From: a virus | UHGV virus genome: UHGV-0115522 | Length of the DNA stretch: 34,277 bases | Strand: one strand, 5' to 3' | Shown: positions 1-34,277 of the stretch, piece after piece | How the letters are laid out: every line of letters starts with the position of its first letter | Position numbering within the stretch: the stretch's first letter is position 1 | Notes under the pieces: generated by a model | What the model saw: only the letters and a program-made list of their open reading frames with translations | Told to the model about the DNA's origin: nothing | Databases searched by the model: none | Program-made: the position numbers and the translations under genes

Positions 1-861
1 CCATCAGCAAAAGGGGATGATAAGTTTATCACCACCGACTATTTGCAACAGTGCCCCCGAGGCCTACTAAAGGATATTGAGTCAAGCAATGTACTTACAG
101 TTGAGCAGCAGGCAGAGACAGATCAAATAGCAACGGCAGTAAACCAAATGGTGGCAAGCATTCAAGAGGTTGCGAGCAATGCACAGCATGCTGCAGATGC
201 GGCCGGAAGAGCAGACACTGAGACGGCATCTGGCCAGCGTCTGGTAGCCCACACAAGCCAGTCAATCACTGCCCTTGAAGGTGAAATTAGGCAAGCCACT
301 CAGGTTATTCATGAGCTTGAAGGTCAAAGTAACGAGATATCAAAAGTTCTTGACGTTATACGAGGGATCGCCGAGCAAACGAATTTGTTGGCACTCAACG
401 CAGCAATTGAGGCCGCGCGTGCTGGTGAGCAGGGGCGTGGTTTTGCTGTTGTCGCCGATGAGGTTCGCAGTCTTGCTGCTCGCACACAGCAATCGACAAC
501 GGATATTCAAAGCATGATCAGCGCTCTACAAGAGCGAGCGCAATCCGCTGTTACAGTCATGGAGCAAAGTAGTCGGCAAGCGCACACGAGTGTAGCTCAC
601 GCAGAGGAAGCAGCTACAGCTCTTGATGGAATTGGCCAACGCGTTAACGAAATTACCGACATGAACGCGCAAATAGCGACTGCGGTCGAGCAGCAGGGAG
701 CAGTAAGTGAAGACATAAACCGCAGTATTATCAATATACGCGATGCTGCTGATACCAATGTACAGACCGGGCAGAATAATTTGCAAAGTGCGAAATCTGT
801 CGCTCAGTTAACTAGCGCTCTGAGCGAACTGGCAAAACAGTTTTGGGAAAAACGAGGATAA
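1..861 (+). CDS. Methyl-accepting chemotaxis protein, C-terminal signalling domain; 5' end lies outside the window
   Basis: Frame 1 is open from base 1 (listed start at 43 is TTG). Translation contains the conserved MCP signalling motif [36 protein letters not shown]. Stop at 859-861. Confidence 0.85.
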
Positions 862-881
862 CGCTTTTCAGTATCTCGACA

Positions 882-915
882 GGGATAACTTACTTTACCA
901 TCGGTTATCCCTTTT
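882..915 (+). terminator. Putative intrinsic terminator after the MCP gene
   Basis: Inverted repeat gggataac (882-889) / gttatccc (904-911) followed by TTTT (912-915), about 20 nt after the stop codon. The loop is long (14 nt), so this is tentative. Confidence 0.35.
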
Positions 916-1097
916 AGCCGCACAAATTTTAGCCATGGCTTTTCAGGAAGTCAGGGCTATCAGAATGGCCTTAGAAAGCCTAGTCAAAGAGCTGTCACGA
1001 GAACACCGTTAGCTTAGCGTACGATTTTTTCCGAATTCTGCGGTTCCCCCATTAAGTAGTGAGTCCAAAGTCGTATTACGAAATGGCGGCAAAACTA

Positions 1098-1114
1098 TAA
1101 TTTATTAGAGCAAT
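1098..1114 (-). promoter_or_regulatory. P1 C1-repressor operator-like site
   Basis: Reverse complement reads ATTGCTCTAATAAATTA, 16/17 matches to the C1 operator consensus as I recall it. Confidence 0.7.
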
Positions 1115-1180
1115 TGTCAAACAACTATGAAAAACAATCCAGTTTTTAGCTGGTGGAGTGGGATTTTTCTCTCAAAATTT

Positions 1181-1197
1181 ATTGCTCTAATAATTCT
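1181..1197 (+). promoter_or_regulatory. P1 C1-repressor operator-like site
   Basis: ATTGCTCTAATAATTCT, 15/17 to consensus. Opposite orientation to the site at 1098-1114, 66 bp away. Confidence 0.7.
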
Positions 1198-1240
1198 TGA
1201 TTTTTGTGCGCAGCTGGACGTAAACTCCTCTTCGGACCTA

Positions 1241-1274
1241 ATAACTTCGTATAGCATACATTATACGAAGTTAT
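1241..1274. other. loxP: loxP site (Cre recombination target)
   Basis: Exact ATAACTTCGTATA-GCATACAT-TATACGAAGTTAT: two 13-bp inverted repeats around an 8-bp asymmetric spacer. Confidence 0.97.
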
Positions 1275-1455
1275 CTTAAGGGTTATTGAACATGATCAAT
1301 TTACCTGTAAATCCATACAGTTAAATACCTTATCAGGTCAAATAGTGATCATTTGATCAAGGTTGCGCTACGTAAAATCTGCGAAATGTTGGCAGTGTTA
1401 GTGCTCCAGATTTCGCGTAGCGCACTTAGCACCACCAATCAATCAGAGGTGAAAA

Positions 1456-1677
1456 ATGGGATATTCAGCTGCTAAAGTGTCCACTCATCTTGAGCTTGAG
1501 AAAAACCGTGGTTACTGGCGGGCAAAAGGGTTTGATCGTGATAGTTGCCAACTGTCATTATCGCGCGGTGAAGAGAAAATAGAACGCACGCGCGGTCGCT
1601 GGCGTTTCTATGACGAGAACCATAAACAGGTAAAGGCAGAGCCAATCCTGTACACTTTACTTAAAACTATTATCTGA
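1456..1677 (+). CDS. Small protein immediately upstream of cre
   Basis: 73-aa ORF with GAGGTG Shine-Dalgarno 6 nt upstream of ATG; ends 8 nt before cre. No recognisable motif. Confidence 0.5.
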   Translation: MGYSAAKVSTHLELEKNRGYWRAKGFDRDSCQLSLSRGEEKIERTRGRWRFYDENHKQVKAEPILYTLLKTII

Positions 1678-1684
1678 GTGTTAA

Positions 1685-2716
1685 ATGTCCAATTTACTGA
1701 CCGTACACCAAAATTTGCCTGCATTACCGGTCGATGCAACGAGTGATGAGGTTCGCAAGAACCTGATGGACATGTTCAGGGATCGCCAGGCGTTTTCTGA
1801 GCATACCTGGAAAATGCTTCTGTCCGTTTGCCGGTCGTGGGCGGCATGGTGCAAGTTGAATAACCGGAAGTGGTTTCCCGCAGAACCTGAAGATGTTCGC
1901 GATTATCTTCTATATCTTCAGGCGCGCGGTCTGGCAGTAAAAACTATCCAGCAACATTTGGGCCAGCTAAACATGCTTCATCGTCGGTCCGGGCTGCCAC
2001 GACCAAGTGACAGCAATGCTGTTTCACTGGTCATGCGGCGGATTCGAAAAGAAAACGTTGATGCCGGTGAACGTGCAAAACAGGCATTGGCGTTCGAACG
2101 CACTGATTTCGACCAGGTTCGTTCACTCATGGAAAATAGCGATCGCTGCCAGGATATACGTAATCTGGCATTTCTGGGTATCGCTTATAACACCCTGTTA
2201 CGTATAGCCGAAATTGCCAGGATCAGGGTTAAAGATATCTCACGTACAGACGGTGGGAGAATGTTAATCCATATTGGCAGAACGAAAACGCTGGTTAGTA
2301 CCGCGGGTGTAGAGAAGGCACTTAGCCTGGGGGTAACTAAACTGGTCGAACGATGGATTTCTGTCTCTGGTGTGGCTGATGATCCGAATAACTACTTGTT
2401 TTGCCGGGTCAGAAAAAATGGTGTTGCCTCGCCATCGCCCACCAGCCAGCTATCAACTCGCGCCCTGGAAGGGATTTTTGAAGCAACTCACCGATTGATT
2501 TACGGGGCTAAGGATGACTCTGGCCAGAGGTACCTGGCCTGGTCTGGACACAGTGCCCGTGTCGGAGCCGCGCGAGATATGGCCCGTGCCGGAGTTTCAA
2601 TACCGGAGATCATGCAAGCTGGTGGCTGGACCAACGTAAATATTGTCATGAACTATATCCGTAACCTGGATAGTGAAACAGGGGCAATGGTGCGTCTGCT
2701 GGAAGATGGCGATTAG
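1685..2716 (+). CDS. cre: Cre tyrosine site-specific recombinase
   Basis: 343-aa translation (MSNLLTVHQNLPALPVDATSDEVRKNLMDMFRDRQAFSEHTWKMLLSVCRSWAAWCKLNNRKWFPAEPEDVRDYLLYLQARGLAVKTIQQHLGQLNMLHRRSGLPRP...MVRLLEDGD) matches P1 Cre along its whole length from memory. A few substitutions (GVASPSPTS where I recall GVAAPSATS) point to a natural variant. Confidence 0.97.
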   Translation: MSNLLTVHQNLPALPVDATSDEVRKNLMDMFRDRQAFSEHTWKMLLSVCRSWAAWCKLNNRKWFPAEPEDVRDYLLYLQARGLAVKTIQQHLGQLNMLHRRSGLPRPSDSNAVSLVMRRIRKENVDAGERAKQALAFERTDFDQVRSLMENSDRCQDIRNLAFLGIAYNTLLRIAEIARIRVKDISRTDGGRMLIHIGRTKTLVSTAGVEKALSLGVTKLVERWISVSGVADDPNNYLFCRVRKNGVASPSPTSQLSTRALEGIFEATHRLIYGAKDDSGQRYLAWSGHSARVGAARDMARAGVSIPEIMQAGGWTNVNIVMNYIRNLDSETGAMVRLLEDGD

Positions 2717-2733
2717 CCATTAACGCGTAAATG

Positions 2734-2750
2734 ATTGCTCTAATTCTTTG
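2734..2750 (+). promoter_or_regulatory. P1 C1-repressor operator-like site
   Basis: ATTGCTCTAATTCTTTG, 13/17 to consensus (first 11 positions exact), 18 nt after the cre stop. Confidence 0.55.
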
Positions 2751-2867
2751 ATATTTATGGTGACATATGAGAAAGGATTTCAACATCGATGGAAAATATG
2801 TAGGGCTGTCTGTAAGCACTAATATTCAGTCGCCAGCCGTCATTGTCACTGTAAAGCGAGCGATAGA

Positions 2868-3077
2868 ATGCCTGATATTGATTCAATATCCGTTGCGTTC
2901 CCTGTCAAAAGTATGCGTGGTGCTGAACATTTCGTGATGAATGCCACCGAGGAAGAAACACGGCGCGGTTTTGCTAAAGTGATGTCTGAGTTTGGCGAAT
3001 TTTTGGGGCACGTTGACAAAGCCCTCTCAATCAGTTCAGCAAGGTCCAAAGCGTTAACAACTTCCATGATGAAATAA
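2868..3077 (+). CDS. Hypothetical small protein between cre and ref (position of c8 in P1 as I recall)
   Basis: 69-aa ORF in the cre-ref interval; weak ribosome-binding site; no motif recognised. Confidence 0.4.
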   Translation: MPDIDSISVAFPVKSMRGAEHFVMNATEEETRRGFAKVMSEFGEFLGHVDKALSISSARSKALTTSMMK

Positions 3078-3082
3078 AAAAA

Positions 3083-3103
3083 AGCCTGGCAAGGAGCCAG
3101 GCT
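3083..3103. terminator. GC-rich hairpin flanked by an A-run
   Basis: agcctggc-aagga-gccaggct (8-bp stem) right after the 2868-3077 stop. Preceded by A8, so on the minus strand it is followed by a T-run. Direction of function unclear. Confidence 0.35.
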
Positions 3104-3209
3104 GCACAAAAGAGCGGGTTTGTATTCCGCATCCAATCAATCAAGAAGGAGTATAGCACACAGGTACTGAAGTGAAAAAATGTGATTAGCGATAAACAAA
3201 ATATCTATC

Positions 3210-3226
3210 ATTGCTCTAATTAATCG
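3210..3226 (+). promoter_or_regulatory. C1 operator-like site overlapping the ref promoter
   Basis: ATTGCTCTAATTAATCG (14/17), immediately followed by a TATAAT -10 hexamer at 3227-3232, about 95 nt upstream of the ref ATG. Confidence 0.7.
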
Positions 3227-3324
3227 CTATAATTGAGCCGCAGTTTTTGTCAACTACGAAGACGTTGCCATTACTTCACTCCTTGACATCATTGGCGGCC
3301 ATTAGGCCGCCTTTTTTTTGCCAT

Positions 3325-3885
3325 ATGAAAACAATCGAACAAAAAATTGAACAGTGCCGCAAGTGGCAGAAGGCAGCCAGAGAACGAGCGATCGCTCGGC
3401 AACGGGAGAAGTTGGCTGATCCGGTCTGGCGAGAATCTCAATATCAGAAAATGCGGGATACTCTCGACCGCCGTATCGCTAAACAGAAAGAGCGCCCACC
3501 AGCCAGCAAAACGCGGAAAAGCGCGGTAAAAATAAAATCTCGTGGCTTGAAGGGGAGAACACCAACGGCGGAGGAACGGCGCATCGCCAATGCTCTTGGC
3601 GCTCTCCCCTGCATTGCCTGCTATATGCATGGAGTAATATCTAATGAGGTGTCTCTGCACCATATCGCCGGTCGTACCGCGCCGGGTTGTCATAAAAAGC
3701 AATTGCCACTTTGTAGATGGCACCACCAGCATGCAGCTCCGGCTGAAGTAAGAGCAAAATACCCCTGGCTGGTCCCTGTTCATGCCGATGGTGTGGTTGG
3801 AGGCAAGAAAGAATTCACCCTGCTGAACAAGTCAGAGATGGAGTTACTGGCTGACGCCTATGAGATGGCAAACATCATGCACTAA
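3325..3885 (+). CDS. ref: Ref (recombination enhancement function), HNH-type endonuclease
   Basis: 186-aa translation from ATG 3325 (MKTIEQKIEQCRKWQKAARERAIARQREKLADPVWRESQYQKMRDTLDRRIAKQKERPPASKTRKSAVKIKSRGLKGRTPTAEERRIANALGALPCIACYMHGVISNEVSLHHIAGRTAPGCHKKQLPLCRWHHQ...) matches P1 Ref from memory. The listed 3247 start is an upstream in-frame extension. Confidence 0.85.
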   Translation: MKTIEQKIEQCRKWQKAARERAIARQREKLADPVWRESQYQKMRDTLDRRIAKQKERPPASKTRKSAVKIKSRGLKGRTPTAEERRIANALGALPCIACYMHGVISNEVSLHHIAGRTAPGCHKKQLPLCRWHHQHAAPAEVRAKYPWLVPVHADGVVGGKKEFTLLNKSEMELLADAYEMANIMH

Positions 3886-4073
3886 TAAATATATTATTTT
3901 TAATGATAAATGATTGACAACTGACAAGTGACTTCAGTCAGAATCATCACATGCCCGGTACGGATGGATCCCCTTTCAAATATTCCATGGACGGCACAGT
4001 CTGAGTACCGGGCGCTACCTTCAGTTGTATTGCTAAGCCGCCGCTGGTGGCTTTTCTTTTTTGTAGGGGCGCT

Positions 4074-4718
4074 ATGGATAAGAAAATATGCGTTGTTTCA
4101 ATGAGCGTCGGCAAACCGGCGTCAATGACTGCTGCATGGATCAACAATGAGCTGATAATGGCTGAGCGGACCAGCTACCCTGAACGCCGCCGCGATATGG
4201 AACTCCAGCTGCTGCGCGAATTGCGAGAAAAAGAGGAAAAGGGTTTTATCGTGCTGGTGGAAGAGGAAAACAGCTTTATTACCGGTCGAGTTGGCCAGCG
4301 TGTAAGGTTGCGTGATCCCTTCATGAACGGCAGGCCGGTACTAATTGAAGCAATGCAGATTTACAAGGAGTTGGAACGCCAGAAAGCGATCAAGTTACCG
4401 CGCAAGGAATCCGGCAAATACATCCTCCACCAAAGCATCTTCGATTCCGAACACGATAAAAAAGGCGATGAGTTTTTCAACATCAACTGGAGCGAAATAA
4501 CGACAGAGCATGTTCTGACGTTGTTATGCTGCTTCGCAACAGAATACAACAACGTGGTAAGCGCAGACTACATCAGGACAATGACAGACACCGTTACTAA
4601 ACAAGACAACGAATATTCACCATATGAGCCATTTGTAAATATGATAAAAGCATTTTATCGGATGGAGCTCACTAAAGTTCCTCAAGGTAAATTAACAGGT
4701 AAGGATAACATCTTTTAA
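4074..4718 (+). CDS. Hypothetical protein (position of mat in P1 as I recall)
   Basis: 214 aa from ATG 4074 (MDKKICVV...) with AGGGG ribosome-binding site; listed ORF starts 27 nt upstream at a non-ATG codon. Confidence 0.6.
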   Translation: MDKKICVVSMSVGKPASMTAAWINNELIMAERTSYPERRRDMELQLLRELREKEEKGFIVLVEEENSFITGRVGQRVRLRDPFMNGRPVLIEAMQIYKELERQKAIKLPRKESGKYILHQSIFDSEHDKKGDEFFNINWSEITTEHVLTLLCCFATEYNNVVSADYIRTMTDTVTKQDNEYSPYEPFVNMIKAFYRMELTKVPQGKLTGKDNIF

Positions 4719-4771
4719 GCACAGTAATGAGGTGCTTAGATGTTCATATCAATATCCTAACTCTCTGCATC

Positions 4772-5461
4772 TCATAAATCTGATAGCCACTTACTATCTA
4801 TGGACTCAATCTCCGTCAGCGGAATTGATGGGAAAAAATATCCCTGAGCGCCCCATAGCCCTATCCCTTTTGATAACTTATGGCAATCAATGTTTTCGAC
4901 GCCTTCAGCGATGATATTCGGACATAACTTTTTTAAATTGCTAATAATGACATCAAAATGAGGCTTAATCATATGCTCTTGAAAAAATGACTTATCAAGT
5001 TTTATTGCATGATATTTATTTTTAATTAATGCTTTCATGGTGGCGTTACCACTTCCAAAATCATCAAGCCAAACATTATCTGTCAAAGTCAGTAGAAAGG
5101 ATATGATGTAATCCTCATCGCTTAAATCAGGATAGTTTTCTGATATCTCAATCGCTATAAATTTATTGTTTATTAGTAGTTCTTGAATTTGTTTATTGCC
5201 ATATATATATAAACAGGTATCATAATCTGCATTGATAGAGCATAATATATTATGGCATTCAAAAAAATACTTATACTTGATTATTGTGTTAAGTTGAGAT
5301 TTTAGCAAGTTAATCTTCATCTTGCTTGTAAACATACCTAATACTTTCTGAGTAGAAAGAATAGCCCCCTCGTTGGAATAAAATCTGCTCAACACTTCCA
5401 CTGCTATCAACTTGTTAGTGCTTGTGGAAATGATTGGTTCTACTATGTAGATAACTTCCAT
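4772..5461 (-). CDS. Standalone EAL-domain protein, predicted c-di-GMP phosphodiesterase
   Basis: 229 aa with EAL signature positions in order: EVL (in AVEVLSRF), EISE, DDFGSGNAT, IKLDKSF, IIAEGVEN, AQGYFF. GAGGG-type SD upstream of ATG. Gene is visibly AT-rich relative to the P1-like flanks. Confidence 0.8.
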   Translation of the reverse strand: MEVIYIVEPIISTSTNKLIAVEVLSRFYSNEGAILSTQKVLGMFTSKMKINLLKSQLNTIIKYKYFFECHNILCSINADYDTCLYIYGNKQIQELLINNKFIAIEISENYPDLSDEDYIISFLLTLTDNVWLDDFGSGNATMKALIKNKYHAIKLDKSFFQEHMIKPHFDVIISNLKKLCPNIIAEGVENIDCHKLSKGIGLWGAQGYFFPSIPLTEIESIDSKWLSDL

Positions 5462-5683
5462 GCTCCCACCCTCTATTTTTAAATTGGTTGGCTTTAGCAG
5501 ATAAAGTGCCCTTTATATTTACAGGGGTTACACACTATGTCAATTTATTTATCTGTAGTGAAATTGATAAAAATTAAATAATAAAAAGCAGCAACTATGA
5601 CACAAATCAATATTTTTATTTTTTGCACAACTTCTTGATTTCAGTGCTGCTGTATCTCTATTCTTGTTCAAAGCCTCTTTAGA

Positions 5684-6417
5684 ATGGTGGTAGCTATGTC
5701 AGGAGTCTGTTACTTCATCCTTATAAAGAAACCGATAAATTTTCAATTTCTTAAGGATTTCTTAATATTAAATTATGGTGATGTGCTGTTGCTTAAACAT
5801 TCTGAACGCGAATTCTTACAAACCTATTCAGATAAATATATCGAATTCGAACTTAATGATAGTGCTGTAAGAAACTATTTATCTTGTCACAATCACCAAG
5901 GGAAGCAACTTCTGGATAAATGCCCACATTTGCTAAAAAAGTCTTTTGCTTATCCTGATTTATTAATCAGGATGATCGATAATATAAGTGACCAGAATCA
6001 TATACATCCTGATTTTAAGGATGCTTTAACTTTTTCATTACTTTCAATTTTTAGTGATGTTGACAACCTTAGAGCTTTTCTTAAGTCTGGTATGCCTACT
6101 TTCTCAGGGAAAGTACGCAGCATATTTCTTTCAGATGTATCTAAACATTGGAAACTAAGAGACTTAACTGATTATCTATACATAGTGAGAGTTTAATAAA
6201 GAAAAAACTCTTATTAGAAAACACCTCCTTCAGTAAGTTATTACTTGATACACGAATGGCTTTTGCTATTAAATTACTAAAGCAAACCCGCCCCCTCAAA
6301 CAAGTATCAAAAAGTTGTGGTTTTAGTAGCATATCGTACTTTGTGTGCCTATTTAGGCAGTATTATAATTGTACACCATGTGAATATGTAAAACATCAGT
6401 TATCATCTGGGAAATAA
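5684..6417 (+). pseudogene. AraC-family transcriptional regulator interrupted by a frameshift
   Basis: Frame 2 ORF (5684-6196) ends with the first helix of an AraC HTH (KHWKLRDLTDYLYI). Frame 1 continues from about 6172 to stop 6415-6417 with the rest of the domain (SESLIKKKLL...LDTRMAFAIKLLKQTRPLKQVSKSCGFSSISYF...YYNCTPCEYVKHQ). The shift is near 6181-6190 and not in a homopolymer. Confidence 0.55.
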
Positions 6418-6455
6418 GATGCATTTATCTCCCAGATAGTATTGTAATATTAAAC

Positions 6456-6704
6456 TCAGTCAGCATTTAGTAGCAGAGCATTATCTATGATGATCTGCTC
6501 CCATTCTTCGAATGCCCGGTCGCGGACGCCCTGGGGAACGCTGTTTGTTTTGAAATCGACGACCGTCCGCCATTTCCCGTCCGGACGGTACATGCGCAGA
6601 GCTTTACTTCCCCCTTCCCTGCGCACCTCAACGTTATGCTTGTCAGCAAACTCTTGTAATGCTCGTAGCGTCCCATGCTTTACTGTGTAGTATCGCTTTT
6701 TCAA
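6456..6704 (-). CDS. lxc: Lxc/Bof-like C1 co-repressor (tentative)
   Basis: 82-aa ORF; size and position (downstream of the darB-like gene, same strand) fit P1 lxc/bof as I recall. Assignment rests on synteny and length, not a verified alignment. Confidence 0.5.
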   Translation of the reverse strand: MKKRYYTVKHGTLRALQEFADKHNVEVRREGGSKALRMYRPDGKWRTVVDFKTNSVPQGVRDRAFEEWEQIIIDNALLLNAD

Positions 6705-7141
6705 GTTTTCTCTCCAGCCTGTGCCAAGGCTTCAACTTCCAAATCGTAAGACTCAAACTCATAGTCCTGGTCGTCAACTTCTTCAGGGACTGGCAGTAAA
6801 TGCCAGGCTGAGTATATCTGACCATTATCAAAACGCTCCTGGCTGTAGAGCGTCGCGGCTATGAGTGTTAGCGCCGGGCGGTCATAACGGTAAAATTTGC
6901 GAACGTCACGGTCAACGAGACGACCGAAATTACCATAACCGCGCTCCAGTAATAATTTTTTAATTTCCGGCCAGTATGGGCCATAGCTGCGGTACAGGCG
7001 GGGATTTTTCAGTAATCGCCCGCGTAGCCCTGACAGGAAGAAATCAACGTATTCGTCTTCTGTCTTTCCTAACAACGCTGTACGGAGTACCGCCTCAAGA
7101 TATGTTTTATTCGGTTTTATTGTATCAGATAGTGTGGCCAT
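6701..7141 (-). CDS. Hypothetical protein (position of ulx in P1 as I recall)
   Basis: 146-aa ORF overlapping the next gene by 4 nt (translational coupling); no motif recognised. Confidence 0.5.
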   Translation of the reverse strand: MATLSDTIKPNKTYLEAVLRTALLGKTEDEYVDFFLSGLRGRLLKNPRLYRSYGPYWPEIKKLLLERGYGNFGRLVDRDVRKFYRYDRPALTLIAATLYSQERFDNGQIYSAWHLLPVPEEVDDQDYEFESYDLEVEALAQAGEKT

Positions 7142-7174
7142 ATTATGCGACGCCCGGCGAACCGGGCGCTCCTG

Positions 7175-10100
7175 TTATGCGTATTGTTGGATGACGGCCA
7201 GAACGTCCGCCACGTTGTGTTTTGTCTCGATAATCCACCAGTTGCCCGGGAAATCGCTGTTCTTCGCCTTCGCTGGCAGCCAGCGAGCGCCGAATTTTTT
7301 CTTGATTGCGTCTTTAGCACGGAAAAGAACGCCTTTCATGCCGGACGCCTCCTGAAGCCCAAATACCTCACCAGCTGCGAATTTTGGTGCGTACATCATC
7401 TTCAGGTCGGCGGTGGATACGCGATAATTCAGACCAAGAGACTGAGCTATGCTGGTGGCATCACCCTGTATTGATGATAACTCTTCTTGTTTCTCGTTTC
7501 TGGCGGCAATTTCTTCCTCCGTGATGTTGCCTAGGGCCAGGTTTATCCGATCAGCGTCGGCCTGTTTCTCTTCATCGGTGCGCCCGGCAAGAACCGTGTT
7601 AATTCTCTGCAATATCTCAACATGATTCTTGCGCATGCTAAGCAATTCCGGCGTAACCTCGTTAAGGTCCACCAGCCCAAGGATGGCAAGGTCGGAAAAC
7701 ATTGATACCAGGTTGTAGGTCATGCGATAGCTGAGTTGCCCATAGGCTGATGGCAACTGCACCGCATCCATTTGATAGGCATCCATAAATTTAGAGCCGT
7801 CGTTTACGACATCCGCAATTGCCGGTGTGATTTTCCCTGTGGTGGCGACCTCCCTGATTGCTGTTACCCACGATTGAGTCAGCGCGGCGACTGCATGATT
7901 CAGATTGGCTTTCCGTTCTGCTGCAATACGCGCGCTTGCAGCGTCCATTGCCTGCTTGATCTCGTCTTTATTGCTGTAAATGCCAATGGTGCCAAACTGT
8001 GCTGTGGTGATCTCATAATCTGACGCCCGGAACTCATGGGTACCGAAAATGGCATTGGTGACCTCAAGTTCAGAATCCCCGTTACGAGTAGCCCCCTGGC
8101 TTGTTTTCTCCGGCATTCTGGCGATCGCATCCGCTATTTTCTCCTGAATTGCTTCAGGGGATAGCGTATCTCCGTATGACGCGATTACTTCGCCATAATT
8201 GGAGCCAAACAGTTCAGTCAGGAATACTTCTGCCAAACGGACCTGGCGGTTATTCCCTTCCGACATCATACCAAGCACCCATTTTGCAATTGACGACTTC
8301 AGCGCGCCGTCACGGCGATCCTGGTAAACCGCATGCTTCAGTGGGTCCGTATAGGTACCAACAAAATCAATGCTATAGCCTGACTCTGTAGTCTGAACGC
8401 CGTATGAGTCAGTGATTTTGATCATGCCGCGCTGCTGGAAACGGTAGAAATCGTCACAGGAAATGATGTCGTTAATCCCGGCGATGGAGACGCCACCACT
8501 GATTTTCTGCATAACAGCATCTTCATCGGGAGTTACATCCACCTGTTTATCCAGCGTCTTCACATCCCAGTTACCCGATTTGGTGCCTTTGAAGGTAAAG
8601 ATGATCTCCACGTCTGCGCGCTGGCTGTCGAAGTCCAGCGACTTAATGCGAACGATATCACCGGCACAATCGTAGTATTGGCCTACACGCCATGAGCGAT
8701 CGCCGATAACAAGGAACTCATTCGCATGGTTAACCAGATCAGGATCAACATCCAGAATGCCTTTATTTATTGCATCCTCCACCAGCGGGCGCAGGCGTTT
8801 GATATCCGTCGCGGCCTTCTGAGTACGGTTCAATAATTTCTCATAGCGGGAGATGGCTTGAGTGATATTAGCCTTGCGCTGAATGGCGCTTTTCAACGAC
8901 GCGCGATAATGTGCTAACAACGTACGGTCTGTGTGATGGACGCTACCCCAGCGGGCCTTCCAGTCTGCATTATCAGCTGCTTTGGCCATTACCGCCTGTT
9001 TAAATTTAGCTACCTCGGCGGTGGTCTTTTCAAGTTCCGCTTTACTTCGCTCTAATTCAGCGGTAAGAGCCGCAACATCCTCGCCAGCTGCATGTTGCGC
9101 CTTGATGTAGTTCTGAAGGTCGATAGCGGCCTGTTCTTTCTGGCGGGCGCGTTGCGCGGCTTTCGCCTTATCCATTTGAACCTGCATCATTGCCAGACGT
9201 TCGCCATCATCCTTAGCGGTATACATCTGCATTTCGATCATATCGTTGGCGTCGGCGTTCTCCATTTCTGACTTATCTGAACGGAGGATATCGGAGATCC
9301 AGCCTGCTTTACGCTTCAGCGTCTTCAGTCGGTATTCATCGAAAGAACCCTTGCCGCAGTAGTAATGAACGCGAACGCTTGCACGGTTGGAGCCAACTCG
9401 GGCACCGCGACCGTTACGCTGTGCGACACTGGCTGGTGTCCATGGCAACGTCAGATGATGGATGTCAGTCGTTCCTCGATGCAGGTTGATACCCACCTCT
9501 GCCTTTTTGTTGCAGATGATGATCGGAGTCCGGCCCTCCTGGAAGTCGGCTGCAATCTTTTCCAGACCGCCCAACGACATTTCATTTTGCTGCGCGATAT
9601 AGGCGTCATACAGAGCCATTTGCTCGTTGTATTTCGCTATCTGTGCATCTGTTGGTTCATCCGGTAACTCTTTCGGCGGTTTAACCGCTTTCAGTTTCTT
9701 ACCGGTTTTACCTGCCTCGGCAACCGTCTGAGCATTCAGGATCCTTACCTTTGAAGGTTCAAGGTTAAGAGCATTGCAGATAATGCGCTTGAGCTTCTGG
9801 TGCTGCGTTTTTTCGTCGGTGAAGATGATTTGCTTCCCTTCCGGGAAAAACTCCTTCAGCGTGGCAATCAGCTTCGCGTATTTGGGCGTAACGGGGTGAG
9901 TTACGGTCTGTTCGTCAATGCCAAACCTGGCCAGGCGCTTATTCACTTCCTGCTCGAACGCTTCCGGAACCTGCAACTGAATAAACTCGCCCTTATCTAT
10001 CAGGGAGTATTGCGATTGCTGCGTGATTGAATCATCACTGTCGTCGTCTTCGCTGGTGGCTTGTTTAGGCAAACTGTCCGCCAGCTGCTGCACCGCATCG

Positions 10101-11200
10101 GCGTACTCCGGCAGGAAACGATAGGTGATCCGGCGATAGTACAGGTCCATGTCAGTACATACGCGGTCCATATCCCTGATTATTGAGAAGATCGGACGGG
10201 CTTTCTCGTGCTCAATCACTCCGTCTTCATCGACCGAGGTCGTTACGCCATTGTTGGCTTTGGCCACCGCTTCCGCCTGCTGGCGTAATTCTTCATACGC
10301 CGCCAGTTGTTCTTCAGTAAGTGGTGCATCCTGCTGGTGTTCGTCCAGTTCCGGGATCTCCACGGTATCCTTAACGTCTTCCGCCGTTTTAAGCGTTGTC
10401 CAGCGATGGAATATGCCGCGCAGCGCATCAAGGTTTTCAAAGCCCACCAGCGCCATTTTTTCTTCAACTTCACCGCTGATTTTCTGTACCGTTTCCAGCC
10501 TGGTCTTGCCGAAGAATTTAACGAAGTCATCAGGACCGTAGATCCCCATCTTCTGCCAGTATTCCTTCGGCAGCACATGAGAAAGCATGTTGTATGCATC
10601 GATCGGGGTGTTAACGACTGGCGTTGCAGTCAGGAGAACCGGTCCGCGCCCACCATTCTTTTTCATCAGGTACGCGTTTTTAATTGCCATATCCCGCGCC
10701 GATTGCGCCACCGCGCTGGTGGGCAGATAGGCCAGTTGTGACGCTTCGCGACCATTTTTATAGCTATTGCGGTAGTTGTGACCTTCGTCAGCGATCACAC
10801 TATCGAAGCCCATATCCTCAAAGTACGGATACTTCTCTGCTTTTTCGGTACCGGTATCTGAATACTCCGACAATACCCGGCGACGCGCGGCCTCTTTGCG
10901 GTGGGAGTCGGAGTCCATTGCGCTGGCTACGCGCCCGGCGGCAACGAAGTCATAAAGCATATCCTGTGCATGCTCATCTACGGTGTCATCACGTAGCGGA
11001 GTGCGGGCGTATTGTTCTTTGGTAAACACGACTGCACGGTAATTTGAGTGCGGGATCGCGTTCATCCGCGCCGTGATAGTGGCTTCATCTGCCAGTTTTA
11101 GGGCATCGCGCATAACTGGAGTGCCATCAGTACCAAGAACAGGAGCACCTCCCACGCTAACGCGCGGGCCCCGAATCTCACCGTTCTGAAACCACAACAA
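7175..11200 (-). CDS. DarB-like superfamily-2 helicase, apparently missing its 5' portion
   Basis: 1341-aa ORF with helicase motif II (VIADEGHNY), motif III (LLTATPVVN) and motif VI (QRNGRGARVG), but no Walker A (GxGKT) in the 135 aa before DEGH. Frame closes at 11207-11209 just upstream of a TTG start. Long C-terminal extension. Confidence 0.65.
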   Translation of the reverse strand: MLWFQNGEIRGPRVSVGGAPVLGTDGTPVMRDALKLADEATITARMNAIPHSNYRAVVFTKEQYARTPLRDDTVDEHAQDMLYDFVAAGRVASAMDSDSHRKEAARRRVLSEYSDTGTEKAEKYPYFEDMGFDSVIADEGHNYRNSYKNGREASQLAYLPTSAVAQSARDMAIKNAYLMKKNGGRGPVLLTATPVVNTPIDAYNMLSHVLPKEYWQKMGIYGPDDFVKFFGKTRLETVQKISGEVEEKMALVGFENLDALRGIFHRWTTLKTAEDVKDTVEIPELDEHQQDAPLTEEQLAAYEELRQQAEAVAKANNGVTTSVDEDGVIEHEKARPIFSIIRDMDRVCTDMDLYYRRITYRFLPEYADAVQQLADSLPKQATSEDDDSDDSITQQSQYSLIDKGEFIQLQVPEAFEQEVNKRLARFGIDEQTVTHPVTPKYAKLIATLKEFFPEGKQIIFTDEKTQHQKLKRIICNALNLEPSKVRILNAQTVAEAGKTGKKLKAVKPPKELPDEPTDAQIAKYNEQMALYDAYIAQQNEMSLGGLEKIAADFQEGRTPIIICNKKAEVGINLHRGTTDIHHLTLPWTPASVAQRNGRGARVGSNRASVRVHYYCGKGSFDEYRLKTLKRKAGWISDILRSDKSEMENADANDMIEMQMYTAKDDGERLAMMQVQMDKAKAAQRARQKEQAAIDLQNYIKAQHAAGEDVAALTAELERSKAELEKTTAEVAKFKQAVMAKAADNADWKARWGSVHHTDRTLLAHYRASLKSAIQRKANITQAISRYEKLLNRTQKAATDIKRLRPLVEDAINKGILDVDPDLVNHANEFLVIGDRSWRVGQYYDCAGDIVRIKSLDFDSQRADVEIIFTFKGTKSGNWDVKTLDKQVDVTPDEDAVMQKISGGVSIAGINDIISCDDFYRFQQRGMIKITDSYGVQTTESGYSIDFVGTYTDPLKHAVYQDRRDGALKSSIAKWVLGMMSEGNNRQVRLAEVFLTELFGSNYGEVIASYGDTLSPEAIQEKIADAIARMPEKTSQGATRNGDSELEVTNAIFGTHEFRASDYEITTAQFGTIGIYSNKDEIKQAMDAASARIAAERKANLNHAVAALTQSWVTAIREVATTGKITPAIADVVNDGSKFMDAYQMDAVQLPSAYGQLSYRMTYNLVSMFSDLAILGLVDLNEVTPELLSMRKNHVEILQRINTVLAGRTDEEKQADADRINLALGNITEEEIAARNEKQEELSSIQGDATSIAQSLGLNYRVSTADLKMMYAPKFAAGEVFGLQEASGMKGVLFRAKDAIKKKFGARWLPAKAKNSDFPGNWWIIETKHNVADVLAVIQQYA

Positions 11201-11209
11201 AAAAAATCA

Positions 11210-11720
11210 GGAATAAAAAACACCACACAAACACAGCACTGTACCCCCCCTCATAACTGAAAAGCGCCGCCGCCCCCGCCCGAAGGGCGGGAACAACATC
11301 GCTTTTAATTATGAATGTTGTAAGTACATTGTCATCGCTGTCAGTCTTCTGGCTGGAAGTCCTCAGTACACGCTCGTAAGCGGCCCTCACGGCCCGCTAA
11401 CGCGGAGATACGCCCCGACTTCGGGTACACCCTCGTCGGGACCACTCCGACCGCGCATAAAGGCTCTGTCATGGCTGAAAACGGGTATGGCTTAGCAGGG
11501 CCGGGGGTGGGTAAGGTGAAATCTATCAGTCAGTACCGGCTTACGCCGGGCTTCGGCGGTTTTACTCCGGTATCATATGAAACAACAGAGTGCCGCCTTC
11601 CATGCCGCTGGCGCGGCATCAGGACAATTGAAGAGTGACGGCGCACATTAACATCAAACAGACTTGTTAAGCAGTCTTTCAGGGTGTAATCTGAAGACCT
11701 GTTAAATAGTCTCAGAGGTG
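11210..11720. other. GC-rich, hairpin-dense noncoding segment at the darB break
   Basis: No convincing ORF. Perfect hairpin cccgccc-gaag-ggcggg (about 11276-11292), cccgac/gtcggg (about 11414-11440), atgccgc-tggc-gcggcat (about 11592-11609) and a near-palindrome cagtctttcag/ctgaagacctg just upstream of stbD. Confidence 0.3.
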
Positions 11721-11724
11721 TGTT

Positions 11725-11976
11725 ATGCCCAGTATCATTTTGTCTGACACCAGTGCAAGCGTCAGTGAGCTGAAAAAAAATCCGATGGCAACTGTCAGTG
11801 CCGGAGAGGGGTATCCTGTTGCCATTCTTAACCGGAATCAGCCAGCATTCTACTGTGTCCCTGCTGAGCTCTATGAAAGAATGCTTGATGCCTTGGATGA
11901 CCAGGAGCTGGTAAAACTGGTTACTGAACGCAGCAGTCAGCCTCTGCATGATGTGGACCTGGACAGTTATTTATGA
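11725..11976 (+). CDS. stbD: RelB/StbD-family antitoxin
   Basis: 83 aa (MPSIILSDTSASVSELKKNPMATVSAGEGYPVAILNRNQPAFYCVPAELYERMLDALDDQELVKL...) matches plasmid StbD antitoxins from memory; overlaps the toxin gene by 4 nt (ATGA). Confidence 0.85.
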   Translation: MPSIILSDTSASVSELKKNPMATVSAGEGYPVAILNRNQPAFYCVPAELYERMLDALDDQELVKLVTERSSQPLHDVDLDSYL

Positions 11977-12260
11977 CTTATACAGTAAAATTCCGGGATG
12001 ATGCACTGAAAGAATGGCTCAGACTGGACAAGACCATTCAGCAGCAGTTCGCAAAAAAACTGAAAAAATGCAGTGAAAATCCTCATATAGCTTCTGCAAA
12101 ACTACGTGGATTAAAGGACTGCTATAAAATCAAACTTCGCGCATCAGGTTTTCGTCTGGTTTATCAGATTATTGATGATATGTTAATTATTGCGGTCGTC
12201 GCAGTAGGTAAACGTGAACGCAGCAACGTTTATCATCTCGCCAGTGAACGGATGAAATAA
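11973..12260 (+). CDS. stbE: RelE/StbE-family toxin (mRNA interferase)
   Basis: 95 aa (MTYTVKFRDDALKEWLRLDKTIQQQFAKKLKKCSENPHIASAKLRGLKDCYKIKLRASGFRLVYQIIDDMLIIAVVAVGKRERSNVY) with RelE/ParE-fold hallmarks; coupled to the antitoxin. Confidence 0.85.
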   Translation: MTYTVKFRDDALKEWLRLDKTIQQQFAKKLKKCSENPHIASAKLRGLKDCYKIKLRASGFRLVYQIIDDMLIIAVVAVGKRERSNVYHLASERMK

Positions 12261-13119
12261 TATCCTGGTCAGCACTCTTTCTTACCTGCTTCCATTTTTT
12301 CAGTGATTCTTTTCCTGCATGCAGAAAAAAAGCCTACCCTGTGGGCAGGCATAACAGACAATCGCACAGTCAGTGTTGAAATTAATGATGTCACGCATTA
12401 TACCCGGTGGATACACAAACCATCCCTGCAAATGCATTGGCATCCTAATCAACGTCTGAAACAACTGCAATGGCCGGACCTGTGATTTCAGAGAAAGTTA
12501 TTATGTTTATTGAATATAACCGAAGTGATAAATAAAAGTATTATCACCTTTAATATTTATGCTTATTGCGTGGTTTTATCTGGTTATATAAAGCACAGAT
12601 GTTCTTATTATTTTCTGAAAAATAACCATATGGATCGATTTCCCCCACCCAGCCGAAGCGGTTCGGCTCGTTCGGCGTATCGTCGACACTGAAGCGCTTA
12701 TCCATTTCGTTCCAGCGGTAAGAGTTGTCGCTGTCGCTGACGAATGCCATCGGGTCGCTAAACAGCGTGATCCGCCATGCGATCAAAAAGCGTAAGTGTT
12801 TCCGACAGACGAGCCGGTGAAAAAAGTGGTGTGTCTGGCAATACAGGCATCGTCCCCGAAATGGACGATGCCGTTGAAGGACTGGGGTATGGCAATAAGC
12901 CGCTTTATTATCGGATTCAGTGACCGCCTGGACGGTTACTTTTGAGAAAAGGCATTTACACACAATCCTAAACAGACTCCTATATTTCAGATTTTGTTAT
13001 CAACGCATTTCAAATCTCTTAGAAATCATTACTGTCGTCATATTTTCCGAGGCAGCTCACCACCTAACTATGTCTTATCAACAATATTTTGTGAAGGATA
13101 TTTATAATGTAAAGACACA

Positions 13120-16100
13120 TCAGAAACGATATTCCACACTCAACATGGCAGATGTATTATGGTATCCATGTTCTCCAAGTTGAATGCCTGCATCAGCCCG
13201 GAATGCTACTTCTGGTGTTATCATTCCCACAACACCACCATTTATTTCTCCGATATCACGCGCACCATCCTGGTATATACTTACACCATTCATACTGGTG
13301 CCGAAAACACGACTATTGTGCAACCAGTGTGCCTCCACAAATGGTCTGAACGGAACCGCATACCGCGTATTTTTACCGTTTTTGCTGGTAAGCCATGTTC
13401 TTGCTCCCAGGCGGGTGAGAATATTTCCGTTACCGGTATTTTCAATACTGGTTCCGTTACTTTCATGATATTTGTCTGATTTTACATTCATCCGGACAAC
13501 CTGAAGCTGCGGCTGAACATACCATTCATGACTTCCCTTGTAATTGTCGGTAAACTCTCCAGCCTTCCATGAATATCCTGCTTCCAGAGATACCGTAAAC
13601 CCTTTTGACTTCCATGACTCAGCAGGCAGCCGTTCTCCATTTATATGATTATCAAACCAGCTGTATTGCAGCCAGCTATCAAGATAAGAACCATTGTGTG
13701 TTTCATCATTGGCATACCATGTTGCATAAAGACCCGCTGTGTATCCATTCATTCTTCCTTCCGAATGGTATCCGGTGCTCAGGGCATTCGTACTGTTATT
13801 ATTATGACCATAGCCAGCCATCATACCTGTATGCCAGCGATCGGTACCATTCAGGCTCCACTGAGCTATATCTCCCCCTATTAACACAACGTAGCTATTC
13901 CCCCGGGTTCTCAGCTGACTACTGTTGTCACGCCAGCGATTATGTTTTCCTTTATTATACATCCAGATACCTGCTTCATTTTCTTCTCCTGTCATGTGGC
14001 TGATATACAACTCCTGTCCCTGTCGTTCATACAGATTCGTTACAAACAGATTATTTGCAGCAGCAATACTGGCAACATAGCTACCTGCCTCAGGACGCAA
14101 ATTATTATCATGGCTTTCCGGTACAGCTTCAGGTTGTGGTACAGGAATGTCTTTTCTGCTAATCAGATACCAGTTAGTGCTGTTAATCCCCTGACCACGT
14201 TTCAGTATGTAATCATAAGCTCCGGCTGTAATACGTTCCGTCTGAATGAATTCAGCATTATCAGCATTGCCACTGACGTGAATCACTTCAATCCCATTAA
14301 GTGTCTCTGCACCAGTACCACCGGCCTGAGTAACAGCGACACGGGTACGGCCACTGGCATTACCTTTAATCACCAGACGATCTGTTTTCGAATTGTCACC
14401 ACCTGTTTCTGTCTGGAGGAGAATAAGTCCATTTCTGCCAGTGTAATTCCCTCCGACAGTCAGTATATTACCCGGCATATATGTAGTGAGATCGACTATA
14501 CCACTATTGCTCAGATTTCCTGCAACGCCCCCAAACCCGGAGAGTTTGCCCTGCTCTTCAACAATGACCTGGTTACTGCCGAGCATCACCGGTGAATCTG
14601 CGTTCCCCAGTATCACTGTCCCCTGAATAATATCTGTCATCCCGGTCCATTTTGCGTTATCGCTAATGTTCAGTGCACCTGCTCCCGTCTTGCGAACATT
14701 ACCATAACCACTGATATTGTTGGTAAGCTGCCATGCTGATGTACTGTTCAGAGTTAATGTGCCATAGTTATCAACAAAGGCTGTCCCCAGATTATCAGCC
14801 GTGGATACAGCCAAATGAGCCCCCTTATTCACGGTAAAAACACCGGAAAAATTACGATTATTACCCGTTATATCAAGCATTCCCCCATTTATGTTCAGAG
14901 AACCATCCCCTGCAATAGTACCTGCAGATTCTCCTCCATTATTCAGTATCAGGCTTCCGCCATGAATGTTCAGCACAGAGCCTGCAGCCGTCAGTAGTTT
15001 GCTTATTGTCTGAGGATACCCATTCATATCCAGTTCTGCGCCACGGGATAAATATAAATACTCAGTCCGACCAAGAGCATCAGGTGCAGCAAGAATTAAT
15101 ACGCCAGATTTAACCTCTGTATTTCCTGTATAATTGTTTGTTGCAGAAAGTATAAGAGTACCATTACCTGATTTTGTCAGACTTTTGCCGTCCCAGCCAT
15201 CATATAATAAAGGTGAAAGATTATCGGAAAGAGAAACGCCTATGTTCAGAGTGGCATCTTTTTCTATATTAAAGGTTCCATATCCCATCCCTTTTGTATT
15301 ATTCCATCTCAGCATGGATATCAGTTTGTTATCGTCGTCATTTAAAGACGTATAAACATAACTTTCAGCACCTTCTGTCAGTAATGCATTGTATTGTACA
15401 ATGTGACTATTATCAGCGATCGAGATACCTGTGTCTGACGACAATAATGTGTAATAGTCCTGAGTCCAGTTCTTAATTGATGTGTCTATATTAAGCCATG
15501 AATCACTTTTTAATGTAATAGTATTTGCGTGAACATTAGCATTTCCTACAGACAGGTTCATAGATGCGTCTTCATCAATACTTATATTTCCGTTAAAAAT
15601 GGAGTTCTTGCCTGACAGATAAACAGATGAGCCATTCCCAATCATTAGCCCACCATTAATTGCTGTTGCGTTATTGATGTTTTTAATAATTAATTCATTT
15701 GTACCATTAACAGGTATACTAGCTAGTTTAATATCACCATTAATCACAGAATCTGAATAAATATCTAATGAATTATACCCGCCAGAAAAAATTATTGATG
15801 TATTATAAGCATCTTTTTGGCTATTATATAATCCTGAAAGATTACCATGATTACTAATATGGATATCTTCTCCATAAACAGAGCAACCACCGTCGGGGCC
15901 ATATCCCCCCTGAACAATACCGTTATTATTCAAAGTGATTTGATTTCCAGAAATAGCATCTCCCCCTTGTTTTATTCCATATCCTCCAGATATCATGTTG
16001 CCGTTAGTAATGAAAAGATTACTACCATTAATACCATCACCACCGTTTACGCCATTACCGCCCAATATTCCTCCGGAATTATGCACTGTAATATTGCTAC

Positions 16101-16617
16101 CGGTTACACCGGAACCACCTGTCCCACCTACATCATCACCTCCGTATATACTTCTGTAATTATCAACTATAATATCATCCCCGCTTAACCCTGCACCTCC
16201 GCTACTTCCTGAGCCACCAAGACCATTACCCCCATATACATTTCTGTAATTGTTTATAGATATTTTGTTGCCACTAACAGCAATTCCACCATTATATCCA
16301 TCGCCTCCCCAAACACTACCATTATTATTTAGCGTAAAGTTTTCACCGTAGACACCTGCACCACCGATTGATGTATTGCTTGTTCCTCCTTTGATGTTAA
16401 TACTGCTTTCAACAGATAGTATATTTTGAGTATAACTTGTTTTATACGGCACGCTGATATTAAGCGCCGCGTTTCCATCAACACCTGTAATACTCCTGGT
16501 TATACTTTCAGGTATACCATTACCATTCAGTTGTATTGTTTGCGCACCAGAAAAATGAGACTGCACAGAATAAATTATACTGACCAGAAATTGTAAAATT
16601 CGTATATTCTTATTCAT
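13120..16617 (-). CDS. Autotransporter (type Va) with AIDA/pertactin-like glycine-rich passenger and C-terminal beta-barrel
   Basis: 1165 aa. N-terminal signal peptide (MNKNIRILQFLVSIIYSVQSHFSGAQT), long passenger with reiterated GG-x-G-x-NG-type repeats, and a C-terminus ending ...SAMLSVEYRF typical of outer-membrane barrel closure. AT-rich. Confidence 0.85.
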   Translation of the reverse strand: MNKNIRILQFLVSIIYSVQSHFSGAQTIQLNGNGIPESITRSITGVDGNAALNISVPYKTSYTQNILSVESSINIKGGTSNTSIGGAGVYGENFTLNNNGSVWGGDGYNGGIAVSGNKISINNYRNVYGGNGLGGSGSSGGAGLSGDDIIVDNYRSIYGGDDVGGTGGSGVTGSNITVHNSGGILGGNGVNGGDGINGSNLFITNGNMISGGYGIKQGGDAISGNQITLNNNGIVQGGYGPDGGCSVYGEDIHISNHGNLSGLYNSQKDAYNTSIIFSGGYNSLDIYSDSVINGDIKLASIPVNGTNELIIKNINNATAINGGLMIGNGSSVYLSGKNSIFNGNISIDEDASMNLSVGNANVHANTITLKSDSWLNIDTSIKNWTQDYYTLLSSDTGISIADNSHIVQYNALLTEGAESYVYTSLNDDDNKLISMLRWNNTKGMGYGTFNIEKDATLNIGVSLSDNLSPLLYDGWDGKSLTKSGNGTLILSATNNYTGNTEVKSGVLILAAPDALGRTEYLYLSRGAELDMNGYPQTISKLLTAAGSVLNIHGGSLILNNGGESAGTIAGDGSLNINGGMLDITGNNRNFSGVFTVNKGAHLAVSTADNLGTAFVDNYGTLTLNSTSAWQLTNNISGYGNVRKTGAGALNISDNAKWTGMTDIIQGTVILGNADSPVMLGSNQVIVEEQGKLSGFGGVAGNLSNSGIVDLTTYMPGNILTVGGNYTGRNGLILLQTETGGDNSKTDRLVIKGNASGRTRVAVTQAGGTGAETLNGIEVIHVSGNADNAEFIQTERITAGAYDYILKRGQGINSTNWYLISRKDIPVPQPEAVPESHDNNLRPEAGSYVASIAAANNLFVTNLYERQGQELYISHMTGEENEAGIWMYNKGKHNRWRDNSSQLRTRGNSYVVLIGGDIAQWSLNGTDRWHTGMMAGYGHNNNSTNALSTGYHSEGRMNGYTAGLYATWYANDETHNGSYLDSWLQYSWFDNHINGERLPAESWKSKGFTVSLEAGYSWKAGEFTDNYKGSHEWYVQPQLQVVRMNVKSDKYHESNGTSIENTGNGNILTRLGARTWLTSKNGKNTRYAVPFRPFVEAHWLHNSRVFGTSMNGVSIYQDGARDIGEINGGVVGMITPEVAFRADAGIQLGEHGYHNTSAMLSVEYRF

Positions 16618-17201
16618 ACTGTTTTTTCTTTAGTGATGCATTTTTTATCAACCATACAAGCACATTATTTCATTGATACTAATCACATCAGGATGAATGT
16701 TTTTTCTCAATAGAAATAAGTGTCTTTATTTCTTACCAATTTATTCTGGTTATTCCTCTTATCCAGACGTCTCGTGATACTCCCTGTATTTATTATAGAG
16801 TATATATATGTACTGCGTTTAAATCATGAAGACGACAACCTGTTTTACATAAATTATTCCTAAGTATTTTTCCAGAGAAGACCTAGGTATAATGATGTGC
16901 ACTGTCTGGTTTTCTTACAACTGACTTAGCGATCTGCATATCCGTGATAACGCCTGAATAAATAGGACGAGAGAACTCTTAACCAAATAATCTAACACTT
17001 TTAATCGACAGGAATTAAAAACCCGGGGAGGTTAAAAAAACACAAAAAAATGGATGTTTATTCAACTCTGGTTACGTACCATGAGGACTGCATCCACAAT
17101 GCACCGGCAATTAAATGGCTTTCATTGATTGATTTTTTATATCTGTGATGATTTTTTGCTCCATTCCTCAAAAAATGGACGCAACTTCCCCTCTGCGGCT
17201 C

Positions 17202-17555
17202 TCAGCTGTATACCCGCTGTCGTGCCAGTGGCTCATGCATCATGACCAGCTCTGCCAGACGGTAGCCCCGCTTCAGCCCCGTAAACCGCATCTGACCTCC
17301 GCACAGGATGCACTTCAGCGGGTCAACCTTCAGTAACCGCTGATACACCCTTCTCCGCCTGATTTGCATCGCCGTTTTTCTCTCCGTTTCTGTTATGACG
17401 TACACAACATTTTCCAGTAACCGGCGCTTCACCGGACTCAGGAACCCGTTGTCAACGCCACGATGTTTGACCGTTCTGGGGATGCGGACGATTTCCTGGA
17501 CTGCTTTATCATTCCAGCCCGCATTGTTGGCGGTACATTTTGGGGCTGACTGCAC
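17202..17555 (-). CDS. C-terminal fragment of an unidentified gene cut by the adjacent IS (possible transposase remnant)
   Basis: 117-aa ORF whose 5' end overlaps the end of the IS3-family transposase. Contains CILCGG; family not recognised. Confidence 0.25.
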   Translation of the reverse strand: MQSAPKCTANNAGWNDKAVQEIVRIPRTVKHRGVDNGFLSPVKRRLLENVVYVITETERKTAMQIRRRRVYQRLLKVDPLKCILCGGQMRFTGLKRGYRLAELVMMHEPLARQRVYS

Positions 17556-19043
17556 CCGGCGATAATTTTATACGCCGCTCGTTATACCATCTGATGTAAG
17601 TATCCACTTGCTGCATGAACTTTTCTGGCGTGATGCCCGACCATTTACGCCCATAATACATTTCCGTTTTCAGTCTGCCGAAAAAGCCTTCGCATGCCGC
17701 ATTATCAGGTGAACATCCTTTGCGGGACATTGAGCGAATAAGACCTTCTGCATTCACTCTTTCCAGCCAGCCTGACCAGCGATAATGCCCACCTCTGTCA
17801 CTGTGTATCACCGGTCGTTCACCAGCATTTAACGTTTCGACAGCGCTATCCAGCATAGTGTTGACCAGTTCAGCATCGGGGCGTGTACTGAGAGACCAGC
17901 TCACAACTTTTCCATCGAAGCAGTCCACCACCGATGATAGCCAGACTTTACCTGCAGGGAGGTGGAACTCCGTGATATCTGTCAGCTATTTCTGATTAGG
18001 TTGCTCCGCCTTAAAATCTCTGGCGATAAGGTTATCCGGAGCCGGTCCGATTTCTCCGCAATATGAGCTGTAGCGGCGACGACGGTTACGGCTGACGACA
18101 AGCTGTTCTTCCACCATAAGTCTGCGTACAACCTTTTCTGATAGCCGCCCCCCCCCTCATGCCTGAGCATCGCATGCAGGCGACGATAGCCATAACACTG
18201 GTAATTACTGTTAAATATATCTGTCAGCATCGTACGTATCGTGGCGTATTTATCACCGGCTTTCAGTGCAGCCCGGTGATAAAAATAACTGCTACGGGCA
18301 AGGCCCAGAACATGCAGTAATTCTGTCAGGGGATATGTTTGTCTCAGGGCATCAGCGATCTTCGTTTTCTCTCTGTTGTTCAGGTGACTGATACTGATGC
18401 CCGGGTCTTTTTTTATGATTTCCTCCGCCTTTTTCAGAATATCCAGCTCCATCTGCCGGCGGCGTATTTCCTGATTCAGTCGGGCGACTTCCTCCCGCAA
18501 CGCATCGCGTTCTGCCTCCAGGGAAGGTTCGTTATGTTTACGCATAGTCTGGTAAGCACTGTTGCCGATAATTTTATCTTTCCATTTATACAATACCGCA
18601 CGACTGACACCAATACGCCTGGCGATTTCACTGGCTGATACTTGTCGTGTACAGAGTGCCATGACAGCCTGACGTTTGACTTCTGGTTCAAAGGGCGCAA
18701 CCGGGTTGGCCTTACTGGTAAATATACGTCGTCTGTCGGGATAAAGTTCATTAACCCAGCGAGCGAGTACATCAGTGCAGGGATAACCCAGGGCTCTGCT
18801 GGTAAACGCCAGGCAGCAGCCGTGGTTAAGATAATGTTCAACGGCAACCTGTTTTTGCTCATCGGAGTAACGGTGCTTATGACGAATGGATTCTTTTGCG
18901 CCACCACCTGCTTCCCATGAGCGGATCCAACGCCGCAGATTTCTTTTCGAAGGGTAGCCCAGTTCGCGTACGACGGGAGCCAGCTTCTTACCATATTTGA
19001 AATAAAGCTCAATGGCGCGGATTTTTTCTTCTTCAGTAAACAT
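17509..19043 (-). pseudogene. IS3-family transposase (OrfA-OrfB), disrupted
   Basis: ORF 17982-19043 has two HTH modules plus the OrfB N-terminus; ORF 17509-17931 has the DDE-integrase C-terminal part (HSDRGGHY...SPDNAACEGFF...WYNERR) in another frame. A 9-nt C homopolymer (18148-18156, G9 on the coding strand) lies in between. Confidence 0.65.
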
Positions 19044-19095
19044 GTTTTATCTCCTGAGAGTCCAGGAAATCGTCCGCATCCCCATTTACCGTCTT
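17509..19095 (-). mobile_element. IS3-family insertion sequence, degraded
   Basis: Boundaries approximate, set from the extent of the transposase ORFs and the start of the adjacent IS911-like element. Confidence 0.5.
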
Positions 19096-19108
19096 ATATC
19101 TGTAGTGG

Positions 19109-21229
<2,121 letters not shown>

Positions 21230-21492
21230 GTAGCCTTTTTTAATATTTCATTTTCCATTTCAATACGTTGTAGCTTTTTCCTGAGCTCACGGATTTCAAT
21301 TTGTTCCGGGGTAATGGGGGAGGCTTTTGGTGTTTTTCCCTGCCGCTCATCACGTAATTGTTTCACCCATCGCGTCATTGTGGAAAGGCCGACATCCATA
21401 GCGCTGGCTGCATCTGCCACGGTGTAATTCTGGTCAACGACCAGTTGAGCGGATTCGCGTTTAAACTCTGCGCTGAAATTTCTTTTTTTCAT
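21230..21492 (-). pseudogene. IS911-like OrfA, interrupted by IS30 near its 3' end
   Basis: Starts [88 protein letters not shown], then runs into IS30. Removing IS30 and one GT copy restores ...[16 protein letters not shown]-stop using 19955-20008. Confidence 0.8.
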
Positions 21493-21676
21493 TATGGCAC
21501 CTGTGTTGTTCTGAGGTGAGCATATCACCTCTGTTCAGGTGGCCAAATTCAGTAAACCACTTCAGAGGGAAACGTTCAAAAGCAACCGCCGGGAAAATGA
21601 AGGCTGAAGGGCAGAAAAAAGGTTACCCGATGTTAAAGAACGTGAGGTCAGAGACGGCGTTCTGTGCTTCCGTCGT

Positions 21677-22021
21677 GTGGCTGAGCGCGGCACGGAGCCA
21701 AAAAATACGAATTCTCCCGAGTGGTGGGCGTGGCGCTGGTCCGCACATTTCGGCCTTTGCGAAGATGAGAATGAAATTGCCAGCGGCAATAGTGCATATG
21801 GTGCTCTGAACCTGGCTTTCCATATCGGATTCAAACATGTAGCCCTGGTGGGCGTTGACGCTACGCAAGAACCACGCGTTCATTCCGGCGGCACGCCAAA
21901 AAATCTAAGTCACCTGCCTTTGTTATTCCAGTCTGCGCGTGAACAGATTGACGTTGTTTCATGCGGGAAAATGGGAGGTATTCCGCAGATGACTCTTAAA
22001 GAATGGCTGAAGAATACATGA
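21677..22021 (+). CDS. Hypothetical ORF between the IS block and the phosphatase gene (possible remnant of the preceding P1 gene)
   Basis: 114-aa ORF with GTG start; its stop (22019-22021) overlaps an in-frame ATG of the phosphatase gene (ATGATG), suggesting coupling. No motif. Confidence 0.3.
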
Positions 22022-22695
22022 TGGCACCAACAATTTATCACCGTATCGACGGTACCAAATACAGGAATATCTGGGTTGTTGGTGATCTGCATGGTTGCTA
22101 CACCAGACTGATGTCCGAACTCCATCGTGTGGATTTTGACCCTGCGCAGGATTTACTGATATCGGTCGGCGACCTTATCGATCGCGGCACCGAAAATGTT
22201 AAATGCTTGGAGCTATTGCAGATGCCATGGTTCAGAGCGGTTATGGGCAACCATGAGCGGCTGATGATTGATGCGTTAAGTCCTGATGGCAACGTGAATA
22301 ATTGGCTAATGAATGGCGGTCAATGGTTCTTCATGCTGGACGCTGATCAGGAAATATTAGCCAGGGCGCTGGTGGAGTTGGTAAGACGACTGCCCTATAT
22401 CATTGAGTTGAACACCGGGCAAGAAACTATCGTTATAGCCCATGCCGACTATCCGGATAATGAATATCAATTCGGTAAGGAGGTGCCGCTTTTCAACGTT
22501 GTCTGGGCGCGCGAGCGTATCAGTGATTCGATGGATGATATTGGTGGCGAAATTTCGGGCGCAGATCGTTTTATCTTTGGTCACACTCCGGTGAAAAGCC
22601 CGAAGACATTCTGGAATCAGCATTATATCGACACTGGTGCCGTATTTTGCGGAAACCTGACATTGATGAAAGTGAAAGGTGATGGTGCAGCATGA
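22003..22695 (+). CDS. ppp: Ser/Thr protein phosphatase, lambda-phosphatase/PrpA-like metallophosphoesterase
   Basis: Motifs GDLHG, GDLIDRG, GNHE and C-terminal GHTP in PPP-family order. True start may be ATG 22018 or 22021. ppp is the P1 gene name as I recall it. Confidence 0.8.
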
Positions 22696-23393
22696 AGATT
22701 GCTTTAGTTCTTCGCTCTGGTGGTGACTATAACGCTTCCGATGTGCAGTGGCTGGTTAATCAACTGCCAAAAGGCTATGAAATTATTTGCCTGACAGACC
22801 TGAAGCGTTTACATGTACCTGGCGTCAAAGTTGTCCCATTGATCAACCAGTGGCAAAAGTGCCGTGGCTGGTGGACGAAAATCGAGTTGTTCCGACCGGA
22901 TATAACAGATGATCTGTTCTATCTGGATTTGGACACAGTTATTGCCGGTGATATACGCCCAATCCTTGAGAATCCACCAACCAGCTTCACCATGCTTAGG
23001 GATTTTTACCATCCACAATATCGTGGTAGCGGTGCCCTGTGGATACCAAATAGTGTAAAAGCGCATATCTGGAGTTCATTCTGGCAAGATCCGGAAGGTT
23101 GGATTTCTCGTTGTGTCACTACTGAGTGCTGGGGTGACCAGGGGTTCTTACGAAAGGTTATGGGCGATGATACACCAGCATTTCAGGATCTGTATCCAGG
23201 ATGGTTTGTAAGTTACAAGGCCGATGTTGTGGAACCTGGTTCAAAATATGCGAGCGCGCGTTACTCCAGGGGGAATGGGGCATTACCAAAAGACTGCCGA
23301 ATAATCTTTTTCCACGGCAAACCGCGACCTCGCGAAGTGTCAGAGGATTGGCTTCCCCTTATCAGCTCATTTTTTGAGCGAGAATCAGAATAA
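22692..23393 (+). CDS. Hypothetical protein with a possible GT-A-like DxD motif
   Basis: 233 aa, start overlaps the phosphatase stop (ATGA). A hydrophobic strand followed by LDLD ([14 protein letters not shown]) resembles the DxD motif of GT-A glycosyltransferases. Weak inference. Confidence 0.6.
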
Positions 23394-23394
23394 T

Positions 23395-23411
23395 ATTGCT
23401 CTAATAATTTC
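23395..23411 (+). promoter_or_regulatory. C1 operator-like site
   Basis: ATTGCTCTAATAATTTC (15/17), beginning 2 nt after the stop of the preceding gene. Confidence 0.7.
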
Positions 23412-23420
23412 ATATTTTTA

Positions 23421-23449
23421 AAACGTGATGTACACTCATCACGTTTTTT
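23421..23449. terminator. Symmetric hairpin with A/T runs on both sides (possible bidirectional terminator)
   Basis: aaacgtgatg-tacact-catcacgttt (10-bp stem) with T-runs on both flanks, between two oppositely oriented operator-like sites. Confidence 0.5.
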
Positions 23450-23460
23450 ATTAGAGCAAT
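23444..23460 (-). promoter_or_regulatory. C1 operator-like site
   Basis: Reverse complement ATTGCTCTAATAAAAAA (14/17); inverted relative to the site at 23395-23411. Confidence 0.65.
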
Positions 23461-23474
23461 CTACAAGGTGCGCT

Positions 23475-23693
23475 ATGTGGCCATTCCGACGGAAATATCA
23501 CTACTGGCTGATCGCCTTTGTTACGCCGACCGGCGGTATCAGGCATGTAATCACCAGGTATCGCAACAAGAGACTCACCTTAGCCAGAATTTTACAGGCT
23601 GCCATAGGTGAGGGACTGGATACAAATTGCGTAGTCCTTCCACCTTCATACTTAGGAAAAATGACCGAAGCACAAGCTAATACGGAACTTTGA
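23475..23693 (+). CDS. Small hypothetical protein, first gene after the operator pair
   Basis: 72-aa ORF with AAGG 7 nt upstream of ATG; ends 1 nt before the next gene. Confidence 0.45.
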   Translation: MWPFRRKYHYWLIAFVTPTGGIRHVITRYRNKRLTLARILQAAIGEGLDTNCVVLPPSYLGKMTEAQANTEL

Positions 23694-23694
23694 A

Positions 23695-24957
23695 ATGAGC
23701 ACTTCAGCACAAAACCAATCAATCGAAAATGTATCTATCCCTGACGTCCTGAATGCCGGTATCCCAGCCATTATCCAGAACATCCGGGCCGCGCAACGCC
23801 GCGTTAGTTGTGATGACCTCACAGCGCGTTTTTTTGATAATGCGGTTCAGTCAGCGGAGATGCTTCACGCACAGCTTATTGATGTTTATAACGCAGAAGC
23901 TGATAGCCATAACTCCCTGGTAGATGCAGCTGAAAATATGCAGTTGGATCTCGGTCTGAAGGGTAAAGAAATTGAAGAGCTTCAGCTACAAATTGAACAT
24001 TTGAAACGCCAGCAACAGGACGCGATCGACGATGCGACGCATGACGCCAACCAGCGTGCTGATAATGCCGAACGTATAAGCATTGAGCTGGAAACAAAAC
24101 TCAATGAAATGACCGCGATGGTTGAACTGCGGAACTCACAGATTTCAACGCTAAAATCTCAATATAAAGAGATCATGAAACTTGATCCTTTTAACCTTGA
24201 GAAACGCTATAACAAAGCTAAAAGCGAGCGACAGGAACTGCGTAAGCAGGTCGCCGATCTTAACCAACAGCTCAAAAAAACTATTAAAGATGCAAGCGAA
24301 GCGCGCGTGGCATTTGCTAATAAAAAAGCAGAGGTTACCGCGCTGGTTAATGAGAATGCCAAATTTGCGACGCTCAAGAAGGAAATGTATGGCATTACTG
24401 AGCGCCGTTTCCCTGCAAGCAAACTTCATCCGACGTTAGGGCAAATCTCCTTCTTCCCGCGCCTCCTGGCTTATGGGATCTCATCGCCTAAAGAGTTCAA
24501 TAACGAGCGTCCTTATATCGTTTCTAAGCTGGACTTTGCTTATCAGTTCTGCTGCGACATGGGCTATGCCATTGATATCCGAATCAACGAATGGTTGATG
24601 CCAAACTTCCAGCCGCTGGCCATTTTCCGCGAGTTCCAGCCGGAAGGTTGGGTAGAGTTCTTCCATGAATTGATCTGTAAAGAGATGGAAAGCCGCCGCC
24701 CGGAACTGGTCCGCCGTGTCGAGTGGGCGCAAGAGGTTATGTTGGCAGATGCAGAGCTGCCGTTCGAACCGGAATTTATTGATGATCTGGCAGCTAAAGG
24801 GCTGCATACCCTGTTTGATGTGGTTACCCGCCGTCATGAGCAGTTGGTTGTCGAATTGGGTTTAGAGGAAACAGCGGCAAGAAGACTTCTCGATGTTTGC
24901 TATGCACGTAGCGATGCATGGGAAAAAGAGAACGGCGGCACTATTTACGTTCGCTGA
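23695..24957 (+). CDS. Hypothetical protein with a long coiled-coil-like central region
   Basis: 420 aa; central about 200 residues are rich in E/K/Q/L heptad-like sequence. No catalytic motif recognised. Confidence 0.7.
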   Translation: MSTSAQNQSIENVSIPDVLNAGIPAIIQNIRAAQRRVSCDDLTARFFDNAVQSAEMLHAQLIDVYNAEADSHNSLVDAAENMQLDLGLKGKEIEELQLQIEHLKRQQQDAIDDATHDANQRADNAERISIELETKLNEMTAMVELRNSQISTLKSQYKEIMKLDPFNLEKRYNKAKSERQELRKQVADLNQQLKKTIKDASEARVAFANKKAEVTALVNENAKFATLKKEMYGITERRFPASKLHPTLGQISFFPRLLAYGISSPKEFNNERPYIVSKLDFAYQFCCDMGYAIDIRINEWLMPNFQPLAIFREFQPEGWVEFFHELICKEMESRRPELVRRVEWAQEVMLADAELPFEPEFIDDLAAKGLHTLFDVVTRRHEQLVVELGLEETAARRLLDVCYARSDAWEKENGGTIYVR

Positions 24958-25029
24958 CAGTTACAGTGTCACTTTTAATGCTGGTGGAGTGCGCCCACCA
25001 GCATTTTTTTCGTCCAATGAGGAGGGCAT

Positions 25030-25536
25030 TTGAGTATTTTCAATAAACACGCACACCAGGAACGTCCGTATATCGTCATAGTTGATATTGATGGAACAAT
25101 ATCAGAGGCAACTGAAGACAGACTGCATTTGCTTCCGCCACCAGGTAAAGGTGCATTAACAAAGGACTGGAACGAGTTTAATCTCGCCTGTGACACTGAT
25201 ACTCCCATAACTCCAGTTATTGATATTGTGCGCCAGTTATTTAACGTTTACACGGTCTGGTTTGTAACCGGGCGCTGTGAGATCGCAAGGGATAAAACAC
25301 GAGCCTGGCTGCGGAAGTACGTAACAAACGGGGCTGAGCCTTTGCTATCTATGCGTCCTGCCACCGATGACAGAAATGACGGCCCAGCAAAGATTGATCT
25401 CCTTAAGAAAATTGGTCTAAGTAAAATCGCGTTCGCGCTGGAAGATAAGATTGAAGTGGCGCGTGTTTTCAGGAGGCACGGCGTGCTTACGTTAATGGTC
25501 AGGGAGTATGAAAACGCGCTTCTCCATCAACAATAA
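25030..25536 (+). CDS. HAD-superfamily phosphatase-like protein
   Basis: 168 aa; N-terminal VIVDIDGTI fits the HAD motif I (DxDGT). TTG start with GGAGGG upstream. Confidence 0.6.
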   Translation: MSIFNKHAHQERPYIVIVDIDGTISEATEDRLHLLPPPGKGALTKDWNEFNLACDTDTPITPVIDIVRQLFNVYTVWFVTGRCEIARDKTRAWLRKYVTNGAEPLLSMRPATDDRNDGPAKIDLLKKIGLSKIAFALEDKIEVARVFRRHGVLTLMVREYENALLHQQ

Positions 25537-25552
25537 TTGCTCTAATAAATAT
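25536..25552 (+). promoter_or_regulatory. C1 operator-like site
   Basis: ATTGCTCTAATAAATAT (16/17), overlapping the stop of the HAD-like gene. Confidence 0.75.
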
Positions 25553-25634
25553 TGATTTTTAAAACAGAGAAAGTGAAAATAAAAACATGCCGCAAGGCGC
25601 GGCATGTATCCAATCAATCACAGGAGCTGAAAAT

Positions 25635-25721
25635 ATGAACACGGCATTCAAAATCATTATGGCCGCGATCTATTTCTGGCTGTTCTCTATCACTTTTGGC
25701 GGCATTGTCGCGCATGGGTAA
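25635..25721 (+). CDS. Unlisted 28-aa hydrophobic peptide
   Basis: MNTAFKIIMAAIYFWLFSITFGGIVAHG; AGGAG SD 8 nt upstream of ATG; stop TAA followed by the GGGGGA SD of the next gene. Below the 60-aa ORF cutoff. Confidence 0.4.
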   Translation: MNTAFKIIMAAIYFWLFSITFGGIVAHG

Positions 25722-25730
25722 GGGGGATGC

Positions 25731-26312
25731 ATGAAAGGCGAAGTGAAAGAGCGCGGCATGATTTTCAACGATGAGATGGTCCGGGCAATTCTTGGCGGGA
25801 ATAAAACACAGACTCGCAGGATTGTTGAAGAAAAATTCTATGGACGGGCAGTGGCCGCAGAGTTGCTTGCTAAACATTGTCCATATGGTCAACCGGGAGA
25901 TCGTATTTGGGTTCGTGAAACCTACCGGGTACATGGCAAAGCGACGGACGTCGCAACGCTGGTTTATCGCGCAAGCGTGCGTAACTCCTGGACAGAACAA
26001 ACGCACCGGGTTCCGGTTGAGGTTTGTAATAAGCCAGTATCAGAAAAGTGGACGCCATCAATTCACATGCCGCGCTGGGCATCGCGCATTTTGCTGGAAA
26101 TTACCAACGTGCGCGTTGAGCGGTTGAACGATATCAGCGAATGCGATGCAAGGGCTGAGGGCGCACCAACAGAATTTACCCTCATTGGCGATAAGCATTA
26201 CCCAGGTTTCCGTAGCCTATGGGAATCAATTTATGGCGAAGAAAGTTGGAACGCTAATCCCTGGGTTTGGGTAATCGAGTTTGAGCGTATTCAGGGGGCA
26301 ACCAGTGAGTAA
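25731..26312 (+). CDS. Hypothetical protein, possibly ASCH/PUA-like
   Basis: 193 aa; N-terminus MIFNDEMVRAILGGNKTQTRR resembles the start of ASCH-domain proteins as I recall. Moderate. Confidence 0.6.
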   Translation: MKGEVKERGMIFNDEMVRAILGGNKTQTRRIVEEKFYGRAVAAELLAKHCPYGQPGDRIWVRETYRVHGKATDVATLVYRASVRNSWTEQTHRVPVEVCNKPVSEKWTPSIHMPRWASRILLEITNVRVERLNDISECDARAEGAPTEFTLIGDKHYPGFRSLWESIYGEESWNANPWVWVIEFERIQGATSE

Positions 26313-26322
26313 CCGTTTTTAC

Positions 26323-26655
26323 ATGATGTGCTCGCGTGAAACTGTGGGTAATAACGCTTCATTCCATTGCCATAACGGCAATGGTTACAGCTCTGATATC
26401 GATCGCGCTCATGTTTACACGCTGGAAGAAGCCCAAAAAGCCTGGAATTGTGGGCGAGATATCGAGCCACCTGTTAGCGCTAATCTTGATGTTGCTGGTG
26501 CCAGGCTGGTTTCGGTTCTATTTGGTGATTACCGCGACGACTTCTTTCAGCCTGAAGAAGTTGATGTAGTGCGAGAAGCATTAAACGAGCAAAGTGTTGA
26601 TAACGATGATGCTCATGCGGAAATCATCAAAAAAATGAAGCTGCTAACTCACTAA
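26323..26655 (+). CDS. Hypothetical acidic protein
   Basis: In-frame ATG at 26323 (MMCSRETVGNN...) just after the upstream stop; the listed 26281 start overlaps the preceding gene by 32 nt. Confidence 0.5.
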   Translation: MMCSRETVGNNASFHCHNGNGYSSDIDRAHVYTLEEAQKAWNCGRDIEPPVSANLDVAGARLVSVLFGDYRDDFFQPEEVDVVREALNEQSVDNDDAHAEIIKKMKLLTH

Positions 26656-26703
26656 ATTATCAATTATGGTGCTATCACCTACGACACCGAGAGAAATTTT
26701 ATA

Positions 26704-26826
26704 ATGTCAAAAGTAAATGTTTTGATTTTTTCAGCAATTGTAGGCTTTGGTTTTACTGCTGGAGTGCAGATTTATATTGCGTGGGAAAAAATCATCAACT
26801 ACGCATGGAGTTGTTTTATTAAGTGA
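26704..26826 (+). CDS. Unlisted 40-aa hydrophobic small protein
   Basis: MSKVNVLIFSAIVGFGFTAGVQIYIAWEKIINYAWSCFIK; stop 26824-26826 followed 8 nt later by the next ATG with TGAGGTAAG SD. Confidence 0.4.
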   Translation: MSKVNVLIFSAIVGFGFTAGVQIYIAWEKIINYAWSCFIK

Positions 26827-26833
26827 GGTAAGT

Positions 26834-27127
26834 ATGTGGAGAGGTAATAGTCATGGCAAAAGCCAGATGATACTTACCGAATATCAATTCGACCACAAAA
26901 CTAATGAATCACGATCAGTATATTTGCTTCGGCACAATAGCCGTGTCAGGAATACCGTGTTAGAGCAAAATCTGACAGTTGAAATGGATAATTTCGGGAA
27001 CTTCAAGCCAACAATATCGCTTGATGATTTCCCGCGTGGTTTAAGCGAAAGAGAAGCAATGCTGAAATTAGCAGAATGGCTACAAAGGTTGAGCATTGTA
27101 ATTGAAGATAACTGGAGCACCCCATAA
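26834..27127 (+). CDS. Hypothetical protein
   Basis: ATG 26834 with SD; the listed 26747 start lies in a different frame from the small ORF it would overlap, so the shorter start is preferred. Confidence 0.5.
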   Translation: MWRGNSHGKSQMILTEYQFDHKTNESRSVYLLRHNSRVRNTVLEQNLTVEMDNFGNFKPTISLDDFPRGLSEREAMLKLAEWLQRLSIVIEDNWSTP

Positions 27128-27291
27128 TGAAAAAGAAACAGTTTTGGGCGACGTTTATATTTGTCTGTGTTTGTGGTTTTTTTGTGGCTTTGGCTGGTGG
27201 CGTTGAATGGGGAACGGAGAGCTGCGGTGCATTGGCTGGTAGCACCTTATTCCTCGTTGGTGCGTTAGCTATATCTCTATCTGGAGACTGA
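27127..27291 (+). CDS. Unlisted 54-aa membrane peptide
   Basis: MKKKQFWATFIFVCVCGFFVALAGGVEWGTESCGALAGSTLFLVGALAISLSGD; ATG overlaps the preceding stop (TAATG); two hydrophobic segments. Confidence 0.45.
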   Translation: MKKKQFWATFIFVCVCGFFVALAGGVEWGTESCGALAGSTLFLVGALAISLSGD

Positions 27292-27357
27292 TTATAACTT
27301 TATTACCCTGCTGTTACGGCAGGGAAGCAGCCACACTGTGTAACTGATTAAATTTAT

Positions 27358-27732
27358 ATGATGACATTCAAACATTTTCTTGACTGCCCATTATGGGCGG
27401 CAGCCGCAGGCTATGATTTTAATTATATGGATTGTATGTCTTATAGCGCTACTGCATACGACCATTCGTTCAGTCTGCTGTTTAACTCTTTAAAGATATT
27501 GCCTGAAACAGAAGTAGGGGAGCTTCATTTGTGTCTATTGGACTTTATCGTGGCTGTAGTTGGTATTGCTGTCTGGCCTTTTATTTTCTGGCTGGTGGCT
27601 ATTGTAGTGTGGTTTAAGTGCAAGACATACCGGGAAAGGTATTTCTTAGGCGATGGAATGACTGATATTGCCAAAATGAACATTGAAAAATGGACTAAGG
27701 AATGTGAAAAGAAATGGCGCAAAAAGAAATGA
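27358..27732 (+). CDS. Hypothetical membrane protein
   Basis: 124 aa with a hydrophobic segment (LCLLDFIVAVVGIAVWPFIFWLVAIVVWF) and a basic C-terminus. Confidence 0.55.
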   Translation: MMTFKHFLDCPLWAAAAGYDFNYMDCMSYSATAYDHSFSLLFNSLKILPETEVGELHLCLLDFIVAVVGIAVWPFIFWLVAIVVWFKCKTYRERYFLGDGMTDIAKMNIEKWTKECEKKWRKKK

Positions 27733-28463
27733 CCAGAATCACTAAAGAGCGTATATCAGAGATTATTTCCCGTATCGAAATGTATGGTCACGGTGCTGGA
27801 TATACGGCAGATGAAGTATTTGGACTTGCAAAAATGGCGTTAGCAACTAGCAAAGATGATAAAAAAATGAAGCTTATCGACTTGTTAGTGAAGGAGCTGC
27901 CTAAGTGCGGCGGGTGGCCTGATGGTATGATCGATTGTCGCCTGCTCAGTGCCAATTTAATGGCGCCATGCGCGACTTTTGCTTTTGGCTCAGACCACAA
28001 AAAAGACACGTTCTTTGGGCGCAATTTTTGTTGTGAGATTGAGCTTCCAATTGGTGATCTTGATAGCGATGAATACCAGTCAGTTGTCACTCGCGAACAA
28101 TACGAATCAGCTCTCATAGCGTCGCAGAAAGTCGAGTTCAATGGCGATGAACTTGAAAGTAAGGCTTACAGGTTGGATTTTGGGCAATGGCTGGAACAGC
28201 AACGCGGGAAAATCGATGTGGACTGCGGTTGTGTGTCTGCGGAAACATTCATGCACTGGTTGCGGATAGCTTATGAGGCTGGGAACCATCCGGATCTTCC
28301 GGATAGTTCCCAACAGGCGCCCAGGAAAAGCGTAAAAACCACTCTGGAAAGAGGCTATCTTGAGGCCGCATTAAAGATTAAGCCGGGCCATACGCTAGGC
28401 GTCATTGATGCCATGTTGGTTCATGAAATGGCTAAGGCGTTATTGCCACTGGAGGCTGATTAA
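27714..28463 (+). CDS. Hypothetical protein
   Basis: 249 aa; ATG overlaps the end of the preceding gene by 19 nt; no motif recognised. Confidence 0.6.
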   Translation: MAQKEMTRITKERISEIISRIEMYGHGAGYTADEVFGLAKMALATSKDDKKMKLIDLLVKELPKCGGWPDGMIDCRLLSANLMAPCATFAFGSDHKKDTFFGRNFCCEIELPIGDLDSDEYQSVVTREQYESALIASQKVEFNGDELESKAYRLDFGQWLEQQRGKIDVDCGCVSAETFMHWLRIAYEAGNHPDLPDSSQQAPRKSVKTTLERGYLEAALKIKPGHTLGVIDAMLVHEMAKALLPLEAD

Positions 28464-28500
28464 ATTCCTGATAAAGCTGATATCTGATCACCATGCTAAA

Positions 28501-28529
28501 ATCCCCTCAATTCACAGAGGGGATTTTTG
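28501..28529 (+). terminator. Rho-independent terminator
   Basis: atcccctc-aattcaca-gaggggat followed by TTTTT, 38 nt after the stop of the upstream gene. Confidence 0.55.
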
Positions 28530-28532
28530 TAT

Positions 28533-28799
28533 ATGTTGCATAGAGTTTTATGGAAAAGCGTTATTGTCGGTGCGATGCTGGCTATGTCCGGGTGTGCAAT
28601 GGTGCAATACAATGACGGTGAAAAGGTAAGCATCCAGTCTGATGGCTGGTATGGGCTGGATAGCCTGCAAAAAACCGCAGATAAAGCCTGTCAGCAATAT
28701 GGAAAGTCTAAAGCCGTATATCAGCATAGCGCGAACGCTAATCCACATCTCGCGCCCGGCACGGGCGTTCAGAACACTATTTGGAAATGCGAACCATAA
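28533..28799 (+). CDS. Small putative lipoprotein
   Basis: ATG 28533 (MLHRVLWKSVIVGAMLAMSGC...) with signal-peptide-like N-terminus and a Cys at a lipobox-like position. Confidence 0.55.
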   Translation: MLHRVLWKSVIVGAMLAMSGCAMVQYNDGEKVSIQSDGWYGLDSLQKTADKACQQYGKSKAVYQHSANANPHLAPGTGVQNTIWKCEP

Positions 28800-28982
28800 C
28801 GCAGGTTGGCTTTTTACATCTTGGGCCGAATACTGATTCCGCGCTAAGTTGTTTGTGCGGAAGTGACACTGTGGAGCTTAGAAATAGTAAATACTGGTGG
28901 GCAACAAATTGAGCCTTCACACGCTCACCAGCACACACAAAAAATGGTTAAACAGCAAGGGAATTAATATCTCAGCGCGACA

Positions 28983-29120
28983 TTAAATAAGCCAGCGCAC
29001 GCCTCTGTTTATCACTGACTTGAAAAACCATATCAGAACCACGATGAAGACAATCGCCAGCACTTGGCTAAGAACAGGCGCATTTAAAAATGCACTTAGA
29101 AACTGAAAAATTACAATCAT
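28983..29120 (-). CDS. Unlisted 45-aa hydrophobic peptide on the opposite strand
   Basis: MIVIFQFLSAFLNAPVLSQVLAIVFIVVLIWFFKSVINRGVRWLI; GAGGA SD 8 nt upstream of ATG (29118-29120); lies in an otherwise ORF-free interval. Confidence 0.4.
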   Translation of the reverse strand: MIVIFQFLSAFLNAPVLSQVLAIVFIVVLIWFFKSVINRGVRWLI

Positions 29121-29588
29121 CAGGGTAATCCTCGTCAAATGTAAAGCTGTGTGCTCTCACGTTGACGTAGAAACCCAACCTCTATATAGTTGGATTCGGT
29201 GAAAGAAAGTCGTTAACGTGAACTTACGGCACATGTTTTCGGTATAAAAATCAGGGAACTGTGAATTCCTTGATGTAGTTGGGGCCTGTAATGCAGGCCC
29301 TATCTATTAATGTCATGATTACATCTCAAATTTTCTCCTTATCATTATTATTTAATAAAATTCAATTAATAAAATATCCATTTCCTGTGTGTGCAAACAC
29401 AGTATGAGGAAAATGGCCTCGTTGCAAGTGCATAACTTTGTGGATAACTCTGAAGGCGAATTTACATTTCGGCGCACCGCAAGCCAGATAAGCTGTGCGC
29501 AAAAAGCAATGGGGTGAGAAAAAAACTTTGAAGATATTGCGGCGACTAAATAATAGCCGTTATTCAATTATTCTGGATGGGATTTAAT

Positions 29589-29840
29589 ATGAACGAATGG
29601 AACATAGCAGCTAAAAGCCAGGAAGAAAGGAATAAAGTTAACGTTGACCTGGCTGCTAGGGGGGTTGCCTACAAAGAGCGATTGAACATACCTGTCATAG
29701 CTGAACAGGTAGCCCGCGAGCAACCAGAGAACCTGCGCACCTATTTCATGGAACGTCTACGGCACTACCGGCAGTTAAGCCTCCAGTTGCCAAAGGGAAG
29801 CGATCCGGTATACCAAAAAGACGATACCATCAAAAAATAA
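29589..29840 (+). CDS. hot: Hot, homolog of DNA polymerase III theta subunit
   Basis: 83 aa from ATG 29589; [43 protein letters not shown] aligns with E. coli HolE ([43 protein letters not shown]) from memory. Confidence 0.8.
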
Positions 29841-29846
29841 CAGCAA

Positions 29847-30422
29847 TCATCCGTTCTGTACTTCTTTAATCCGCGCCAACACAGCTTCACGTTGTGCCTG
29901 GATAGCTGCTTTTTCTTTTTCAAGCCGGGACAGCGATAACTCAAGCTCATTGCTGTACCAGATAAGCAGGTCGAGGTTCATACTCTTGTGATCCAAAAAT
30001 GGTGAAACTCCAAGATTCTCTTCTTGTTCCTGTTTCATCGTGAAGAGGTTCATTTCTTCCCTTGAATCAAATTCGGCAACAATCTCTTGCTGTTCCTGGT
30101 CTGGTCGCTGCGGCATCCTTGCTAGGATAAATGGCGGTTCTATTGAAAACATGAATGACGGTTTAGACCGTGTTTTTACCCAGCTTGCCTGCTTTCTTTC
30201 TGCAAGTTCACAGGCGTCATCATAGTTATCTGCCAAACAAAGCATGGATGGACGGTCCCACGCGCCACCGTTTAGACAAAAAACAACAATTTTCCCGTCA
30301 GATTGTGTAACTCCATACGGATGATCCCACCAGGCGTCCAGCTGAGCTTTAGAGCGTTTCTCGTTAGGAGTGCAGTCAAAATTTTTGGGCAATACAGGAT
30401 CGAGAGGAATGCGATTAGGCAT
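29847..30422 (-). CDS. Hypothetical protein divergent from humD (position of lxr in P1 as I recall)
   Basis: 191-aa ORF; start codon about 136 bp from the LexA box. No motif recognised. Confidence 0.55.
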   Translation of the reverse strand: MPNRIPLDPVLPKNFDCTPNEKRSKAQLDAWWDHPYGVTQSDGKIVVFCLNGGAWDRPSMLCLADNYDDACELAERKQASWVKTRSKPSFMFSIEPPFILARMPQRPDQEQQEIVAEFDSREEMNLFTMKQEQEENLGVSPFLDHKSMNLDLLIWYSNELELSLSRLEKEKAAIQAQREAVLARIKEVQNG

Positions 30423-30557
30423 AGCTAATTCCTTATTAACTGATTGGCAACGAGGTTACGCTGATCCGTTGGTGATGAATAGTAGCAAAGCGCACAAAAT
30501 CATCTGCGGTGGTTGATGTACATAACGCGTTTGCACCAAAGGTGTCTCTTTAATGTA

Positions 30558-30577
30558 TACTGTATAAATAAACAGTA
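30558..30577. promoter_or_regulatory. LexA box (SOS operator)
   Basis: TACTGTATAAATAAACAGTA: CTGT-N8-ACAG in an AT-rich palindrome, 20 nt upstream of the humD start. Confidence 0.8.
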
Positions 30578-30596
30578 TTGTTGAGGTGAAAACGCT

Positions 30597-30986
30597 ATGG
30601 GCTTCCCTTCTCCTGCGGCGGATTATGTTGAAAGCAGAATTTCTCTTGATCAGCAACTAATCAGGCATCCATCAGCGACATACTTCATGCGGGCGGCAGA
30701 CAGCCATCACCGTGAGGGAATATTGCAGGGTGCTTTGCTGGTGGTTGATTCCTCGCTTACTCCGGTTGATGGTTCGCTGCTTGTCTGCGCTATGGAGGGT
30801 GAATATCGCATAAAGAGATACCGAAAGTATCCGCGCCAGCACCTGGAGGATTTAAGCACCGGGAAGAAAGAGGCGTTACCAGTAGATGACGATGGTTACA
30901 CGGGTAGTAATGCTGTTTTTGGTGTGATCACTCATGTCATCAATGATGCCCGAAGTGGGGAATTTGATGACTGTCCGGTGATTTAA
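30597..30986 (+). CDS. humD: HumD, UmuD'-like translesion-synthesis accessory protein
   Basis: 129 aa with the S24-peptidase/UmuD fold signature (ATYFMRAADSHHREGILQGALLVVDSSLTPVDGSLLVCAMEGEYRIKRY). Confidence 0.85.
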   Translation: MGFPSPAADYVESRISLDQQLIRHPSATYFMRAADSHHREGILQGALLVVDSSLTPVDGSLLVCAMEGEYRIKRYRKYPRQHLEDLSTGKKEALPVDDDGYTGSNAVFGVITHVINDARSGEFDDCPVI

Positions 30987-31021
30987 GCTGCAAAGTGCTG
31001 GTGCTTTATGCCTGTGAAGTT

Positions 31022-31050
31022 TATAATTGTGTACACATAACGAGTACACG
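31022..31050 (+). promoter_or_regulatory. phd-doc promoter/operator region
   Basis: TATAAT at 31022-31027, then perfect palindrome TGTGTACACA (31028-31037) and a second GAGTACAC half-repeat, just upstream of the phd SD. Confidence 0.6.
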
Positions 31051-31058
31051 AGGTGTTT

Positions 31059-31280
31059 ATGCAATCCATTAACTTCCGTACCGCGCGCGGCAACCTTTCT
31101 GAAGTGCTCAACAATGTTGAAGCCGGGGAAGAGGTTGAAATCACCCGCAGAGGCCGTGAGCCAGCAGTAATTGTCAGCAAGGCTACTTTCGAAGCCTACA
31201 AAAAAGCGGCGCTGGATGCTGAATTTGCATCCCTGTTTGACACCCTGGACTCCACCAACAAGGAACTGGTTAACCGATAA
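31059..31280 (+). CDS. phd: Phd antitoxin
   Basis: 73 aa from ATG 31059 ([73 protein letters not shown]) matches P1 Phd from memory. Confidence 0.93.
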
Positions 31281-31660
31281 TGAGGCATATATCACCGGAA
31301 GAACTTATTGCGCTTCATGATGCGAATATAAGCCGCTACGGCGGCCTGCCGGGAATGTCAGATCCGGGTAGGGCAGAGGCCATTATCGGGAGAGTTCAGG
31401 CCAGAGTTGCCTACGAAGAGATCACCGACCTTTTCGAAGTCTCCGCCACCTACCTGGTGGCTACAGCGAGAGGGCATATATTCAATGATGCCAATAAGCG
31501 TACCGCGCTAAACAGTGCGCTGCTATTTCTACGCCGTAACGGGGTGCAGGTATTTGATTCACCTGAACTGGCAGACCTTACTGTAGGCGCTGCGACTGGC
31601 GAGATATCTGTATCTTCTGTCGCCGCCACGTTACGTAGATTGTATGGTTCTGCGGAGTAG
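31280..31660 (+). CDS. doc: Doc toxin (Fic-fold kinase)
   Basis: 126 aa ([78 protein letters not shown]...) matches P1 Doc from memory; start overlaps the phd stop (TAATG). Confidence 0.93.
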
Positions 31661-31664
31661 ATTA

Positions 31665-31844
31665 ATGGCACGCAAATACAACAAATTGTCCCGTGAAGCG
31701 TTAAAGATGCTTCTTGATGGCGTGAGTCGCCGCGAGGTAAAGCAATACCTGGTTGGTAAGCAAATTGGAGCCAGGACTGCTATTGCTGTGTTATGCCGTC
31801 AGGAAATGGTTGTGCTTAAACAGATAATGCCGGGCAGCAGATAA
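31665..31844 (+). CDS. Small basic hypothetical protein after doc
   Basis: 59 aa from ATG 31665 (MARKYNKLSREALKMLLDGVSRREVKQYLVGKQ...), 4 nt after the doc stop. Confidence 0.45.
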   Translation: MARKYNKLSREALKMLLDGVSRREVKQYLVGKQIGARTAIAVLCRQEMVVLKQIMPGSR

Positions 31845-31871
31845 AGCCCAATCAGTGATTAAAGGTGTGAT

Positions 31872-32771
31872 GTGAAAGCCGTAATTACTCCCTTTGTACA
31901 GAAAGAGCTTGGCCTCGCCACGTTCAAAGTGGATCAGGAGGTCCGAAAGCTGGTGGAGGCTGGCCGTAAATTTATTATGGAGCCGGTGCCGCGTGAGTTA
32001 ATCGAGCACATGGAAGACGGCCTCGTTGTTACGGAGCAAACCATGGCAACAAATGAGGCGTTGCAGCCGTTTTTTAACAGCGATGAACTGTTTCGCCGTA
32101 TTGGTGGAATTGACGCGCTGGTGGCGTGGTTGCGTAGGAAAGAGGGTCAATGCCAGGCCGCAGATCGTAGTTGGTGTGACAACCATATTGTCCACGCAGA
32201 ACGAGACAATAGCGCGGTGTTGTTGTGCTGGCATCACGATAACCATTACCGGATGCGTGGTTTTAATGAGCTGAAAGAAACGCTGCACAATAATCGCGTT
32301 AACTGGATACTGGATGTCGCCCGTCAGGAAATGGGCCTTTCAAATAGCCATGATTTAAGTATTCAGGAGCTGTGCTGGTGGGCTTTCATGCGCAACATGA
32401 TGCACCTGATGCCGGAAGAAGTCTGCCGCATATCAATAAATAAGATGAAGGCTACTCCGCAGGATAGCGGACCTCTGAAAGAGGCGGATATTCGCCCGTA
32501 TGACGATCGCGCTACAGCATATGTTCAAATGATGGAAGAACGCGCCGCGCCGATGCGTGCAAAAGTATGCCCTGTGGATGTTGACTCCGACCCAGGTATG
32601 GCGCATTTCAAAATACCAAAACTTCAATCGCTAAAATTGCCCGAGTACATGGACTTTGTGGCTTCCCGTCCATGCTGTGGCTGTGGAGCTGCGGGAGCTG
32701 GCGCTCACATTACGCCTTATATCGTTCGTCATAGTCGATTATTTCACGGTGAAAGAAGTGGTGCTGGATGA
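31872..32771 (+). CDS. Hypothetical protein; the 3' end may be frameshifted
   Basis: 299-aa ORF (GTG start, AAAGG SD). Its last 35 residues are Gly/Ala/Cys-rich filler ([13 protein letters not shown]...), while the overlapping frame 32656-32883 encodes a well-formed tail (...QIRLTPQLTGKGQQWLTRKLLDAGLLKPVAAE). Confidence 0.5.
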
Positions 32772-32915
32772 TGAAGATGGCTATCAGATACGGTTGACGC
32801 CTCAATTAACGGGTAAAGGCCAGCAGTGGTTGACGCGTAAACTGCTCGATGCTGGCTTGTTAAAACCGGTGGCGGCTGAATAATGGAAGAATGCCCGGTT
32901 GATGCCGGGCATAAT

Positions 32916-33767
32916 TTATTGCGCGCTTTCGGGGTTGTCGTTTACTGGCTGCCCCTTCTTGGTTTTACGGCTGCGCGTAACTGATGCGGCTGACTTAACC
33001 TTTTTCTCTTCGCGAGTGATGGCAATTTGTTTTTTTACATTTTCAATATCTGCCAGGCGATATATTTTTGCTTGTGGCCAGCGGTCGCAGATGATCGGTT
33101 CTATGGAGTCATAAAGGCTAAATTTTGCTTTCTCGAATTCACCGTTGATGATGATTCCATCACGGAGAGTTTCATCGCAGATAAACACGCCACACAGCGG
33201 CACATGGTAACTAACTGATTTACCGTTATTGTAGTTAGGACTACTGGAGATGTAGTGAACGCGCAGCATTGTTTCGCTAAAGCCGTGTACGCGCATACGG
33301 AATTTTTCATCCTCCGGGTACTGCTTCATTAGCTCTTTTGTTGCTTCCAGGTTCTCTATGTATTTCGCACTGTGCTCATTGAACCCCGCGCTTTTTTGGA
33401 TGCGAATGTCCTTATCAATCAGATGAATAATGCGGCCAGCGGTCATGTTGACGCTGTTTACAGCTTCTGTCTGATAGGTCGTAACCTTACGCACACCGCG
33501 AAGGATGTTAGGCACAGGATATAAAATAGTCTTTGGGATATTGAGGTCTGGGTACTGTTCCAGTTCCCGCGCCATTAAAGTCCATTTATCAATTTCAGCC
33601 TGAATGCTGTCCGTTTCTTTGAACGGCAGAACGACAACCGGGCGTACAGGACGACCGTCGCTGGCGGCATCAACGTGTTGGGCGCGTGCAACAGCTTTTT
33701 TTAGAAAGAGATCCCTGAAGCTGACGAACTCCTGGTACAGTTGTTCGCCGTAGACATAATTTATCAT
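32916..33767 (-). CDS. c1: C1 repressor of lysis
   Basis: 283-aa translation (MINYVYGEQLYQEFVSFRDLFLKKAVARAQHVDAASDGRPVRPVVVLPFKETDSIQAEIDKW...) matches P1 C1 from memory, and cognate operator-like sites recur across the window. Confidence 0.9.
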   Translation of the reverse strand: MINYVYGEQLYQEFVSFRDLFLKKAVARAQHVDAASDGRPVRPVVVLPFKETDSIQAEIDKWTLMARELEQYPDLNIPKTILYPVPNILRGVRKVTTYQTEAVNSVNMTAGRIIHLIDKDIRIQKSAGFNEHSAKYIENLEATKELMKQYPEDEKFRMRVHGFSETMLRVHYISSSPNYNNGKSVSYHVPLCGVFICDETLRDGIIINGEFEKAKFSLYDSIEPIICDRWPQAKIYRLADIENVKKQIAITREEKKVKSAASVTRSRKTKKGQPVNDNPESAQ

Positions 33768-33862
33768 TGATCCTCCTCCAGAATTGACATGGCCAACAAC
33801 TCACAGCGAATTACACTGGGAGTTGTTGGCCACCATTATAGAAGGATCCAACGAAAATAATA

Positions 33863-33879
33863 GATTTATTAGTGCATTT
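33863..33879 (-). promoter_or_regulatory. Degenerate C1 operator-like site in the c1 upstream region
   Basis: Reverse complement AATGCACTAATAAATCT (14/17) between the coi stop and the c1 start. Confidence 0.5.
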
Positions 33880-34087
33880 ATTGTGAGTCTGGCTGGTTAG
33901 TGGCCATGAGATATTCGATTGTGTCAGTGAGGTCATCCAGGTCGTCTTGGGTGATGCGGTACTCCTGATTGGATATCTTTGAGTAGTGTTCAGCAATGGC
34001 GCGGGCAGCGTCGGTTTCGGCGGGGTCTACAGATAAAGCGTTAGAGCAATGTCTAACATCGTCGATGGTTGGTGGAATGAAAGCCAT
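33878..34087 (-). CDS. coi: Coi-like C1 inactivator
   Basis: 69-aa acidic ORF immediately upstream of c1 on the same strand; length and position match P1 coi as I recall. Not verified by alignment. Confidence 0.7.
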   Translation of the reverse strand: MAFIPPTIDDVRHCSNALSVDPAETDAARAIAEHYSKISNQEYRITQDDLDDLTDTIEYLMATNQPDSQ

Positions 34088-34222
34088 AATTATGCCTCAC
34101 TGTATTGACAACACAGAGCCTGAAGCTCTGACCTACTGTTTCACCCATGTTCCATGCTGGGGTTATCTATCAACATTGCGCTGTGTGTAAGATGAGCAAT
34201 GCATAGCGGTAATGCCGTTGTA

Positions 34223-34277
34223 GGTGATGCTGCCAACTTACTGATTTAGTGTATGATGGTGTTTTTGAGGTGCTCCA
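34223..34277 (+). mobile_element. IS1 terminal inverted repeat; element continues beyond the window
   Basis: GGTGATGCTGCCAACTTACTGATTTAGTGTATGATGGTGTTTTTGAGGTGCTCCA is the insA-proximal end of IS1 as I recall it, truncated by the window edge. Confidence 0.85.

Follow-up and report, generated by a model that had tools for sequence, protein, structure and literature searches.

A mobile EAL-domain phosphodiesterase candidate and a frameshifted AraC-type regulator gene in the mat-lxc hot spot of a P1-like element

The window studied here, a 34,277-nucleotide stretch of the virus genome UHGV-0115522, carries between mat and lxc a divergent gene pair that we read, with a probability of roughly 60%, as a mobile two-gene accessory module in a hot spot of a P1-like phage-plasmid, combining a competent stand-alone EAL phosphodiesterase with a divergent AraC-type activator of the Rns/GadX/YdeO kind. 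The regulator gene is a pseudogene in this window, and the cassette as such is a common cargo already represented in the databases and not a new kind of system.

The left border of the hot spot is mat (maturation control; positions 4074 to 4718, plus strand), as annotated by RefSeq in an identical plasmid and by PHROG (phrog_1837), and the right border is lxc (modulator of C1; 6456 to 6704, minus strand), identified by RefSeq, P1 synteny, and PHROG. It is followed by the gene for a Ulx-like anti-restriction protein, ulx (6701 to 7141, minus strand; phrog_1629), and a truncated darB (7175 to 11200). Blastn homology to reference P1 (NC_005856) breaks off at 4583 and begins again at 6460, leaving a segment without reference counterpart sequence (4584 to 6459) that includes the 3' ~135 nt of mat (4584 to 4718). 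The gene order in reference P1 is mat, res and mod::IS5, lxc, and the corresponding P1 interval (3337 to 9753) holds the 3' end of mat, res, and mod::IS5. The synteny bears out the original prediction that the cassette occupies the place where P1 has its restriction-modification genes, but a plain replacement of res/mod does not hold: no fewer than 11 alternative states of this interval exist among P1-like elements, and pEA18_2 of Escherichia albertii combines the cassette with res-mod and a ~100-bp lxc remnant. The other occupants of the interval are mostly defence genes, namely, EcoPI type III restriction-modification, CapRelSJ46, SIR2-like (ThsA-like), PIN (PDC-S34), DUF2971 (PDC-S31), and JukA. 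EcoPI res/mod and CapRelSJ46 share the insertion site of the cassette, between the mat and lxc stop codons, and are likewise AT-rich cargo exchanged by recombination in the flanks. Both are validated anti-phage systems (for CapRelSJ46, see PMC9712102), whereas the EAL/AraC pair is without known defence homology, and neither of its proteins had a match in PADLOC-DB v2 at an E value of ≤0.01.

The segment has a GC content of 32.5%, against 48 to 52% around it (0.328 in the EAL gene, 0.321 in the intergenic region, and 0.319 in the AraC gene; 0.482 and 0.515 in the flanks), and it is the lowest-GC 1,876-bp stretch within the 34-kb window. The AT richness noted at the outset is thus real, and the separate acquisition that it suggested is supported by the recurrence of the module on IncF plasmids: positions 4769 to 6399 match pETEC_74 and two more IncF plasmids at ~73% nucleotide identity, and the IncF copies have 31% GC. 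No direct or inverted repeats were found at the flanks, and a transposon-borne cassette was rejected on that ground. The two genes diverge from an AT-rich control region (5462 to 5695). An alignment of P1-type and IncF-type copies shows its AraC-proximal ~100 bp (about 5600 to 5695) to be conserved between the two; this block includes a GGTGG ribosome-binding site and, by eye, a sigma70-like TTGATT-18-TATTCT element. A promoter and terminator consensus scan gave nothing above the shuffled expectation, and an Rfam search of the control region found no c-di-GMP riboswitch and no other known RNA. There is no C1 operator within 4584 to 6459, so control of the cassette through such a site was discarded, and the cassette is not wired into P1 immunity.

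The EAL gene (4772 to 5461, minus strand) is an intact open reading frame that starts with ATG and encodes a protein of 229 amino acids, a predicted c-di-GMP phosphodiesterase. The Pfam EAL profile (PF00563) matches residues 8 to 210 over profile positions 18 to 233 of 236 with 64.4 bits, at a gathering cutoff of 31.3. The AlphaFold2 model (pLDDT, 92.2; pTM, 0.89) has the EAL (beta/alpha)-barrel fold, and Foldseek matched it with a probability of 1.00 and TM scores of 0.78 to 0.88 to YdiV, STM1697, YahA, RocR, and TBD1265. All 12 catalytic and substrate positions (E22, L24, R26, N77, E105, E108, D133, D134, K154, E186, E189, and Q206) are identical to those of the active enzyme YahA/PdeL, and in the profile alignment the E-x-L-x-R, N, E-x-x-E, DD, K, E-G-V-E, and Q elements are all in register with YahA. 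With the exception of R26, these positions are invariant in a family alignment across 19 relatives, down to 23% identity, and nearly all stand-alone relatives above ~31% identity keep 12/12 or 11/12 of them. The claim of a stand-alone EAL protein with its full catalytic signature therefore survived both the profile search and the active-site check, in which no catalytic residue was missing from the alignment. The canonical EAL loop 6 reads DFG(T/A)GYSS; here, it is D134-F-G-S-G-N-A-T, a departure that could bear on activity, and the change from Y to N is common to the whole EAL-only clade, degenerate members included. Judged from its sequence, the protein is apparently a working c-di-GMP-destroying enzyme. 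Its PHROG family is labelled "unknown function," and our literature search found no paper on the protein and no enzymatic or phenotypic report for it or its close homologues.

The protein would belong to the enterobacterial "EAL-only" clade together with PdeH, MrkJ, SfaY/PdeY, STM1697, and YdiV. PdeH (YhjH) is its best NCBIfam model, although the score of 91.7 bits is below the curated cutoff of 190 for the PdeH/YhjH equivalog (NF008617), and PdeL (YahA) aligns over the full length with ~26% identity between the YahA EAL domain and our protein. The same chemistry as in these two Escherichia coli K-12 enzymes is expected, but PdeH is encoded by a flagellar class 3 gene and PdeL has its own LuxR DNA-binding domain. 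MrkJ, the regulator of type 3 fimbriae in Klebsiella pneumoniae and a biochemically proven, strong c-di-GMP phosphodiesterase (PMC3161979), resembles the EAL protein in size (238 amino acids), its single domain, its retained catalytic motif, and an often plasmid-borne gene next to a transcription factor gene. The two proteins share only ~27% identity, however, and MrkJ has a LuxR-type rather than an AraC-type partner and comes with fimbrial genes and the PilZ regulator MrkH, neither of which is near the EAL gene. Relatives of the EAL protein at 28 to 49% identity do adjoin chaperone-usher fimbrial operons, the distant homologues lying beside mrk-like or pap-like ones, while no chaperone-usher fimbrial genes were found in the window. 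SfaY/PdeY and other fimbria-linked EAL-only proteins of pathogenic E. coli are also stand-alone, AT-rich, and horizontally acquired, with a function shown on overexpression for the SfaY/PdeY type in work cited in PMC5635171. SfaY/PdeY has ~23 to 24% identity to our protein and keeps the catalytic set except for an R-to-D change in E-x-L-x-R, and its gene is the last one in sfa/pap/foc operons that lie on chromosomal islands, not on a phage-plasmid.

The divergent partner (5696 to 6417, plus strand) is an AraC/XylS-family gene related to Rns, GadX, and YdeO, as seen by tblastn in two frames, alignment to intact alleles, and RefSeq. The original prediction was right about the family and the divergent orientation but not about an intact gene. 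The frame opened by the ATG at 5696 stops at 6194 to 6196, and the DNA-binding part, with HTH_18/HTH_AraC matches in the piece from 6256 to the 3' end of the gene at 6417, is in a different frame. Alignment with intact alleles places a single-base deletion of a G between 6183 and 6184 (ACATGAGTGAG to ACATAGTGAG), which splits the N-terminal domain from the DNA-binding domain. A continuous open reading frame with the N-terminal domain and the C-terminal double helix-turn-helix is absent in the window and present in relatives (L003, L015, L019, L023, and L026) and in the IncF copies. The exact split allele, searched as a 68-nt sequence, was found in 82 PLSDB plasmids, RefSeq labels the identical sequence "frameshifted," and the split is found in some 10 of the 14 alleles sampled from this class. 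A sequencing error was dismissed given the recurrence in 82 independent plasmids, the lack of an exact match to a repaired version, and the RefSeq flag; programmed frameshifting or phase variation was dismissed because the deleted G lies outside any homopolymer or slippery run. The regulator gene is therefore a pseudogene both in the window and in the 82 or more PLSDB plasmids that have the identical allele. Intact alleles match the YdeO model over their full length, the DNA-binding domain of GadX, both domains of Rns and CsvR, and ToxT, and the Rns/CsvR/GadX/YdeO/AppY group shares their AT richness and horizontal acquisition. The YdeO score of 126 bits, obtained with the allele of P1 isolate OP279344 that has a 21-nt in-frame deletion, stays below the equivalog cutoff of 348 (NF007407), indicating a relation to the family and not a YdeO equivalog. 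The intact regulators are also shorter than the group members (234 to 243 versus 253 to 276 amino acids), and the one in the window differs from them in being frameshifted.

The cassette is present in 150 of the 694 PLSDB plasmids with a P1-type mat gene (~22%) and in 146 of 5,426 complete E. coli genomes, and 95 plasmids are ≥99% identical to it over 1.76 kb. The gene pair is linked on two kinds of replicons, P1-like elements and IncF plasmids, and is kept in loci L005, L006, L013, and L021. Its IncF relatives include the ETEC plasmid pETEC_74, and on IncF virulence plasmids the copies lie next to eatA and genes of toxin-antitoxin systems or replication. The alternative of an ordinary chromosomal gene pair, which would have made this a hitchhiking fragment, was rejected: of six chromosomal places, the one full-length copy inspected (ST2747) lies inside an integrated P1-like element, with c1, ref, mat, ulx, and darB around it. 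Both genes are under purifying selection, with dN/dS ratios of 0.10 to 0.15 for the EAL gene and 0.07 to 0.13 for the AraC gene at dS values of 0.5 to 2. Between two P1-borne allele groups, the deep dN/dS ratio is ~0.1, against 0.3 to 0.6 in the shallow clade. The great majority of records have an intact EAL open reading frame, but several have frameshifts or IS1, IS3, or IS5 insertions; since such damage is found in other lineages, selection in the P1 context is not strict. Copies in Ro157c2YLVW, pEF-3, and the window had suggested that only one of the two genes can be intact in P1, but both are intact in the P1-like elements L015, L016, L019, L020, L023, and L026 and in L025. As either gene is broken in various lineages, activity in a given element should not be assumed.

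In the mechanism that we favor, the AT-rich control region that the two genes share is probably H-NS-prone and would normally be driven by the regulator. Once made, the EAL protein would hydrolyze c-di-GMP to pGpG with Mg2+ or Mn2+ and so lower the c-di-GMP pool of the lysogen, which would favor motility at the expense of curli, cellulose, fimbriae, and further surface structures that depend on c-di-GMP. With the regulator dead in the window, the phosphodiesterase gene would either be expressed at a basal level without coupling to its signal or be silent.

The silent outcome leads to a different reading, that the cassette is a decaying passenger here, with a frameshifted activator, AT-rich DNA, and a silent EAL gene, and that its abundance reflects the clonal spread of one P1-like lineage. 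The frameshift outside any repeat that is fixed in 82 identical alleles, the high share of split alleles in the class, the damaged EAL genes in several records, the shallow-clade dN/dS ratios of up to 0.6, and the 95 nearly identical plasmids all fit this picture. We nevertheless find it doubtful in view of the mostly intact EAL open reading frame, the low deep dN/dS ratio, and the persistence of intact-pair copies in several P1-like elements. Somewhat less probable to us is that the cassette has been selected as an anti-phage or counter-defence module, acting either in superinfection exclusion, by depleting c-di-GMP so that phage receptors or surface structures dependent on it are lost, or by degrading cyclic-dinucleotide immune signals. 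Its alternates in the hot spot are mostly validated or candidate defence systems, both flanking genes, ulx and darB, have anti-restriction roles, and N4 infection of E. coli needs c-di-GMP, the phosphodiesterase PdeL protecting through its catalytic activity (PMC8669472). However, global lowering of c-di-GMP by PdeH gave limited N4 protection only (PMC8669472), the protein has no special similarity (46 bits) to the cGAMP-degrading VcEAL, one gene of the pair is often inactivated, and PADLOC matches are absent; the location beside eatA and toxin-antitoxin or replication genes on virulence plasmids and the relatives beside fimbrial operons fit a role in host physiology. An equally small chance is given to the pair being a new type of prophage-encoded phage exclusion or counter-defence, in which the phosphodiesterase, on a cue sensed by the regulator, would empty the c-di-GMP pool or degrade another cyclic dinucleotide. 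If so, c-di-GMP-dependent receptors or matrix would be stripped or nucleotide-based immunity blunted, which would account for the pair competing for the P1 slot with EcoPI, CapRelSJ46, and the SIR2-like, PIN, and Juk systems.

It is still less probable that the EAL protein acts like YdiV or STM1697 by binding FlhD, thereby blocking the flagellar master regulator FlhD4C2 and repressing flagella, independently of or beside c-di-GMP hydrolysis. Among solved structures, STM1697 and YdiV (STM1344/RflP) come closest in both sequence and fold, are of equal length, and have the same loop-6 G-x-G-N-(A/S)-T flavor: the best PDB sequence matches are STM1697 (3e-27; 168 bits with a family profile) and then YdiV, the best structural matches are YdiV (3tlq; TM score, 0.88) and the STM1697-FlhD complex (5hxg), and a phage record automatically annotates the same protein as "ydiV anti-FlhC2FlhD4 factor." Yet STM1697 and YdiV, which neither bind nor hydrolyze c-di-GMP (PMC5622320), have substitutions at 5/12 and 8/12 catalytic positions, respectively, while the EAL protein has none; the degenerate motifs of these factors are thus not found in it, and a pure binding protein leaves unexplained why the residues that they lost are all kept and conserved in its family. 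The FlhD-interface residues are V115, L116, L136, V147, F160, K167, L172, L173, K175, H176, and Y180 in STM1697 and F155, F168, F181, and A184 in YdiV (PMC5622320), and they are only partly matched. The STM1697 residues correspond to S114, D115, F135, I146, F159, K166, V171, I172, S174, N175, and L179, of which 2 are identical and about 5 conservative (F159, K166, I146, F135, V171, and I172 being the identical or conservative counterparts). The polar contacts K175 and H176 are lost, being replaced by S and N; V115/L116 are replaced by S/D, and position 171, matching L172, varies among V, G, E, D, and A in close homologues. F159 is not specific to the interface because it is part of the universal K-x-D-x-x-F EAL motif, and YdiV F181 sits in a four-residue insertion that the EAL protein is without.

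Genes for c-di-GMP turnover have rarely been reported on phages (PMC10333796), and if active, the mobile phosphodiesterase module would be a common lysogenic-conversion factor for motility, biofilm, and adhesion. It is also a clear case of gene exchange between phage-plasmids and IncF virulence plasmids, and its location at a hot spot for defence genes marks it as an inexpensive candidate to examine for c-di-GMP-based phage exclusion. Natural variants supply intact-pair, regulator-dead, and enzyme-dead alleles, and the cassette is carried by a laboratory P1 stock (OP279344).

The window is a P1-like phage-plasmid in which cre (1685-2716), ref (3247-3885) and mat (4074-4718) are followed by two divergent genes that fill the mat-lxc interval, an intact ORF of 229 aa that matches Pfam EAL (4772-5461, minus strand) and a split AraC-type gene (5696-6417, plus strand), and then by lxc (6456-6704) and ulx (6701-7141), both on the minus strand. 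As originally predicted, the pair is divergent, AT rich and located where P1 carries its type III restriction-modification (R-M) genes. The GC content over 4584-6459 is 0.325, the lowest of any equal-length stretch in the window, compared to 0.48 and 0.515 in the flanks. The order in the reference P1 (NC_005856) is mat-res-mod::IS5-lxc, and the homology of the window to P1 stops at 4583, inside the 3' end of mat, and restarts at 6460, so that 1876 bp in the window replace 6417 bp of P1. Neither transposon ends nor a riboswitch was found at the cassette. A consensus scan of the window for the P1 C1 operator, allowing at most 3 mismatches (0.2 matches expected by chance), gave no site inside the cassette; the seven matches (1098, 1181, 3210, 23395, 23444, 25536 and 33862) all lie outside it.

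We read the cassette, with a probability of about 0.6, as an enzyme-plus-regulator module consisting of an EAL c-di-GMP phosphodiesterase and an AraC activator. The enzyme scaffold is intact, the active site is complete, the AraC partner is linked, and the control region is shared. A profile search of the 229-aa protein against the EAL model gave 64.4 bits (cutoff, 31.3), and AlphaFold2 modeled it with confidence (pLDDT 92.2, pTM 0.89). The catalytic signature of this stand-alone protein is complete, as had been claimed: its 12 catalytic and substrate positions read ELRNEEDDKEEQ, the same as in the active enzyme YahA (PdeL). Across 19 family members with identities as low as 23%, these positions are invariant, and nearly every stand-alone relative with more than about 31% identity keeps them. 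The dN/dS of the gene is 0.10 to 0.15 at a dS of 0.5 to 2, also when two P1-borne allele groups are compared. Loop 6 reads DFGSGNAT, unlike the textbook DFG(T/A)GYSS.

The solved proteins closest in sequence and in fold are STM1697 and YdiV, followed by active enzymes including YahA/PdeL and RocR. STM1697 and YdiV neither bind nor hydrolyze c-di-GMP and act by binding FlhD (PMC5622320), and this kinship would favor a purely YdiV-like mechanism, which we regard as unlikely. Five of the 12 catalytic and substrate positions are substituted in STM1697 and eight in YdiV, whereas none is in the window protein. Of the 11 FlhD-contact residues of STM1697, the window protein shares two (F159 and K166) and has conservative changes at about five, while the polar contacts are lost; F159 belongs to the universal EAL K-x-D-x-x-F motif, and F181 of YdiV sits in an insertion missing from the window protein (PMC5622320). 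This pattern speaks neither for nor against FlhD binding.

The predicted AraC-family regulator held up only in part, since the gene is present and divergent but is split by a 1-nt deletion. The frame from the ATG at 5696 hits a stop at 6194-6196, with the helix-turn-helix part in another frame, and alignment with intact alleles places the loss of a single G at 6183/6184 (ACATGAGTGAG to ACATAGTGAG), within the DYLYMSES motif. RefSeq flags the identical sequence as frameshifted, the exact allele is found in 82 PLSDB plasmids, and in a spread sample of its class, about 10 of 14 alleles were split. Intact alleles match YdeO over the full length (126 bits, below the cutoff) and also resemble GadX, Rns, CsvR and ToxT. 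The combination of intact EAL and frameshifted AraC genes recurs in loci L001 and L018, both genes are frameshifted in L002, and the EAL gene is frameshifted beside an intact AraC gene in phage Ro157c2YLVW (L003) and pEF-3 (L022). Both are intact in L015, L016, L019, L020, L023, L025 (with IS3 in the spacer), L026 and all IncF copies; several records carry IS1, IS3 or IS5 insertions. OP279344 ("Escherichia phage P1 isolate del res del mod"; L004), a laboratory stock of P1 employed in infection assays, has the cassette in place of res/mod (97.7% identical), with the EAL gene intact and a 21-nt in-frame deletion in the AraC gene that takes out part of the first helix-turn-helix. Both genes are maintained by selection over the long term, and the loss of either one is tolerated in the P1 context.

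In an intact module, the AraC protein would activate the AT-rich divergent promoters, which are probably H-NS prone, and the EAL enzyme would convert c-di-GMP to pGpG. The resulting lower c-di-GMP level of the lysogen would favor motility, with less output of curli, cellulose and fimbriae. With the activator dead in the window, the enzyme would be either basal and unregulated or silent, and we find it doubtful that the cassette is functionally inert in this element.

Separate acquisition, as originally proposed, agrees with the recurrence of the cassette on IncF plasmids, where nucleotide homology to the P1 type covers exactly both genes and the spacer (window 4769-6399, about 73% identity, 31% GC). 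EAL homologues at 83 to 99% identity are on P1-like elements, and those at 65 to 69% are on IncF plasmids, always divergent from an AraC gene (79% identical). The copy on pETEC_74 of ETEC E24377A adjoins eatA, and other IncF copies adjoin ParE/RelB and IncFII repA. A stretch of about 100 bp preceding the AraC gene is conserved and contains a plausible candidate promoter, TTGATT-18-TATTCT. Relatives at 43 to 49% identity lie beside or within a few kilobases of pap-like or type 1 fimbrial genes, with one relative adjoining a SPATE gene; those at 35% adjoin a Pantoea fimbrial operon, and those at 27 to 28% are MrkJ and MrkJ-like genes adjoining mrk fimbriae; SfaY/PdeY is 23 to 24% identical. Strong phosphodiesterase activity has been proven for MrkJ (PMC3161979). 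SPATE autotransporter genes lie near EAL relatives twice, which may be due to chance or to a common origin in a virulence island: in L007 (6001-10696), a Peptidase_S6 gene is directly downstream of the EAL relative, between pap-like fimbriae and hlyCA, and in pETEC_74 (L021, 6073-12148), the AraC partner lies between the EAL gene and eatA. AraC fragments limited to residues 124/137-234 (87 to 88% identity) occur on many large plasmids (IncHI2-like and others) of E. coli, Salmonella and Klebsiella and look like remnants of the module.

Comparison across P1-like elements revealed at least 11 states of the mat-lxc interval (window 4718-6456), making it a hot spot and ruling out a two-state switch between the cassette and res/mod. 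Among 72 IMG/VR P1-like loci having both mat and lxc, the occupants were SIR2-like (ThsA-like/PDC-S25; 13 loci), DUF2971 (PDC-S31; 10), RelA/SpoT CapRel-like (PDC-S33; 10), GNAT (9), EAL plus AraC (5), PIN (PDC-S34; 5), a small lipoprotein-like ORF of 135 aa (3), a 3.6-kb insert with JukA (3), YaaC plus a deoxyribosyltransferase-like gene (3) and type III R-M (2), and 9 loci were empty apart from a terminator hairpin (41 to 51 bp). Most are known or candidate defense genes (SIR2-like, CapRel-like, PIN, DUF2971, JukA and type III R-M); GNAT, the lipoprotein-like ORF and the YaaC pair carry no defense annotation. The RelA/SpoT gene of phage SJ46 (KU760857, 56103-58264), which we take to be CapRelSJ46, sits exactly at the hot spot. 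CapRelSJ46 is a validated anti-phage system encoded by that phage (PMC9712102). Such company speaks for a defense or counter-defense role, which would be compatible with catalysis, as does the dependence of N4 infection on c-di-GMP, where PdeL protects and PdeH protects weakly (PMC8669472). The cassette proteins matched no defense model, and we consider this role unlikely.

In Escherichia albertii pEA18_2 (L026/L028; NZ_CP117639, 48116-56018), the order is mat-EAL-AraC-lxc 3' remnant (about 100 bp)-res-mod-lxc, and the cassette is thus able to coexist with an R-M system. The duplicated lxc fragment looks like the mark left when an EAL-type and an R-M-type P1-like element recombined. PLSDB plasmids with the P1-type mat 5' part number 694, those with the EAL cassette 150 and those with EcoPI-like res 108. 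Of 5426 complete E. coli genomes, 146 have the cassette, at 149 plasmid and 6 chromosomal places. The one full-length copy examined on a chromosome turned out to be an integrated P1-like element, not an ordinary chromosomal pair.

The EAL gene is labeled "EAL domain-containing protein" in >150 records and has its own PHROG (phrog_32988, labeled unknown function), and our literature search found no paper characterizing the protein. According to a review, phages are known to carry few c-di-GMP genes, and there are EAL-only proteins encoded on plasmids (PMC10333796). The cassette is easy to test because intact, regulator-dead and enzyme-dead alleles occur naturally.

Elsewhere in the window, darB (7175-11200, minus strand) is truncated to the C-terminal helicase part of about 1300 aa, the methyltransferase N terminus being missing. 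Non-P1 cargo follows (11200-21200), with two small ORFs that by appearance form a putative PhD/YefM-RelE toxin-antitoxin pair (about 11726-12260, plus strand), an AIDA/pertactin-type autotransporter of 1165 aa (13120-16617, minus strand) and IS3-like and IS30-like transposase genes (17982-21167, minus strand). Immediately before the cra/cre region, a 272-aa ORF (43-861, plus strand) has a methyl-accepting chemotaxis protein signaling domain (151 bits); such cargo is unusual in a P1-like element and relates to motility, as the EAL gene may. The lysogeny establishment gene c8 (2767-3077, plus strand) is represented by two overlapping ORFs (56 and 69 aa) and appears frameshifted; its counterpart on plasmid pJNQH497-2, a plasmid that is a 100% match to the window across the 4700-6460 query, is flagged as frameshifted in RefSeq.

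Follow-up and report, generated by a model that had tools for sequence, protein, structure and literature searches.

DarB of phage P1 is a defence against restriction that combines an N6-adenine methylase with an SF2/SNF2-type helicase and is packaged in the capsid. The packaged protein is injected and blocks type I restriction, so that incoming DNA is protected from EcoK/EcoB. An SF2 helicase core without motifs I and Ia cannot bind ATP. The signal that targets DarB to the capsid resides in its N-terminal 30 residues, and the product of the ulx gene helps DarB to localise (PMC9024508).

P1-derived plasmids are defective P1-like phage-plasmids, mostly of the p0111/IncY type, many of which carry mob genes or an oriT (PMC10879196). 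Also relevant here is the repA4 and stbD/stbE (relBE-type) module of IncFII/IncI plasmids such as R100/NR1, pEntH10407 and pEC958; the role of repA4 is taken from earlier work (PMC4398462, PMC2762410).

The window analysed here, the whole 34,277-nucleotide stretch of virus genome UHGV-0115522, contains a helicase-like open reading frame (ORF) that is very probably an ordinary pseudogene remnant of P1 darB, left by illegitimate recombination with IncI/IncFII-type plasmid DNA. The scar is common and almost certainly dead, and it is not a new system.

The darB remnant and its lost domains

The following features define the remnant (darB') and its immediate surroundings:

7175..11143, minus strand: darB' remnant, DarB residues 934-2255 and the stop codon (blastn, blastp, megablast)
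11144..11200, minus strand: chance 19-codon 5' extension of the ORF in plasmid-derived DNA (sequence, three-way alignment)
11143..11144: recombination joint between P1 and IncI/IncFII-type DNA, plus strand ...AACAGG/AGCACC...
6456..7141, minus strand: the P1 genes ulx (6701-7141) and lxc/bof (6456-6704), both intact and next downstream of darB'

A single ORF of 1341 aa occupies positions 7175-11200 of the minus strand and begins with a TTG at 11200-11198. In a blastn comparison with P1 (OP279344), 7175-11143 on this strand corresponds to the 3' 3969 nt of darB at about 98% nucleotide identity, and P1 1-9876 as a whole corresponds to window 1258-11143 (97.9%). At the protein level, the match covers DarB residues 934-2255 of 2255 without gaps (blastp, 97.4% amino-acid identity over 1322 residues), which puts the cut at residue 933/934 and leaves the 3' 59% of the gene. 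The megablast match to 15 P1/P7-type phages stops at the same base as the match to P1. The other 57 nt of the ORF, 11144-11200, are IncI-type plasmid DNA and not darB, as a three-way alignment of P1, the window and IncI DNA demonstrates. An earlier note, made from the sequence alone, had proposed a recombination breakpoint that removed the 5' part of the gene, and the P1 alignment bears this out. It had placed the breakpoint where the reading frame closes, at 11207-11209. An in-frame TGA, the nearest upstream stop, can indeed be read from the sequence at 11209-11207, but it is not the breakpoint. The breakpoint is at 11143/11144 and falls within the ORF, 57 nt from its 5' end.

The helicase features that the ORF retains are:

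10778..10789, minus strand: helicase motif II, DEGH, ORF residue 138 (DarB 1052)
10619..10630, minus strand: helicase motif III, TATP, ORF residue 191
9398..9421, minus strand: helicase motif VI, QRNGRGAR, ORF residue 594, inside Helicase_C
9392..9580, minus strand: Helicase_C, ORF residues 541-603 (Pfam PF00271, E = 1.2e-6)

Motifs II, III and VI had been recognised in the earlier note, correctly, as had the lack of motif I. A search of the whole ORF for G.GK[ST] gave no match, and no Walker A motif emerges in its first 137 residues after alignment to P1 DarB. In full-length P1 DarB (2255 aa; gp010/P1_gp011), motif I reads GTGLGKTT at residues 855-862 (GLGKT at 857), upstream of the cut. According to Pfam, P1 DarB carries N6_Mtase/Eco57I at 145-291 and the SNF2/ResIII N-lobe, which includes motif I, at 833-911, both upstream of the cut, and Helicase_C at 1455-1517, downstream of it. 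The methyltransferase domain that the note ascribed to P1 DarB thus exists and has been removed here; the window ORF has no Pfam match to N6_Mtase/Eco57I. Compared with P1 DarB, the remnant is without residues 1-933, and with them went the 30-residue capsid-targeting signal, the N6-adenine methylase domain and helicase motifs I/Ia. It shares with P1 DarB motifs II-VI, Helicase_C, the C-terminal region and the location of ulx and lxc downstream, whose products differ from those of P1 at one and zero amino acids, respectively. The P1 annotation records three lxc promoters at or within ulx.

A naturally short form of DarB was not found among the homologues searched. All diverged homologues (35-82% identity) have 2198-2313 aa and an SNF2 N-lobe, and none of them begins at the equivalent position. 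Shorter DarB proteins were found only at identities of at least 92%, which points to recent breakage of the P1-type gene.

Expression signals and decay of the remnant

Two terminator-like hairpins lie upstream of darB' on its coding strand:

11260..11306, no assigned strand: G+C-rich hairpin flanked by A/T runs, terminator-like in both directions
12332..12350, minus strand: intrinsic-terminator-like site between the autotransporter gene and darB'

The autotransporter gene is the nearest same-strand gene upstream of darB'. The P1 promoter PdarB has been lost here, and a Shine-Dalgarno sequence is lacking at each of the three candidate starts. The sole promoter-like site upstream of darB' (11335-11308, minus strand, 10/12 matches) is separated from it by the 11260-11306 hairpin. 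Neither a promoter of its own nor a ribosome-binding site serves darB'. Without a capsid-targeting signal, methylase, motif I/Ia and its own promoter, the remnant presumably cannot act as P1 DarB does. Furthermore, the Dar partner genes (hdf, darA, ddrA and ddrB) and the P1 capsid genes are absent from the element, which, unlike P1, is thus without the head genes and partners needed for DarB delivery. The suggestion of the earlier note that the ORF is probably non-functional as an antirestriction factor is therefore supported by the loss of the signal and of PdarB, the lack of a Shine-Dalgarno sequence, the absence of the partners and the erosion of the remnant in sister plasmids.

This erosion takes several forms among relatives that carry the same joint, namely the loss of one nucleotide at 9666, three insertions of 1 nt each, a truncation by IS1 at 8259 and the presence of cydAB where most of the remnant would be. 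Sequencing errors could account for some of the 1-nt indels. The 4-kb darB' frame is nevertheless open in most sampled copies, which counts against the pseudogene reading, as a useless frame of that length would be expected to break over time. Its openness can be explained by the recency of the event and by gene conversion from intact darB alleles. Substitutions within the lineage mostly match full-length alleles (25 of 37 in one relative), which points to gene conversion and makes them uninformative on selection. For the branch leading to the window allele, a rough three-way comparison with P1 and pCREC-629_2 gave an ambiguous dN/dS near 0.2; this is not a neutral value, but most of the branch probably predates the cut.

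A different reading of the open frame is that of a working, separately expressed protein, consisting of the C-terminal helicase lobe and a DarB tail of about 740 residues and translated from an internal ATG (M30 or M46). We consider this unlikely, and the same applies to a role for such a fragment, for example in disturbing the Dar system when P1 phages superinfect, or in binding Ulx. Besides the open frame, this reading can draw on the 1296-aa PGAP version of the product, a "helicase-related protein" of which exact copies occur on 86 contigs, on the intact ulx gene directly downstream, whose product is the DarB localisation helper, and on the promoter-like site. However, such an architecture is seen in no diverged homologue, the terminator-like hairpin separates the ORF from the promoter-like site, none of the candidate starts has a Shine-Dalgarno sequence, and, by what is generally known of SF2 enzymes, a protein without motif I/Ia would not bind ATP. 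Moreover, sister plasmids tolerate frameshifts, the IS1 truncation and a near-complete replacement of the remnant.

It is very improbable that the DNA rather than the protein matters, with the Chi-rich darB fragment aiding ClpXP-dependent alleviation of restriction by type I systems. Plasmid-borne darB fragments have been reported to alleviate EcoKI restriction through Chi and EcoKI sites and without DarB protein, an effect obtained from small multicopy vectors (PMC11109961). The remnant has six Chi sites, three per orientation, and EcoKI sites occur at 11581 and at other places in the window. The window as a whole holds 23 Chi sites as well as EcoKI sites, so the remnant is not singled out, and relatives have shed most of it with no apparent consequence. 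Taken as a pair, the proposals that an internally started fragment is retained as a decoy against the Dar or Ulx machinery of superinfecting P1-like phages, or that the Chi-rich DNA measurably boosts restriction alleviation on entry into a new host, are very improbable; if true, the decoy fragment would equip the degraded plasmid with a kind of exclusion.

The joint and the plasmid-derived DNA beyond it

The preferred reading, a pseudogene remnant of darB, places the origin of the scar at the 11143/11144 joint. Neither microhomology nor an insertion sequence end was found there, and the two partners share no bases at this point. Beyond it, the plasmid-derived block comprises:

11144..11724, plus strand: repA4-type region of IncI/IncFII replicons, non-coding, from just downstream of the replication origin
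11725..12260, plus strand: stbD/stbE, a Phd/YefM antitoxin of 83 aa and a RelE/ParE toxin of 95 aa (RefSeq annotation, identical DNA)

The repA4-type DNA is 91.9-93.9% identical to IncI-gamma/K and IncFII plasmids, in which the matching DNA begins 366-368 bp past the repA/repZ stop codon. Its 376-bp inner core (11244-11619) recurs in IncFII plasmids, L015 among them, and in thousands of other records. The stbD/stbE (phd/relE) pair is transcribed away from darB', and the order repA, repA4 region, antitoxin and toxin recurs in the IncI plasmid L008 and in pEntH10407. The DNA that abuts the cut resembles the IncFII/IncI module, with 92-94% identity and the same succession of repA4 region, 83-aa antitoxin and 95-aa toxin. 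Unlike that module, the copy here is detached from its replicon. As it has no repA, CIS, origin or DnaA box (the last two were not found in 11144-11724), the block cannot act as a replication origin. A search of the repA4-type DNA for Ter sites yielded a sole core match, GTTGTAAGTA at 11317-11326, which has one mismatch and is not above chance.

The earlier note had described this flank as A-rich, then GC-rich and dense in hairpins. An 8-A run on the plus strand at about 11200-11207 is followed by an A-rich patch and then by a G+C-rich stretch with the 11260-11306 hairpin, whose arms are 22 nt long, so the A-run and the hairpin hold. Dense in hairpins is true only to a moderate degree. Single-stranded folding of 11210-11640 gave z = -2.74 against shuffles, with 0/100 shuffles as good, compared with z = -1.53 for adjacent coding DNA. 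The GC content is nearly flat across the change (0.53 to 0.55), and the AT skew changes sign. An Rfam scan of 10900-13200 (E <= 1) returned no match, so no known RNA family accounts for the structured stretch.

With a 200-bp probe covered to at least 80%, the identical joint was found in 133 PLSDB plasmids and in 137 of 5426 complete E. coli genomes (about 2.5%), that is, in complete plasmids and genomes from unrelated studies. The 5' 2.9 kb of darB has no match in the window or in a complete 94.5-kb sister plasmid, which makes this a deletion rather than an inversion. An assembly chimera, or one end of an inversion that only relocated the 5' half of darB, might be suggested by the order of P1 segments around IS30, in which the window differs from its sister plasmids and which indicates that the lineage does rearrange, but this explanation has next to no probability given the recurrence of the joint and the missing 5' part, and is refuted, as far as a single complete sister plasmid can show.

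The scar would have formed when a P1-like phage-plasmid was joined, probably in a single ancestral event, to IncI/IncFII-type plasmid DNA by illegitimate (non-homologous) recombination. The donor DNA is the repA4 region from just beyond the replication origin together with the stbDE pair, and further cargo comes after it. The joining deleted the 5' 2.8 kb of darB, and this event and later IS-associated losses would have cost the element the neighbouring genes for portal, protease, lysis, Dar, tail and lytic replication. The persistence of the remnant most likely reflects only the recency of the event and a position adjoining the retained ulx-lxc immunity-modulator genes.

The degraded P1-derived element

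P1 DNA amounts to 17.8 kb in the window and to 26.4 of 88.4 kb in the sister plasmid pESA118_2, and P1 9877-48848 is absent from both. That segment carries prt, pro, lyz, ddrB, ddrA, darA, hdf, the tail genes and repL; pESA118_2 has lost pacAB as well. Like the described P1-derived plasmids, the window and its sisters keep cre, ref, lxc, ulx, c1, coi, phd/doc and pmg genes and are without lysis, tail, head and packaging genes, and the sister plasmids also carry MOBH mobilisation and resistance genes (PMC10879196). By annotation only, and for the sisters rather than the window, these functions comprise mobI(A/C), a TraI-domain protein, MOBH typing, qnrS2 and tet(A). The joint-bearing NZ_CP019262, NZ_CP029493 and NZ_CP033632 are listed with the P1-derived plasmids in Dataset S7 of Pfeifer & Rocha, Nat Commun 2024 (PMC10879196). 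In that paper darB goes unmentioned; the exact darB/repA4 joint is resolved in the present analysis.

The feature raises no new biological question. It provides a concrete case of a phage-plasmid losing its phage half through fusion with IncI/IncFII-type DNA, and its value lies chiefly in annotation. Across Enterobacteriaceae, RefSeq gives this product the name "helicase-related protein", but it is a truncated DarB. As it has no ATP-binding motif, methylase or packaging signal, the label of pseudogene or fragment would suit it better. The 11143/11144 joint is a handy clonal marker, since it picks out a single widespread lineage of mobilisable, resistance-carrying plasmids derived from P1.

The truncated darB gene and its reading frame

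Judged by its sequence, the darB' ORF is a 5'-truncated copy of phage P1 darB. In a megablast search of 6500-12500 against phage records, P1, P7, SJ46 and their relatives match at 97.5-98.2%, and all these matches stop at query base 4644, i.e., window position 11143. In a local blastn comparison with OP279344, a complete P1 genome, window 1258-11143 aligns to P1 1-9876 with 97.9% identity. P1 darB comprises 6768 nt (2255 aa), of which only the 3' 3969 nt are retained, corresponding to DarB residues 934-2255 (97.4% amino acid identity, gap-free).

Landmarks of darB' and, from Pfam, of full-length DarB
7175..11200, minus strand: darB' ORF, 1341 aa, TTG start
10789-10778, minus strand: helicase motif II (DEGH), ORF residue 138
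ORF residue 191: helicase motif III (TATP)
ORF residue 594: helicase motif VI (QRNGRGAR)
ORF residues 541-603: Helicase_C (Pfam)
DarB 145-291: N6_Mtase / Eco57I, lost from the window
DarB 833-911: ResIII / SNF2 N-lobe, lost from the window
DarB 1455-1517: Helicase_C, kept in the window

As the earlier note had described, motifs II, III and VI are present and motif I is missing; no G.GK[ST] motif occurs across the whole 1341-aa ORF. Motif I of DarB (GFGTGLGKTT) occupies residues 853-862 and the retained part starts at 934, so the cut lies inside the helicase core, past motifs I/Ia and ahead of motif II. The methyltransferase domain, proposed to have gone with the 5' part, indeed lies upstream of the cut.

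The assertion that the frame ends exactly where the sequence changes needs one correction. Read directly, the in-frame TGA upstream of the ORF (11209-11207) sits within a T-run (an A-run on the plus strand) with G+C-rich DNA beyond, but the boundary with P1 DNA lies 57 nt inside the 5' end of the ORF. Codons 1-19 of the mechanical ORF (11200-11144) do not belong to darB; they lie in the adjoining DNA, which happens to stay open in this frame. The plus-strand A-run at 11200-11207, just upstream of the TTG, differs in length by one base among relatives bearing the same joint (L011, L012), and thus the apparent ORF start and the upstream stop move between copies.

The joint and the DNA beyond it

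Alignment to full-length P1 DarB places the breakpoint at 11143/11144. This position is the single refinement to the earlier note, whose observation is confirmed and whose interpretation, a recombination breakpoint behind the missing 5' part, is supported. In a three-way alignment of P1, the window and IncI, the switch is clean (...AACAGG/AGCACC...), and neither bases common to both sides nor an IS terminus was found at the joint. These features point to illegitimate recombination as the probable mechanism. Neither the window nor the complete sister plasmid pESA118_2 (94.5 kb) contains the 5' 2.9 kb of darB, so this part was deleted and not relocated.

Features beyond the joint and elsewhere in the window
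11144-21623: non-P1 block with the repA4/stbDE piece, the 1165-aa autotransporter gene, IS3-family remnants and IS30
11260-11306: hairpin with 22-nt arms in repA4-type DNA
12350-12332 and 11306-11260: terminator-like hairpins between the autotransporter gene and the darB' ORF
13120-16617, minus strand: autotransporter, 1165 aa, with beta-barrel, autochaperone AC_1, pertactin and VirG-insertion-domain matches
20016-21167: 383-aa transposase of the intact IS30, an element that abuts P1 76641 inside pmgP
4772-5461, minus strand: EAL-domain gene (c-di-GMP phosphodiesterase-type), 229 aa, between mat and lxc
43-861, plus strand: ORF with a methyl-accepting chemotaxis protein signalling domain, 272 aa, at the left window edge

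From 11144, the DNA is 92-94% identical to IncI-gamma/K and IncFII plasmid sequence that starts 366-368 bp past the repA/repZ stop, and the homology continues to 12259, taking in an 83-aa antitoxin (Phd/YefM) and a 95-aa toxin (RelE/ParE). In IncFII plasmids, the repA4 region occupies this place directly after oriR; it has been reported to be important for stable inheritance and to contain ter sites (PMC4398462). In pEntH10407, the order is likewise repA1, repA4, stbD and stbE (PMC2762410). The aligned IncI comparator has a DnaA box and an AT-rich origin immediately left of where the homology begins, and the repA4-type stretch of the window has no DnaA box. The captured DNA is an origin flank only and not a second replicon.

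This repA4-type DNA is what had been noted as a GC-rich, hairpin-dense stretch. Folded as ssDNA, it scores z = -2.74 relative to shuffles, and the darB coding DNA next to it scores z = -1.53; no Rfam family matches the repA4-type stretch. Its 376-bp non-coding core (11244-11619) is ~92% conserved in thousands of IncF/IncI plasmid records (at least 5000). Such strong conservation is notable by itself for non-coding DNA adjoining an origin.

Evidence for and against a functional remnant

DarB is packaged into the capsid and injected, with residues 1-30 serving as the capsid-targeting signal (PMC9024508). darB' has lost this signal along with the methylase and the ATP-binding motif, and PdarB is gone too. 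With P1 DarB it shares only homology in the retained part and the same neighbours, whereas targeting signal, methylase, motif I and partner genes are all missing. No Shine-Dalgarno sequence stands before any of the three candidate starts (TTG 11200, ATG 11113, ATG 11065). The nearest same-strand gene upstream is the autotransporter gene, and hairpin 11306-11260 stands between the sole promoter-like site (11335-11308) and the ORF.

No full-length homologue starting at the equivalent position was found. DarB homologues at 35-82% identity all measure 2198-2313 aa and possess the SNF2 N-lobe, and forms of reduced length occur only at at least 92% identity, implying that no natural family begins here. 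Among joint-bearing relatives, darB' has decayed further: one nucleotide is deleted at 9666, single nucleotides are inserted at 7802, 7993 and 8042, IS1 truncates the gene at 8259, and cydAB has replaced most of the remnant. Sequencing error may explain some of the single-base indels, but not the IS1 and cydAB events. Together with the lost domains and expression signals, this decay supports the earlier view that the fragment is probably non-functional.

A DNA-level role via Chi sites, as reported for cloned darB fragments (PMC11109961), is conceivable but very unlikely; Chi sites are scattered over the entire window, so such a role would not be specific to darB'. The case for a protein still at work is weak. 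Most copies keep the frame open and dN/dS is ~0.2, a rough estimate for a branch probably mostly older than the cut. Of the 37 substitutions that separate two joint-bearing copies, 25 match alleles of full-length darB, indicating gene conversion and not independent evolution.

Spread of the joint and architecture of the window

A 200-bp probe centred on the joint (at least 80% coverage) detected it in 133 plasmids of PLSDB and in 137 of the 5426 complete E. coli genomes. Plasmids from Salmonella, Shigella and E. albertii are among the carriers, and one copy is chromosomal. Because the joint recurs unchanged across so many separate assemblies, it is no assembly artefact and points to a single ancestral event. 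The exact 1296-aa PGAP product, starting from M46, is listed at NCBI as "MULTISPECIES: helicase-related protein" (86 contigs).

Pfeifer & Rocha 2024 (PMC10879196) described plasmids that arose from P1-like phage-plasmids through the loss of phage genes, mostly of the p0111 type and often with a relaxase or oriT and resistance genes. That paper does not mention darB, and its Dataset S7 contains the joint-bearing NZ_CP019262, NZ_CP029493 and NZ_CP033632. The joint-bearing replicons belong to this class of P1-derived plasmids. This lineage of degraded phage-plasmids has already been described, and the darB' remnant in it is an ordinary gene scar that can serve as a lineage marker and for correcting annotation but is otherwise of little interest. 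The E. coli MB52 chromosome (L012; NZ_CP073943.1, 2336056-2345456) carries an integrated copy of the darB'/repA4/stbDE/autotransporter block in which IS1 has cut darB', in line with the published observation that P1-like elements sometimes reach chromosomes.

In pESA118_2, 26.4 of 88.4 kb of P1 are retained; prt, pro, lyz, the ddrB-ddrA-darA-hdf operon, the tail and baseplate genes, repL and pacAB are absent. In the window, the autotransporter gene lies in lower-GC DNA adjoining the stbDE pair and is cargo throughout the plasmid lineage. Nested IS3-family transposase fragments followed by the intact IS30 fill 17202-21623, past which P1 homology restarts at P1 76641. Compared with pESA118_2, the IS30 has the opposite orientation, and the window lacks the P1 replication/partition segment that adjoins the element there, which implies an additional IS30-associated rearrangement.

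The EAL-domain gene takes the place of the EcoPI res/mod genes of reference P1, a swap also found in OP279344, the P1 record "del res del mod". The chemotaxis-domain ORF lies outside the P1-derived DNA, which begins at 1050. Finally, 25823-30835 (~5 kb, pmgT to phd) has no nucleotide match to P1. Identical sister plasmids are annotated in this stretch with a DNA polymerase III theta-like gene and an S24 peptidase-like gene, and it looks like a variable part of the P1 backbone.

Follow-up and report, generated by a model that had tools for sequence, protein, structure and literature searches.

A probable orphan repA4 region upstream of the stbDE toxin–antitoxin genes of a P1-like phage-plasmid

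What is the hairpin-forming, gene-free DNA that lies directly upstream of a toxin–antitoxin operon in the viral genome UHGV-0115522? The window (the whole stretch of DNA analysed, 34,277 nucleotides) is a P1-like phage-plasmid that encodes a Ref protein and a 343-amino-acid Cre-like integrase and shows homology to P1, P7 and SJ46 in PmgS/Ppp/PmgQ. Its gene-free gap at 11066–11724 (659 bp) separates the start of a minus-strand helicase-related gene (11065) from the ATG of the antitoxin gene stbD (11725). The first-pass annotation offered several identities for this segment: a mobile-element terminus, an oriT, a single-strand initiation region that arrived with stbDE, a small RNA or the toxin–antitoxin operator. 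Here we find that the gap holds two different parts, plasmid post-origin DNA (11144–11619) and the stbDE leader (11620–11724). The first is very probably an orphan remnant of the repA4 region of a plasmid replicon, which hitch-hiked into a P1-like phage-plasmid together with the toxin–antitoxin genes.

Composition of the gap upstream of stbDE

The gap and its flanking genes comprise the following features.

7175–11065, minus strand: SNF2 helicase-related gene, darB-like and part of the P1-like backbone, that has lost its 5′ end (by gene comparison)
11143/11144, no strand: recombination junction between the phage-plasmid backbone and a plasmid-derived block (by split query)
11144–11619, plus strand (as if repA lay to the left): DNA that follows oriR in IncK/IncI-complex and IncFII replicons, the 'repA4 region', very probably present as an orphan copy (by homology)
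11620–11724, plus strand: stbDE leader with two 18-nt near-palindromic repeats, presumed StbD/StbDE operators (by conservation)
11725–11976, plus strand: stbD, a Phd/YefM-type antitoxin gene
11973–12260, plus strand: stbE, a RelE/StbE toxin gene (TIGR02385 RelE_StbE; score 35.4 bits, cut-off 27.9)
About 12259: right-hand limit of the homology to IncK2/Z plasmids

That the segment holds no plausible ORF was borne out by an alignment of homologues. The small ORFs in the gap (55 amino acids on the plus strand, 11471–11638; 70 and 43 amino acids on the minus strand) are broken in relatives by non-triplet indels and lost start codons and were not kept as coding, and a mechanically called ORF of 1,341 amino acids that reaches 11200 reads on past the 11143/11144 junction into foreign DNA. 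A RepA4 small protein was likewise considered and rejected: the frame of the R100 repA4 gene meets a stop at 11187–11189 in the window, and indels break all frames in relatives. The description of the segment as GC-rich stands only in part. At 53.8% GC, 11210–11720 is above the window average of 46.1%, as is 11144–11619 (56.1%), with a maximum of 66% at 11350–11449; stbDE itself has 43.8%. This enrichment is modest and exists relative to the window only.

The left edge of the plasmid-derived part is sharp. When 11030–11260 was used as a query, bases 1–114 matched only methylase/helicase genes and bases 115–231 matched only post-origin DNA of IncK/IncI-type plasmids. The stretch 11030–11143 corresponds to the interior of a gene annotated as 'N-6 DNA methylase' in other plasmids, where relatives of the darB-like gene are intact. 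The junction is spanned in 133 plasmid records, and the same arrangement occurs in three IMG/VR contigs.

Homology to post-origin plasmid DNA

A megablast search with 11150–11760 against 72,556 plasmid records returned at least 5,000 matching records, nearly all of them without stbDE. Among the matches listed, 143 records were at least 99% identical over the whole query, and 4,499 were 90–95% identical, typically over 11244–11619 and in some cases over 11150–11619. The IncK plasmid Plm, whose repA ends at 1486, is 91–93% identical over 1854–2332 (megablast match 1860–2332), and IncFII/R100 is 92% identical over 11244–11619; in an IncFII plasmid with a repA end at 5528, the match falls at 6001–6377. 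Using a 67%-identical Citrobacter homologue as the query added at least 5,000 further records from Klebsiella, Enterobacter, Serratia, Edwardsiella and Pantoea. In the relatives examined, the homologue always lies about 0.4–0.55 kb downstream of an IncFII-family repA. A three-way alignment traces the homology from 11144, where it starts with GCACCTCCCAC, to 11619.

We assessed conservation in an alignment of 15 homologues from plasmids of Escherichia, Salmonella, Klebsiella, Raoultella, Citrobacter, Enterobacter, Serratia and Edwardsiella, with identities to the window down to about 67%. A RepA-based search of species-representative genomes gave eight loci only, four of which supplied useful divergent homologues.

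The position of this DNA relative to a replication origin is clearest in the IncFII reference. There, a DnaA box (TTATCCACA) lies at 5704, and oriR, which we take to be 188 bp long as in R1, would end at about 5891; given that assumed length, the window homology begins where the IncFII oriR ends. The 128-codon repA4 ORF of R100 starts with ATGCACCTCCC, at the first base that is homologous in the window. The IncFII reference also carries two perfect inverted ter sites, at 5935–5948 (minus strand) and 6071–6084 (plus strand), and a CAGTACCGG motif 399 bp beyond the oriR end, to the right of both. Judged by this homology, 11144–11619 is the repA4/ter/G-site region of these replicons, which is already known and not a new element. 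The repA4 region bears the ter sites, and NR1 and pEC958 require it in cis to be stably maintained, for the latter including evidence from a transposon-insertion screen (PMC4398462). Such a requirement is not expected to hold in the window, because repA and the origin are missing. About 480 bp long, the element recurs across a large fraction of enterobacterial plasmids, and in public records it is either unannotated or covered by spurious 'hypothetical proteins'. Recognizing it as the repA4 region guards against reading it as an oriT, a novel RNA or the end of a mobile element.

Hairpins in a GC-rich stretch of non-coding sequence beside a junction do invite such readings, as do a related sequence in the leading region of plasmid F, near its oriT, and the repA4 ORF that spans the region in R100. 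A single-stranded-DNA promoter of the Frpo type was tried and rejected: BLAST against the F leading region, including Frpo1 and Frpo2, gave only the hit near oriT, and the element resembles neither Frpo. An oriT is not supported by context, since in conjugative relatives the homologue adjoins repA and not oriT or relaxase genes. The left edge, a candidate mobile-element terminus, is the junction with the truncated gene, where the junction-spanning query showed no IS-type homology. A small RNA found no support in a scan of 10500–12800 with the Rfam 15 covariance models on both strands, which gave no match at E ≤ 1, and a promoter-like site on the minus strand (11335–11308) scored at chance level, with an unconserved −35 element. 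Together with the broken repA4 frame, these results make it extremely improbable that the segment is a Frpo-type promoter, an oriT, a mobile-element end, a small RNA or a RepA4 gene.

To the right of 11619 the picture changes. The leader carries two near-palindromic repeats, an AGAGG sequence resembling a Shine–Dalgarno element and the stbD start codon.

11660–11677: first 18-nt leader repeat, AGACTTGTTAAGCAGTCT
11695–11712: second 18-nt leader repeat, AGACCTGTTAAATAGTCT, at a spacing of 35 bp
Before the ATG at 11725: Shine–Dalgarno-like AGAGG

The near-palindrome that had been noticed directly upstream of the antitoxin gene thus turns out to be two 18-nt copies, and both recur in other stbDE loci: the pattern AGAC(T/C)TGTTAA..GTC and the 35-bp spacing are kept in the IncK2/Z plasmid pTMSA1088 and in one IncFII plasmid. 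We presume, from this conservation, that 11620–11724 is the promoter/operator leader of stbDE, in the usual layout of type II toxin–antitoxin operators. The promoter scan passed no consensus sigma-70 promoter for stbDE, and the promoter position is therefore inferred. Folding of 11620–11730 is unexceptional against shuffled sequences (z = −0.3). The proposal of a toxin–antitoxin operator is supported for the last 70 bp or so, where the conserved repeats lie, and not for the rest of the interval.

Could the whole interval nonetheless be a regulatory 5′ leader of stbDE, with promoter, operators and perhaps an attenuator, and without an identity of its own? It sits directly upstream of stbD, in IncK2/Z plasmids and some of the IncFII type it runs on into stbDE, and its last 70 bp or so contain the operator-like repeats. 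The distribution of the sequence contradicts this reading. Thousands of plasmids without stbDE carry the 376-bp core at 11244–11619 and have other genes, or nothing annotated, downstream of it, so that the segment is not simply the conserved leader of that operon. Homology to plasmids without stbDE ends exactly at 11619, and stbDE loci diverge over 11620–11655, where there is a 10-nt indel, before similarity resumes at the repeats. We regard a leader spanning the entire interval as highly improbable.

The ter site, strand-specific hairpins and candidate G-site

Within 11144–11619, the alignment and folding point to four elements in the order expected of a repA4 region.

11251–11314, minus strand: hairpin H1, with outer stem TCATAA/TTATGA, then AAAAGCG/CGCTTTT and a top of CCCGCCC-GAA-GGGCGGG (by folding and covariation)
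11308–11330, plus strand: Tus-type ter site, homologue of R1/R100 terRR, with G6 at 11313 (by consensus match and homologues)
11371–11455, minus strand: twin-hairpin block, 11375–11402 and 11403–11449, closed by CGC/GCG (by folding and near-invariance)
11484–11619, minus strand: probable primase-dependent priming signal, the candidate G-site (by position and literature)

The ter site matches the consensus GNRNGTTGTAAYKA at 13 of 14 bases (11313–11326) and has G6. The polarity and the core of ter sites have been defined (PMC10331603; PMC8347550): the core comprises positions 6 and 8–18, and changes within it reduce Tus binding (PMC8347550). In the window C6 is a minus-strand base, and a rightward fork copies that strand as its leading-strand template, so the site is predicted to be oriented such that it would arrest rightward forks, those heading towards stbDE and higher coordinates. 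Of 15 relatives, 13 keep GTTGTAACTA, and the window has GTTGTAAGTA, with a C-to-G change at core position 17 (11324). Over the 476 nt of the homologous segment the window carries 22 private substitutions; at that rate, one private change among the 12 core positions is expected by chance in about 43% of cases, and the change is compatible with relaxed constraint and is not evidence of selection. This departure of an orphan copy from the consensus core may be of interest to replication specialists. The window and its IncK-type relatives have a single ter site, whereas IncFII has an inverted pair; the second, inverted site (terRL) is absent from the IncK-type left part, and so also from the window.

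Hairpin H1 overlaps the ter site. Tested against 200 dinucleotide shuffles, the fold of 11240–11340 has z-scores of −3.3 (plus strand) and −4.3 (minus strand), with 0–1 of 200 shuffles as good. The consensus structure has 28 pairs and −38.8 kcal/mol on the minus strand versus 19 pairs and −24.4 kcal/mol on the plus strand, because a run of G–U/G–T pairs on the minus strand becomes A–C mismatches on the other; only on the minus strand is the stem continuous. Covariation supports the fold: over 14 distinct sequences, 98.5% of cells are paired, versus 39–58% when the partners are slid, and five pairs show compensatory double changes, values that 0 of 500 shuffles reached. The outer stem overlaps ter positions 1–7, which take in the non-permissive face, and covaries with them. 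These results uphold the earlier remark that the segment contains several hairpins, since 11240–11340 beats its shuffles and compensatory pairs occur both in 11251–11314 and in a hairpin at 11602–11619.

On the minus strand, H1 consists of an 18-bp stem followed by TTTTCAG, an arrangement that resembles a terminator, and H1 may act as a transcription terminator. A consensus-model scan for promoters and terminators yielded a single site resembling each, which does not exceed the yield from shuffled sequences. A strand-specific, covarying hairpin at the non-permissive end of a ter site may also interest replication specialists.

The twin-hairpin block is nearly invariant. Its 18-mer GCGGAGATACGCCCCGAC is exact in 17 of 25 loci, a set that includes near-identical copies of the window, and it too favours the minus strand (−37.7 versus −24.1 kcal/mol on the plus strand). 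The surrounding segment, 11340–11480, folds on the minus strand with z = −2.2 (4 of 200 shuffles as good).

The fourth element, the probable priming signal, contains several short motifs.

11487–11500: TATGG..GCAGG motif
11527–11535: CAGTCAGTA, which reads TACTGACTG on the minus strand
11544–11558: hairpin CGCCG/CGGCG
11573–11580: palindrome TCATATGA
11602–11619: hairpin ATGCCGC-TGGC-GCGGCAT, with compensatory pairs

Read on the minus strand, hairpins at 11534–11619 are followed by TACTGACTG. The equivalent motif in the IncFII reference is the CAGTACCGG located 399 bp beyond oriR. Three of the seven pairs of the 11602–11619 hairpin are compensatory, and the fold of 11500–11625 (z of about −1.5) is not significant by energy alone. 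A homologue of the block at 11484–11619, 68% identical to it, lies in the leading region of F, near oriT between a DUF932 gene and the transglycosylase gene, on the transferred strand. For R1, work by Masai and Arai in 1989 and by Bernander et al. in 1992 reportedly gave an oriR of 188 bp and, about 400 bp downstream of it, a G-site at which primase alone starts the leading strand. Position, the F homologue and this literature together suggest that 11484–11619 is the probable G-site, an assignment weaker than the homology itself. The CTG expected as a start trinucleotide for DnaG is missing from several divergent homologues in the alignment, so that any exact placing of the priming site, and even the choice of block for the G-site, is tentative; the invariant twin hairpins could themselves belong to the G-site or form another signal besides it. 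Similarity to the complementary-strand origin of phage G4 was at chance, with a best local score of 18–19 against a shuffled mean of 18.2.

These elements can be placed in the replication cycle of a native replicon. RepA would open oriR, and the helicase would travel away from repA along the plus strand, leaving the displaced minus strand single-stranded from oriR to the start site until the fork returns. Primase would begin the leading strand on this minus strand at the G-site, about 400 bp downstream, and Tus bound at ter would halt the fork after one circuit, thereby preventing over-replication. The conserved hairpins would then be structures of the displaced strand. By our strand reasoning, the R1 model predicts the minus-strand preference of H1 and the twin-hairpin block, and the strand-specific covariation of a hairpin that overlaps ter fits the long-standing view of a single-stranded stretch between oriR and the G-site. 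In R1, terRL and terRR lie between the minimal oriR and the leading-strand start (PMC10331603), and the pair enforces unidirectional replication and halts the fork after one round (PMC10331603; PMC4999828). The suggestion that a single-strand initiation region came in along with stbDE was essentially right: the segment is the post-oriR region where the R1 leading strand starts, and in IncK2/Z plasmids and part of the IncFII plasmids it forms one uninterrupted stretch with stbDE.

We further propose, tentatively and as a possibility that we hold to be doubtful, that H1 and the twin-hairpin block are structures with a so far uncharacterised function, which the displaced strand (the leading-strand template) adopts during replication of the IncFII/IncI type. 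If so, H1 could modulate formation of the Tus lock or, as a leftward terminator, shield the origin, and the twin-hairpin block could serve as a second priming or protein-recognition signal.

Orphan state and comparison with known systems

No cognate IncFII/IncK-type RepA is encoded in the window (best tblastn E = 0.39), and a minimal origin is missing as well. Replication should therefore not start from the fragment, which for the same reason is best described as an orphan remnant. The block shared with IncK2/Z plasmids runs from 11145 to 12259 and unites the repA4 region with stbD, stbE and their leader; some IncFII plasmids show this arrangement too. A block of about 1.1 kb of IncK/Z type would thus have been joined to the truncated darB-like gene, and the junction would be the recombination scar left when a P1-like phage-plasmid took a toxin–antitoxin module from an IncK/Z- or IncF-type replicon. 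Outside the P1-like lineage, we found no donor closer than about 93% identity for the core or 88% with stbDE included; a search for a closer donor of the stbDE–autotransporter block gave IS-interrupted relatives only. Further orphan copies exist: one is flanked by IS110 and IS26 on an IncR plasmid, and another lies in a viral contig beside an IS66-family element.

Given the absence of repA and origin, the fragment is most likely without function in the phage-plasmid, a passive passenger that would be kept through its linkage to the stbDE addiction module. An alternative that we consider unlikely is that it was retained because it still works, as an entry or restart site for primase on the minus strand, as a transcription insulator or as a patch of about 0.4 kb of homology for cointegration with IncF/IncI plasmids, which are very common. 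As an insulator, H1 could stop leftward transcripts before they reach the truncated darB-like gene, or stop rightward read-through; its 18-bp minus-strand stem and the TTTTCAG that follows would suit such a role, and the 92% identity of the core to thousands of IncF plasmids would suit a homology patch. The pattern of substitutions also lends this alternative something: none of the window-private changes falls in 11508–11619, the last 112 nt, so this stretch may have retained a function, and the twin-hairpin block has just one. Yet few private changes are expected in any 100-nt block at 22 per 476 nt, and their absence weighs little because most of the divergence probably predates capture. The ter core, an invariant feature of native copies, is the very element that is mutated in the window. 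Fixation of the same junction form in the plasmid records and viral contigs noted above is explained by linkage to stbDE. Passive carriage with stbDE remains the reading that we prefer.

Like Frpo1 and Frpo2 of F, the orphan copy is hairpin-forming, non-coding plasmid DNA that would act in single-stranded form. It shares no sequence similarity with them, however, and the Frpo elements lie upstream of early leading-region genes and engage RNA polymerase, whereas the repA4 region lies downstream of the vegetative origin and would engage primase. The candidate G-site recalls the phage G4 origin in having minus-strand stem-loops 5′ of a TACTG motif (...GCCGCCGTCCCTACTG in G4, ...GCGTAAGCCGGTACTGACTG in the window) and an adjacent hairpin with a GNAA-type loop, although the sequence similarity is not significant and the CTG is unconserved in divergent plasmid homologues.

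The ter site resembles E. coli Tus/ter sites in its 13 of 14 consensus bases and its G6, and differs from them at core position 17 (G for C); it lies in a phage-plasmid with no associated unidirectional origin. The repA4 region of R100/NR1 and R1 has the same order of hairpin, ter, twin hairpins and G-site-like block about 400 bp past oriR. Unlike in R100 and R1, the copy in the window is detached from repA and oriR, its repA4 frame is closed and its left 100 bp are of the IncK/IncI type, without terRL. Comparable in gene order are IncK2/Z and IncFII plasmids such as pTMSA1088, p10907_2 and pEntH10407, the last of which is arranged repA1–repA4–stbD–stbE (PMC2762410). These plasmids retain an initiator gene and origin upstream, both of which the window lacks, and share with it a contiguous repA4 region, leader, stbD and stbE at 86–88% identity over 11145–12259.

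The left edge and the cargo

The 1341-aa ORF called mechanically at window 7175-11200 (minus strand) is a chimera. The true helicase-related gene within it is a 5′-truncated darB-like methylase/helicase whose own sequence stops at 11143, and the ORF extends to 11200 only because its reading frame enters the plasmid-derived fragment. On the far side, beyond stbDE and an intervening stretch (12260-13120), lies an autotransporter gene of 1165 aa (13120-16617, minus strand). The linkage of stbE to the autotransporter is seen again in 172 plasmid records, one of them a conjugative IncFIB/FII/K2Z plasmid with stbD interrupted by IS66. The captured cargo may thus extend beyond the 1.1-kb block. Upstream, the window's cargo includes passengers that are unusual for a P1-like element:

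43-861, methyl-accepting chemotaxis-like ORF, truncated
4772-5461, EAL-domain c-di-GMP phosphodiesterase

The ter site and its hairpin

At the Tus-type ter site (11308-11330), the core in the window (base 11324) reads GTTGTAAGTA, a variant shared by all three IMG/VR contigs with the same junction; 13 of 15 homologues keep GTTGTAACTA. The outer stem of H1, the long conserved hairpin at 11251-11314, covaries with ter positions 1-7 (11308-11314), being TCATAA/TTATGA in one group of homologues and CCACCA/TGATGG in another, indicating that the conserved single-strand structure takes in the non-permissive end of ter.

Orphan copies and indels in the repA4 region

The repA4 region, the post-oriR DNA of IncK/IncI-complex and IncFII replicons, also occurs without an adjacent repA at two further loci.

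Additional orphan repA4 regions
L019 1501-1883, pN20520NDM (IncR), between IS110 and IS26
L029 11649-12024, viral contig, adjoining an IS66-family element, followed by tir and pemIK

Large indels are tolerated between the conserved blocks of this region. A Klebsiella IncFII-type plasmid (L010 4073-4403) carries an insertion of about 190 nt that duplicates the G-site-like block, and an Escherichia sp. plasmid (L009 3930-4110) one of about 160 nt immediately after ter.

The probable G-site block and its counterpart in F

In some public records the G-site region (window 11471-11638) is annotated with short 'hypothetical proteins'; indels in relatives argue against their being genes.

Examples of publicly annotated 'hypothetical proteins' over the G-site region
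Plm (IncK) 2184-2399
pTMSA1088 (IncK2/Z) 2250-2441

The probable priming block itself (11484-11619) has a homologue of 68% identity in the leading region of F, near oriT (L002 15392-15532; F plasmid 65391-65531), located on the transferred strand. Common to both are GGGCTTCGGC, TCATATGA, CCTTCCATGCCGC....GCGGCAT and the 9-mer CAGTCAGTA. This F homologue probably corresponds to one of the ssi signals already published for F.

Follow-up and report, generated by a model that had tools for sequence, protein, structure and literature searches.

The long open reading frame at 13120..16617 of the minus strand is almost certainly an intact allele of aatA, the gene of the APEC autotransporter adhesin A, encoding a classical type Va autotransporter and carried on a mobile single-gene module. 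Since AatA was already characterised as an adhesin of poultry-pathogenic E. coli (Dai et al., 2010; PMC2944236, where a second study by Li et al., 2010, is also cited) and its arrangement on a P1-derived plasmid is common, the gene is not new and the finding is real but ordinary. The window denotes hereafter the whole stretch of viral DNA that was analysed (34,277 nucleotides).

The aatA gene and its product

The gene and the parts of its product are as follows.

13120..16617, minus strand: aatA coding sequence, intact, ATG start, 3,498 bp (1165 aa and a stop codon)
16543..16617, minus strand: putative Sec signal peptide, residues 1-25, MNKNIRILQFLVSIIYSVQSHFSGA followed by Q (sequence inspection and hydropathy profile)
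15808..16542, minus strand: repetitive, glycine-rich section of the passenger, residues 26-270 (composition, self-similarity, model)
15094..15489, minus strand: IcsA-like central passenger with VirG insertion domain (residues 377-434) and PATR repeat (480-508) (Pfam PF22364, PF12951)
14203..14469, minus strand: type 1 autochaperone (AC_1), residues 717-805 (Pfam PF18883, E 6e-24)
14113..14160, minus strand: proline-rich linker, residues 820-835, with one VPQPEA unit (allele comparison)
14050..14094, minus strand: linker alpha-helix, residues 842-856, predicted within the barrel lumen (DSSP helix in the model)
13123..13968, minus strand: 12-stranded outer-membrane beta-barrel (translocator), residues 884-1165 (PF03797, TIGR01414, model)

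Neither internal stops nor frameshifts occur across the 3,498 bp, which is also the published length of the aatA reading frame (Dai et al., 2010; PMC2944236). Allele identity was judged against the copy on the E. coli B chromosome and that of a ColBM-type plasmid, taken as proxies for the IMT5155 and APEC_O1 records, and by these proxies identity to the described aatA alleles is at least 98%. The DNA is 99.8% identical to the E. coli B copy, a chromosomal locus (BL21/REL606) termed an aatA homologue by Dai et al. (2010; PMC2944236), and the two proteins differ at 5 of 1165 residues (99.6% identity). There are 35 residue differences from the ColBM-type allele, exactly 19 of them in the C-terminal domain, which is the number of C-terminal substitutions given for APEC_O1 (Dai et al., 2010; PMC2944236). 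Residue 206 is a private glycine, an aspartate being found in all six other alleles compared. The window allele is a mosaic, in which an APEC-type promoter precedes coding DNA that most resembles the E. coli B version. Next to the ColBM-type plasmid allele lies a cluster of ABC-transporter genes, possibly eit.

The first-pass annotation had described a 1165-aa type Va autotransporter with a glycine-rich beta-helix passenger and a C-terminal barrel, and this description was confirmed. The signal peptide it proposed to check was recognised heuristically by a basic n-region (K3, R6), a hydrophobic core at residues 7-18 and an SGA-Q cleavage motif at 25/26; the model is disordered at residues 1-23 (pLDDT <50), and a SignalP prediction was given for a near-identical AatA (Dai et al., 2010; PMC2944236). 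Glycine makes up 24.5% of residues 26-270. This section is built of rungs about 25-30 residues long, its self-similarity peaking at 25 and 30 residues, and forms regular short beta-strands in the model (pLDDT >90). Further downstream, the central passenger matches the IcsA passenger (PDB 5ke1, phmmer E 1.8e-56) and the autochaperone matches that of IcsA (PDB 3ml3). The suggested domain search returned the Pfam Autotransporter beta-domain PF03797 (residues 884-1143, E 1e-34), TIGR01414 (E 4e-96) and a Pertactin match (residues 729-818). A barrel domain being present and the frame unbroken, the two objections anticipated at first pass, a missing barrel and a disrupted frame, do not apply.

The AlphaFold model (mean pLDDT 87) consists of an all-beta passenger at residues 26-820, the helix at 842-856 and twelve long barrel strands. 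Its top Foldseek match is the AIDA-I transport unit (4mee, TM 0.97, rmsd 1.3 A), followed by IcsA, EspP, Hbp, BrkA and Ag43. Residues 825-835 of the linker are poorly modelled (pLDDT <50), and this segment varies in length: the allele of plasmid NZ_CP055025.1 carries after residue 825 a 12-aa insertion, VPQPEAVPQPEA, corresponding to two further VPQPEA units (36 bp), and coding sequences of 3,498, 3,516 and 3,534 bp were seen, the longer ones by 18 or 36 bp. The equivalog models of MisL, ShdA, YfaL and ECSE_1600 were also compared; scores fell far under the NCBIfam cut-offs and matches were restricted to the C-terminal part.

Genomic surroundings and distribution

The surroundings of the gene comprise the following elements.

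1258..11143, no strand assigned: left arm of the P1 backbone, spanning cre through darB, the latter truncated at its 5' end (P1 positions 1-9876, 97.9% identity)
11725..11976, plus strand: Phd/YefM-family antitoxin gene, left border of the cargo block (Pfam PF02604; same annotation in identical plasmids)
11973..12260, plus strand: RelE/ParE-family toxin gene (Pfam PF05016, E 3e-15)
12261..13119, no strand assigned: degenerate spacer downstream of aatA, 42% GC (RefSeq annotation of syntenic copies)
about 12601-12741: fragment annotated as alkaline phosphatase in the spacer (RefSeq, syntenic copies)
about 12740-12945: frameshifted hypothetical gene in the spacer (RefSeq, syntenic copies)
17202..21167, minus strand: IS cluster, mostly degenerate (RefSeq records with the identical arrangement; rve and HTH domains by Pfam)
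17202-17447: partial IS91-family transposase, within the IS cluster
about 17509-19056 and 19122-20019: two degenerate IS3-family elements, within the IS cluster
20016-21167: IS30, within the IS cluster
21565..34222, no strand assigned: right arm of the P1 backbone, with ppp, pmgS, pap, humD, doc, c1 and others (95-96% identity to P1, P7 and SJ46; PHROG)

As proposed at first pass, aatA lies between the toxin-antitoxin module (11725..12260) and the IS cluster, on the remnant of a phage-plasmid. Indeed, cre, ref, mat, darB, pmgS, doc and c1 were all recognised, with 95-98% DNA identity of the arms to P1 and PHROG matches. The cargo block joins the left arm at 11143/11144, where darB is reduced to a 1341-aa frame with the helicase C-terminal domain only, and the cargo and IS block connects the two arms. 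The darB-ppp interval of the P1 map, which we take to span about 55 kb and to hold structural, lysis and replication genes, is therefore absent at this junction; no P1 structural, lysis, packaging or replication genes were found within the 34-kb window. Given this missing interval, the truncated darB and a doc-c1 distance of only about 1.25 kb, the element looks defective rather than inducible.

The locus is a single gene with mobile-element flanks, preceded by some 250 bp of conserved promoter, in agreement with Dai et al. (2010; PMC2944236). Homology to the E. coli B chromosome and to the ColBM-type context begins at 12151 and 13023 and ends at 16863 and 16871, respectively. The last 110 bp of the toxin gene (12151-12260) thus accompany aatA in E. 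coli B, where a partial RelE toxin is annotated. A 137-aa frame in the spacer (12261..13119) has no Pfam match. The interval initially delimited as the adhesin locus (12303-17145) also spans 817 bp of this degenerate non-coding DNA downstream of aatA (12303-13119).

A surface adhesin was initially regarded as unusual cargo for such an element, a view that its distribution contradicts. Among 5,426 complete E. coli genomes, 688 contain the gene, and in the 665 genomes with a near-full-length copy its identity is 98% or higher; a 90%-identity cluster holds 6,327 member sequences. Among PLSDB plasmids, 231 carry aatA, 221 of them near full length, and at least 158 of these 221 share the junction of truncated darB, Phd/RelE module and aatA, so that the cargo is common. 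An intact aatA, annotated as "hypothetical", is also encoded by the infectious P1-like phage phi456, a spontaneously induced APEC phage whose authors reported no virulence genes and did not recognise it; this is the modestly new observation of the present work. Given the prevalence on P1-type plasmids and this intact phage copy, we tentatively propose, with somewhat more doubt than confidence, that outside the chromosome aatA is carried mainly by P1-derived plasmids together with infectious P1-like phages. The adhesin could therefore spread by lysogenic conversion, and losing aatA could account for part of the impaired adhesion and colonisation of phi456-cured DE456, which was put down to type 1 fimbriae.

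Upstream region and regulation

The upstream features are listed here.

16618..16871, minus strand: conserved aatA promoter region, 28.7% GC, IMT5155/APEC_O1 variant (upstream alignment)
16697..16710, minus strand: FNR box TTGAGAAAAAACAT, ending 80 bp before the start codon (sequence)
16872..17114, no strand assigned: distal upstream flank, about 38% GC, non-coding (alignment)

The AT-rich stretch of about 500 bp noted upstream at first pass corresponds to 528 bp (16618-17145) with 33.3% GC, where the window as a whole has 46.1%, and ranks in the lowest 5% of 528-bp windows. GC content is 28.7% in the proximal 254 bp and 37.6% in the distal 274 bp; the first 1.6 kb of the coding sequence has 37%. 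The proximal region is common to all genomic contexts examined and near-identical to the ColBM-type and phi456 copies. The distal flank is found in P1-derived plasmids and in phage phi456, and is absent from chromosomal and ColBM contexts. No strong minus-strand promoter was detected in 16618-17145 by a simple sigma-70 scan, and the Shine-Dalgarno sequence is weak. The FNR box is the reverse complement of the -79 site listed for aatA of pAPEC-O1-ColBM, whose promoter fragment was shifted by FNR in EMSA, the APEC-type promoter being bound and activated by FNR (PMC5481319). The IMT5155/APEC_O1 promoter type was transcribed in LB and was functional when cloned (Dai et al., 2010; PMC2944236). Transcription of the window copy would begin in the conserved AT-rich 254 bp and, by analogy with these alleles, would be under FNR control through the box at -79.

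The AT-rich promoter and 5' coding part resemble those of H-NS-silenced genes, and several E. coli autotransporter genes are repressed by H-NS. The xenogeneic silencing suggested at first pass, a reading drawn from AT content, would imply that H-NS coats the promoter and the 5' half of the gene and keeps aatA off until an anti-silencer or an environmental cue intervenes. Besides the low GC values given above, this agrees with the failure of Li et al. to detect AatA in vitro in APEC_O1, as relayed by Dai et al. (2010; PMC2944236), an observation suggesting that expression may be low or conditional. However, transcription from the same promoter variant in LB, its activity when cloned and the direct activation by FNR all argue against silencing, and a literature search found no report on H-NS for APEC aatA. 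Moreover, the region around 4800-6300 of the window is as AT-rich, so that low GC alone proves little. We thus regard silencing as possible but rather unlikely. It concerns regulation only and is compatible with the gene being aatA.

Function and comparison with known systems

In the source strain, we infer that the 25-residue signal peptide would direct Sec export, the C-terminal barrel (884-1165) would insert in the outer membrane with the linker helix (842-856) filling its lumen, and the passenger (26 to about 820) would thread outward, its folding into a long beta-helix starting from the autochaperone (717-805). This beta-helix, made of the glycine-rich N-terminal repeats and the IcsA-like centre, would remain on the cell surface and mediate adhesion. 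Near-identical AatA alleles conferred adhesion to chicken DF-1 fibroblasts, which could also be inhibited, and a contribution to virulence is described for other alleles (Dai et al., 2010; PMC2944236); by analogy, both may be expected here. At the DNA level, aatA is a module of one gene with IS remnants on either side, which has travelled between chromosomes, P1-derived plasmids and IncF plasmids of the ColV/ColBM kind; in the window it sits with an IncF-like Phd/RelE module beside the truncated darB of a defective P1 backbone.

AatA might instead mainly self-associate in the manner of AIDA-I, Ag43 and TibA, promoting cell-cell aggregation and biofilm rather than binding a host receptor. In the comparison with AIDA-I recommended at first pass, the C-terminal unit is closest to AIDA-I and the passenger is unrelated in sequence; the AIDA-I model (NCBIfam NF033176) gives 275 bits against a cut-off of 1200, with only residues 649-1165 aligned. 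The Ag43 passenger is also among the Foldseek matches, and the title of Wang et al. (2011), cited in a review (PMC9289746), names a role of AatA in 'cell aggregation'. On the other hand, the repeat period is about 25-30 residues, not the 19 of this class, PATR is the only Pfam repeat family, and no glycosyltransferase gene adjoins aatA. In addition, DF-1 adhesion and its inhibition were reported (PMC2944236), and in the review AatA belongs to autotransporter Group 8, alongside the outer-membrane-anchored adhesins IcsA, ShdA, MisL and YfaL and apart from Ag43 and AIDA-I (PMC9289746). Mainly self-associating activity is therefore judged unlikely, and adhesion to host cells remains the preferred reading.

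It is very improbable that the frame is a decaying, non-functional remnant carried passively among IS elements on a defective prophage-plasmid: its surroundings are degenerate (truncated darB, alkaline-phosphatase fragment, IS91 and IS3 pseudogenes), but the 3.5-kb frame is open and conserved across the 665 genomes, the model is confidently folded, and promoter and FNR box are conserved. Even less credible is an actin-based motility factor of the IcsA/VirG type, which the clear IcsA homology of central passenger and autochaperone and the glycine-rich N-terminal region, a trait of IcsA as well, might evoke, but whose homology spans the scaffold and not a demonstrated N-WASP-binding region, the hosts being extracellular E. 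coli (commensal and APEC, laboratory strain B among them) and the phenotypes given in these sources only adhesion and aggregation (PMC2944236, PMC9289746).

Among known systems, the AatA of IMT5155, APEC_O1 (pAPEC-O1-ColBM) and BL21/REL606 shares ORF length, domain order and the IS-flanked single-gene locus with the window copy, and APEC AatA has a promoter with an FNR box of the same type; the location differs, those copies lying on the chromosome or on an IncF ColBM plasmid and the present one on a P1-derived plasmid. AIDA-I is closely related in autochaperone, linker helix and 12-strand barrel (phmmer E 1.4e-73 to 4mee; TM 0.97) and unrelated in passenger sequence, and is accompanied by an Aah-type heptosyltransferase gene that has no counterpart near the window aatA. 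IcsA/VirG of Shigella flexneri shares with AatA the VirG insertion domain, the PATR region, the autochaperone, a glycine-rich N-terminal passenger and membership of Group 8 (PMC9289746), whereas its polar localisation and N-WASP recruitment have no counterpart evidence for AatA, which occurs in non-invasive E. coli. Finally, P1-like phage-plasmids with cargo (RCS47 with SHV-2, SJ46, phi456) resemble the window element, whose backbone is 95-98% identical to P1, in having cargo inserted with IS elements, and phi456 carries the same aatA module; the window element differs from them by its truncated darB and by arms joined across the cargo block.

The aatA gene and its alleles

A single open frame, with an ATG start, spans positions 13120..16617 on the minus strand (3,498 bp, 1165 aa), and the range 12303-17145 delimited by the first-pass annotation extends past this ORF by 817 bp on its downstream side and by 528 bp on its upstream side. 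An autotransporter with a glycine-rich passenger and a C-terminal barrel had been announced there from the sequence alone, and the domain search agrees. The following Pfam domains were found in the protein:

residues 377-434, VirG insertion domain
residues 480-508, PATR repeat
residues 717-805, type 1 autochaperone
residues 729-818, Pertactin
residues 884-1143, Autotransporter beta-domain (E 1e-34)

The generic barrel model TIGR01414 of NCBIfam also matches (E 4e-96). Glycine represents 24.5% of residues 26-270, in rungs of about 25-30 residues, and, on inspection, the N-terminus is laid out as a predicted Sec signal peptide, probably cleaved behind the SGA motif that ends at residue 25. The barrel is thus present and no internal stop interrupts the frame; its openness and conservation also led to rejection of a pseudogene reading. 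Identities as AIDA-I, MisL, ShdA, YfaL/EhaC or ECSE_1600 were discarded, as scores fell far under the NCBIfam equivalog cut-offs and only the C-terminal part aligned.

The APEC gene aatA was described as a 3,498-bp ORF encoding a 124-kDa adhesin, located on the chromosome in APEC IMT5155, BL21 and REL606 and on plasmid pAPEC-O1-ColBM, and flanked by mobile-element sequences in every described case (Dai et al., 2010, PMC2944236). As proxies for the IMT5155 and APEC_O1 aatA records, we used the E. coli B chromosome and the ColBM-type plasmid allele; aatA is absent from the first 50 kb of the pAPEC-O1-ColBM record. Among complete E. coli genomes, the chromosomal copies of E. coli B share 99.8% DNA identity with the window across the whole gene, with 5 amino-acid differences among the 1165 residues of the protein. 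The ColBM-type allele presents 35 differences, exactly 19 of them in the C-terminal domain, and 19 C-terminal substitutions is the figure published for APEC_O1 versus the other alleles (PMC2944236). The ABC-transporter cluster adjoining the ColBM-type gene may be eit. The 90%-identity cluster of the window protein comprises 6,327 member sequences, and the nearest relatives outside this AatA cluster are only ~50% identical. Compared through these proxy alleles, the ORF can be identified with high confidence as aatA. Experimental work on this gene dates back to 2010, and the locus brings no new mechanism.

Some allelic variation was also observed. Codon 206 (15999-16001), in the glycine-rich repeat region, encodes glycine here versus aspartate in the six other alleles compared. 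The proline-rich linker (14113-14160, residues 820-835) harbors one VPQPEA unit, and the allele of plasmid NZ_CP055025.1 two extra units (36-bp insertion). Together with the circulating coding sequences of 3,498, 3,516 and 3,534 bp, this insertion suggests an 18-bp repeat of variable copy number between the autochaperone and the pore helix.

A cargo of P1-derived plasmids

The gene lies between two arms of phage P1, in the following order:

1258-11143, phage P1 positions 1-9876, cre to darB, 97.9% identity
11144-11620, ~480 bp from truncated darB to the antitoxin gene, ~92% match to thousands of IncF plasmids
after 11620 (11725..12260), Phd/YefM-RelE/ParE toxin-antitoxin (TA) pair, from domain search
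between the TA pair and aatA, degenerate spacer with an "alkaline phosphatase" fragment, from RefSeq annotation of syntenic copies
13120..16617, minus strand, aatA
17202-17447, partial IS91 transposase, from RefSeq annotation of syntenic copies
past the IS91 fragment, two degenerate IS3-family elements, then IS30
from ~21565, P1 resumes: ppp, pmgS, pap, humD, doc, HNH endonuclease, c1

The placement of the adhesin between a TA module and an IS cluster, proposed earlier, is thus recovered, with the TA pair on one side and IS91, IS3 and IS30 on the other. Two ORFs, of 137 aa (12550..12963) and 117 aa (17202..17555), gave no Pfam match and take their identities, "alkaline phosphatase" fragment and partial IS91 transposase respectively, from syntenic copies annotated in RefSeq. 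The TA module and its flank appear to be of IncF origin; the IncF matches to this flank are usually near the record start. The darB ORF is 5'-truncated, encoding 1341 aa with the helicase C-terminal domain only. Within darB (7175-11200), P1 homology stops at 11143 and the methyltransferase part is gone; in identical plasmids, RefSeq nevertheless lists this 3,891-bp gene as intact, under the name "helicase-related protein". The left arm also carries other non-P1 cargo. An ORF with an MCP signalling domain is encoded at the very start of the window (43-861), a position that directly follows IS26 in NZ_CP055025.1, and an EAL-domain protein (4772-5461) is located within a very AT-rich stretch (~4800-6300, 29-36% GC).

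No structural, lysis or replication genes were found within the window, and we take about 55 kb of the P1 map to be missing here between darB and ppp. The distance from doc to c1 is only ~1.25 kb and, as the pac terminase genes presumably occupy this interval on the P1 map, they are probably absent as well. "Phage-plasmid remnant" is therefore a fair description of the stretch.

Unusual cargo, on the contrary, it is not. Of 5,426 complete E. coli genomes, 688 carry the gene, at 486 places on chromosomes and 250 on plasmids, and it is also present in 231 PLSDB plasmids of Escherichia, Salmonella and Shigella, 221 of which hold at least 80% of it; the whole junction from truncated darB through the TA pair to aatA (10700-13400) is found in at least 158 plasmids. 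NZ_CP055025.1 matches positions 1-20391 at 99.7%, and plasmid p13QT4 covers 97% of 9300-34277 in four pieces. Given these frequencies, aatA is a typical cargo of a widespread plasmid lineage, and the first-pass annotation correctly describes a gene that was already known, in surroundings that are common. In p13QT4, IS30 joins ppp as it does in the window (20016-21167), yet the layout of both P1 arms and of the aatA block around the circle is different, which points to IS-mediated rearrangement within the lineage.

The chromosomal island of E. coli B shares with the window a segment (12151-16863) that takes in the 3'-terminal 110 bp of the relE-like toxin gene (12151-12260, corresponding to 10358-10465 of the chromosomal locus), and also keeps the alkaline-phosphatase fragment. 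Since both remain there, the TA-linked arrangement is older than the E. coli B chromosomal copy, which derives from it.

The upstream region and its control

The AT-rich upstream sequence noticed at first reading is real: the 528 bp preceding aatA contain 33.3% GC, compared to 46.1% for the window, which places them in the lowest 5% of equal-size windows, and the proximal 254 bp only 28.7%. When the 700 bp 5' of aatA were aligned with six other contexts, only the proximal ~250 bp were common to all. Homology stops at 16863 with the E. coli B chromosome and at 16871 with the ColBM-type plasmid, and IS3-family sequences adjoin both copies past this end. Sequence matching the distal 243 bp (16872-17114) is restricted to P1-derived plasmids and phage phi456.

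FNR was shown to bind an aatA promoter fragment in EMSA, aatA-lacZ activity was reduced in an fnr mutant, and an FNR site was predicted at -79 as ATGTTTTTTCTCAA, on the opposite strand (PMC5481319). In the window, TTGAGAAAAAACAT at 16710..16697 corresponds to this published box and lies as far from the ATG as described there. In its proximal region, the window has the same variant as the ColBM-type plasmid and phi456, whereas the E. coli B/WEC variant presents 49 differences in the first 200 alignment columns and a 4-bp deletion within the FNR box. As aatA transcription in BL21 is roughly six-fold lower (PMC2944236), we infer that this deletion, which fits such a decrease, may account for it. 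In the window, an APEC-type promoter with its intact FNR box precedes a coding sequence whose closest counterpart is the E. coli B allele; the locus is therefore a recombinant mosaic.

Silencing of aatA by H-NS through the AT-rich upstream sequence is a plausible idea at most, because the identical promoter type was reported active in LB (PMC2944236) and our literature search found no H-NS data for aatA. A sigma-70 and terminator consensus scan of 12200-17500 returned sites no more numerous than in shuffled sequence, with zero minus-strand sites in the aatA upstream region, so that the promoter is placed from published work. Rfam gave no match anywhere in the window.

Phage carriage, nomenclature and relatives of AatA

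Only one phage record contains aatA, that of Escherichia phage phi456 (OR339795.1; 89 kb, Punavirus P1, host MC1061), an infectious P1-like APEC phage. Its "Orf60 hypothetical protein" (8055-11552, in a shared segment corresponding to window positions 13066-17114) is an intact aatA of 3,498 bp with 99.6% DNA identity, whose product differs from that of the window by 6 residues. In the phi456 paper, VirulenceFinder detected no virulence genes, and the weaker adhesion and colonisation seen after curing were ascribed to lower fim expression. The intact aatA seems to have been overlooked, and its loss is an obvious alternative or additional cause of this defect. No open-access paper linking aatA to a P1-like element, a phage-plasmid or p0111 was found. 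P1-type phage-plasmids could spread the AatA adhesin by lysogenic conversion.

The practical value of these observations lies in annotation, both in the RefSeq label of the protein and in the phi456 record, where it is "hypothetical". If aatA were recognised on P1-derived plasmids, poultry and One-Health surveillance would yield better virulence-gene calls. The name itself covers two unrelated genes, the dispersin transporter of enteroaggregative E. coli (EAEC) and the APEC adhesin. A Bangladeshi survey took "aatA" as an EAEC marker, found it most frequently in chicken isolates and reported the p0111 replicon in some positive isolates (PMC6968650); the gene detected may be that of APEC.

Expressed from its native promoter, AatA raises the adhesion of fim-negative K-12 to DF-1 chicken fibroblasts, an effect inhibited by anti-AatA or by a passenger fragment, and carriage of the gene shows a strong association with avian isolates (PMC2944236). 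The APEC_O1 allele is described as adding to virulence in chickens (cited in PMC2944236), and the title of a paper in the reference list of PMC9289746 names roles of AatA in colonisation and cell aggregation. That phylogenetic review places AatA in autotransporter Group 8, with the outer-membrane-anchored adhesins IcsA, ShdA, MisL, YfaL and EhaA (PMC9289746).

An AlphaFold2 model built from an alignment of 35 homologue sequences (mean pLDDT 87) predicts that the passenger (residues 26 to about 820) is all-beta; it is followed by a proline-rich linker of low confidence (825-835), a helix (842-856) and, between 883 and 1164, twelve long strands. The top PDB match by Foldseek is the AIDA-I transport unit 4mee (TM 0.97 on target, rmsd 1.3 A), followed by the IcsA passenger fragment 5ke1; then come several barrels (EspP, Hbp, BrkA, NalP), the passenger of Ag43 and 3ml3, the autochaperone of IcsA. 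Searching the PDB by sequence gave a concordant result, with 4mee (E 1.4e-73), 5ke1 (E 1.8e-56, in two stretches, residues 376-549 and 666-824) and 3ml3 (E 2.8e-24). AatA is a classical type Va autotransporter, with a translocator resembling that of AIDA-I and a central passenger resembling that of IcsA.

Follow-up and report, generated by a model that had tools for sequence, protein, structure and literature searches.

The ppp-pmgQ genes of a P1-like phage-plasmid and a recurrent phage cassette of putative glycosyltransferases

Two overlapping ORFs in the window, i.e., the whole stretch of 34,277 nt of the virus genome UHGV-0115522 that was analysed, are almost certainly the ppp and pmgQ genes of phage P1 (Table 1), as judged from sequence comparison. 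They are assigned to the 3' end of the P1 operon pmgN-pmgO-pmgP-ppp-pmgQ, situated on a P1-like phage-plasmid. By themselves these catalogued P1 genes matter little, since the glycosyltransferase call for PmgQ is already known and present in RefSeq and PHROGs. The comparative result shifts the focus from a phosphatase-transferase pair to a conserved PmgO-PmgP-PmgQ cassette, which turns up repeatedly in the head modules of phages of several bacterial phyla and for which no curated family model exists. As a whole, the best explanation would be a P1 operon end encoding a GT8-like PmgQ, a cassette of this protein with PmgO and PmgP that would act on a virion protein, and an insertion of ppp; we give this composite reading about an even chance.

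Organisation of the locus in the window

Over the ppp-pmgQ region, the DNA is approximately 98% identical to that of phages P1 and P7 (megablast; Punavirus P1, P7, and P1-like phage-plasmids). The first-pass annotation, made from the sequence alone, had reported a phosphatase gene overlapping a second gene of 233 aa. Both ORFs were found, and the overlap is an ATGA: the TGA stop codon of ppp (22693-22695) shares bases with the ATG start codon of pmgQ (22692-22694) in the sequence ...GCAGCATGAAG..., and a Shine-Dalgarno-like element (AGGTGA) is located 10-15 nt 5' of it. Downstream of pmgQ, two C1 operators of pmgR and a hairpin mark the end of the operon. The hairpin has a predicted energy of -13.4 kcal/mol (z -5.3), with none of 200 shuffled sequences being equally stable (0/200), and was not called by the terminator scan.

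RefSeq entry NC_005856 labels PmgQ as "glycosyltransferase" and Ppp as "metallophosphoesterase". In E. coli plasmids annotated with PGAP (NCBI), PmgQ occurs as "hypothetical protein" only. In the literature search, pmgQ was named in gene lists only, and the paper on P1 structure and virion proteome makes no mention of ppp, pmgQ, or glycosylation. According to a compilation of CRISPRi and knockout data, ppp, pmgO, pmgP, and pmgQ are non-essential for plaque formation of P1 (PMC10695390).

Table 1. Features of the truncated operon and its surroundings, in coordinates of the window.
Feature	Position	Strand	Basis
IS30 transposase gene	20016-21167	-	ORF calls; IS30-like annotation in plasmid/E. coli matches
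IS3-family orfA remnant, abuts the truncated operon	21124-21528	-	ORF calls; IS3-family annotation in plasmid/E. coli matches
Internal pmgM fragment of 65 bp, joined straight to mid-pmgP; junction of the 1201-bp deletion	21565-21629	+	Alignment to L001
5'-truncated pmgP remnant, codon ~77 onward	21624-22021	+	
ppp, predicted lambda-type Mn-dependent Ser/Thr(/Tyr) protein phosphatase, 230 aa, intact, ATG start	22003-22695	+	Pfam Metallophos, phrog_246, PDB 1G5B, motifs, P1 annotation
ATGA stop/start overlap of ppp and pmgQ	22692-22695	+	Direct sequence reading
pmgQ, predicted GT8-like GT-A glycosyltransferase, 233 aa, intact, ATG start	22692-23393	+	
Family-invariant pmgQ codon, K63	22878-22880	+	
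Codons of L78-D79-L80-D81 of pmgQ, DxD motif	22923-22934	+	HMM alignment and family conservation
Family-invariant pmgQ codons, D149-Q150	23136-23141	+	
Family-invariant pmgQ codon, H208	23313-23315	+	
C1 operator OpmgRa	23395-23411	+	Coordinates transferred from P1 annotation
Terminator-like hairpin, 11 bp with U-run	23420-23447	+	Direct folding
C1 operator OpmgRb	23444-23460	+	Coordinates transferred from P1 annotation

Relative to P1, the window is short of 1201 bp. In the alignment, window positions 21565-21629 correspond to positions 3001-3065 of locus L001, and the window from 21624 onward corresponds to L001 from 4267 onward. According to the P1 annotation, two control elements were lost with this interval, the promoter PpmgN and the C1 operator Oppp, together with all of pmgN and pmgO, the 3' end of pmgM, and the 5' part of pmgP. 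The residual pmgP ORF (21677-22021, 114 aa, GTG start) overlaps the start of ppp by 19 nt. No plus-strand sigma-70-like promoter upstream of ppp was predicted in the window by the promoter scan. The full operon is kept in at least 65 of 74 P1-like viral loci, and the same deletion junction was observed at 99.9% identity in several plasmids of E. coli, Shigella, and E. albertii. The three-gene cassette is complete in P1 proper and broken in the window, where pmgO is deleted. As the operon has lost promoter and C1 operator, along with pmgN, pmgO, and ~76 codons at the start of pmgP, PmgQ of the window is probably an orphan. It is intact, but probably a largely vestigial leftover with little or no function.

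The phosphatase Ppp and its relation to PmgQ

Ppp exceeds the threshold of the Pfam family Metallophos (PF00149; 59.4 bits, cutoff 21.5, E 8e-16) and matches phrog_246, a NinI-like phosphatase, with E 4e-113. Its residues 11-229 align with the lambda phosphatase (PDB 1G5B, E 1.9e-94). The translation contains the motifs GDLHG (27-31), GDLIDRG (56-62), and GNHE (82-85), all of which are aligned identically to 1G5B, so that the proposed membership in the PPP family of phosphatases is well founded. In comparison to the NCBIfam equivalog models of E. coli PrpA and PrpB (PRK11439 and PRK09968), Ppp reached 279.8 and 239 bits, respectively, which is below the cutoffs of 326 and 332. These matches identify Ppp as an orthologue of the lambda phosphatase and thus as a lambda/NinI-type relative outside the PrpA/PrpB equivalogs. 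A role of Ppp as sugar-phosphate phosphatase of a glycan pathway was considered as well and rejected due to the absence of contextual support.

The gene neighbourhoods of PmgQ-like transferases were examined in 88 distant viral loci and 83 genomic loci. A scan of viral contigs with alignment A1 had returned almost exclusively P1 copies; the distant loci were obtained with an alignment built from distant members only (A2), and the transferase ORFs were called in a profile-anchored manner. A Ppp homologue within six genes of the PmgQ-like transferase was found in none of the 88 distant viral loci. Among 60 lineages (dereplicated at 70% identity), only three carry a Ppp homologue within 5 kb, all of which belong to the Enterobacterales (Escherichia, Pantoea alvi, and Salmonella). 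The order pmgL-M-N-O-P-ppp-Q is kept in relatives at approximately 70% identity (L075-L077). Contiguous pmgO-pmgP-pmgQ genes lacking ppp were observed in a relative with 43% identity (L083), in P1-like plasmids of 92-96 kb from Leclercia and Pantoea (L168 and L169), and in a siphovirus-like contig (L170).

The first-pass annotation had further suggested that phosphatase and transferase form a functional pair. In this case, Ppp would prepare the acceptor or donor for PmgQ, or both enzymes would share a host protein as target. The ATGA overlap, which allows for translational coupling, speaks for such a pairing, as does the order of ppp and pmgQ that is conserved in P1, P7, L075-L077, and Pantoea alvi (L214). 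We consider it very unlikely, given the near-complete absence of Ppp homologues from the neighbourhoods of PmgQ-like genes, the unbroken cassettes without ppp in L083 and L168-L170, and the appearance of ppp as a mobile accessory gene. The latter reading is based on its closest relative, the lambda phosphatase, whose gene is located in the nin region of phage lambda. Because relatives carry pmgO-pmgP-pmgQ without ppp and Ppp is rarely situated nearby, ppp is interpreted as a lineage-specific insertion into an older pmgO-pmgP-pmgQ cassette. Co-translation of ppp and pmgQ would then arise through operon packing only. Of the original proposal, the two ORFs, the phosphatase, and the GT-A/DxD guess discussed below hold up, and the functional pairing of Ppp and PmgQ is not supported.

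PmgQ as a GT8-like glycosyltransferase

PmgQ is, with high confidence, a GT8-like transferase. It would represent a soluble, metal-dependent GT-A glycosyltransferase of the retaining GT8 type, i.e., of the group of glycogenin, Gat1, GlyE, and LgtC. This kinship is visible only via PHROGs, a family profile, and structure. In Pfam, no family was matched by PmgQ at E<=1, Glyco_transf_8 (PF01501) included, the NCBIfam scan of PmgQ returned nothing, and neither database holds a model for the PmgQ family. In contrast to these scans, the match to phrog_1962, which is labelled glycosyltransferase, is strong (E 1.8e-127) and extends over residues 1-233 of PmgQ and positions 1-230 of the 230 profile positions. 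Between PmgQ and cluster P0001, the identity amounts to 97%. Among 5.8 billion proteins searched, 106 homologues were found, none of them with a precomputed Pfam family. When 1.84 billion representatives were searched exhaustively with a profile, 2002 clusters of the PmgQ family, defined at 50% identity, were found at E<=1e-30.

The initial suggestion of a GT-A enzyme was derived from a hydrophobic strand followed by LDLD, and a lone DxD motif is common by chance. A sensitive profile and structure comparison with GT-A folds had been proposed as a check. The family profile, constructed from an alignment of 77 homologues, matched, purely at the sequence level, the solved structures of Gat1 (6mw5, 2e-8), glycogenins (~2.5e-5), and GlyE (3.4e-5). 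In the HMM alignment, YLDLDT of PmgQ falls on YIDADA of Gat1 and on FMDADT of glycogenin, K63 falls on the lysine of the TKL motif, and GDQG falls on GDQG of glycogenin. In the structure model, the segment F-Y-L-D-L-D-T-V-I forms a beta strand (75-78) that is followed by D79-x-D81. The predicted protein consists of a single Rossmann-like alpha/beta/alpha nucleotide-sugar-binding domain that matches solved GT-A structures. Thus, both the fold and the reading of LDLD as the DxD motif of a GT-A enzyme, where it follows a hydrophobic strand and coincides with the DxD of Gat1 and glycogenin in the alignment, are supported by the comparison.

A lack of conservation of LDLD among homologues would have spoken against this reading, and the opposite was observed. 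All 77 aligned homologues, with identities down to 32%, carry V6, K63, D79, and D81, and in the alignment to the family profile D79, D81, and K63 are conserved in 246/246, D149 in 242/243, and H208 in 235/239 sequences. Furthermore, conservation in the 77-homologue alignment reaches 90% or more for the motifs R-S-G-G, W-W, G-D-Q, and H-G-x-P-x-P. F-H208-G-K-P-R-P is 98-100% conserved, with its histidine located two residues off the metal-binding histidine of the GT8 motif H-x-x-G-x-x-KPW in the HMM alignment. The nucleotide-sugar would most likely be bound through K63, D79-x-D81, and H208, and D149-Q150 would be situated at the catalytic centre. We infer that PmgQ would transfer a hexose from a UDP-sugar donor with retention of the configuration.

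The PmgO-PmgP-PmgQ cassette and its genomic context

PmgO and PmgP are likely to be real functional partners of PmgQ, with which they would form a three-gene cassette. A PmgO/P-like domain is located within 2.5 kb of the PmgQ-like gene in 55 of 91 dereplicated lineages, in 50 of these 55 upstream and on the same strand. In 10 of 19 long representatives (at least 340 aa), the PmgO/P-like and PmgQ-like domains are parts of one fusion protein, with either of them in first place. The occurrence of PmgO, PmgP, and PmgQ in one single-linkage cluster was rejected as a sign of homology between PmgQ and PmgO/P, since it is explained by chaining via fusion proteins. PmgO and PmgP are paralogous to each other, with G-S-G-P-S as a common motif and N-S-G...L-L-G-x-D as a common core, and presumably adopt a Maf/sialyltransferase (MptE-like) fold. 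Their Pfam MptE-like matches are sub-threshold, PmgO falls in a PHROG labelled alpha-2,3-sialyltransferase, and the PmgO/PmgP profile matches Cst-II of Campylobacter with E 8e-4. Alongside two such Maf-like transferases, PmgQ would build a short glycan. No publication describing or naming a PmgO-PmgP-PmgQ cassette was found in the literature search, and a search for MptE, DUF115, or Maf in phage capsid contexts gave nothing relevant.

The cassette has a wide distribution among phages of Proteobacteria and other phyla. For 55 viral loci, the upstream sequence extends over at least 3.5 kb. In 34 of them, a major capsid gene is located within this distance upstream on the same strand, and another head protein or portal gene was found upstream in four more. 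With all loci dereplicated, the corresponding number is 29 of 68 lineages. Capsid genes were detected by two home-built HMMs only, so that these counts are lower bounds; 20 further neighbours were annotated by hand. Downstream neighbours encode head-tail adaptors, head-closure proteins, and tail proteins. In prophages of Onishia and Martelella, terminase, portal, and protease genes are followed by an HK97 capsid gene, by one to three small genes with a PmgO-like one among them, by the PmgQ-like gene, and finally by connector or methyltransferase genes. In L170, the cassette has head-completion genes on one side and tail-completion genes on the other.

FkbM-type methyltransferases flank the PmgQ-like transferase in 15 loci, and Methyltransf_24 methyltransferases also occur among the flanking genes. 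In the P1-like plasmids of Leclercia and Pantoea, a cytidylyltransferase gene (PF02348, 3.8e-37) is located two genes past the pmgS homologue. These flanking methyltransferases and the cytidylyltransferase are consistent with glycan synthesis. A minority of family members is situated beside DNA methyltransferase or PAPS-reductase-like genes, and some are orphans among housekeeping genes. In P1 and in the window, the operon neighbours are pmgM and pmgR-pmgS, and in P1 no capsid gene adjoins the operon.

Possible targets of the cassette

As the cassette is usually located directly downstream of the major capsid gene, within the module for head and neck morphogenesis, we presume a virion protein as its acceptor, an assignment by analogy to which we grant somewhat less than an even chance. 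Among the conceivable acceptors a virion protein is the most likely one, since the nearest structural relatives act on proteins. The analogies behind this assignment are Maf acting on flagellin, protein-acting GT8 enzymes, and the capsid glycosylation of mycobacteriophages. Small proteins rich in Ser, Pro, and Ala, whose genes lie between capsid gene and cassette in several prophages, are among the candidate acceptors. Going further, it is tempting to speculate that PmgQ-like GT8 and PmgO/PmgP-like Maf-fold enzymes constitute a widespread virion-protein glycosylation cassette of Gram-negative phages and that the particles of P1 or its relatives are glycosylated, which we regard as possible, if rather doubtful.

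Alternatively, PmgQ, with or without PmgO and PmgP, may alter the host envelope, e.g., the LPS core, which serves as the receptor of P1, and so prevent the loss of progeny on debris or block superinfection. The LgtC-like fold of PmgQ and the early C1-controlled promoter in P1 would fit such a role. In many unrelated phages, however, the cassette is flanked by capsid genes on one side and connector or tail genes on the other, a position that is odd for envelope-conversion genes, and the closest matches (Gat1, glycogenin, GlyE, and Maf) act on proteins. Moreover, repression by C1 keeps the cassette off in lysogens, and thus it does not represent classical lysogenic conversion. In total, we consider an envelope target unlikely. 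Phage DNA as the target, with the cassette extending a sugar on a modified base, is hardly credible. P1 DNA is known for methylation rather than glycosylation, genes of a 5-hydroxymethylpyrimidine pathway were not seen next to the operon of P1 or of the window, most contexts of the cassette are morphogenetic, and the Maf-like partners indicate protein substrates. In favour of DNA, the few family members that adjoin DNA methyltransferase or PAPS reductase-like genes can be put forward, as well as phage GT-A enzymes related to WaaJ/WaaO that sugar hypermodified DNA (bioRxiv 10.1101/2023.12.21.572611). PmgQ as a DNA glucosyltransferase was rejected as a candidate due to the absence of contextual support.

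If virions are indeed decorated with sugars by enzymes of the PmgO-PmgP-PmgQ cassette, capsid glycosylation would reach beyond mycobacteriophages to Gram-negative phages, which would matter for how therapeutic phages are recognised by the immune system and for the stability of the particles. A virion-protein target is testable in P1, which is among the easiest phages to manipulate.

Comparison with known systems

Compared to ppp-pmgQ of P1 and P7, where pmgQ is named hdmD in P7, the proteins of the window show 97-99% identity, and gene order, ATGA overlap, and downstream C1 operators are all alike. The copy of the window differs by the missing 1.2 kb upstream (promoter, Oppp, pmgN, pmgO, and 5' pmgP) and by abutting IS elements. 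Ppp is alignable end-to-end with the lambda phosphatase (1G5B) and contains all metallophosphoesterase motifs, whereas its setting is different, with the gene apparently inserted inside a glycosyltransferase cassette.

With GT8 enzymes such as glycogenin, Gat1, GlyE, and LgtC, PmgQ shares only 13-18% identity. It is smaller, at about 200-230 aa, and escapes detection by Pfam Glyco_transf_8. Its conserved histidine is aligned two positions off, and PmgQ further differs by an invariant V-L-R-S-G-G motif of its own at the N-terminus and by a W-W-x-K motif. PmgO and PmgP are related in fold to Maf flagellin glycosyltransferases and GT42 sialyltransferases (Cst-I/II), a fold that also houses pyrophosphokinases. 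Maf enzymes attach CMP-activated sugars to a self-assembling protein, flagellin. With approximately 200 aa, PmgO and PmgP are considerably shorter than Maf proteins of more than 600 aa.

In mycobacteriophages, the glycans are situated at the C-termini of capsid and tail-tube subunits, according to the summary of Freeman et al. 2023 given in PMC12619734. The phages with PmgQ-family genes infect other host phyla than mycobacteriophages, and the P1 operon itself does not lie beside a capsid gene. In many other phages, the PmgQ-family cassettes are located in the region of the virion structural genes. Both systems have in common that the glycosyltransferases, putative ones in the case of the cassette, are encoded by the phage.

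Context and integrity of the ppp-pmgQ operon

Compared to P1, 1201 bp are missing from the window at the junction occupied by a remaining fragment of pmgM (see the table), and with them two control elements (the promoter PpmgN and the C1 operator Oppp), the genes pmgN and pmgO, and the 5' end of pmgP. An IS3-family remnant and an IS30 copy directly adjoin this deletion. This junction is also found, at 99.9% identity, in several P1-like plasmids of E. coli, Shigella, and E. albertii. Positions 1-19954 do not belong to the P1 backbone; with the ORFs listed in the table, this part looks like an accessory island on a P1-like plasmid. At the other end of the operon, the hairpin flanked by inverted C1 operator copies was not picked up by a consensus terminator scan; it probably ends the ppp-pmgQ transcript, within the pmgR control region.

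Features of the window and of fetched loci (L numbers) bearing PmgQ homologues
Feature	Locus and position	Strand	Remark
MCP signalling-domain ORF	window 43-861		
Tyrosine integrase	window 1685-2716		
EAL-domain ORF	window 4772-5461	minus	
Helicase-like ORF	window 7175-11200	minus	1341 aa
Autotransporter	window 13120-16617	minus	1165 aa, VirG-type insertion domain
IS3-family transposase ORFs	window 17982-19954		
IS3-family remnant and IS30 copy	window 20016-21528		
pmgM fragment	window 21565-21629		65 bp
Two C1 operator copies	window, within 23395-23460		
Hairpin, 11 bp, with U-run	window 23420-23447		-13.4 kcal/mol, z -5.3
pap	window 25030-25536		HAD/PNKP-type phosphatase
PmgQ homologue	L003/L004 8001-8633		Pantoea floridensis chromosome; 48% identity; flanked by lpdA and acnB
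Small-protein genes	L005 7311-7574; L082 9298-9552; L147 934-1212; L150, L152, L153, L166		
Methyltransferase genes	L165 1725-2339 and 14 other loci; L006 8585-9160		
CTP_transf_3 cytidylyltransferase	L168 7584-8354; L169 8070-8834		CMP-sugar synthetase family

The PmgQ family and its annotation

In a profile search of a library clustered at 50% identity, the PmgQ family comprises 6314 representatives at E<=1e-3, of which 2002 reach E<=1e-30, and is detected by none of the Pfam and NCBIfam models. Tandem PmgQ-PmgQ duplications are present in the family proteins P0160, P0162, and P0219. The E. coli copies are annotated by PGAP as hypothetical protein, and two Salmonella relatives with 72% identity to PmgQ (P0004 and P0005) carry the NCBI name phosphohydrolase. 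PmgQ lacks a match to a phosphohydrolase family, and this name may be a spill-over from the adjoining ppp. Next to the orphan homologue of Pantoea floridensis no phage genes were seen, and virion modification cannot be the role of this chromosomal copy.

Genes associated with the transferase cassette

The small-protein genes in the table lie between the gene for the HK97 capsid protein and the transferase cassette, and their products are 81-96 aa long. Common to these proteins is a conserved tail rich in Ser, Pro and Ala (…SSASPAAQASPQ(K)TS…), after which comes a basic stretch, and they are possible glycan acceptors or decoration proteins. In many phages, a methyltransferase gene of the FkbM type (Methyltransf_21) or of Methyltransf_24 directly adjoins the PmgQ-like gene, which suggests methylated sugars.

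In L168 and L169, which are P1-like plasmids from Leclercia adecarboxylata and Pantoea sp., ppp is absent. Past pmgQ, these plasmids encode a cytidylyltransferase, situated two to four genes downstream. In P1 and the window alike, pap is the first gene after pmgS.

Follow-up and report, generated by a model that had tools for sequence, protein, structure and literature searches.

In the virus genome UHGV-0115522, two blocks of genes that are read in the same direction are separated by a 66-bp segment (23395–23460) holding two inverted repeats, one inside the other. The question raised by this locus is whether so short a piece of DNA may end the transcription of the first block and, under the control of a repressor, allow transcription to start again for the second. 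A reading of the letters alone had proposed such a combination, with a symmetric terminator hairpin lying between two operator-like sites. This original prediction is followed up here by a computational analysis of the whole stretch of DNA (34,277 nucleotides, referred to as the window) and of related sequences.

The junction and its flanking genes

A 901-bp stretch around the junction displays 99.2% identity to phage P7 and 98.9% identity to phage P1, and by sequence comparison the window is a P1/P7-type element. The 66 bp, with the full sequence ATTGCTCTAATAATTTCATATTTTTAAAACGTGATGTACACTCATCACGTTTTTTATTAGAGCAAT, thereby match the Op86a-PpmgR-Op86b junction of P1/P7, which is already known and reads as ordinary phage gene control. 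In P1 (AF234172 / NC_005856, 82152–82217) the counterpart is annotated as the operators OpmgRa and OpmgRb (formerly Op86a and Op86b) together with the predicted promoter PpmgR, and in P7 (AF503408, 84533–84598) as Op(sht[a]) and Op(sht[b]). The flanking genes, both 17-bp operator sequences, their orientation and their spacing are the same in the P1/P7 locus and in the window; the tail of the left operator differs from P1 by one base (TTTC in the window versus TTCC). The region is present in 687 plasmids of PLSDB and in about 20 phage records, nearly all of them with an identity of at least 94%. The features next to the junction are the following:

22692–23393, plus strand: pmgQ (P1) / hdmD (P7), last gene of the upstream block (open reading frame list, P1/P7 annotation)
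23465–23470, plus strand: Shine-Dalgarno-like AAGGTG for pmgR, 4 nt ahead of the ATG at 23475 (from the sequence)
23475–23693, plus strand: pmgR / shtA, 72 aa, first downstream gene (open reading frame list, P1/P7 annotation; PHROG 3177)
23695–24957, plus strand: pmgS / shtB, 420 aa, second downstream gene (PHROG 'PmgS-like head morphogenesis')

The pmgQ/hdmD reading frame encodes 233 aa, ends with a TAA at 23391–23393, and its product matches the PHROG 'glycosyltransferase' (E = 1.8e-127). Deletion analysis places pmgR among the essential genes (PMC10695390). The 66-bp module begins 1 nt past the pmgQ/hdmD stop codon and ends 14 nt ahead of the pmgR/shtA ATG, and its proposed placement right after one operon and before the next is thus borne out.

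Beyond the junction, the window departs from a simple P1 genome. Its wider layout is as follows:

43–858: methyl-accepting chemotaxis signalling domain
1240–1273: loxP, followed by cre
about 11.1–21.6 kb: IS transposases and an autotransporter
from 21565: P1-like block containing the junction resumes
32916–33767, minus strand: c1, gene of the repressor expected at both operators

A segment corresponding to P1 79180–80380, which adjoins the IS elements and comprises Op83, PpmgN, pmgN, pmgO and the 5′ part of pmgP, is absent here; therefore, the upstream genes ppp and pmgQ lack the C1-controlled promoter that they usually have. The Op86 module is intact. The c1 product (283 aa) is identical to P1 C1.100 in 280 of 283 residues (99%).

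The two C1 operators

The outer inverted repeat detected by the repeat finder is complementary in 13 of 13 positions, with the arms ATTGCTCTAATAA (23395–23407) and TTATTAGAGCAAT (23448–23460). Both arms carry an exact copy of the 13-nt core of the C1 operator consensus, an asymmetric 17-bp sequence, ATTGCTCTAATAAATTT, against which both sites were scored:

23395–23411, plus strand: left C1 operator ATTGCTCTAATAATTTC (P1 OpmgRa = Op86a; P7 Op(sht[a])), 15 of 17 consensus positions
23444–23460, minus strand: right C1 operator ATTGCTCTAATAAAAAA (P1 OpmgRb = Op86b; P7 Op(sht[b])), 14 of 17 consensus positions

The two sites are convergent and lie 49 bp apart, centre to centre. Both are marked as protein_bind 'phage repressor C1' in AF234172 and AF503408; the P1 record describes OpmgRa as a 'monovalent C1-controlled operator' that 'controls expression of pmgR and pmgS', and the P7 record refers to the sht operon. 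The original prediction of two operator-like sites in opposite orientation is confirmed by these matches and annotations. The same asymmetric consensus has been quoted for the 22 C1 operators dispersed over the P1 genome (PMC8546580). Within the 34-kb window, 7 C1-like sites are found at a maximum of 3 mismatches, compared with 0.2 expected, and none of 100 shuffled sequences reaches 7.

The core of the left operator is invariant across 11 aligned lineages. The tail of the right operator reads AAAAA on the operator strand versus AATTT in the consensus; it is weakly conserved and overlapped by a run of six T. The notes on Op68 and Op88 in the P1 record cite separately deposited sequence fragments and those on Op86a/b cite none; therefore, both sites of the junction may be sequence predictions only. 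A literature search outside the P1 genome paper (Lobocka et al. 2004) found no direct report on C1 binding to Op86a/b or on a start site at the P1 junction, and no term-seq or 3′-end report for P1.

Expression at the junction

Published RNA-seq data of P1vir, obtained from P1 and not from this element, list log fold changes per gene (PMC8201110, Table S1). At 10 min in the wild-type host, pmgO to pmgQ are at 6.9–7.4 (pmgQ 7.0), pmgR is at 9.0 and pmgS at 10.0; in a dksA host, the respective values are 6.1–6.6, 9.0 and 9.1 (PMC8201110). This amounts to a 4- to 8-fold step-up at the boundary of pmgQ and pmgR at 10 min, in gene-level values that are not length-normalised coverage and cannot show termination. 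The signal of pmgR is higher although the gene has one third of the length of pmgQ. Units behind known C1 operators display 10-min values of 8.3 (ref), 10.0 (ant1), 8.5 (kilA) and 8.6–9.4 (uhr-hrdC-dmt), and late genes values of about 3–5 (PMC8201110); pmgR and pmgS thus group with the C1-controlled early units. At 30 min, both sides of the junction are near 11–12 (PMC8201110). The data support an independent, early-firing promoter at the junction. Together with the annotated operators, the predicted sigma-70 promoter and a c1 gene at 99% identity, the rise in RNA-seq signal lends support to the repressor-controlled restart that had been proposed for this site.

Anatomy of the hairpin

The inner inverted repeat is complementary in 11 of 11 positions (repeat finder) and is followed directly by a T-run:

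23420–23447, plus strand: hairpin, with the 5′ arm AAAACGTGATG (23420–23430), the 6-nt loop TACACT (23431–23436) and the 3′ arm CATCACGTTTT (23437–23447)
23444–23449, plus strand: T6 run, U-tract of the proposed plus-strand terminator (T5–T6 in all lineages)

The core of the hairpin (23424–23430 paired with 23437–23443) comprises 7 bp with 4 G-C pairs, and is continued by 4 A-T pairs. RNA folding of 23385–23470 yields −26.9 kcal/mol (z = −6.9), and the inner hairpin alone −13.4 kcal/mol (z = −5.5), with none of 200 shuffled sequences folding as well. The stem is co-directional with pmgQ and starts 26 nt past its stop codon. A stem of at least 5 bp with G-C pairs, a loop of 3–8 nt and a U-rich tract, the sequence criteria for intrinsic terminators, are all found here. 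The hairpin and its U-tract most likely constitute an intrinsic terminator that ends the upstream operon, as judged from these sequence features; with only 4 G-C pairs in the core stem, termination may be partial.

The hairpin had been described as a 10-bp stem, symmetric, with T-runs on both sides and exactly centred between the operators. Its presence stands, but the stem measures 11 bp. It is also off centre, with 12 nt to the left 13-mer versus 0 nt to the right 13-mer. T-runs do occur on both sides but are unequal, namely T6 on the plus strand versus only TTTT, followed by AAAAA, on the minus strand.

With a simple terminator scanner, the hairpin is called on the plus strand in lineage L127 and goes uncalled in the window, in Cronobacter phage JK004 and in lineage L128. 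The miss is probably due to greedy extension of the stem, which consumes four of the six T. The GenBank records of P1 and P7 list no terminator feature at the junction; the P1 record is without terminator features anywhere in 58.5–85.2 kb, so that the absence at the junction is uninformative. The sole Rfam match, to a miRNA-precursor family (20 bits versus a gathering score of 211), was rejected as spurious.

Conservation across lineages

Diverged junctions were collected from Cronobacter phage JK004, a Salmonella plasmid, contigs with PmgR homologues (72–84% identity) and one metagenome contig. The length of the module is identical in 12 lineages, and its order is constant: left operator, about 8 A/T-rich bases, hairpin, T5–6, and the inverted right operator. 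The stem itself has turned over. The window and P1 share CGTGATG/CATCACG; in the Salmonella types two pairs are exchanged with full compensation, giving CATGGTG/CACCATG; JK004, L126 and L131 carry CATGGTG/CGCCATG with a U-G wobble; and L128 has GCGTGGTG/CACCATGC. In L127 the stem is re-registered, with 11 bp, a higher G/C content and a 3-nt loop, and it is here that the scanner calls its plus-strand terminator.

In an alignment of 11 sequences, 96.7% of the cells of the inner helix are paired, and every unpaired cell stems from L127. Three inner pairs are changed on both sides. One-sided changes occur at 6 columns and always lead to G-U or U-G on the plus strand and to C-A on the minus strand; outside L127, the reverse type of change does not occur. 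Since these wobbles are valid pairs on the plus strand only, the strands differ in their behaviour. The plus-strand hairpin has −11.1 to −16.5 kcal/mol in all lineages, and the minus-strand hairpin is reduced to −5.8 to −11.0 kcal/mol in 6 diverged lineages. The tail on the minus strand has few or no T in JK004, L126, L127 and L128.

This pattern argues for selection on the plus-strand transcript, as a one-directional intrinsic terminator for the operon on the pmgQ side would require, in a comparison that comprises few independent substitution events (roughly 5–8). In very close variants of the P1 type, no strand bias is seen among single substitutions of the stem (roughly 4 compatible with the plus strand versus 3 with the minus strand), and several of them break a pair; therefore, the argument from strand asymmetry rests on the deeper lineages only. 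Hence, the terminator half of the original proposal gains support from a hairpin and T-run kept in 12 lineages, from compensatory and wobble changes, and from one re-registered stem, and its symmetry does not, as the comparative evidence points to a function on the plus strand only.

A search with PmgS in species-representative genomes returned just two near-identical loci, and a relaxed operator-pair pattern yielded no further lineage in the viral collection; one match to this pattern (L142) was discarded as a chance AT-rich hit. In a single metagenome scan, L151 proved to be a genuine JK004-like locus, and six further matches were due to chance.

Alternative explanations for the repeats

The alternative that survives best, improbable as we consider it, is that the junction consists only of an operator, a promoter and a second operator, and that the hairpin is a stability element at the 3′ end of the upstream mRNA or a tolerated by-product. 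The short stem with 4 G-C pairs in its core, the lack of a scanner call in the window, the similar gene-level RNA-seq values on both sides at 30 min and the stem mismatches in some natural P1-type variants would fit this explanation. However, hairpin and T5–6 are kept in all lineages despite the turnover of the stem, and the stem of L127 is stronger and called as a terminator. Moreover, the T-run deviates from the operator consensus in the direction of a U-tract, and even a stability hairpin would be expected chiefly at an RNA 3′ end produced by termination or processing.

Considerably less probable is a role of the outer 13-bp repeat as RNA, instead of or besides its role as operators, for example as an RNase III site in read-through transcripts that form a duplex of about 24 bp. 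The region of 66 nt does fold as nested helices, with the low free energy given above (−26.9 kcal/mol, z = −6.9), and one outer pair is changed on both sides in L126 and L128, where both arms read GTTC in place of GCTC. Yet the equivalent of Op88, located 2 kb downstream and unpaired, likewise carries GTTC in these lineages. Because the equivalents of Op86a, Op86b and Op88 all share it, the change is a lineage-wide operator variant of a diverged Salmonella lineage. The same outer pair is a C-A mismatch in L135 and U-G in L131, and 7 of 11 lineages do not form the terminal outer pair. In addition, the 13-mer is the core of the dispersed C1 operators, and a working terminator would rarely leave the 3′ outer arm on the same RNA. 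In its sequence variation, the outer repeat behaves like a pair of protein sites rather than an RNA stem.

A terminator acting symmetrically on both strands, to which the equal −13.4 kcal/mol on each strand in the window and P1 and the A-run ahead of the hairpin would point, is hardly tenable, given that no convergent minus-strand gene exists at the site, that the minus-strand tail is poor in T in the lineages named above, and that the minus-strand hairpin is weakened in the 6 diverged lineages by one-sided substitutions, all of which are G-U on the plus strand and C-A on the minus strand. It is just as hard to maintain that a second DNA-binding protein, acting as a dimer, recognises the inner 11-bp palindrome through co-evolving half-sites, since the two-sided changes (G-C to A-T, A-T to G-C) do keep the palindromic symmetry, but the one-sided changes at 6 columns render the half-sites unequal while all of them keep plus-strand RNA pairing, L127 shifts register and sequence and retains hairpin and T-run, and no such palindrome is found in the Citrobacter relative described below.

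Position of the promoter

Two promoters may be read at the junction, and both of these predictions fall between or within the two operators:

23396–23424, plus strand: PpmgR as predicted in the P1 record, with −35 TTGCTC (23396–23401, in the left operator) and −10 TAAAAC (23419–23424)
23409–23436, plus strand: alternative promoter, with −35-like TTCATA (23409–23414), a 16-bp spacer and −10-like TACACT (23431–23436), which is the loop of the hairpin

The annotated hexamer TAAAAC is without a T at −7 in every lineage. In JK004, L126, L127 and L128 it becomes TGAAGC or TGCGGC and also loses the A at −11. The loop hexamer reads TACACT, TATCAT or TATTAT and keeps A(−11) and T(−7) in 12 of 12 lineages, with TATCAT retained in L127 despite the shifted register of the stem. 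In every lineage, the loop promoter scores 7–9 of 12 consensus positions versus 4–7 of 12 for the annotated one. In the window it reaches 8 of 12 with a weak −35 hexamer, which is under the threshold of the promoter scanner. The −35-like hexamer is TTTACT in JK004, L126, L127 and L128 versus TTCATA in the window, and the scanner calls TTTACT, a 16-bp spacer and TATCAT or TATTAT in JK004, L127 and L128, where the orthologous sites score 9 of 12.

This data suggests that the annotated TAAAAC is probably not the real −10 element. We lean slightly towards the loop of the hairpin as the −10 of PpmgR, which would place the promoter inside the terminator. On the other side, the P1 lineage carries ATTTTTAAAAC after both Op86a and Op88 at an equal offset, and this shared sequence could mean that TAAAAC is used as −10 there. 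Transcription would be expected to start at about 23443 (± 2) from a −10 in the loop, and at about 23431 from TAAAAC. The promoter's own transcripts could not form the complete hairpin and would escape termination, because either −10 starts them within or after the 5′ arm; this escape holds whichever −10 is correct.

Two further candidates were set aside. A minus-strand promoter (ATGATA, 18-bp spacer, TAAAAT) called by the scanner in JK004 and L127 is not conserved in the window or P1 and has no minus-strand gene downstream. An Lpa-dependent late promoter is not annotated at the junction in P1, though such promoters are annotated elsewhere in the record.

Proposed mechanism

Based on this dataset, we consider it likely that two C1 sites flank the promoter of pmgR and pmgS, with a plus-strand terminator between them and the −10 element in the loop of its hairpin. 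This model is built on what is observed, namely the anatomy of the junction, its identity with annotated features, the presence of c1, the strand-asymmetric covariation and the step in RNA-seq signal; occupancy of both sites by C1, actual termination and the exact start site are what we infer from it. With a start at about 23443, the left operator would extend from about −48 to −32, overlapping the −35 hexamer, and the right operator from about +2 to +18.

In a lysogen, C1 would occupy both sites and, at either flank, exclude or trap RNA polymerase, so that pmgR and pmgS would be off, and transcription arriving from upstream would stop at the hairpin and U-tract. Upon infection or induction, with C1 absent or inactivated, the promoter would fire early. 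In the lytic cycle, RNA from the upstream operon (in P1, pmgL/pmgN to pmgQ) would still end at the T-run, and transcripts of pmgR and pmgS, which would begin beyond the 5′ arm, would not be terminated.

A more elaborate version is doubtful but may be worth stating: a nested 'insulator-switch', in which the −10 lies in the loop and RNA polymerase is held up at the terminator by C1, sitting as a roadblock on the right operator. The right operator begins inside the U-tract. If this version were true, termination of upstream read-through would be enhanced by the repressor in lysogens and leakier in lytic growth, one 66-bp element would couple repression, insulation and restart, and the −10 assignment in P1 would be corrected.

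Significance

P1 has long served as a model phage, and phage-plasmids of the P1 type are common in Enterobacteriaceae. The junction displays a terminator, a promoter and two repressor sites overlaid within 66 bp of a compact phage genome, as far as these elements can be read from the sequence. No new kind of system is revealed. The probable additions made here are a one-directional terminator that is absent from the P1 and P7 records and the reassignment of the −10 element to the loop. If confirmed, they would set right a promoter annotation that is twenty years old and add a terminator, and they would aid the reading of P1 transcriptomes and of polar effects in CRISPRi screens as well as the engineering of P1 vectors.

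Comparison with known systems

The junction resembles the P1 operators Obanab (Op72a/b, at the ban promoter) and Oc1ab (Op99a/b, at c1), in that two convergent asymmetric C1 17-mers are combined with one promoter, the −35 of which lies in or beside the left site. However, the 17-mers of Obanab and Oc1ab overlap by 6 bp at an offset of 11 bp and form a near-palindromic site of 28 bp, whereas the sites of the junction are 49 bp apart, have between them a hairpin, a T-run and, probably, the −10 element, and are labelled 'monovalent' in the P1 record. The junction thus stands outside the structural class of the bivalent Op72ab and Op99ab, and may nevertheless act like a two-site operator.

With canonical intrinsic terminators, the junction shares the stem-loop with its 6-nt loop, the direct T5–6 run, the co-directional gene upstream and an upstream A-run able to pair with the U-tract. 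It differs from them by a short and only moderately G/C-rich stem, by the overlap with a repressor site and by what appears to be a −10 element in the loop.

A distant P1-like relative, the Citrobacter freundii plasmid pRHBSTW-00697_3 (NZ_CP056338), has an inverted pair of the motif ACCATACTAATT upstream of a PmgR homologue (35% identity). This motif occurs 15 times there versus 3.7 expected, mostly just upstream of genes, and its difference from the C1 operator suggests a different immunity specificity. The Citrobacter pair encloses a TATCAT hexamer, one of the sequences that the hairpin loop takes among the lineages; it differs from the junction by a distance of 32 bp from centre to centre and by having no internal hairpin or T-run. 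Judged from these sequences, the terminator hairpin is an addition within the group of P1, JK004 and the Salmonella types, and the arrangement of two operators at this promoter is old.

Mosaic composition of the element

The left end of the window carries an open reading frame with a methyl-accepting chemotaxis signalling domain (43-858, + strand; Pfam MCPsignal, E = 2.5e-44), which directly adjoins the P1 lox region. Several E. coli plasmids of 70-190 kb have this junction too, so the window derives from a mosaic plasmid rather than from an intact P1 genome. Non-P1 cargo occupies about 11143-21565, between a fragment of darB and a 65-bp piece of pmgM, and includes the following features:

13120-16617, - strand, autotransporter of 1165 aa
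17982-19043, - strand, IS transposase open reading frame
19109-19954, - strand, IS transposase open reading frame
20016-21167, - strand, IS transposase open reading frame
21124-21528, - strand, IS transposase open reading frame

Comparison with P1 places a deletion of P1 79180-80380 at 21565-21630 of the window. The deleted segment contains the operator Op83/Oppp, the promoter PpmgN, and the genes pmgN and pmgO together with the 5' portion of pmgP, so that the ppp-pmgQ genes are here without their normal C1-controlled promoter. These are the genes upstream of the Op86a-PpmgR-Op86b module at 23395-23460.

C1 operator-like sites and neighbouring repeats

The lox-cre region holds a pair of sites resembling the operator of the P1-type repressor C1, which match the 17-bp consensus at 16/17 and 15/17 positions. 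They are divergent, lie 83 bp apart and are located just upstream of loxP:

1098-1114, - strand, C1 operator-like site
1181-1197, + strand, C1 operator-like site
1240-1273, perfect loxP site, ATAACTTCGTATAGCATACATTATACGAAGTTAT
1685-2716, Cre-type tyrosine recombinase of 343 aa, after loxP

The 3' end of pmgQ contains a short inverted repeat (GCTCA-TTTTT-TGAGC, 23365-23379) that sits 16 nt before the left operator of the module, and P1 has this repeat too. Further downstream, the operator Op88 (25536-25552) is followed by the same ATTTTTAAAAC as Op86a, at an identical offset. Next comes a GC-rich hairpin at 25585-25607, which is predicted by a simple terminator scan to act as a - strand terminator with the tail TTTTATTTTC, yet the genes annotated there are on the + strand.

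Operator variation in relatives

In a P1-type copy of the module (L136, GCA_045575315.1 contig), the core of the right operator upstream of the pmgR homologue carries a 1-nt insertion (TTATTAGAAACAAT). PmgR of L136 has 70 aa, and the downstream genes differ. This copy may have undergone natural degradation. A diverged P1-like lineage (L138, Salmonella contig ABACHN010000013.1) yielded four operators (6275, 9920, 9973 and 12061), each with GT[TA]C in place of P1 GCTC or GCAC. This is a lineage-wide shift of the operator sequence, and it may be paired with a change in the C1 protein of this lineage. A distant P1-like plasmid of Citrobacter freundii (L139, NZ_CP056338.1) contains a dispersed operator-like motif of its own, A-x-x-ATACTAATT, with 15 hits versus 3.7 expected (for example at 13922, 22540, 23750, 25607, 45621, 47627 and 49239/49271). 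Most copies are located just upstream of genes. This suggests that the plasmid has a heteroimmune repressor system of the C1 type, with a related core, CTAAT.

Follow-up and report, generated by a model that had tools for sequence, protein, structure and literature searches.

The segment at positions 23,475 to 28,463 of the window (the whole 34,277-nucleotide stretch of viral DNA analyzed here) is very probably the early gene block that C1 represses in phage P1 (map units 86-88), here in a form carried by a subgroup of P1-like phage-plasmids. The block is already described: It comprises pmgR, pmgS, and pap, followed by an exchangeable set of small accessory genes. Its carrier is a P1-like plasmid, and the variant has been sequenced many times and is ordinary rather than new. 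DNA identity to P1 is 97.6% across 23300-25822, and up to position 26310 the BLAST identity is 98.9% to SJ46 and 98.8% to P7. At the amino-acid level, identity to P1 is 100% for pmgR, 99.5% for pmgS, and 97.6% for pap. We found 11 ORFs between the operators and the terminator, all co-directional (Table 1), in agreement with the eight or more packed genes counted in the first-pass annotation. All testable ORFs show purifying selection (pN/pS 0.00-0.35), and ratios well below 1 for nearly all ORFs support their being real genes. The co-directional array continues past the terminator at 28498-28535, with a lipoprotein gene beginning 6 nt beyond it.

The first-pass annotation, made from the sequence alone, had read the segment as one operator-bounded accessory operon of uncharacterized proteins under repressor control. 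The regulatory part of that reading holds. Using the P1 C1 operator consensus ATTGCTCTAATAAATTT as the search pattern, we find seven matches in the whole window, compared with 0.2 expected by chance; the proposed operator pair at 23395-23460 and the operator-like site at 25536 are such matches. Op86a lies at the position of the P1 feature "OpmgRa; former Op86a," annotated as controlling pmgR and pmgS, and overlaps the -35 element of PpmgR (-35 at 23396-23401 and -10 at 23419-23424, positions taken from the P1 record). Op88 overlaps both the pap stop codon and the -35 element of P2pmgT (25537-25565), and a further promoter, P1pmgT, is placed at 25552-25580. OpmgRa/b and OpmgT, with their promoters, are annotated in the P1 record at exactly homologous positions, the promoters there being predicted rather than mapped, and the regulatory DNA is near-identical. 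The early transcription units are thus C1-controlled, and the window holds an intact c1. We found no Lpa-type late-promoter box in 22000-34277, which is consistent with early-only expression.

The single-operon and undescribed-operon parts of the earlier reading do not hold. This is the P1 pmgR-pmgS-pap / pmgT region, annotated long ago, and it is divided by a second C1-controlled promoter at 25536 and by a strong terminator-like hairpin between pmgS and pap. By homology to the operators annotated in the P1 record, C1 would, in the lysogenic (plasmid) state, bind Op86a and Op86b, which bracket PpmgR, and also Op88 on the -35 of PpmgT, so that both units would be silent. Once C1 is inactivated, host sigma-70 RNA polymerase would make two transcripts. 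The predicted promoters and the hairpins suggest that the first would carry pmgR-pmgS, with most of it stopping at 24977-25012 and read-through extending into pap. The second would start at PpmgT and include the leader hairpin, the 28-aa peptide, the ASCH protein, and the mosaic small genes, ending at 28498-28535.

Several of the hairpins are conserved. The palindrome between the two pmgR operators is identical in P1, P7, and SJ46, two relatives (L015 and L017) have an analogous palindrome between their operator pairs, and it is probably a terminator against read-through from the upstream ppp-pmgQ. The pmgS-pap hairpin and its T-run are identical in P1 and SJ46. At the distal end, the terminator proposed at 28501 is confirmed; its 3′ arm holds the Shine-Dalgarno sequence of the following gene.

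Table 1. Genes, operators, and RNA hairpins of the block and its cognate repressor gene (positions in the window)
Feature	Position	Strand	Description
C1 operator Op86a (OpmgRa)	23395-23411	+	17 bp; 2 mismatches to consensus; 1 nt different from P1
Palindrome	23420-23447	.	Between Op86a and Op86b; 11-bp stem, then T-run; RNA fold dG -13.4 kcal/mol, z -5.7
C1 operator Op86b (OpmgRb)	23444-23460	-	17 bp; 3 mismatches; inverted relative to Op86a
pmgR	23475-23693	+	72 aa; zero non-synonymous differences from P1 pmgR; phrog_3177 match
pmgS	23695-24957	+	420 aa; long coiled-coil hairpin, alpha/beta domain, C-terminal (HhH)2 domain
Intrinsic-terminator-like hairpin	24977-25012	+	Between pmgS and pap; 11-bp stem, 6 GC pairs, T7; dG -18.1, z -4.9
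pap	25030-25536	+	168 aa; TTG start after GAGGAGGG Shine-Dalgarno sequence; stand-alone PNKP-type HAD phosphatase (predicted)
C1 operator Op88 (OpmgT)	25536-25552	+	17 bp; 1 mismatch; 1 nt different from P1
Leader hairpin	25585-25607	+	5′ UTR of PpmgT transcript; dG -16.3, z -5.1; kept in P1, P7, SJ46
28-aa hydrophobic peptide ORF	25635-25721	+	AGGAG Shine-Dalgarno; longer 44-aa ORF annotated in SJ46, unannotated in P1
193-aa ASCH-fold protein (predicted)	25731-26312	+	PmgT / P7 Upf86.8 family, phrog_874; G23-N-K25-T-Q-T28-R-R30 octapeptide
116-aa chimeric ORF	26305-26655	+	SJ46 gp095 / P7 Upf87.6-like N-terminus, SJ46 gp091-like C-terminus
40-aa single-TM peptide	26704-26826	+	phrog_5525
97-aa protein	26834-27127	+	phrog_1258; pN/pS 0.07
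54-aa two-TM peptide	27127-27291	+	On 232-bp segment missing from SJ46
124-aa membrane protein	27358-27732	+	phrog_2638; pN/pS 0.19-0.28
249-aa protein	27714-28463	+	Long form of P1 PmgU family; pN/pS 0.30-0.35
Intrinsic terminator of PpmgT unit	28498-28535	+	Hairpin 28498-28527, then T-run; dG -20.3 kcal/mol, z -5.1
c1, cognate repressor	32916-33767	-	283 aa, intact ORF; PGAP "phage repressor protein C1" in 99.96%-identical plasmid

Among P1-like phage-plasmids, pmgR and pmgS are two of the most conserved genes (PMC9603915). Knockout of P1 pmgR is non-viable and leaves heads and tails unjoined (PMC9024508). The P7 record labels its pmgR and pmgS homologs "sheath structure / sheath contraction," which disagrees with the head-completion phenotype of P1 pmgR. 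The coiled-coil label given in the first pass fits the AF2 model of PmgS, which has helices at residues 41-161 and 167-232. Its C-terminal domain is a RAD51-NTD-like (HhH)2 module, which suggests DNA or protein binding. Among 5.8 billion proteins, the family forms 29 clusters and is limited to P1-like elements.

It had also been stated that no member of the block has an assigned function from sequence alone; Pap and the ASCH protein, however, have confident biochemical family assignments, and both of their original labels (HAD-like phosphatase and ASCH-like protein) proved apt. Pap scores 46.3 bits against Pfam HAD_PNKP (cut-off 27.6), matches the "polynucleotide kinase" families phrog_415 and phrog_505 along their phosphatase part, aligns with Pnkp1 (4xrp) at E 5.5e-4, and shows a D19-x-D21-G-T23 motif; its pN/pS is 0.07. 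By family membership Pap is a predicted 3′-phosphatase-type HAD enzyme.

Downstream, the 28-aa peptide ORF differs from P1, P7, and SJ46 by synonymous substitutions only. For the 193-aa protein, the AF2 model (pLDDT 85, pTM 0.83) was searched against the PDB with Foldseek, and the top 11 matches are all ASCH proteins: The seven top chains, from four proteins, have E values of 1.6e-4 to 1.6e-3 (YqfB, 9kyf: 6.9e-4, TMt 0.75), and ZmASCH is weaker (0.026-0.05). Pfam ASCH matches seven of 12 members of the family, with the protein itself at 13.1 bits, under the threshold of 21.2. The family profile has no match among PDB sequences, nor was a sequence-level match to any solved ASCH protein found, so the ASCH assignment rests on predicted structure. 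Residues K25, T28, R29, R30, E63, and E143 are invariant in the family. The model suggests that the protein is an enzyme or RNA binder of the ASCH type, in the YqfB-like G-K-T-R subtype, and thus a candidate N4-acylcytidine amidohydrolase.

The segment past Op88 is a recombination hot spot whose contents are shuffled by deletions and replacements; pmgT to humD has been described as a hypervariable region of P1-like phage-plasmids (PMC9603915). Here the 116-aa ORF arose by a deletion of ∼2.4 kb, with BLAST junctions at 26464-26484, and matches positions 1-62 of phrog_2457 and 14-77 of phrog_3876. The remaining genes encode small membrane or soluble accessory proteins common to lambdoid and N15-like phages. 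Homologs of the 97-aa protein, for example, occur in N15 (gp44/45 region), phiKO2, and lambdoid phages. The 249-aa protein is 67% identical to the PmgU C-terminus and 71% to SJ46 gp087, and tblastn finds similarity between its residues 149-205 and parts of Stx-phage proteins that carry the annotation "EaA" or "DUF551 domain-containing."

The host-takeover or anti-defense role suggested in the first pass has no direct support, although it may still apply to the variable genes. Under this reading, which we consider unlikely, the variable array, Pap, and the ASCH protein would counter host immunity or reprogram the host, for instance, by healing nuclease-cut tRNA 3′-phosphate ends or by removing tRNA ac4C. 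Expression from early sigma-70 promoters under C1 control, in the absence of a late promoter, would fit, as would a hypervariable, mosaic array of lower GC (39%-43%), as expected of arms-race cargo, whose genes are still under purifying selection. Pap shares its phosphatase family with PNKP, an RNA-repair enzyme, and the ASCH protein bears the YqfB-type K/T/R motif of ac4C amidohydrolases. However, no defense-related model gave a family-level match (PADLOC returned coiled-coil noise only), the homologs include no characterized anti-defense protein, the core genes pmgR, pmgS, and pap show high conservation and not rapid evolution, and Pap has neither a kinase domain nor an RNA ligase partner in the block. 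In P1, moreover, pmgS, pap, pmgT, pmgU, and pmgV are nonessential, and their knockouts show no defect in plaquing or anti-restriction activity (PMC9024508, PMC10695390). The same knockouts largely refute the view that all genes of the block serve virion morphogenesis, as the historical "pmg" (putative morphogenetic) and P7 "sht/hea" names imply, since only pmgR is needed for plaque formation. That view, which we regard as hardly credible, draws on the head-tail joining block of the pmgR knockout, the P7 sheath labels, and the shared label of the upstream neighbors pmgL-pmgQ. None of the predicted activities (phosphatase, ASCH, HhH) is structural, the main text of the proteome paper never names PmgS as a virion protein (0 occurrences), and otherwise viable phages differ by complete replacement of the array past Op88.

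The element has neither lpa nor pacAB at the usual site, and its pmgP is truncated; this may be a prophage-plasmid that has become defective, with the block no longer contributing to lytic growth. The variable half (25587-28463) could accordingly be read as decaying, non-functional DNA left by successive deletions, and the chimeric 116-aa ORF, marked as a pseudogene by PGAP in an identical plasmid, and a further deletion of ∼2 kb in the same region of P1 are in line with this. We nonetheless judge decay quite improbable: Most substitutions that separate the window from SJ46 and another plasmid are synonymous (pN/pS 0.07-0.35 for the ASCH, 97-, 124-, and 249-aa genes), Shine-Dalgarno-equipped starts and translational coupling are intact, and at least 11 sequenced plasmids, from E. 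coli, E. albertii, Shigella, and Salmonella, carry this exact arrangement at 100% identity.

Comparison with related elements accords with a P1-type early block. P1 (NC_005856, 82.1-85.9 kb) shares the operators, predicted promoters, inter-operator palindrome, pmgS-pap hairpin, leader hairpin, pmgR, pmgS, and pap, and the window's ASCH protein and last gene belong to the PmgT and PmgU families. P1 lacks the segment corresponding to 26268-28270. In its pmgT, the ASCH gene runs out of frame into the 3′ portion of a PmgU-family gene, and only a C-terminal remnant is left as pmgU; P1 has pmgV where the window has the terminator and lipoprotein gene. SJ46, RCS47, and P7 (sht and hea operons) share the operators, pmgR, pmgS, pap, and Upf86.8. 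SJ46 also carries the 40-, 97-, 124-, and 249/310-aa genes (93%-95% identity). Compared with SJ46, the window has undergone loss of the Upf87.4 homolog and of 2.4 kb spanning most of gp095, the ead/Ea22-like gp094, gp093, and gp092, has gained the 232-bp segment with the 54-aa membrane ORF, and lacks a 53-aa internal segment of the last gene. The layout ppp-pmgQ-[inverted operator pair with internal palindrome]-pmgR-pmgS-pap-[operator]-variable array is also seen in relatives with PmgS identities of 71% and 53%, and a 27%-identical relative retains pmgQ-pmgR-pmgS, preceded by another inverted pair that is exact over 15 bp. The Op88-like operator after pap is identical to the window's in L015 and 1 nt different in L017, both distant relatives.

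The individual proteins likewise resemble known systems in part. Unlike RAD51/RadA, whose N-terminal domain is an (HhH)2 module as are the NusA AR domains and the RNA polymerase alpha-CTD, PmgS has no ATPase core, and its (HhH)2 domain is attached to a coiled-coil hairpin of ∼190 residues and an alpha/beta domain. Pap shares the HAD_PNKP domain and DxDGT nucleophile motif with the PNKP phosphatase domain of T4 Pnk and Capnocytophaga Pnkp1 but lacks the kinase domain and an adjacent RNA ligase, so Pap alone could not carry out T4-type tRNA repair. The 193-aa protein shares the predicted beta-barrel ASCH fold with E. coli YqfB and other ASCH N4-acetylcytidine amidohydrolases, and with the YqfB ("GKTR") subgroup the G-x-K-x-x-T-x-R octapeptide, in which K, T, and R are invariant in its family, whereas it is ∼90 residues longer than these enzymes, with large insertions.

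The block of small genes at window positions 23475-28463 belongs to a P1-like phage-plasmid, as judged from megablast matches to phage genomes (P1, P7, SJ46, RCS47, and relatives), a segment-by-segment map, and the annotation of the P1 record (NC_005856). Identity to P1 over 23300-25822 is 97.6%, and pmgR, pmgS, and pap are orthologous and syntenic with P1 genes 92-94: Gene order and intergenic signals are the same, and the three genes carry zero, two, and four nonsynonymous differences, respectively. At the homologous positions, the P1 record gives OpmgRa ("former Op86a; controls expression of pmgR and pmgS"), the promoter PpmgR, and OpmgRb (Op86b), and further pmgR, pmgS, pap, OpmgT ("former Op88"), and the promoters P2pmgT and P1pmgT. 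The best-supported reading of the sequence is that the block is a C1-repressed early region of P1-type phages, made up of a conserved core (pmgR, for virion completion, and the dispensable pmgS and pap) and a recombination-prone cargo array.

The first-pass annotation had placed an operator pair in front of these genes and an operator-like site among them. All three sites match the C1 consensus, with one to three mismatches each, and occupy the same positions as the C1-controlled OpmgRa/b and OpmgT of NC_005856, overlapping sigma-70 promoters. The whole window holds seven matches to ATTGCTCTAATAAATTT, against 0.2 expected by chance.

C1 operator sites of the block
Operator	Position	Strand	Basis
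Op86a (OpmgRa)	23395-23411	+	match to 17-bp asymmetric consensus ATTGCTCTAATAAATTT
Op86b (OpmgRb)	23444-23460	-	match to consensus ATTGCTCTAATAAATTT
Op88 (OpmgT)	25536-25552	+	match to consensus ATTGCTCTAATAAATTT

In alignments, the regulatory DNA is nearly base-for-base identical among the window, P1, P7, and SJ46; relative to P1, Op86a and Op88 have one substitution each. The cognate repressor is an intact 283-aa ORF (32916-33767) on the opposite strand, 4.4 kb downstream of the block, which PGAP names C1 in a 99.96%-identical plasmid. The repressor control proposed at first pass is thus upheld, with an intact c1 in the window and operators at P1-annotated positions, and points to C1-repressed early units. 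At 32742-32916, pdcB (DUF968) is cut short, and a KilAC fragment connects it directly to c1; lpa (late activator), pacA, and pacB (packaging) are absent from their normal position, and the element may therefore be a defective prophage-plasmid.

Eleven co-directional, packed ORFs, seen in the ORF listing and on direct reading of the sequence, run from the first operator pair to a strong hairpin with a T-run at 28498-28535 (dG -20.3 kcal/mol, z -5.1), in agreement with the gene cluster and the terminator near 28501 first noted. Most of the eleven have a Shine-Dalgarno sequence and/or translational coupling. The block had been taken for one operator-bounded operon, and here the data disagree. A single operon with one promoter and one terminator is contradicted by the second, predicted C1-controlled promoter at the internal Op88/PpmgT (25536-25580) and also by a conserved terminator-like hairpin within the 72 nt that separate pmgS and pap (24977-25012; 11-bp stem with six GC pairs, then seven T; dG -18.1, z -4.9). 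P1 and SJ46 share this hairpin and its T-run without change; both fit the P1 annotation, in which Op86 is given pmgR and pmgS only. The block thus reads as two C1-controlled units with a predicted internal terminator.

A palindrome followed by T6 lies between Op86a and Op86b (23420-23447). It would fold only in RNA arriving from the upstream ppp-pmgQ, from which we infer insulation: It probably shields PpmgR from ppp-pmgQ transcription. The PpmgT transcript has a leader hairpin at 25585-25607. Since we found no Lpa-type late-promoter box in 22000-34277 (window-wide counts are at chance level), expression of the block appears to be early only. An Rfam scan of 22000-31000 found no RNA family, and the P1vir transcriptome papers held no usable gene-by-gene information on the block.

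The surroundings show several further rearrangements and cargo genes. At 20009-21624, IS30 and fragments of another IS truncate pmgP at 21624; pmgL-pmgO, the Op83 operator, and the promoter are removed, which leaves ppp and pmgQ without their native promoter. An 88-aa lipoprotein gene (28498-28799 region; lipobox LAMSGC, phrog_7757, pN/pS 0.05) begins 6 nt past the terminator hairpin. The 3' arm of the hairpin contains the Shine-Dalgarno sequence of this gene, GAGGGG, an arrangement that suggests read-through expression in which RNA structure limits translation. A 1165-aa autotransporter (13120-16617, minus strand; autotransporter beta-domain, autochaperone, pertactin, and VirG insertion domains) is cargo at the position of the P1 res/mod and structural genes. 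A 1341-aa Helicase_C protein (7175-11200, minus strand), with weak PADLOC matches to DrmD (DISARM) and DpdE, may belong to a defence system located in the variable res/mod region.

We compared relatives through the fetched genomic context of PmgS homologues. Elements with 71%- and 53%-identical PmgS keep the order ppp, pmgQ, pmgR, pmgS, HAD_PNKP phosphatase, one of them with one extra gene between pmgS and the phosphatase. Both have an inverted pair of P1-like operators around a palindrome upstream of pmgR, an Op88-like site directly after the phosphatase gene, and then ∼17 small co-directional genes, a different set in each. A relative with 27%-identical PmgS keeps pmgQ (56%), pmgR (36%), and pmgS; it has no P1-type operator and instead a different, exact 15-bp inverted pair, AAGATACTAATTTAT, before pmgR (locus L014, 7704-7750). 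Across these relatives the conserved core is therefore operator pair, pmgR, pmgS, pap, operator, and the array behind it is cargo. The AAGATACTAATTTAT pair suggests a repressor of other specificity acting on the same operator-pair architecture.

Scans of the ten main ORFs with Pfam, NCBIfam, PHROGs, and PADLOC gave a curated family for Pap only, and their PHROG matches are all of "unknown function" except for PmgS and Pap. In a P1 single-gene knockout library, pmgR is essential: Its knockout yields lysates with tails and incomplete heads, a defect that is complemented in trans (PMC9024508). In the P7 record, the homologues of pmgR and pmgS are given as sheath functions, in conflict with this knockout phenotype. 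We also note that pmgR (23475-23693), essential as it is in P1, lacks a CDS annotation in the SJ46 RefSeq record and in the PGAP annotation of the near-identical pYLPD4b. The genes pmgS, pap, pmgT, pmgU, and pmgV are nonessential in P1 in both the knockout library and a CRISPRi screen (PMC9024508, PMC10695390).

The PmgS family is limited to P1-like elements, with 29 clusters in a set of 5.8 billion proteins and 42 representatives in one of 1.8 billion. Its AF2 model (pLDDT 84) has a long antiparallel coiled coil (helices 41-161 and 167-232), which fits the coiled-coil protein noticed from sequence, then an alpha/beta domain and a C-terminal helical module. This C terminus holds two helix-hairpin-helix motifs in a five-helix (HhH)2 module. 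Nine of 27 family members match HHH_5, and the family profile matches the RAD51 N-terminal domain (E 2.3e-5); single-sequence PDB searches with PmgR and the PmgS C terminus found nothing meaningful. As modeled, PmgS would end in a RAD51-NTD-like (HhH)2 domain.

Pap scores 46.3 bits against Pfam PF25109 HAD_PNKP (gathering score 27.6) and its translation contains the DxDxT motif as D19-I-D21-G-T23, so the HAD-like phosphatase of the first pass is sound. A bifunctional polynucleotide kinase-phosphatase was rejected, since the 168-aa protein is without a P-loop 5'-kinase domain. Its alignments cover only the phosphatase part in both phrog_505 (positions 156-292 of 295) and Pnkp1 (207-302), and it is predicted to be a kinase-less HAD_PNKP phosphatase.

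From 25822 on, the window is of the P7/SJ46 type, not P1. Relative to SJ46, it has lost a Upf87.4 homologue and a 2.4-kb segment, the latter loss producing an in-frame chimeric ORF (26305-26655; phrog_2457 N terminus and phrog_3876 C terminus) that PGAP calls a "pseudogene" in an identical plasmid, and it has gained 232 bp with a 54-aa two-TM ORF. GC content falls to 39-43% in 26500-28000. At least 11 public plasmids, from E. coli, E. albertii, Shigella, and Salmonella, carry the 3.1-kb arrangement at 100% identity, and parts of it recur at ∼93% identity in roughly 1000 plasmid records. P1-like phage-plasmids have eight hypervariable regions, of which the segment from pmgT to humD is one, and pmgR and pmgS are among their 21 most conserved genes (PMC9603915). 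Compared with SJ46 and another plasmid, the pN/pS values are 0.07 (97-aa gene), 0.14 (ASCH gene), 0.19-0.28 (124-aa gene), and 0.30-0.35 (249-aa gene); despite the mosaic, these are real genes.

The 249-aa protein, a long form of PmgU, is 67% identical to the C terminus of PmgU and 71% identical to SJ46 gp087 with a 53-aa gap. Assignment of its residues 149-205 to DUF551, the annotation of genes matched by tblastn, was rejected as unproven because there is no Pfam DUF551 match. Homologues of the 97-aa protein occur in N15, phiKO2, and lambdoid phages, and single-sequence PDB searches with this protein and the 249-aa protein gave nothing meaningful. The remaining ORFs encode small membrane peptides. 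P1 itself lacks window 26268-28270 (P1 locus L001, 9127), and its reference pmgT and pmgU look like products of an ∼2-kb deletion of a longer array. There, an out-of-frame fusion of the ASCH gene with the 3' portion of a PmgU-family gene gives PmgT an aberrant 60-78-aa tail, and pmgU would be what is left of the C terminus, still in its original frame. At 25635-25721 lies an ORF for a 28-aa hydrophobic peptide, unannotated in the P1 reference, that has a good Shine-Dalgarno sequence and is conserved in P1, P7, and SJ46, where all changes are synonymous.

The 193-aa protein encoded just behind Op88 belongs to a family widespread in phages, of which P1 PmgT, with its aberrant tail, is a member. 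Its match to Pfam PF04266 ASCH is below the gathering score (13.1 vs. 21.2 bits, E 0.16), and seven of 12 family members match ASCH at E <= 1 (best 1.1e-4). Neither a single-sequence PDB search (nothing meaningful) nor ASCH-family profile searches against PDB sequences (no match even at E 10) helped. An AF2 model from a database-derived alignment (pLDDT 85, pTM 0.83) shares a PUA-like beta-barrel fold with solved ASCH proteins; ASCH proteins take all of the first 11 places among its Foldseek PDB hits (3s9x, 9kyf, 2z0t, 1t62, 5guq, and others; prob 0.96-1.00), among them the ac4C amidohydrolase YqfB, in keeping with the ASCH-like call of the first pass.

It had also been proposed that such accessory genes serve host takeover or anti-defence. 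Enzymology hints at RNA-end or tRNA-modification chemistry speak for the idea; knockouts without phenotype and the lack of supporting homology speak against it. PADLOC, run on the ten main block proteins, found only weak matches of the PmgS coiled coil to LmuB/JetC (E >= 1.4e-4, 18 bits), which we discount as coiled-coil noise, and none for the other nine; no Pfam or PHROG match of a block protein carries an anti-defence annotation. In P1, anti-restriction activity is unchanged in the nonessential knockouts, including pmgS, pap, pmgT, pmgU, and pmgV (PMC9024508, PMC10695390). An anti-defence role for at least one block gene is rather unlikely; as a hypothesis, it would concern the cargo and perhaps Pap and the ASCH protein. 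More doubtful still is a specific version, in which these two are early, C1-controlled enzymes of host or phage tRNA. Pap would trim 3'-phosphate or 2',3'-cyclic-phosphate ends and the ASCH protein would erase N4-acetylcytidine, countering tRNA-targeting immunity or retuning translation; the swappable small genes that follow would encode additional counter-defence functions as cargo. If true, the Op88 unit of P1-like phage-plasmids would be an unrecognised anti-defence island.

The observation is confirmed and its first interpretation partly supported, and the feature is already known, its operators, promoters, and genes being annotated in the P1 reference genome. With the downstream variability published and the exact variant in public plasmids, discovery value is small. 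The descriptive gain is modest: two units with an internal terminator, a layout kept at 53%-71% PmgS identity, the (HhH)2 end of PmgS, PmgT as an ASCH protein, and P1 pmgT/pmgU as apparent deletion products. These points could guide tests for early counter-defence genes in P1-like phage-plasmids. In the ASCH protein, G-N-K25-T-Q-T28-R-R30 (GNKTQTRR) is invariant across 41 homologues, whereas no counterpart of the YqfB acid residue Glu74 could be assigned. In YqfB, K21, T24, and R26 of the "GKTR" octapeptide G-x-K-x-x-T-x-R are catalytic (PMC6972931; bioRxiv 10.64898/2026.02.27.708502); K25, T28, and R30 correspond to this motif, and "PmgT" would accordingly be an ASCH protein with a YqfB-type catalytic motif, a candidate amidohydrolase.

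Follow-up and report, generated by a model that had tools for sequence, protein, structure and literature searches.

Three short open reading frames on the plus strand of the window, a 34,277-nucleotide virus genome (UHGV-0115522), are very probably genuine genes that encode tiny proteins of the inner membrane, as their comparison with related sequences suggests, and they belong to a non-essential and highly mosaic operon that follows pap in P1-like elements. Selection acts on their frames, they lie within the operon, and a membrane topology is predicted for each. A sequence-only reading had pointed to ORFs of 28, 40 and 54 codons (ORF1, ORF2 and ORF3) with one or two transmembrane helices each, and the sequence and the ORF list show that they are there. 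Their hydrophobic segments were confirmed by Kyte-Doolittle analysis and, for ORF3, by AlphaFold2; measured as the best 19-residue Kyte-Doolittle window, all three exceed the threshold for a membrane helix. The proposed start contexts, translational coupling or a Shine-Dalgarno sequence, were found for all three ORFs, but the site of ORF2 is weak. The ORFs had also been described as unlisted, which holds for the 60-aa ORF track but not for RefSeq and phage records, where ORF3, a longer ORF1, and an ORF2 homolog are already annotated. In a RefSeq plasmid that is 100% identical over positions 25000 to 28500, ORF3 is annotated as WP_152950163.1 and ORF1, in a version of 44 aa, as WP_001312275.1. 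The three ORFs are an annotation gap, with two of the three already in public databases.

An open frame of 28 to 54 codons is not rare: 118 ORFs of 20 aa or more lie in the 7-kb neighborhood. Because chance frames this short are common, open frames alone prove little, and conservation of the coding frame was tested instead. The loci were collected through neighboring genes and not through the small ORFs themselves. At these loci disrupted copies were rare, which supports the reading of the ORFs as real small genes.

The post-pap operon and its control sites

The window is a phage-plasmid of the P1/P7/SJ46 type, and the three ORFs lie in an accessory operon 3' of pap. In nucleotide comparisons, positions 25000 to 28500 were 100% identical to P1-like plasmids, and the aligned parts were 92 to 98% identical to P1, P7, and SJ46. 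This accessory region has been described as variable region 8 of P1-like phage-plasmids (PMC9603915), and the genes at the matching position in P1, pmgT, pmgU, and pmgV, were non-essential by CRISPRi (PMC10695390).

The operon is controlled by the C1 repressor through the operator named Op88 or OpmgT. Its sequence, ATTGCTCTAATAAATAT (25536-25552, plus strand), is annotated at the homologous position in P1 (OpmgT/Op88) and P7 (Op(hea)), is identical in the window, and is invariant across four diverged lineages. It overlaps the stop codon of pap as well as the -35 element of the promoter of the operon. That promoter, P1pmgT (25552-25580, plus strand), is a predicted sigma-70 promoter with coordinates transferred from the P1 annotation, which places the -35 element TTGATT at 25552-25557 and the -10 element GAAAAT at 25575-25580. 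Across lineages, the -10 element keeps its A.AAT core.

Folding and lineage alignment revealed a conserved stem-loop (25585-25607, plus strand), located where the operon transcript is predicted to begin or close by, with a predicted energy of -17.2 kcal/mol and a z-score of -3.1. Four lineages (L166, L172, L173, and L311) have a hairpin of different sequence at the equivalent place, with two compensatory pairs. Read on the minus strand, the stem-loop in the window also looks like an intrinsic terminator, the T-run of which is not conserved in other lineages. The only Rfam match of the leader was to GcvB; it was driven by the hairpin and scored 20 bits, below the threshold of 42. Behind the stem-loop stands the motif CAATCAATCA (25611-25620), invariant in an alignment of four lineages, followed by the ribosome-binding site (RBS) of ORF1, AGGAG (25622-25626); the whole element (25611-25626, plus strand) is unpaired in every predicted fold.

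ORF1, the first cistron

ORF1 (25635-25721, plus strand, ATG start) encodes 28 residues, MNTAFKIIMAAIYFWLFSITFGGIVAHG, with one predicted membrane helix (best Kyte-Doolittle window of 2.10; GRAVY of 1.30), and heads the C1-controlled operon as its first cistron. The AGGAG site lies 8 nt 5' of its ATG, and its TAA stop (25719-25721) sits within the AAGGGGG RBS of the following gene, which starts at 25731. ORF1 is the first cistron behind operator, promoter, and conserved 5' hairpin in five diverged lineages, P1 and P7 among them. Both of these phages carry it unannotated, with no gene listed upstream of pmgT, and their differences from the window within ORF1 are all synonymous.

The 44-aa NCBI version of ORF1 has the wrong start. 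This start (25587) overlaps the hairpin and would begin at the predicted start of the transcript, the extension is missing from the diverged lineages, and about 31 of 155 close copies in which the 28-codon core is intact have a stop or a frameshift in the extension. A protein search with the 44-aa version returned near-identical copies only. Many different sequences were seen in these copies 3' of the residues ...AHG, and the 3' end of ORF1 is therefore a recombination junction. No match was found in profile searches of Pfam, NCBIfam, and PHROGs. Since ORF1 contains no Cys, it has no lipobox of the form [LVI][ASTVI][GAS]C.

At the loci found through pap, the 28-codon frame was intact in 80 of 83 copies and was destroyed by cargo insertion in 2 of the 83 elements. 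Homologs of 46, 48, 53, and 53 aa occupy the equivalent position in four further diverged lineages, the PmgS proteins of which are about 69 to 75% identical. A scan based on the PmgS alignment, with one genome per species, found only two near-identical E. coli loci. A metagenome scan with the leader motif pattern, which proved too loose, gave at least 120 matches, mostly chance ones, and among the matches listed there was one new lineage, L311. An ORF1-like sequence in IncF conjugative plasmids was rejected as independent evidence, being a fragment cut by IS1 that lacks the first codon and stands beside a convergent hsdR.

The P1-like set alone has too few substitutions for significance: within the P1 lineage ORF1 has 6 synonymous and 9 non-synonymous variable sites, a ratio of 0.42 at which constraint is not significant, and the variable sites include G22D and G23D inside the helix. 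We therefore judged selection on ORF1, as on ORF2, from the diverged lineages. Between lineages, pN/pS of ORF1 was 0.16 to 0.54 in frame versus about 0.4 to 3.4 in the other two frames, and the window and L166 differ at 9 first, 5 second, and 15 third codon positions.

ORF1 may be a mere regulatory upstream ORF, the translation of which matters (by opening the downstream RBS, by coupling, or by protecting the mRNA) while the peptide has no function. We consider this unlikely, although several features of the leader point to it. As in a leader ORF, the frame lies in the 5' leader, right behind the promoter and the hairpin. In every lineage the stop overlaps the downstream RBS or start codon; the stop and the downstream start overlap or are at most 9 nt apart throughout, with overlaps of 1 nt or 4 nt or a gap of 5 nt in the relatives. 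The gene downstream varies by lineage while ORF1 persists. Without the C-terminal tail of its relatives, the P1-lineage ORF1 may be the remnant of a truncation, which is a point against a functional gene; it is reduced to a bare hydrophobic segment and, as seen above, its constraint among close relatives is not significant. A pure coupling ORF, however, would not need the conservation that the peptide displays. Its hydrophobic segment is conserved as FKLAMAAFY.W.F (pN/pS of 0.23 to 0.54, where synonymous sites are almost saturated), and variation is lowest at second codon positions. The C-terminal tails are constrained within sublineages, with ratios of 0.33 for L173 versus L311 and 0.16 for L166 versus L261. 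The peptide is thus not free to vary, and we prefer to read ORF1 as a gene for a small membrane protein.

ORF2 and ORF3 as members of phage protein families

ORF2 (26704-26826, plus strand, ATG start) encodes 40 residues with one predicted membrane helix (best 19-residue Kyte-Doolittle window of 1.83), followed by a conserved YIAWE..IN.AWS tail. Only a weak GAGAG lies about 10 nt upstream of its start, and the frame ends in a TGA (26824-26826) that overlaps GAGG, the site of the following gene, which starts at 26834. ORF2 had no match in Pfam or NCBIfam. It belongs to the PHROG family phrog_5525 (E = 1.1e-24), with residues 1 to 40 aligned to profile positions 1 to 40; for the homolog in Escherichia phage phiv142-3 (Orf32), E was 7e-30. 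Phages phiv142-3 and EC.W1-9, both of the unrelated Uetakevirus type, have 40-aa homologs, and another is annotated in Salmonella phage SJ46 as J46_0090; both J46_0090 and Orf32 are members of phrog_5525. ORF2 shares with the family its length, the single hydrophobic helix, the pattern IGFG..AG..YIAWE..IN.AWS, and the setting among accessory early genes, beside Ea22/Eaa-like genes. We found no structural difference between ORF2 and these homologs, but their neighbor genes are unrelated. Because the neighbors of the phiv142-3 homolog are unrelated, the idea that ORF2 and the 97-aa gene work as a pair was rejected. The family is one of no known function, and membership therefore names ORF2 without explaining it.

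The frame of ORF2 was intact in 62 of 66 copies, the disruptions including one frameshift and one lost start, and the site-count ratio within the P1-like set was 0.65, which is not significant. The comparison with phiv142-3 Orf32 was more informative. The two proteins are of equal length, with 47% protein and 57% DNA identity, and of the 19 identical residues among 40, 11 are encoded by different codons. Conservation is therefore at the protein level and not of DNA identity only.

ORF3 (27127-27291, plus strand, ATG start) encodes 54 residues predicted to form a membrane hairpin of two helices around a conserved LAGGVEWGT..CG loop. Its ATG overlaps the stop codon of the 97-aa gene upstream in the sequence TAATG (27125-27129), and a GGAG lies at 27114-27117. 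The best 19-residue Kyte-Doolittle window is 2.36, and a second hydrophobic stretch reaches about 2.0. The AlphaFold2 model has helices at residues 3 to 27 and 31 to 51, with a mean pLDDT of 88.5. A search of viral structures with this model found no match below E = 2, as expected of a bare helical hairpin. The cassette ends with a hairpin, CCCTGCTG-TTA-CGGCAGGG (27306-27324, plus strand), noticed on reading the sequence. No T-run lies 3' of it; it is present in the cassette of the B allele (L059) and missing, along with ORF3, from SJ46.

ORF3 occurs in three allele classes, with alleles of 52 and 58 aa beside that of 54 aa, and dN/dS was 0.15 to 0.44. The alleles differ by an in-frame 3-nt indel, keep the TAATG start, and are saturated at synonymous sites. 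One frameshifted copy was seen in the sampled viral loci, and there are further ones elsewhere. ORF3 is missing from 68 of 71 loci that retain both flanking genes. Since ORF1 and ORF3 are missing or destroyed in some elements, neither is needed for the persistence of the element.

ORF3 belongs to a family, delimited in the present analysis and uncatalogued rather than curated, that we refer to by its LAGGxEWGT motif. It comprises 35 representative clusters of 51 to 76 aa that have the loop motif in common. In a 31-member alignment of ORF3 with 30 diverged members, G17, A23, G25, W28, G29, T30, G34, and T40 are nearly invariant, and this alignment and the AlphaFold2 model agree on two hydrophobic helices with a short GG-x-x-WGT loop between them. 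ORF3 thus shares length, helices, and loop with the family. Temperate phages carry the members in their early or accessory regions (a lambdoid nin region, a P2-like early operon upstream of gpA, and P1-like elements), where start and stop codons overlap. Neither ORF3 nor the family was matched by a model in Pfam or NCBIfam. The link to phrog_22580 is weak (E = 9e-4 for ORF3), with 5 of the 31 members matching that profile and a best E of 5.8e-7.

Small class II holins and pinholins are likewise small and have two membrane helices, and ORF3, with its two helices in about 55 aa, resembles them. Its N terminus, where a hydrophobic stretch and ALA-GG come after MKKKQ, also resembles a signal peptidase I site. 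We nevertheless regard a holin- or antiholin-like protein of lysis timing, or a signal peptide with a short secreted peptide, as very improbable. ORF3 stands in an early, repressor-controlled accessory operon and not beside an endolysin in a lysis cassette, among neighbors that belong to PHROG families of unknown function, and its family is found in nin regions and P2-like early operons. Most P1-like elements lack ORF3 yet lyse. The hydrophobic stretch, of about 20 residues, exceeds that of a typical signal peptide, and the fold search offered nothing informative. ORF3 also has no lipobox: its Cys residues occur as FVC and VCVC, with Val at -1 of each.

The comparisons across lineages bear equally on the possibility that at least one of the three ORFs is a chance frame in AT-rich spacer, conserved through kinship or through some other role of the DNA or RNA. 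The abundance of short open frames agrees with this, as do the non-significant site-count ratios in the P1-like set, and the homologs in the plasmid collections, where roughly 870, 226, and 44 plasmids carry ORF1, ORF2, and ORF3, are mostly more than 90% identical, so that intactness says little. Against it, the diverged homologs of ORF1 and ORF2 keep frame, start, length, and hydrophobic pattern at 55 to 61% DNA identity, ORF3 keeps all of these despite saturated synonymous sites, and ORF2 and the ORF3 family recur in other phage types beside unrelated neighbors. These alignments have largely refuted the chance-frame reading, which now has scant probability.

Possible roles of the predicted small membrane proteins

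ORF1 to ORF3 are most likely accessory inner-membrane proteins made once the repressor is lifted. In the lysogen, C1 bound at 25536-25552 would keep the operon silent. Upon derepression, transcription would begin at about 25587 and yield an mRNA with the stable hairpin at its 5' end, on which ORF1 would be translated first from its strong, unpaired RBS. Because the ORF1 stop falls on or right next to the start signals of the following gene, we propose that translation is handed on; ORF2 and ORF3 would be translated likewise, in line with their neighboring genes. We infer that all three peptides are expressed and reach the membrane, where ORF1 would insert as one helix, ORF2 as a helix with a short amphipathic tail, and ORF3 as a two-helix hairpin.

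Each of the three genes is an independent module with different neighbors in different phages, so that the peptides probably act independently of one another, most likely by binding to a membrane protein of the host or the phage; any particular cellular target would be a guess. No family of known function was matched in Pfam, NCBIfam, or PHROGs, or by the fold search for ORF3. Candidate roles, which are conjecture, are envelope remodeling, exclusion of other phages, and counter-defense.

A bolder proposal, to which we give little credence, is that ORF1, the 5' hairpin, and CAATCAATCA form a leader module that gates cargo genes and, separately, that the LAGGxEWGT proteins are a widespread class of membrane effectors of temperate phages. 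If so, ORF1 would be an unrecognized conserved gene of P1 itself, the first cistron of its Op88-controlled operon, and its membrane-inserting leader peptide would tether or gate whatever cargo recombination puts behind it, which would explain a constant leader with swapped downstream genes. The host membrane would be where the ORF3 family acts, with exclusion or counter-defense as possible functions.

P1 is among the most used and best annotated phages, and its relatives commonly carry resistance genes in Enterobacteriaceae. A conserved 28-codon gene, unannotated atop a C1-controlled operon in both P1 and P7, is a concrete correction to its annotation. The novelty is modest, and the understanding of P1 is unchanged unless a function is found. 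Tiny membrane proteins recur in the mosaic accessory regions of temperate phages, regions that are the source of many known phage-host interaction functions, and genes this small are seldom tested. Recurring across unrelated phage types, the LAGGxEWGT family and PHROG 5525 are reasonable candidates for functional screens.

Among the type I toxins, TisB, ShoB, DinQ, and Ibs are small and strongly hydrophobic. That ORF1 is such a toxin, checked by an antisense RNA ending at the terminator-like hairpin of the minus strand (25607-25585), is extremely improbable: its 28 strongly hydrophobic residues have the size and character of these toxins, and the hairpin 5' of it, which on the minus strand precedes TTTTTATTTTC, has the score of an intrinsic terminator, but the antisense arrangement is absent by Rfam search, where no match of the leader rose above noise, and by a consensus scan that found no promoter-like site on the minus strand in 25400-26830 (a weak promoter could escape it), the T-run is not conserved in L166, L172, and L173 although the hairpin is, and ORF1 is already C1-repressed as the first cistron, with an RBS that is unpaired and not sequestered.

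As probable genes for membrane proteins, ORF1 and ORF2 are similar in size and in their single hydrophobic helix to the small single-helix membrane proteins of bacteria and phages (reviewed in PMC12648545), which, like them, are routinely missed by annotation. No sequence relationship of ORF1 or ORF2 to named small membrane proteins or type I toxins was found. Comparable to ORF1 to ORF3 in size and region, and at different positions, P1 has small ORFs of unknown function, upfM, upfN, and upfO (about 37 to 65 aa), in its variable region between pmgV and hot.

Three small frames in a phage-plasmid operon

Several plasmids of 66-137 kb from E. coli, E. albertii, Shigella, and Salmonella match the region from 25000 to 28500 at 100% identity, and phages P1, P7, and SJ46 match parts of it at 92-98%; on these grounds we read the window as a P1-like phage-plasmid. 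Homologs of pmgS (23695-24957) and pap (25030-25536) lie upstream of the small frames. The annotations of P1 and P7 show the stop codon of pap overlapping an operator of the phage repressor C1 (OpmgT or Op88 in P1, Op(hea) for P7) and place predicted promoters after it, with pmgT (P1) or upf86.8 (P7) as the first gene of the operon. The same operator, ATTGCTCTAATAAATAT, occupies 25536-25552 in the window. The operon corresponds to "variable region 8" of P1-like phage-plasmids (PMC9603915), and P1 pmgT, pmgU, and pmgV were non-essential in a CRISPRi screen (PMC10695390). Matches of the larger operon genes in the window were confined to PHROG protein families of unknown function.

A sequence-only reading had proposed three unlisted small hydrophobic ORFs here, and we found all of them in the sequence and the ORF list at the claimed positions and lengths: ORF1 (25635-25721, 28 aa), ORF2 (26704-26826, 40 aa), and ORF3 (27127-27291, 54 aa), all on the + strand. 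They fill the three gaps between larger genes and are tied to the neighbors through interlocking start and stop signals. The proposed start signals are present for ORF1, with AGGAG 8 nt before the ATG and the stop codon inside the next gene's ribosome-binding site, and for ORF3, which starts within a TAATG overlap with the upstream gene. For ORF2, the upstream GAGAG is weak; its stop overlaps the GAGG of the following gene. Each frame encodes one or two hydrophobic helices, as predicted, with segments above the classical Kyte-Doolittle membrane-helix threshold in all three.

With 118 ORFs of 20 aa or more in the region, open frames alone are no evidence. The same reading had suggested frame conservation as a test, and loci were retrieved via the neighboring pap, pmgS, and 97-aa genes because the sample must not be selected on the small ORFs. 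ORF1 was present in 83 sampled loci, 80 with the intact 28-codon frame, 1 running off the contig end, and 2 cut at codon 19. Among the 66 loci with ORF2, found via the 97-aa gene, 62 had the intact 40-codon frame with ATG, while 2 had lost the stop (giving 47 aa), 1 had a CTG start, and 1 a frameshift. Frameshifted ORF3 copies were rare (1 of 12 sampled loci, and also plasmid CP030285). Overall, the observation is confirmed and its interpretation supported, with three frames on the operon strand shown to be under protein-level constraint.

ORF1 and its leader

The pap-pmgT spacer of P1 and P7, with no gene annotated in either phage, also contains ORF1, and the window differs from these two phages at just two positions in the ORF, both synonymous. 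Variable sites in the close set (6 synonymous, 9 non-synonymous) are too few to decide. The decisive evidence lies in diverged lineages, elements whose PmgS protein is only 69-75% identical. Each of these has, in order, the invariant operator, a -10-like element, a hairpin of different sequence, the invariant decamer CAATCAATCA, GGAGC, and an ATG, from which an ORF runs with homology to ORF1 over its first ~25 residues (MHTVFKLAMAAFYIWIFTIVFTGIA..., 46 aa; MNTAFKLAMAAFYFWIFCIAFNGLV..., 48 aa; MNAFLKLAVTAFYIWMFTVAVTSF..., 53 aa; MHLIFKLAITAFYAWMLTVVITSF..., 53 aa). Compared with L166, one such locus, the window shows 61% DNA identity, with 9, 5, and 15 differences at codon positions 1, 2, and 3. 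In-frame pN/pS for lineage pairs was 0.23-0.54 (pS 0.67-0.93), versus about 0.4-3.4 in the two other frames; over the whole ORF with its tail, it was 0.33 for L173 versus L311 and 0.16 for L166 versus L261. In every lineage the stop overlaps the next gene's start or lies at most 9 nt from it, and the gene that follows varies: the 193-aa gene in the window, pmgT in P1, and in the diverged lineages a ~100-aa protein that by eye looks helix-turn-helix-like. The diverged homologs, the substitution pattern, and the coupling together indicate that ORF1 is a conserved first cistron for a predicted single-helix membrane peptide.

The P1-lineage version ends just past the helix. A pure coupling ORF is a possible reading of ORF1 in this lineage, but the conservation of the peptide contradicts it. 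We also considered ORF1 as a type I toxin, but no antisense partner was found. A stem-loop at 25585-25607 (-17.2 kcal/mol, z-score -3.1) directly follows the predicted -10 of the C1-controlled promoter. It is kept in every lineage with differing sequence (1450-1472 in L166, 1758-1782 in L172, and 3916-3936 in L173) and with compensatory changes at two stem positions, and the ORF1 ribosome-binding site and ATG are unpaired in the folds of all four lineages. On the - strand, the window hairpin scores as an intrinsic terminator. The - strand T-run after it is not conserved in other lineages, no promoter-like site was found on that strand downstream of the hairpin in the window, and there was no Rfam match above threshold, which argues against a type I toxin-antitoxin system. 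With the P1-annotated -10 (25575-25580), the predicted transcript start nearly coincides with the stem's first base, and we infer a putative 5'-terminal stabilizing stem-loop; the hairpin could stabilize the 5' end of the mRNA, serve as a processing site, or terminate convergent transcription. The decamer (25611-25620), in the interval from hairpin to ribosome-binding site, is invariant in all five lineages while the flanking leader diverges.

In proteins P0022-P0026 from other elements, ...GIVAHG leads into many different sequences, among them an in-frame continuation into a DUF551 domain, so that the last codons of ORF1 (GGGTA|A) are a recurrent recombination junction between a constant leader and variable cargo. 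Two loci mark the ORF1 interior as a cargo-insertion junction (L136, 2606-2665; L142, 2608-2667), with an AT-rich foreign cassette cutting it at codon 19. About 600 nt further on, this cassette codes for a protein that starts with MSMLRLNKTYKQQRF and is at least 433 aa long.

The NCBI pipeline calls a 44-aa form (WP_001312275.1) with its start at 25587. This start is unlikely, as the 16-codon extension (25587-25634) is interrupted by a stop codon or an indel of 2 nt in about 31 of the 155 close copies with an intact core, overlaps the hairpin, and is missing in the diverged lineages. By tblastn, ORF1 was found in 873 plasmids. A large 93%-identity class (~320 plasmids), on IncF conjugative plasmids, is an ORF1 fragment minus the first codon, located between IS1 and the convergent 3' end of a type I hsdR (e.g., L165, NZ_CP023845.1, 2950-3165); we rejected it as independent evidence because it is a remnant. 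The fragment fits an old remark in the P1 annotation, which notes resemblance to the region downstream of the R124/3 hsdR, and it suggests that a type I restriction locus once lay in a P1-like element at the ORF1 junction.

ORF2 and ORF3

ORF2 is already known as a PHROG member, matching family 5525 across all 40 positions (E = 1e-24), and a homolog is annotated in SJ46. It was found by tblastn in 226 plasmids, nearly all P1-like in size. Another homolog occurs in the Uetakevirus-type phage phiv142-3 and in phage EC.W1-9, as an annotated 40-aa gene that has Eaa or Ea22-like genes on one side and the next gene on the other, with start/stop overlap. It is of equal length, with 47% protein and 57% DNA identity, and uses different codons at 11 of the 19 identical residues. 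Its neighbors are unrelated to those in the window. ORF2 is thus a self-contained gene, mobile between phage types.

ORF3 is an existing RefSeq protein (WP_152950163.1). At its position after the 97-aa gene there are three allele classes (54, 52, and 58 aa), all starting in TAATG, with pairwise dN/dS of 0.15-0.44, one in-frame codon indel, and, between the most distant classes, saturation at synonymous sites. ORF3 is part of an insertion. Of the 71 loci with both flanking genes, 68 have only 7 nt separating the 97-aa gene from the 124-aa gene; the 231 nt between them in the window consist of ORF3 and, at the end of the cassette, a hairpin (27306-27324; 8-bp stem, no T-run). Relative to SJ46, this hairpin is gained or lost together with ORF3, and the unit thus looks like a small gene cassette that was inserted. 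Searching 1.84 billion representative proteins with a profile gave 35 ORF3-family clusters of 51-76 aa with the nearly invariant pattern G..(5)..A.G..WGT...G.....T, which we read as two helices and an LAGGxEWGT loop. AlphaFold2, with an alignment of 31 family members, predicted a helical hairpin for ORF3 (mean pLDDT 88.5). Family members occur after NinB and NinG in a lambdoid nin region, directly upstream of gpA in a P2-like early operon, and within further runs of small overlapping genes. The family has no Pfam or NCBIfam model, and just 5 of the 31 members reach phrog_22580; ORF3 can now be assigned to a broader, uncatalogued family. For ORF3 we also considered a holin or a secreted peptide, but the genomic context is wrong and there is no lipobox.

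Possible roles

In the lysogen, ORF1-3 would be silent under C1. Derepression would lead to their co-transcription and to translation in series with the neighboring genes, and the peptides would be inserted into the inner membrane. We conjecture that each acts by itself on a membrane component of the host or the phage. Viable relatives lack ORF3 and, in some cases, ORF1; these losses, the varied neighbors in different phages, and a region dispensable for lytic growth point to accessory genes acting alone, and ORF1-3 look like stand-alone genes of this kind with a membrane target. Chance ORFs are refuted by the diverged homologs. The most useful result is ORF1, a conserved gene that the reference annotations of P1 and P7 lack and that, where the NCBI pipeline calls it, probably has the wrong start. 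As small phage membrane proteins, the three are of modest significance unless a function emerges.

Genes after ORF3 also look membrane associated, and this part of the operon is rich in envelope proteins. The 124-aa protein (27358-27732, phrog_2638) has a long hydrophobic stretch, LLDFIVAVVGIAVWPFIFWLVAIVVWF, and the 88-90-aa protein (28527-28799, phrog_7757) has a lipoprotein-like N terminus, ...VIVGAMLAMSGC. Two further neighbors are mosaic: the N-terminal half of the 116-aa protein (26305-26655) matches phrog_2457 and its C-terminal half phrog_3876, and successive segments of the 249-aa protein (27714-28463) match at least 5 different PHROG families.
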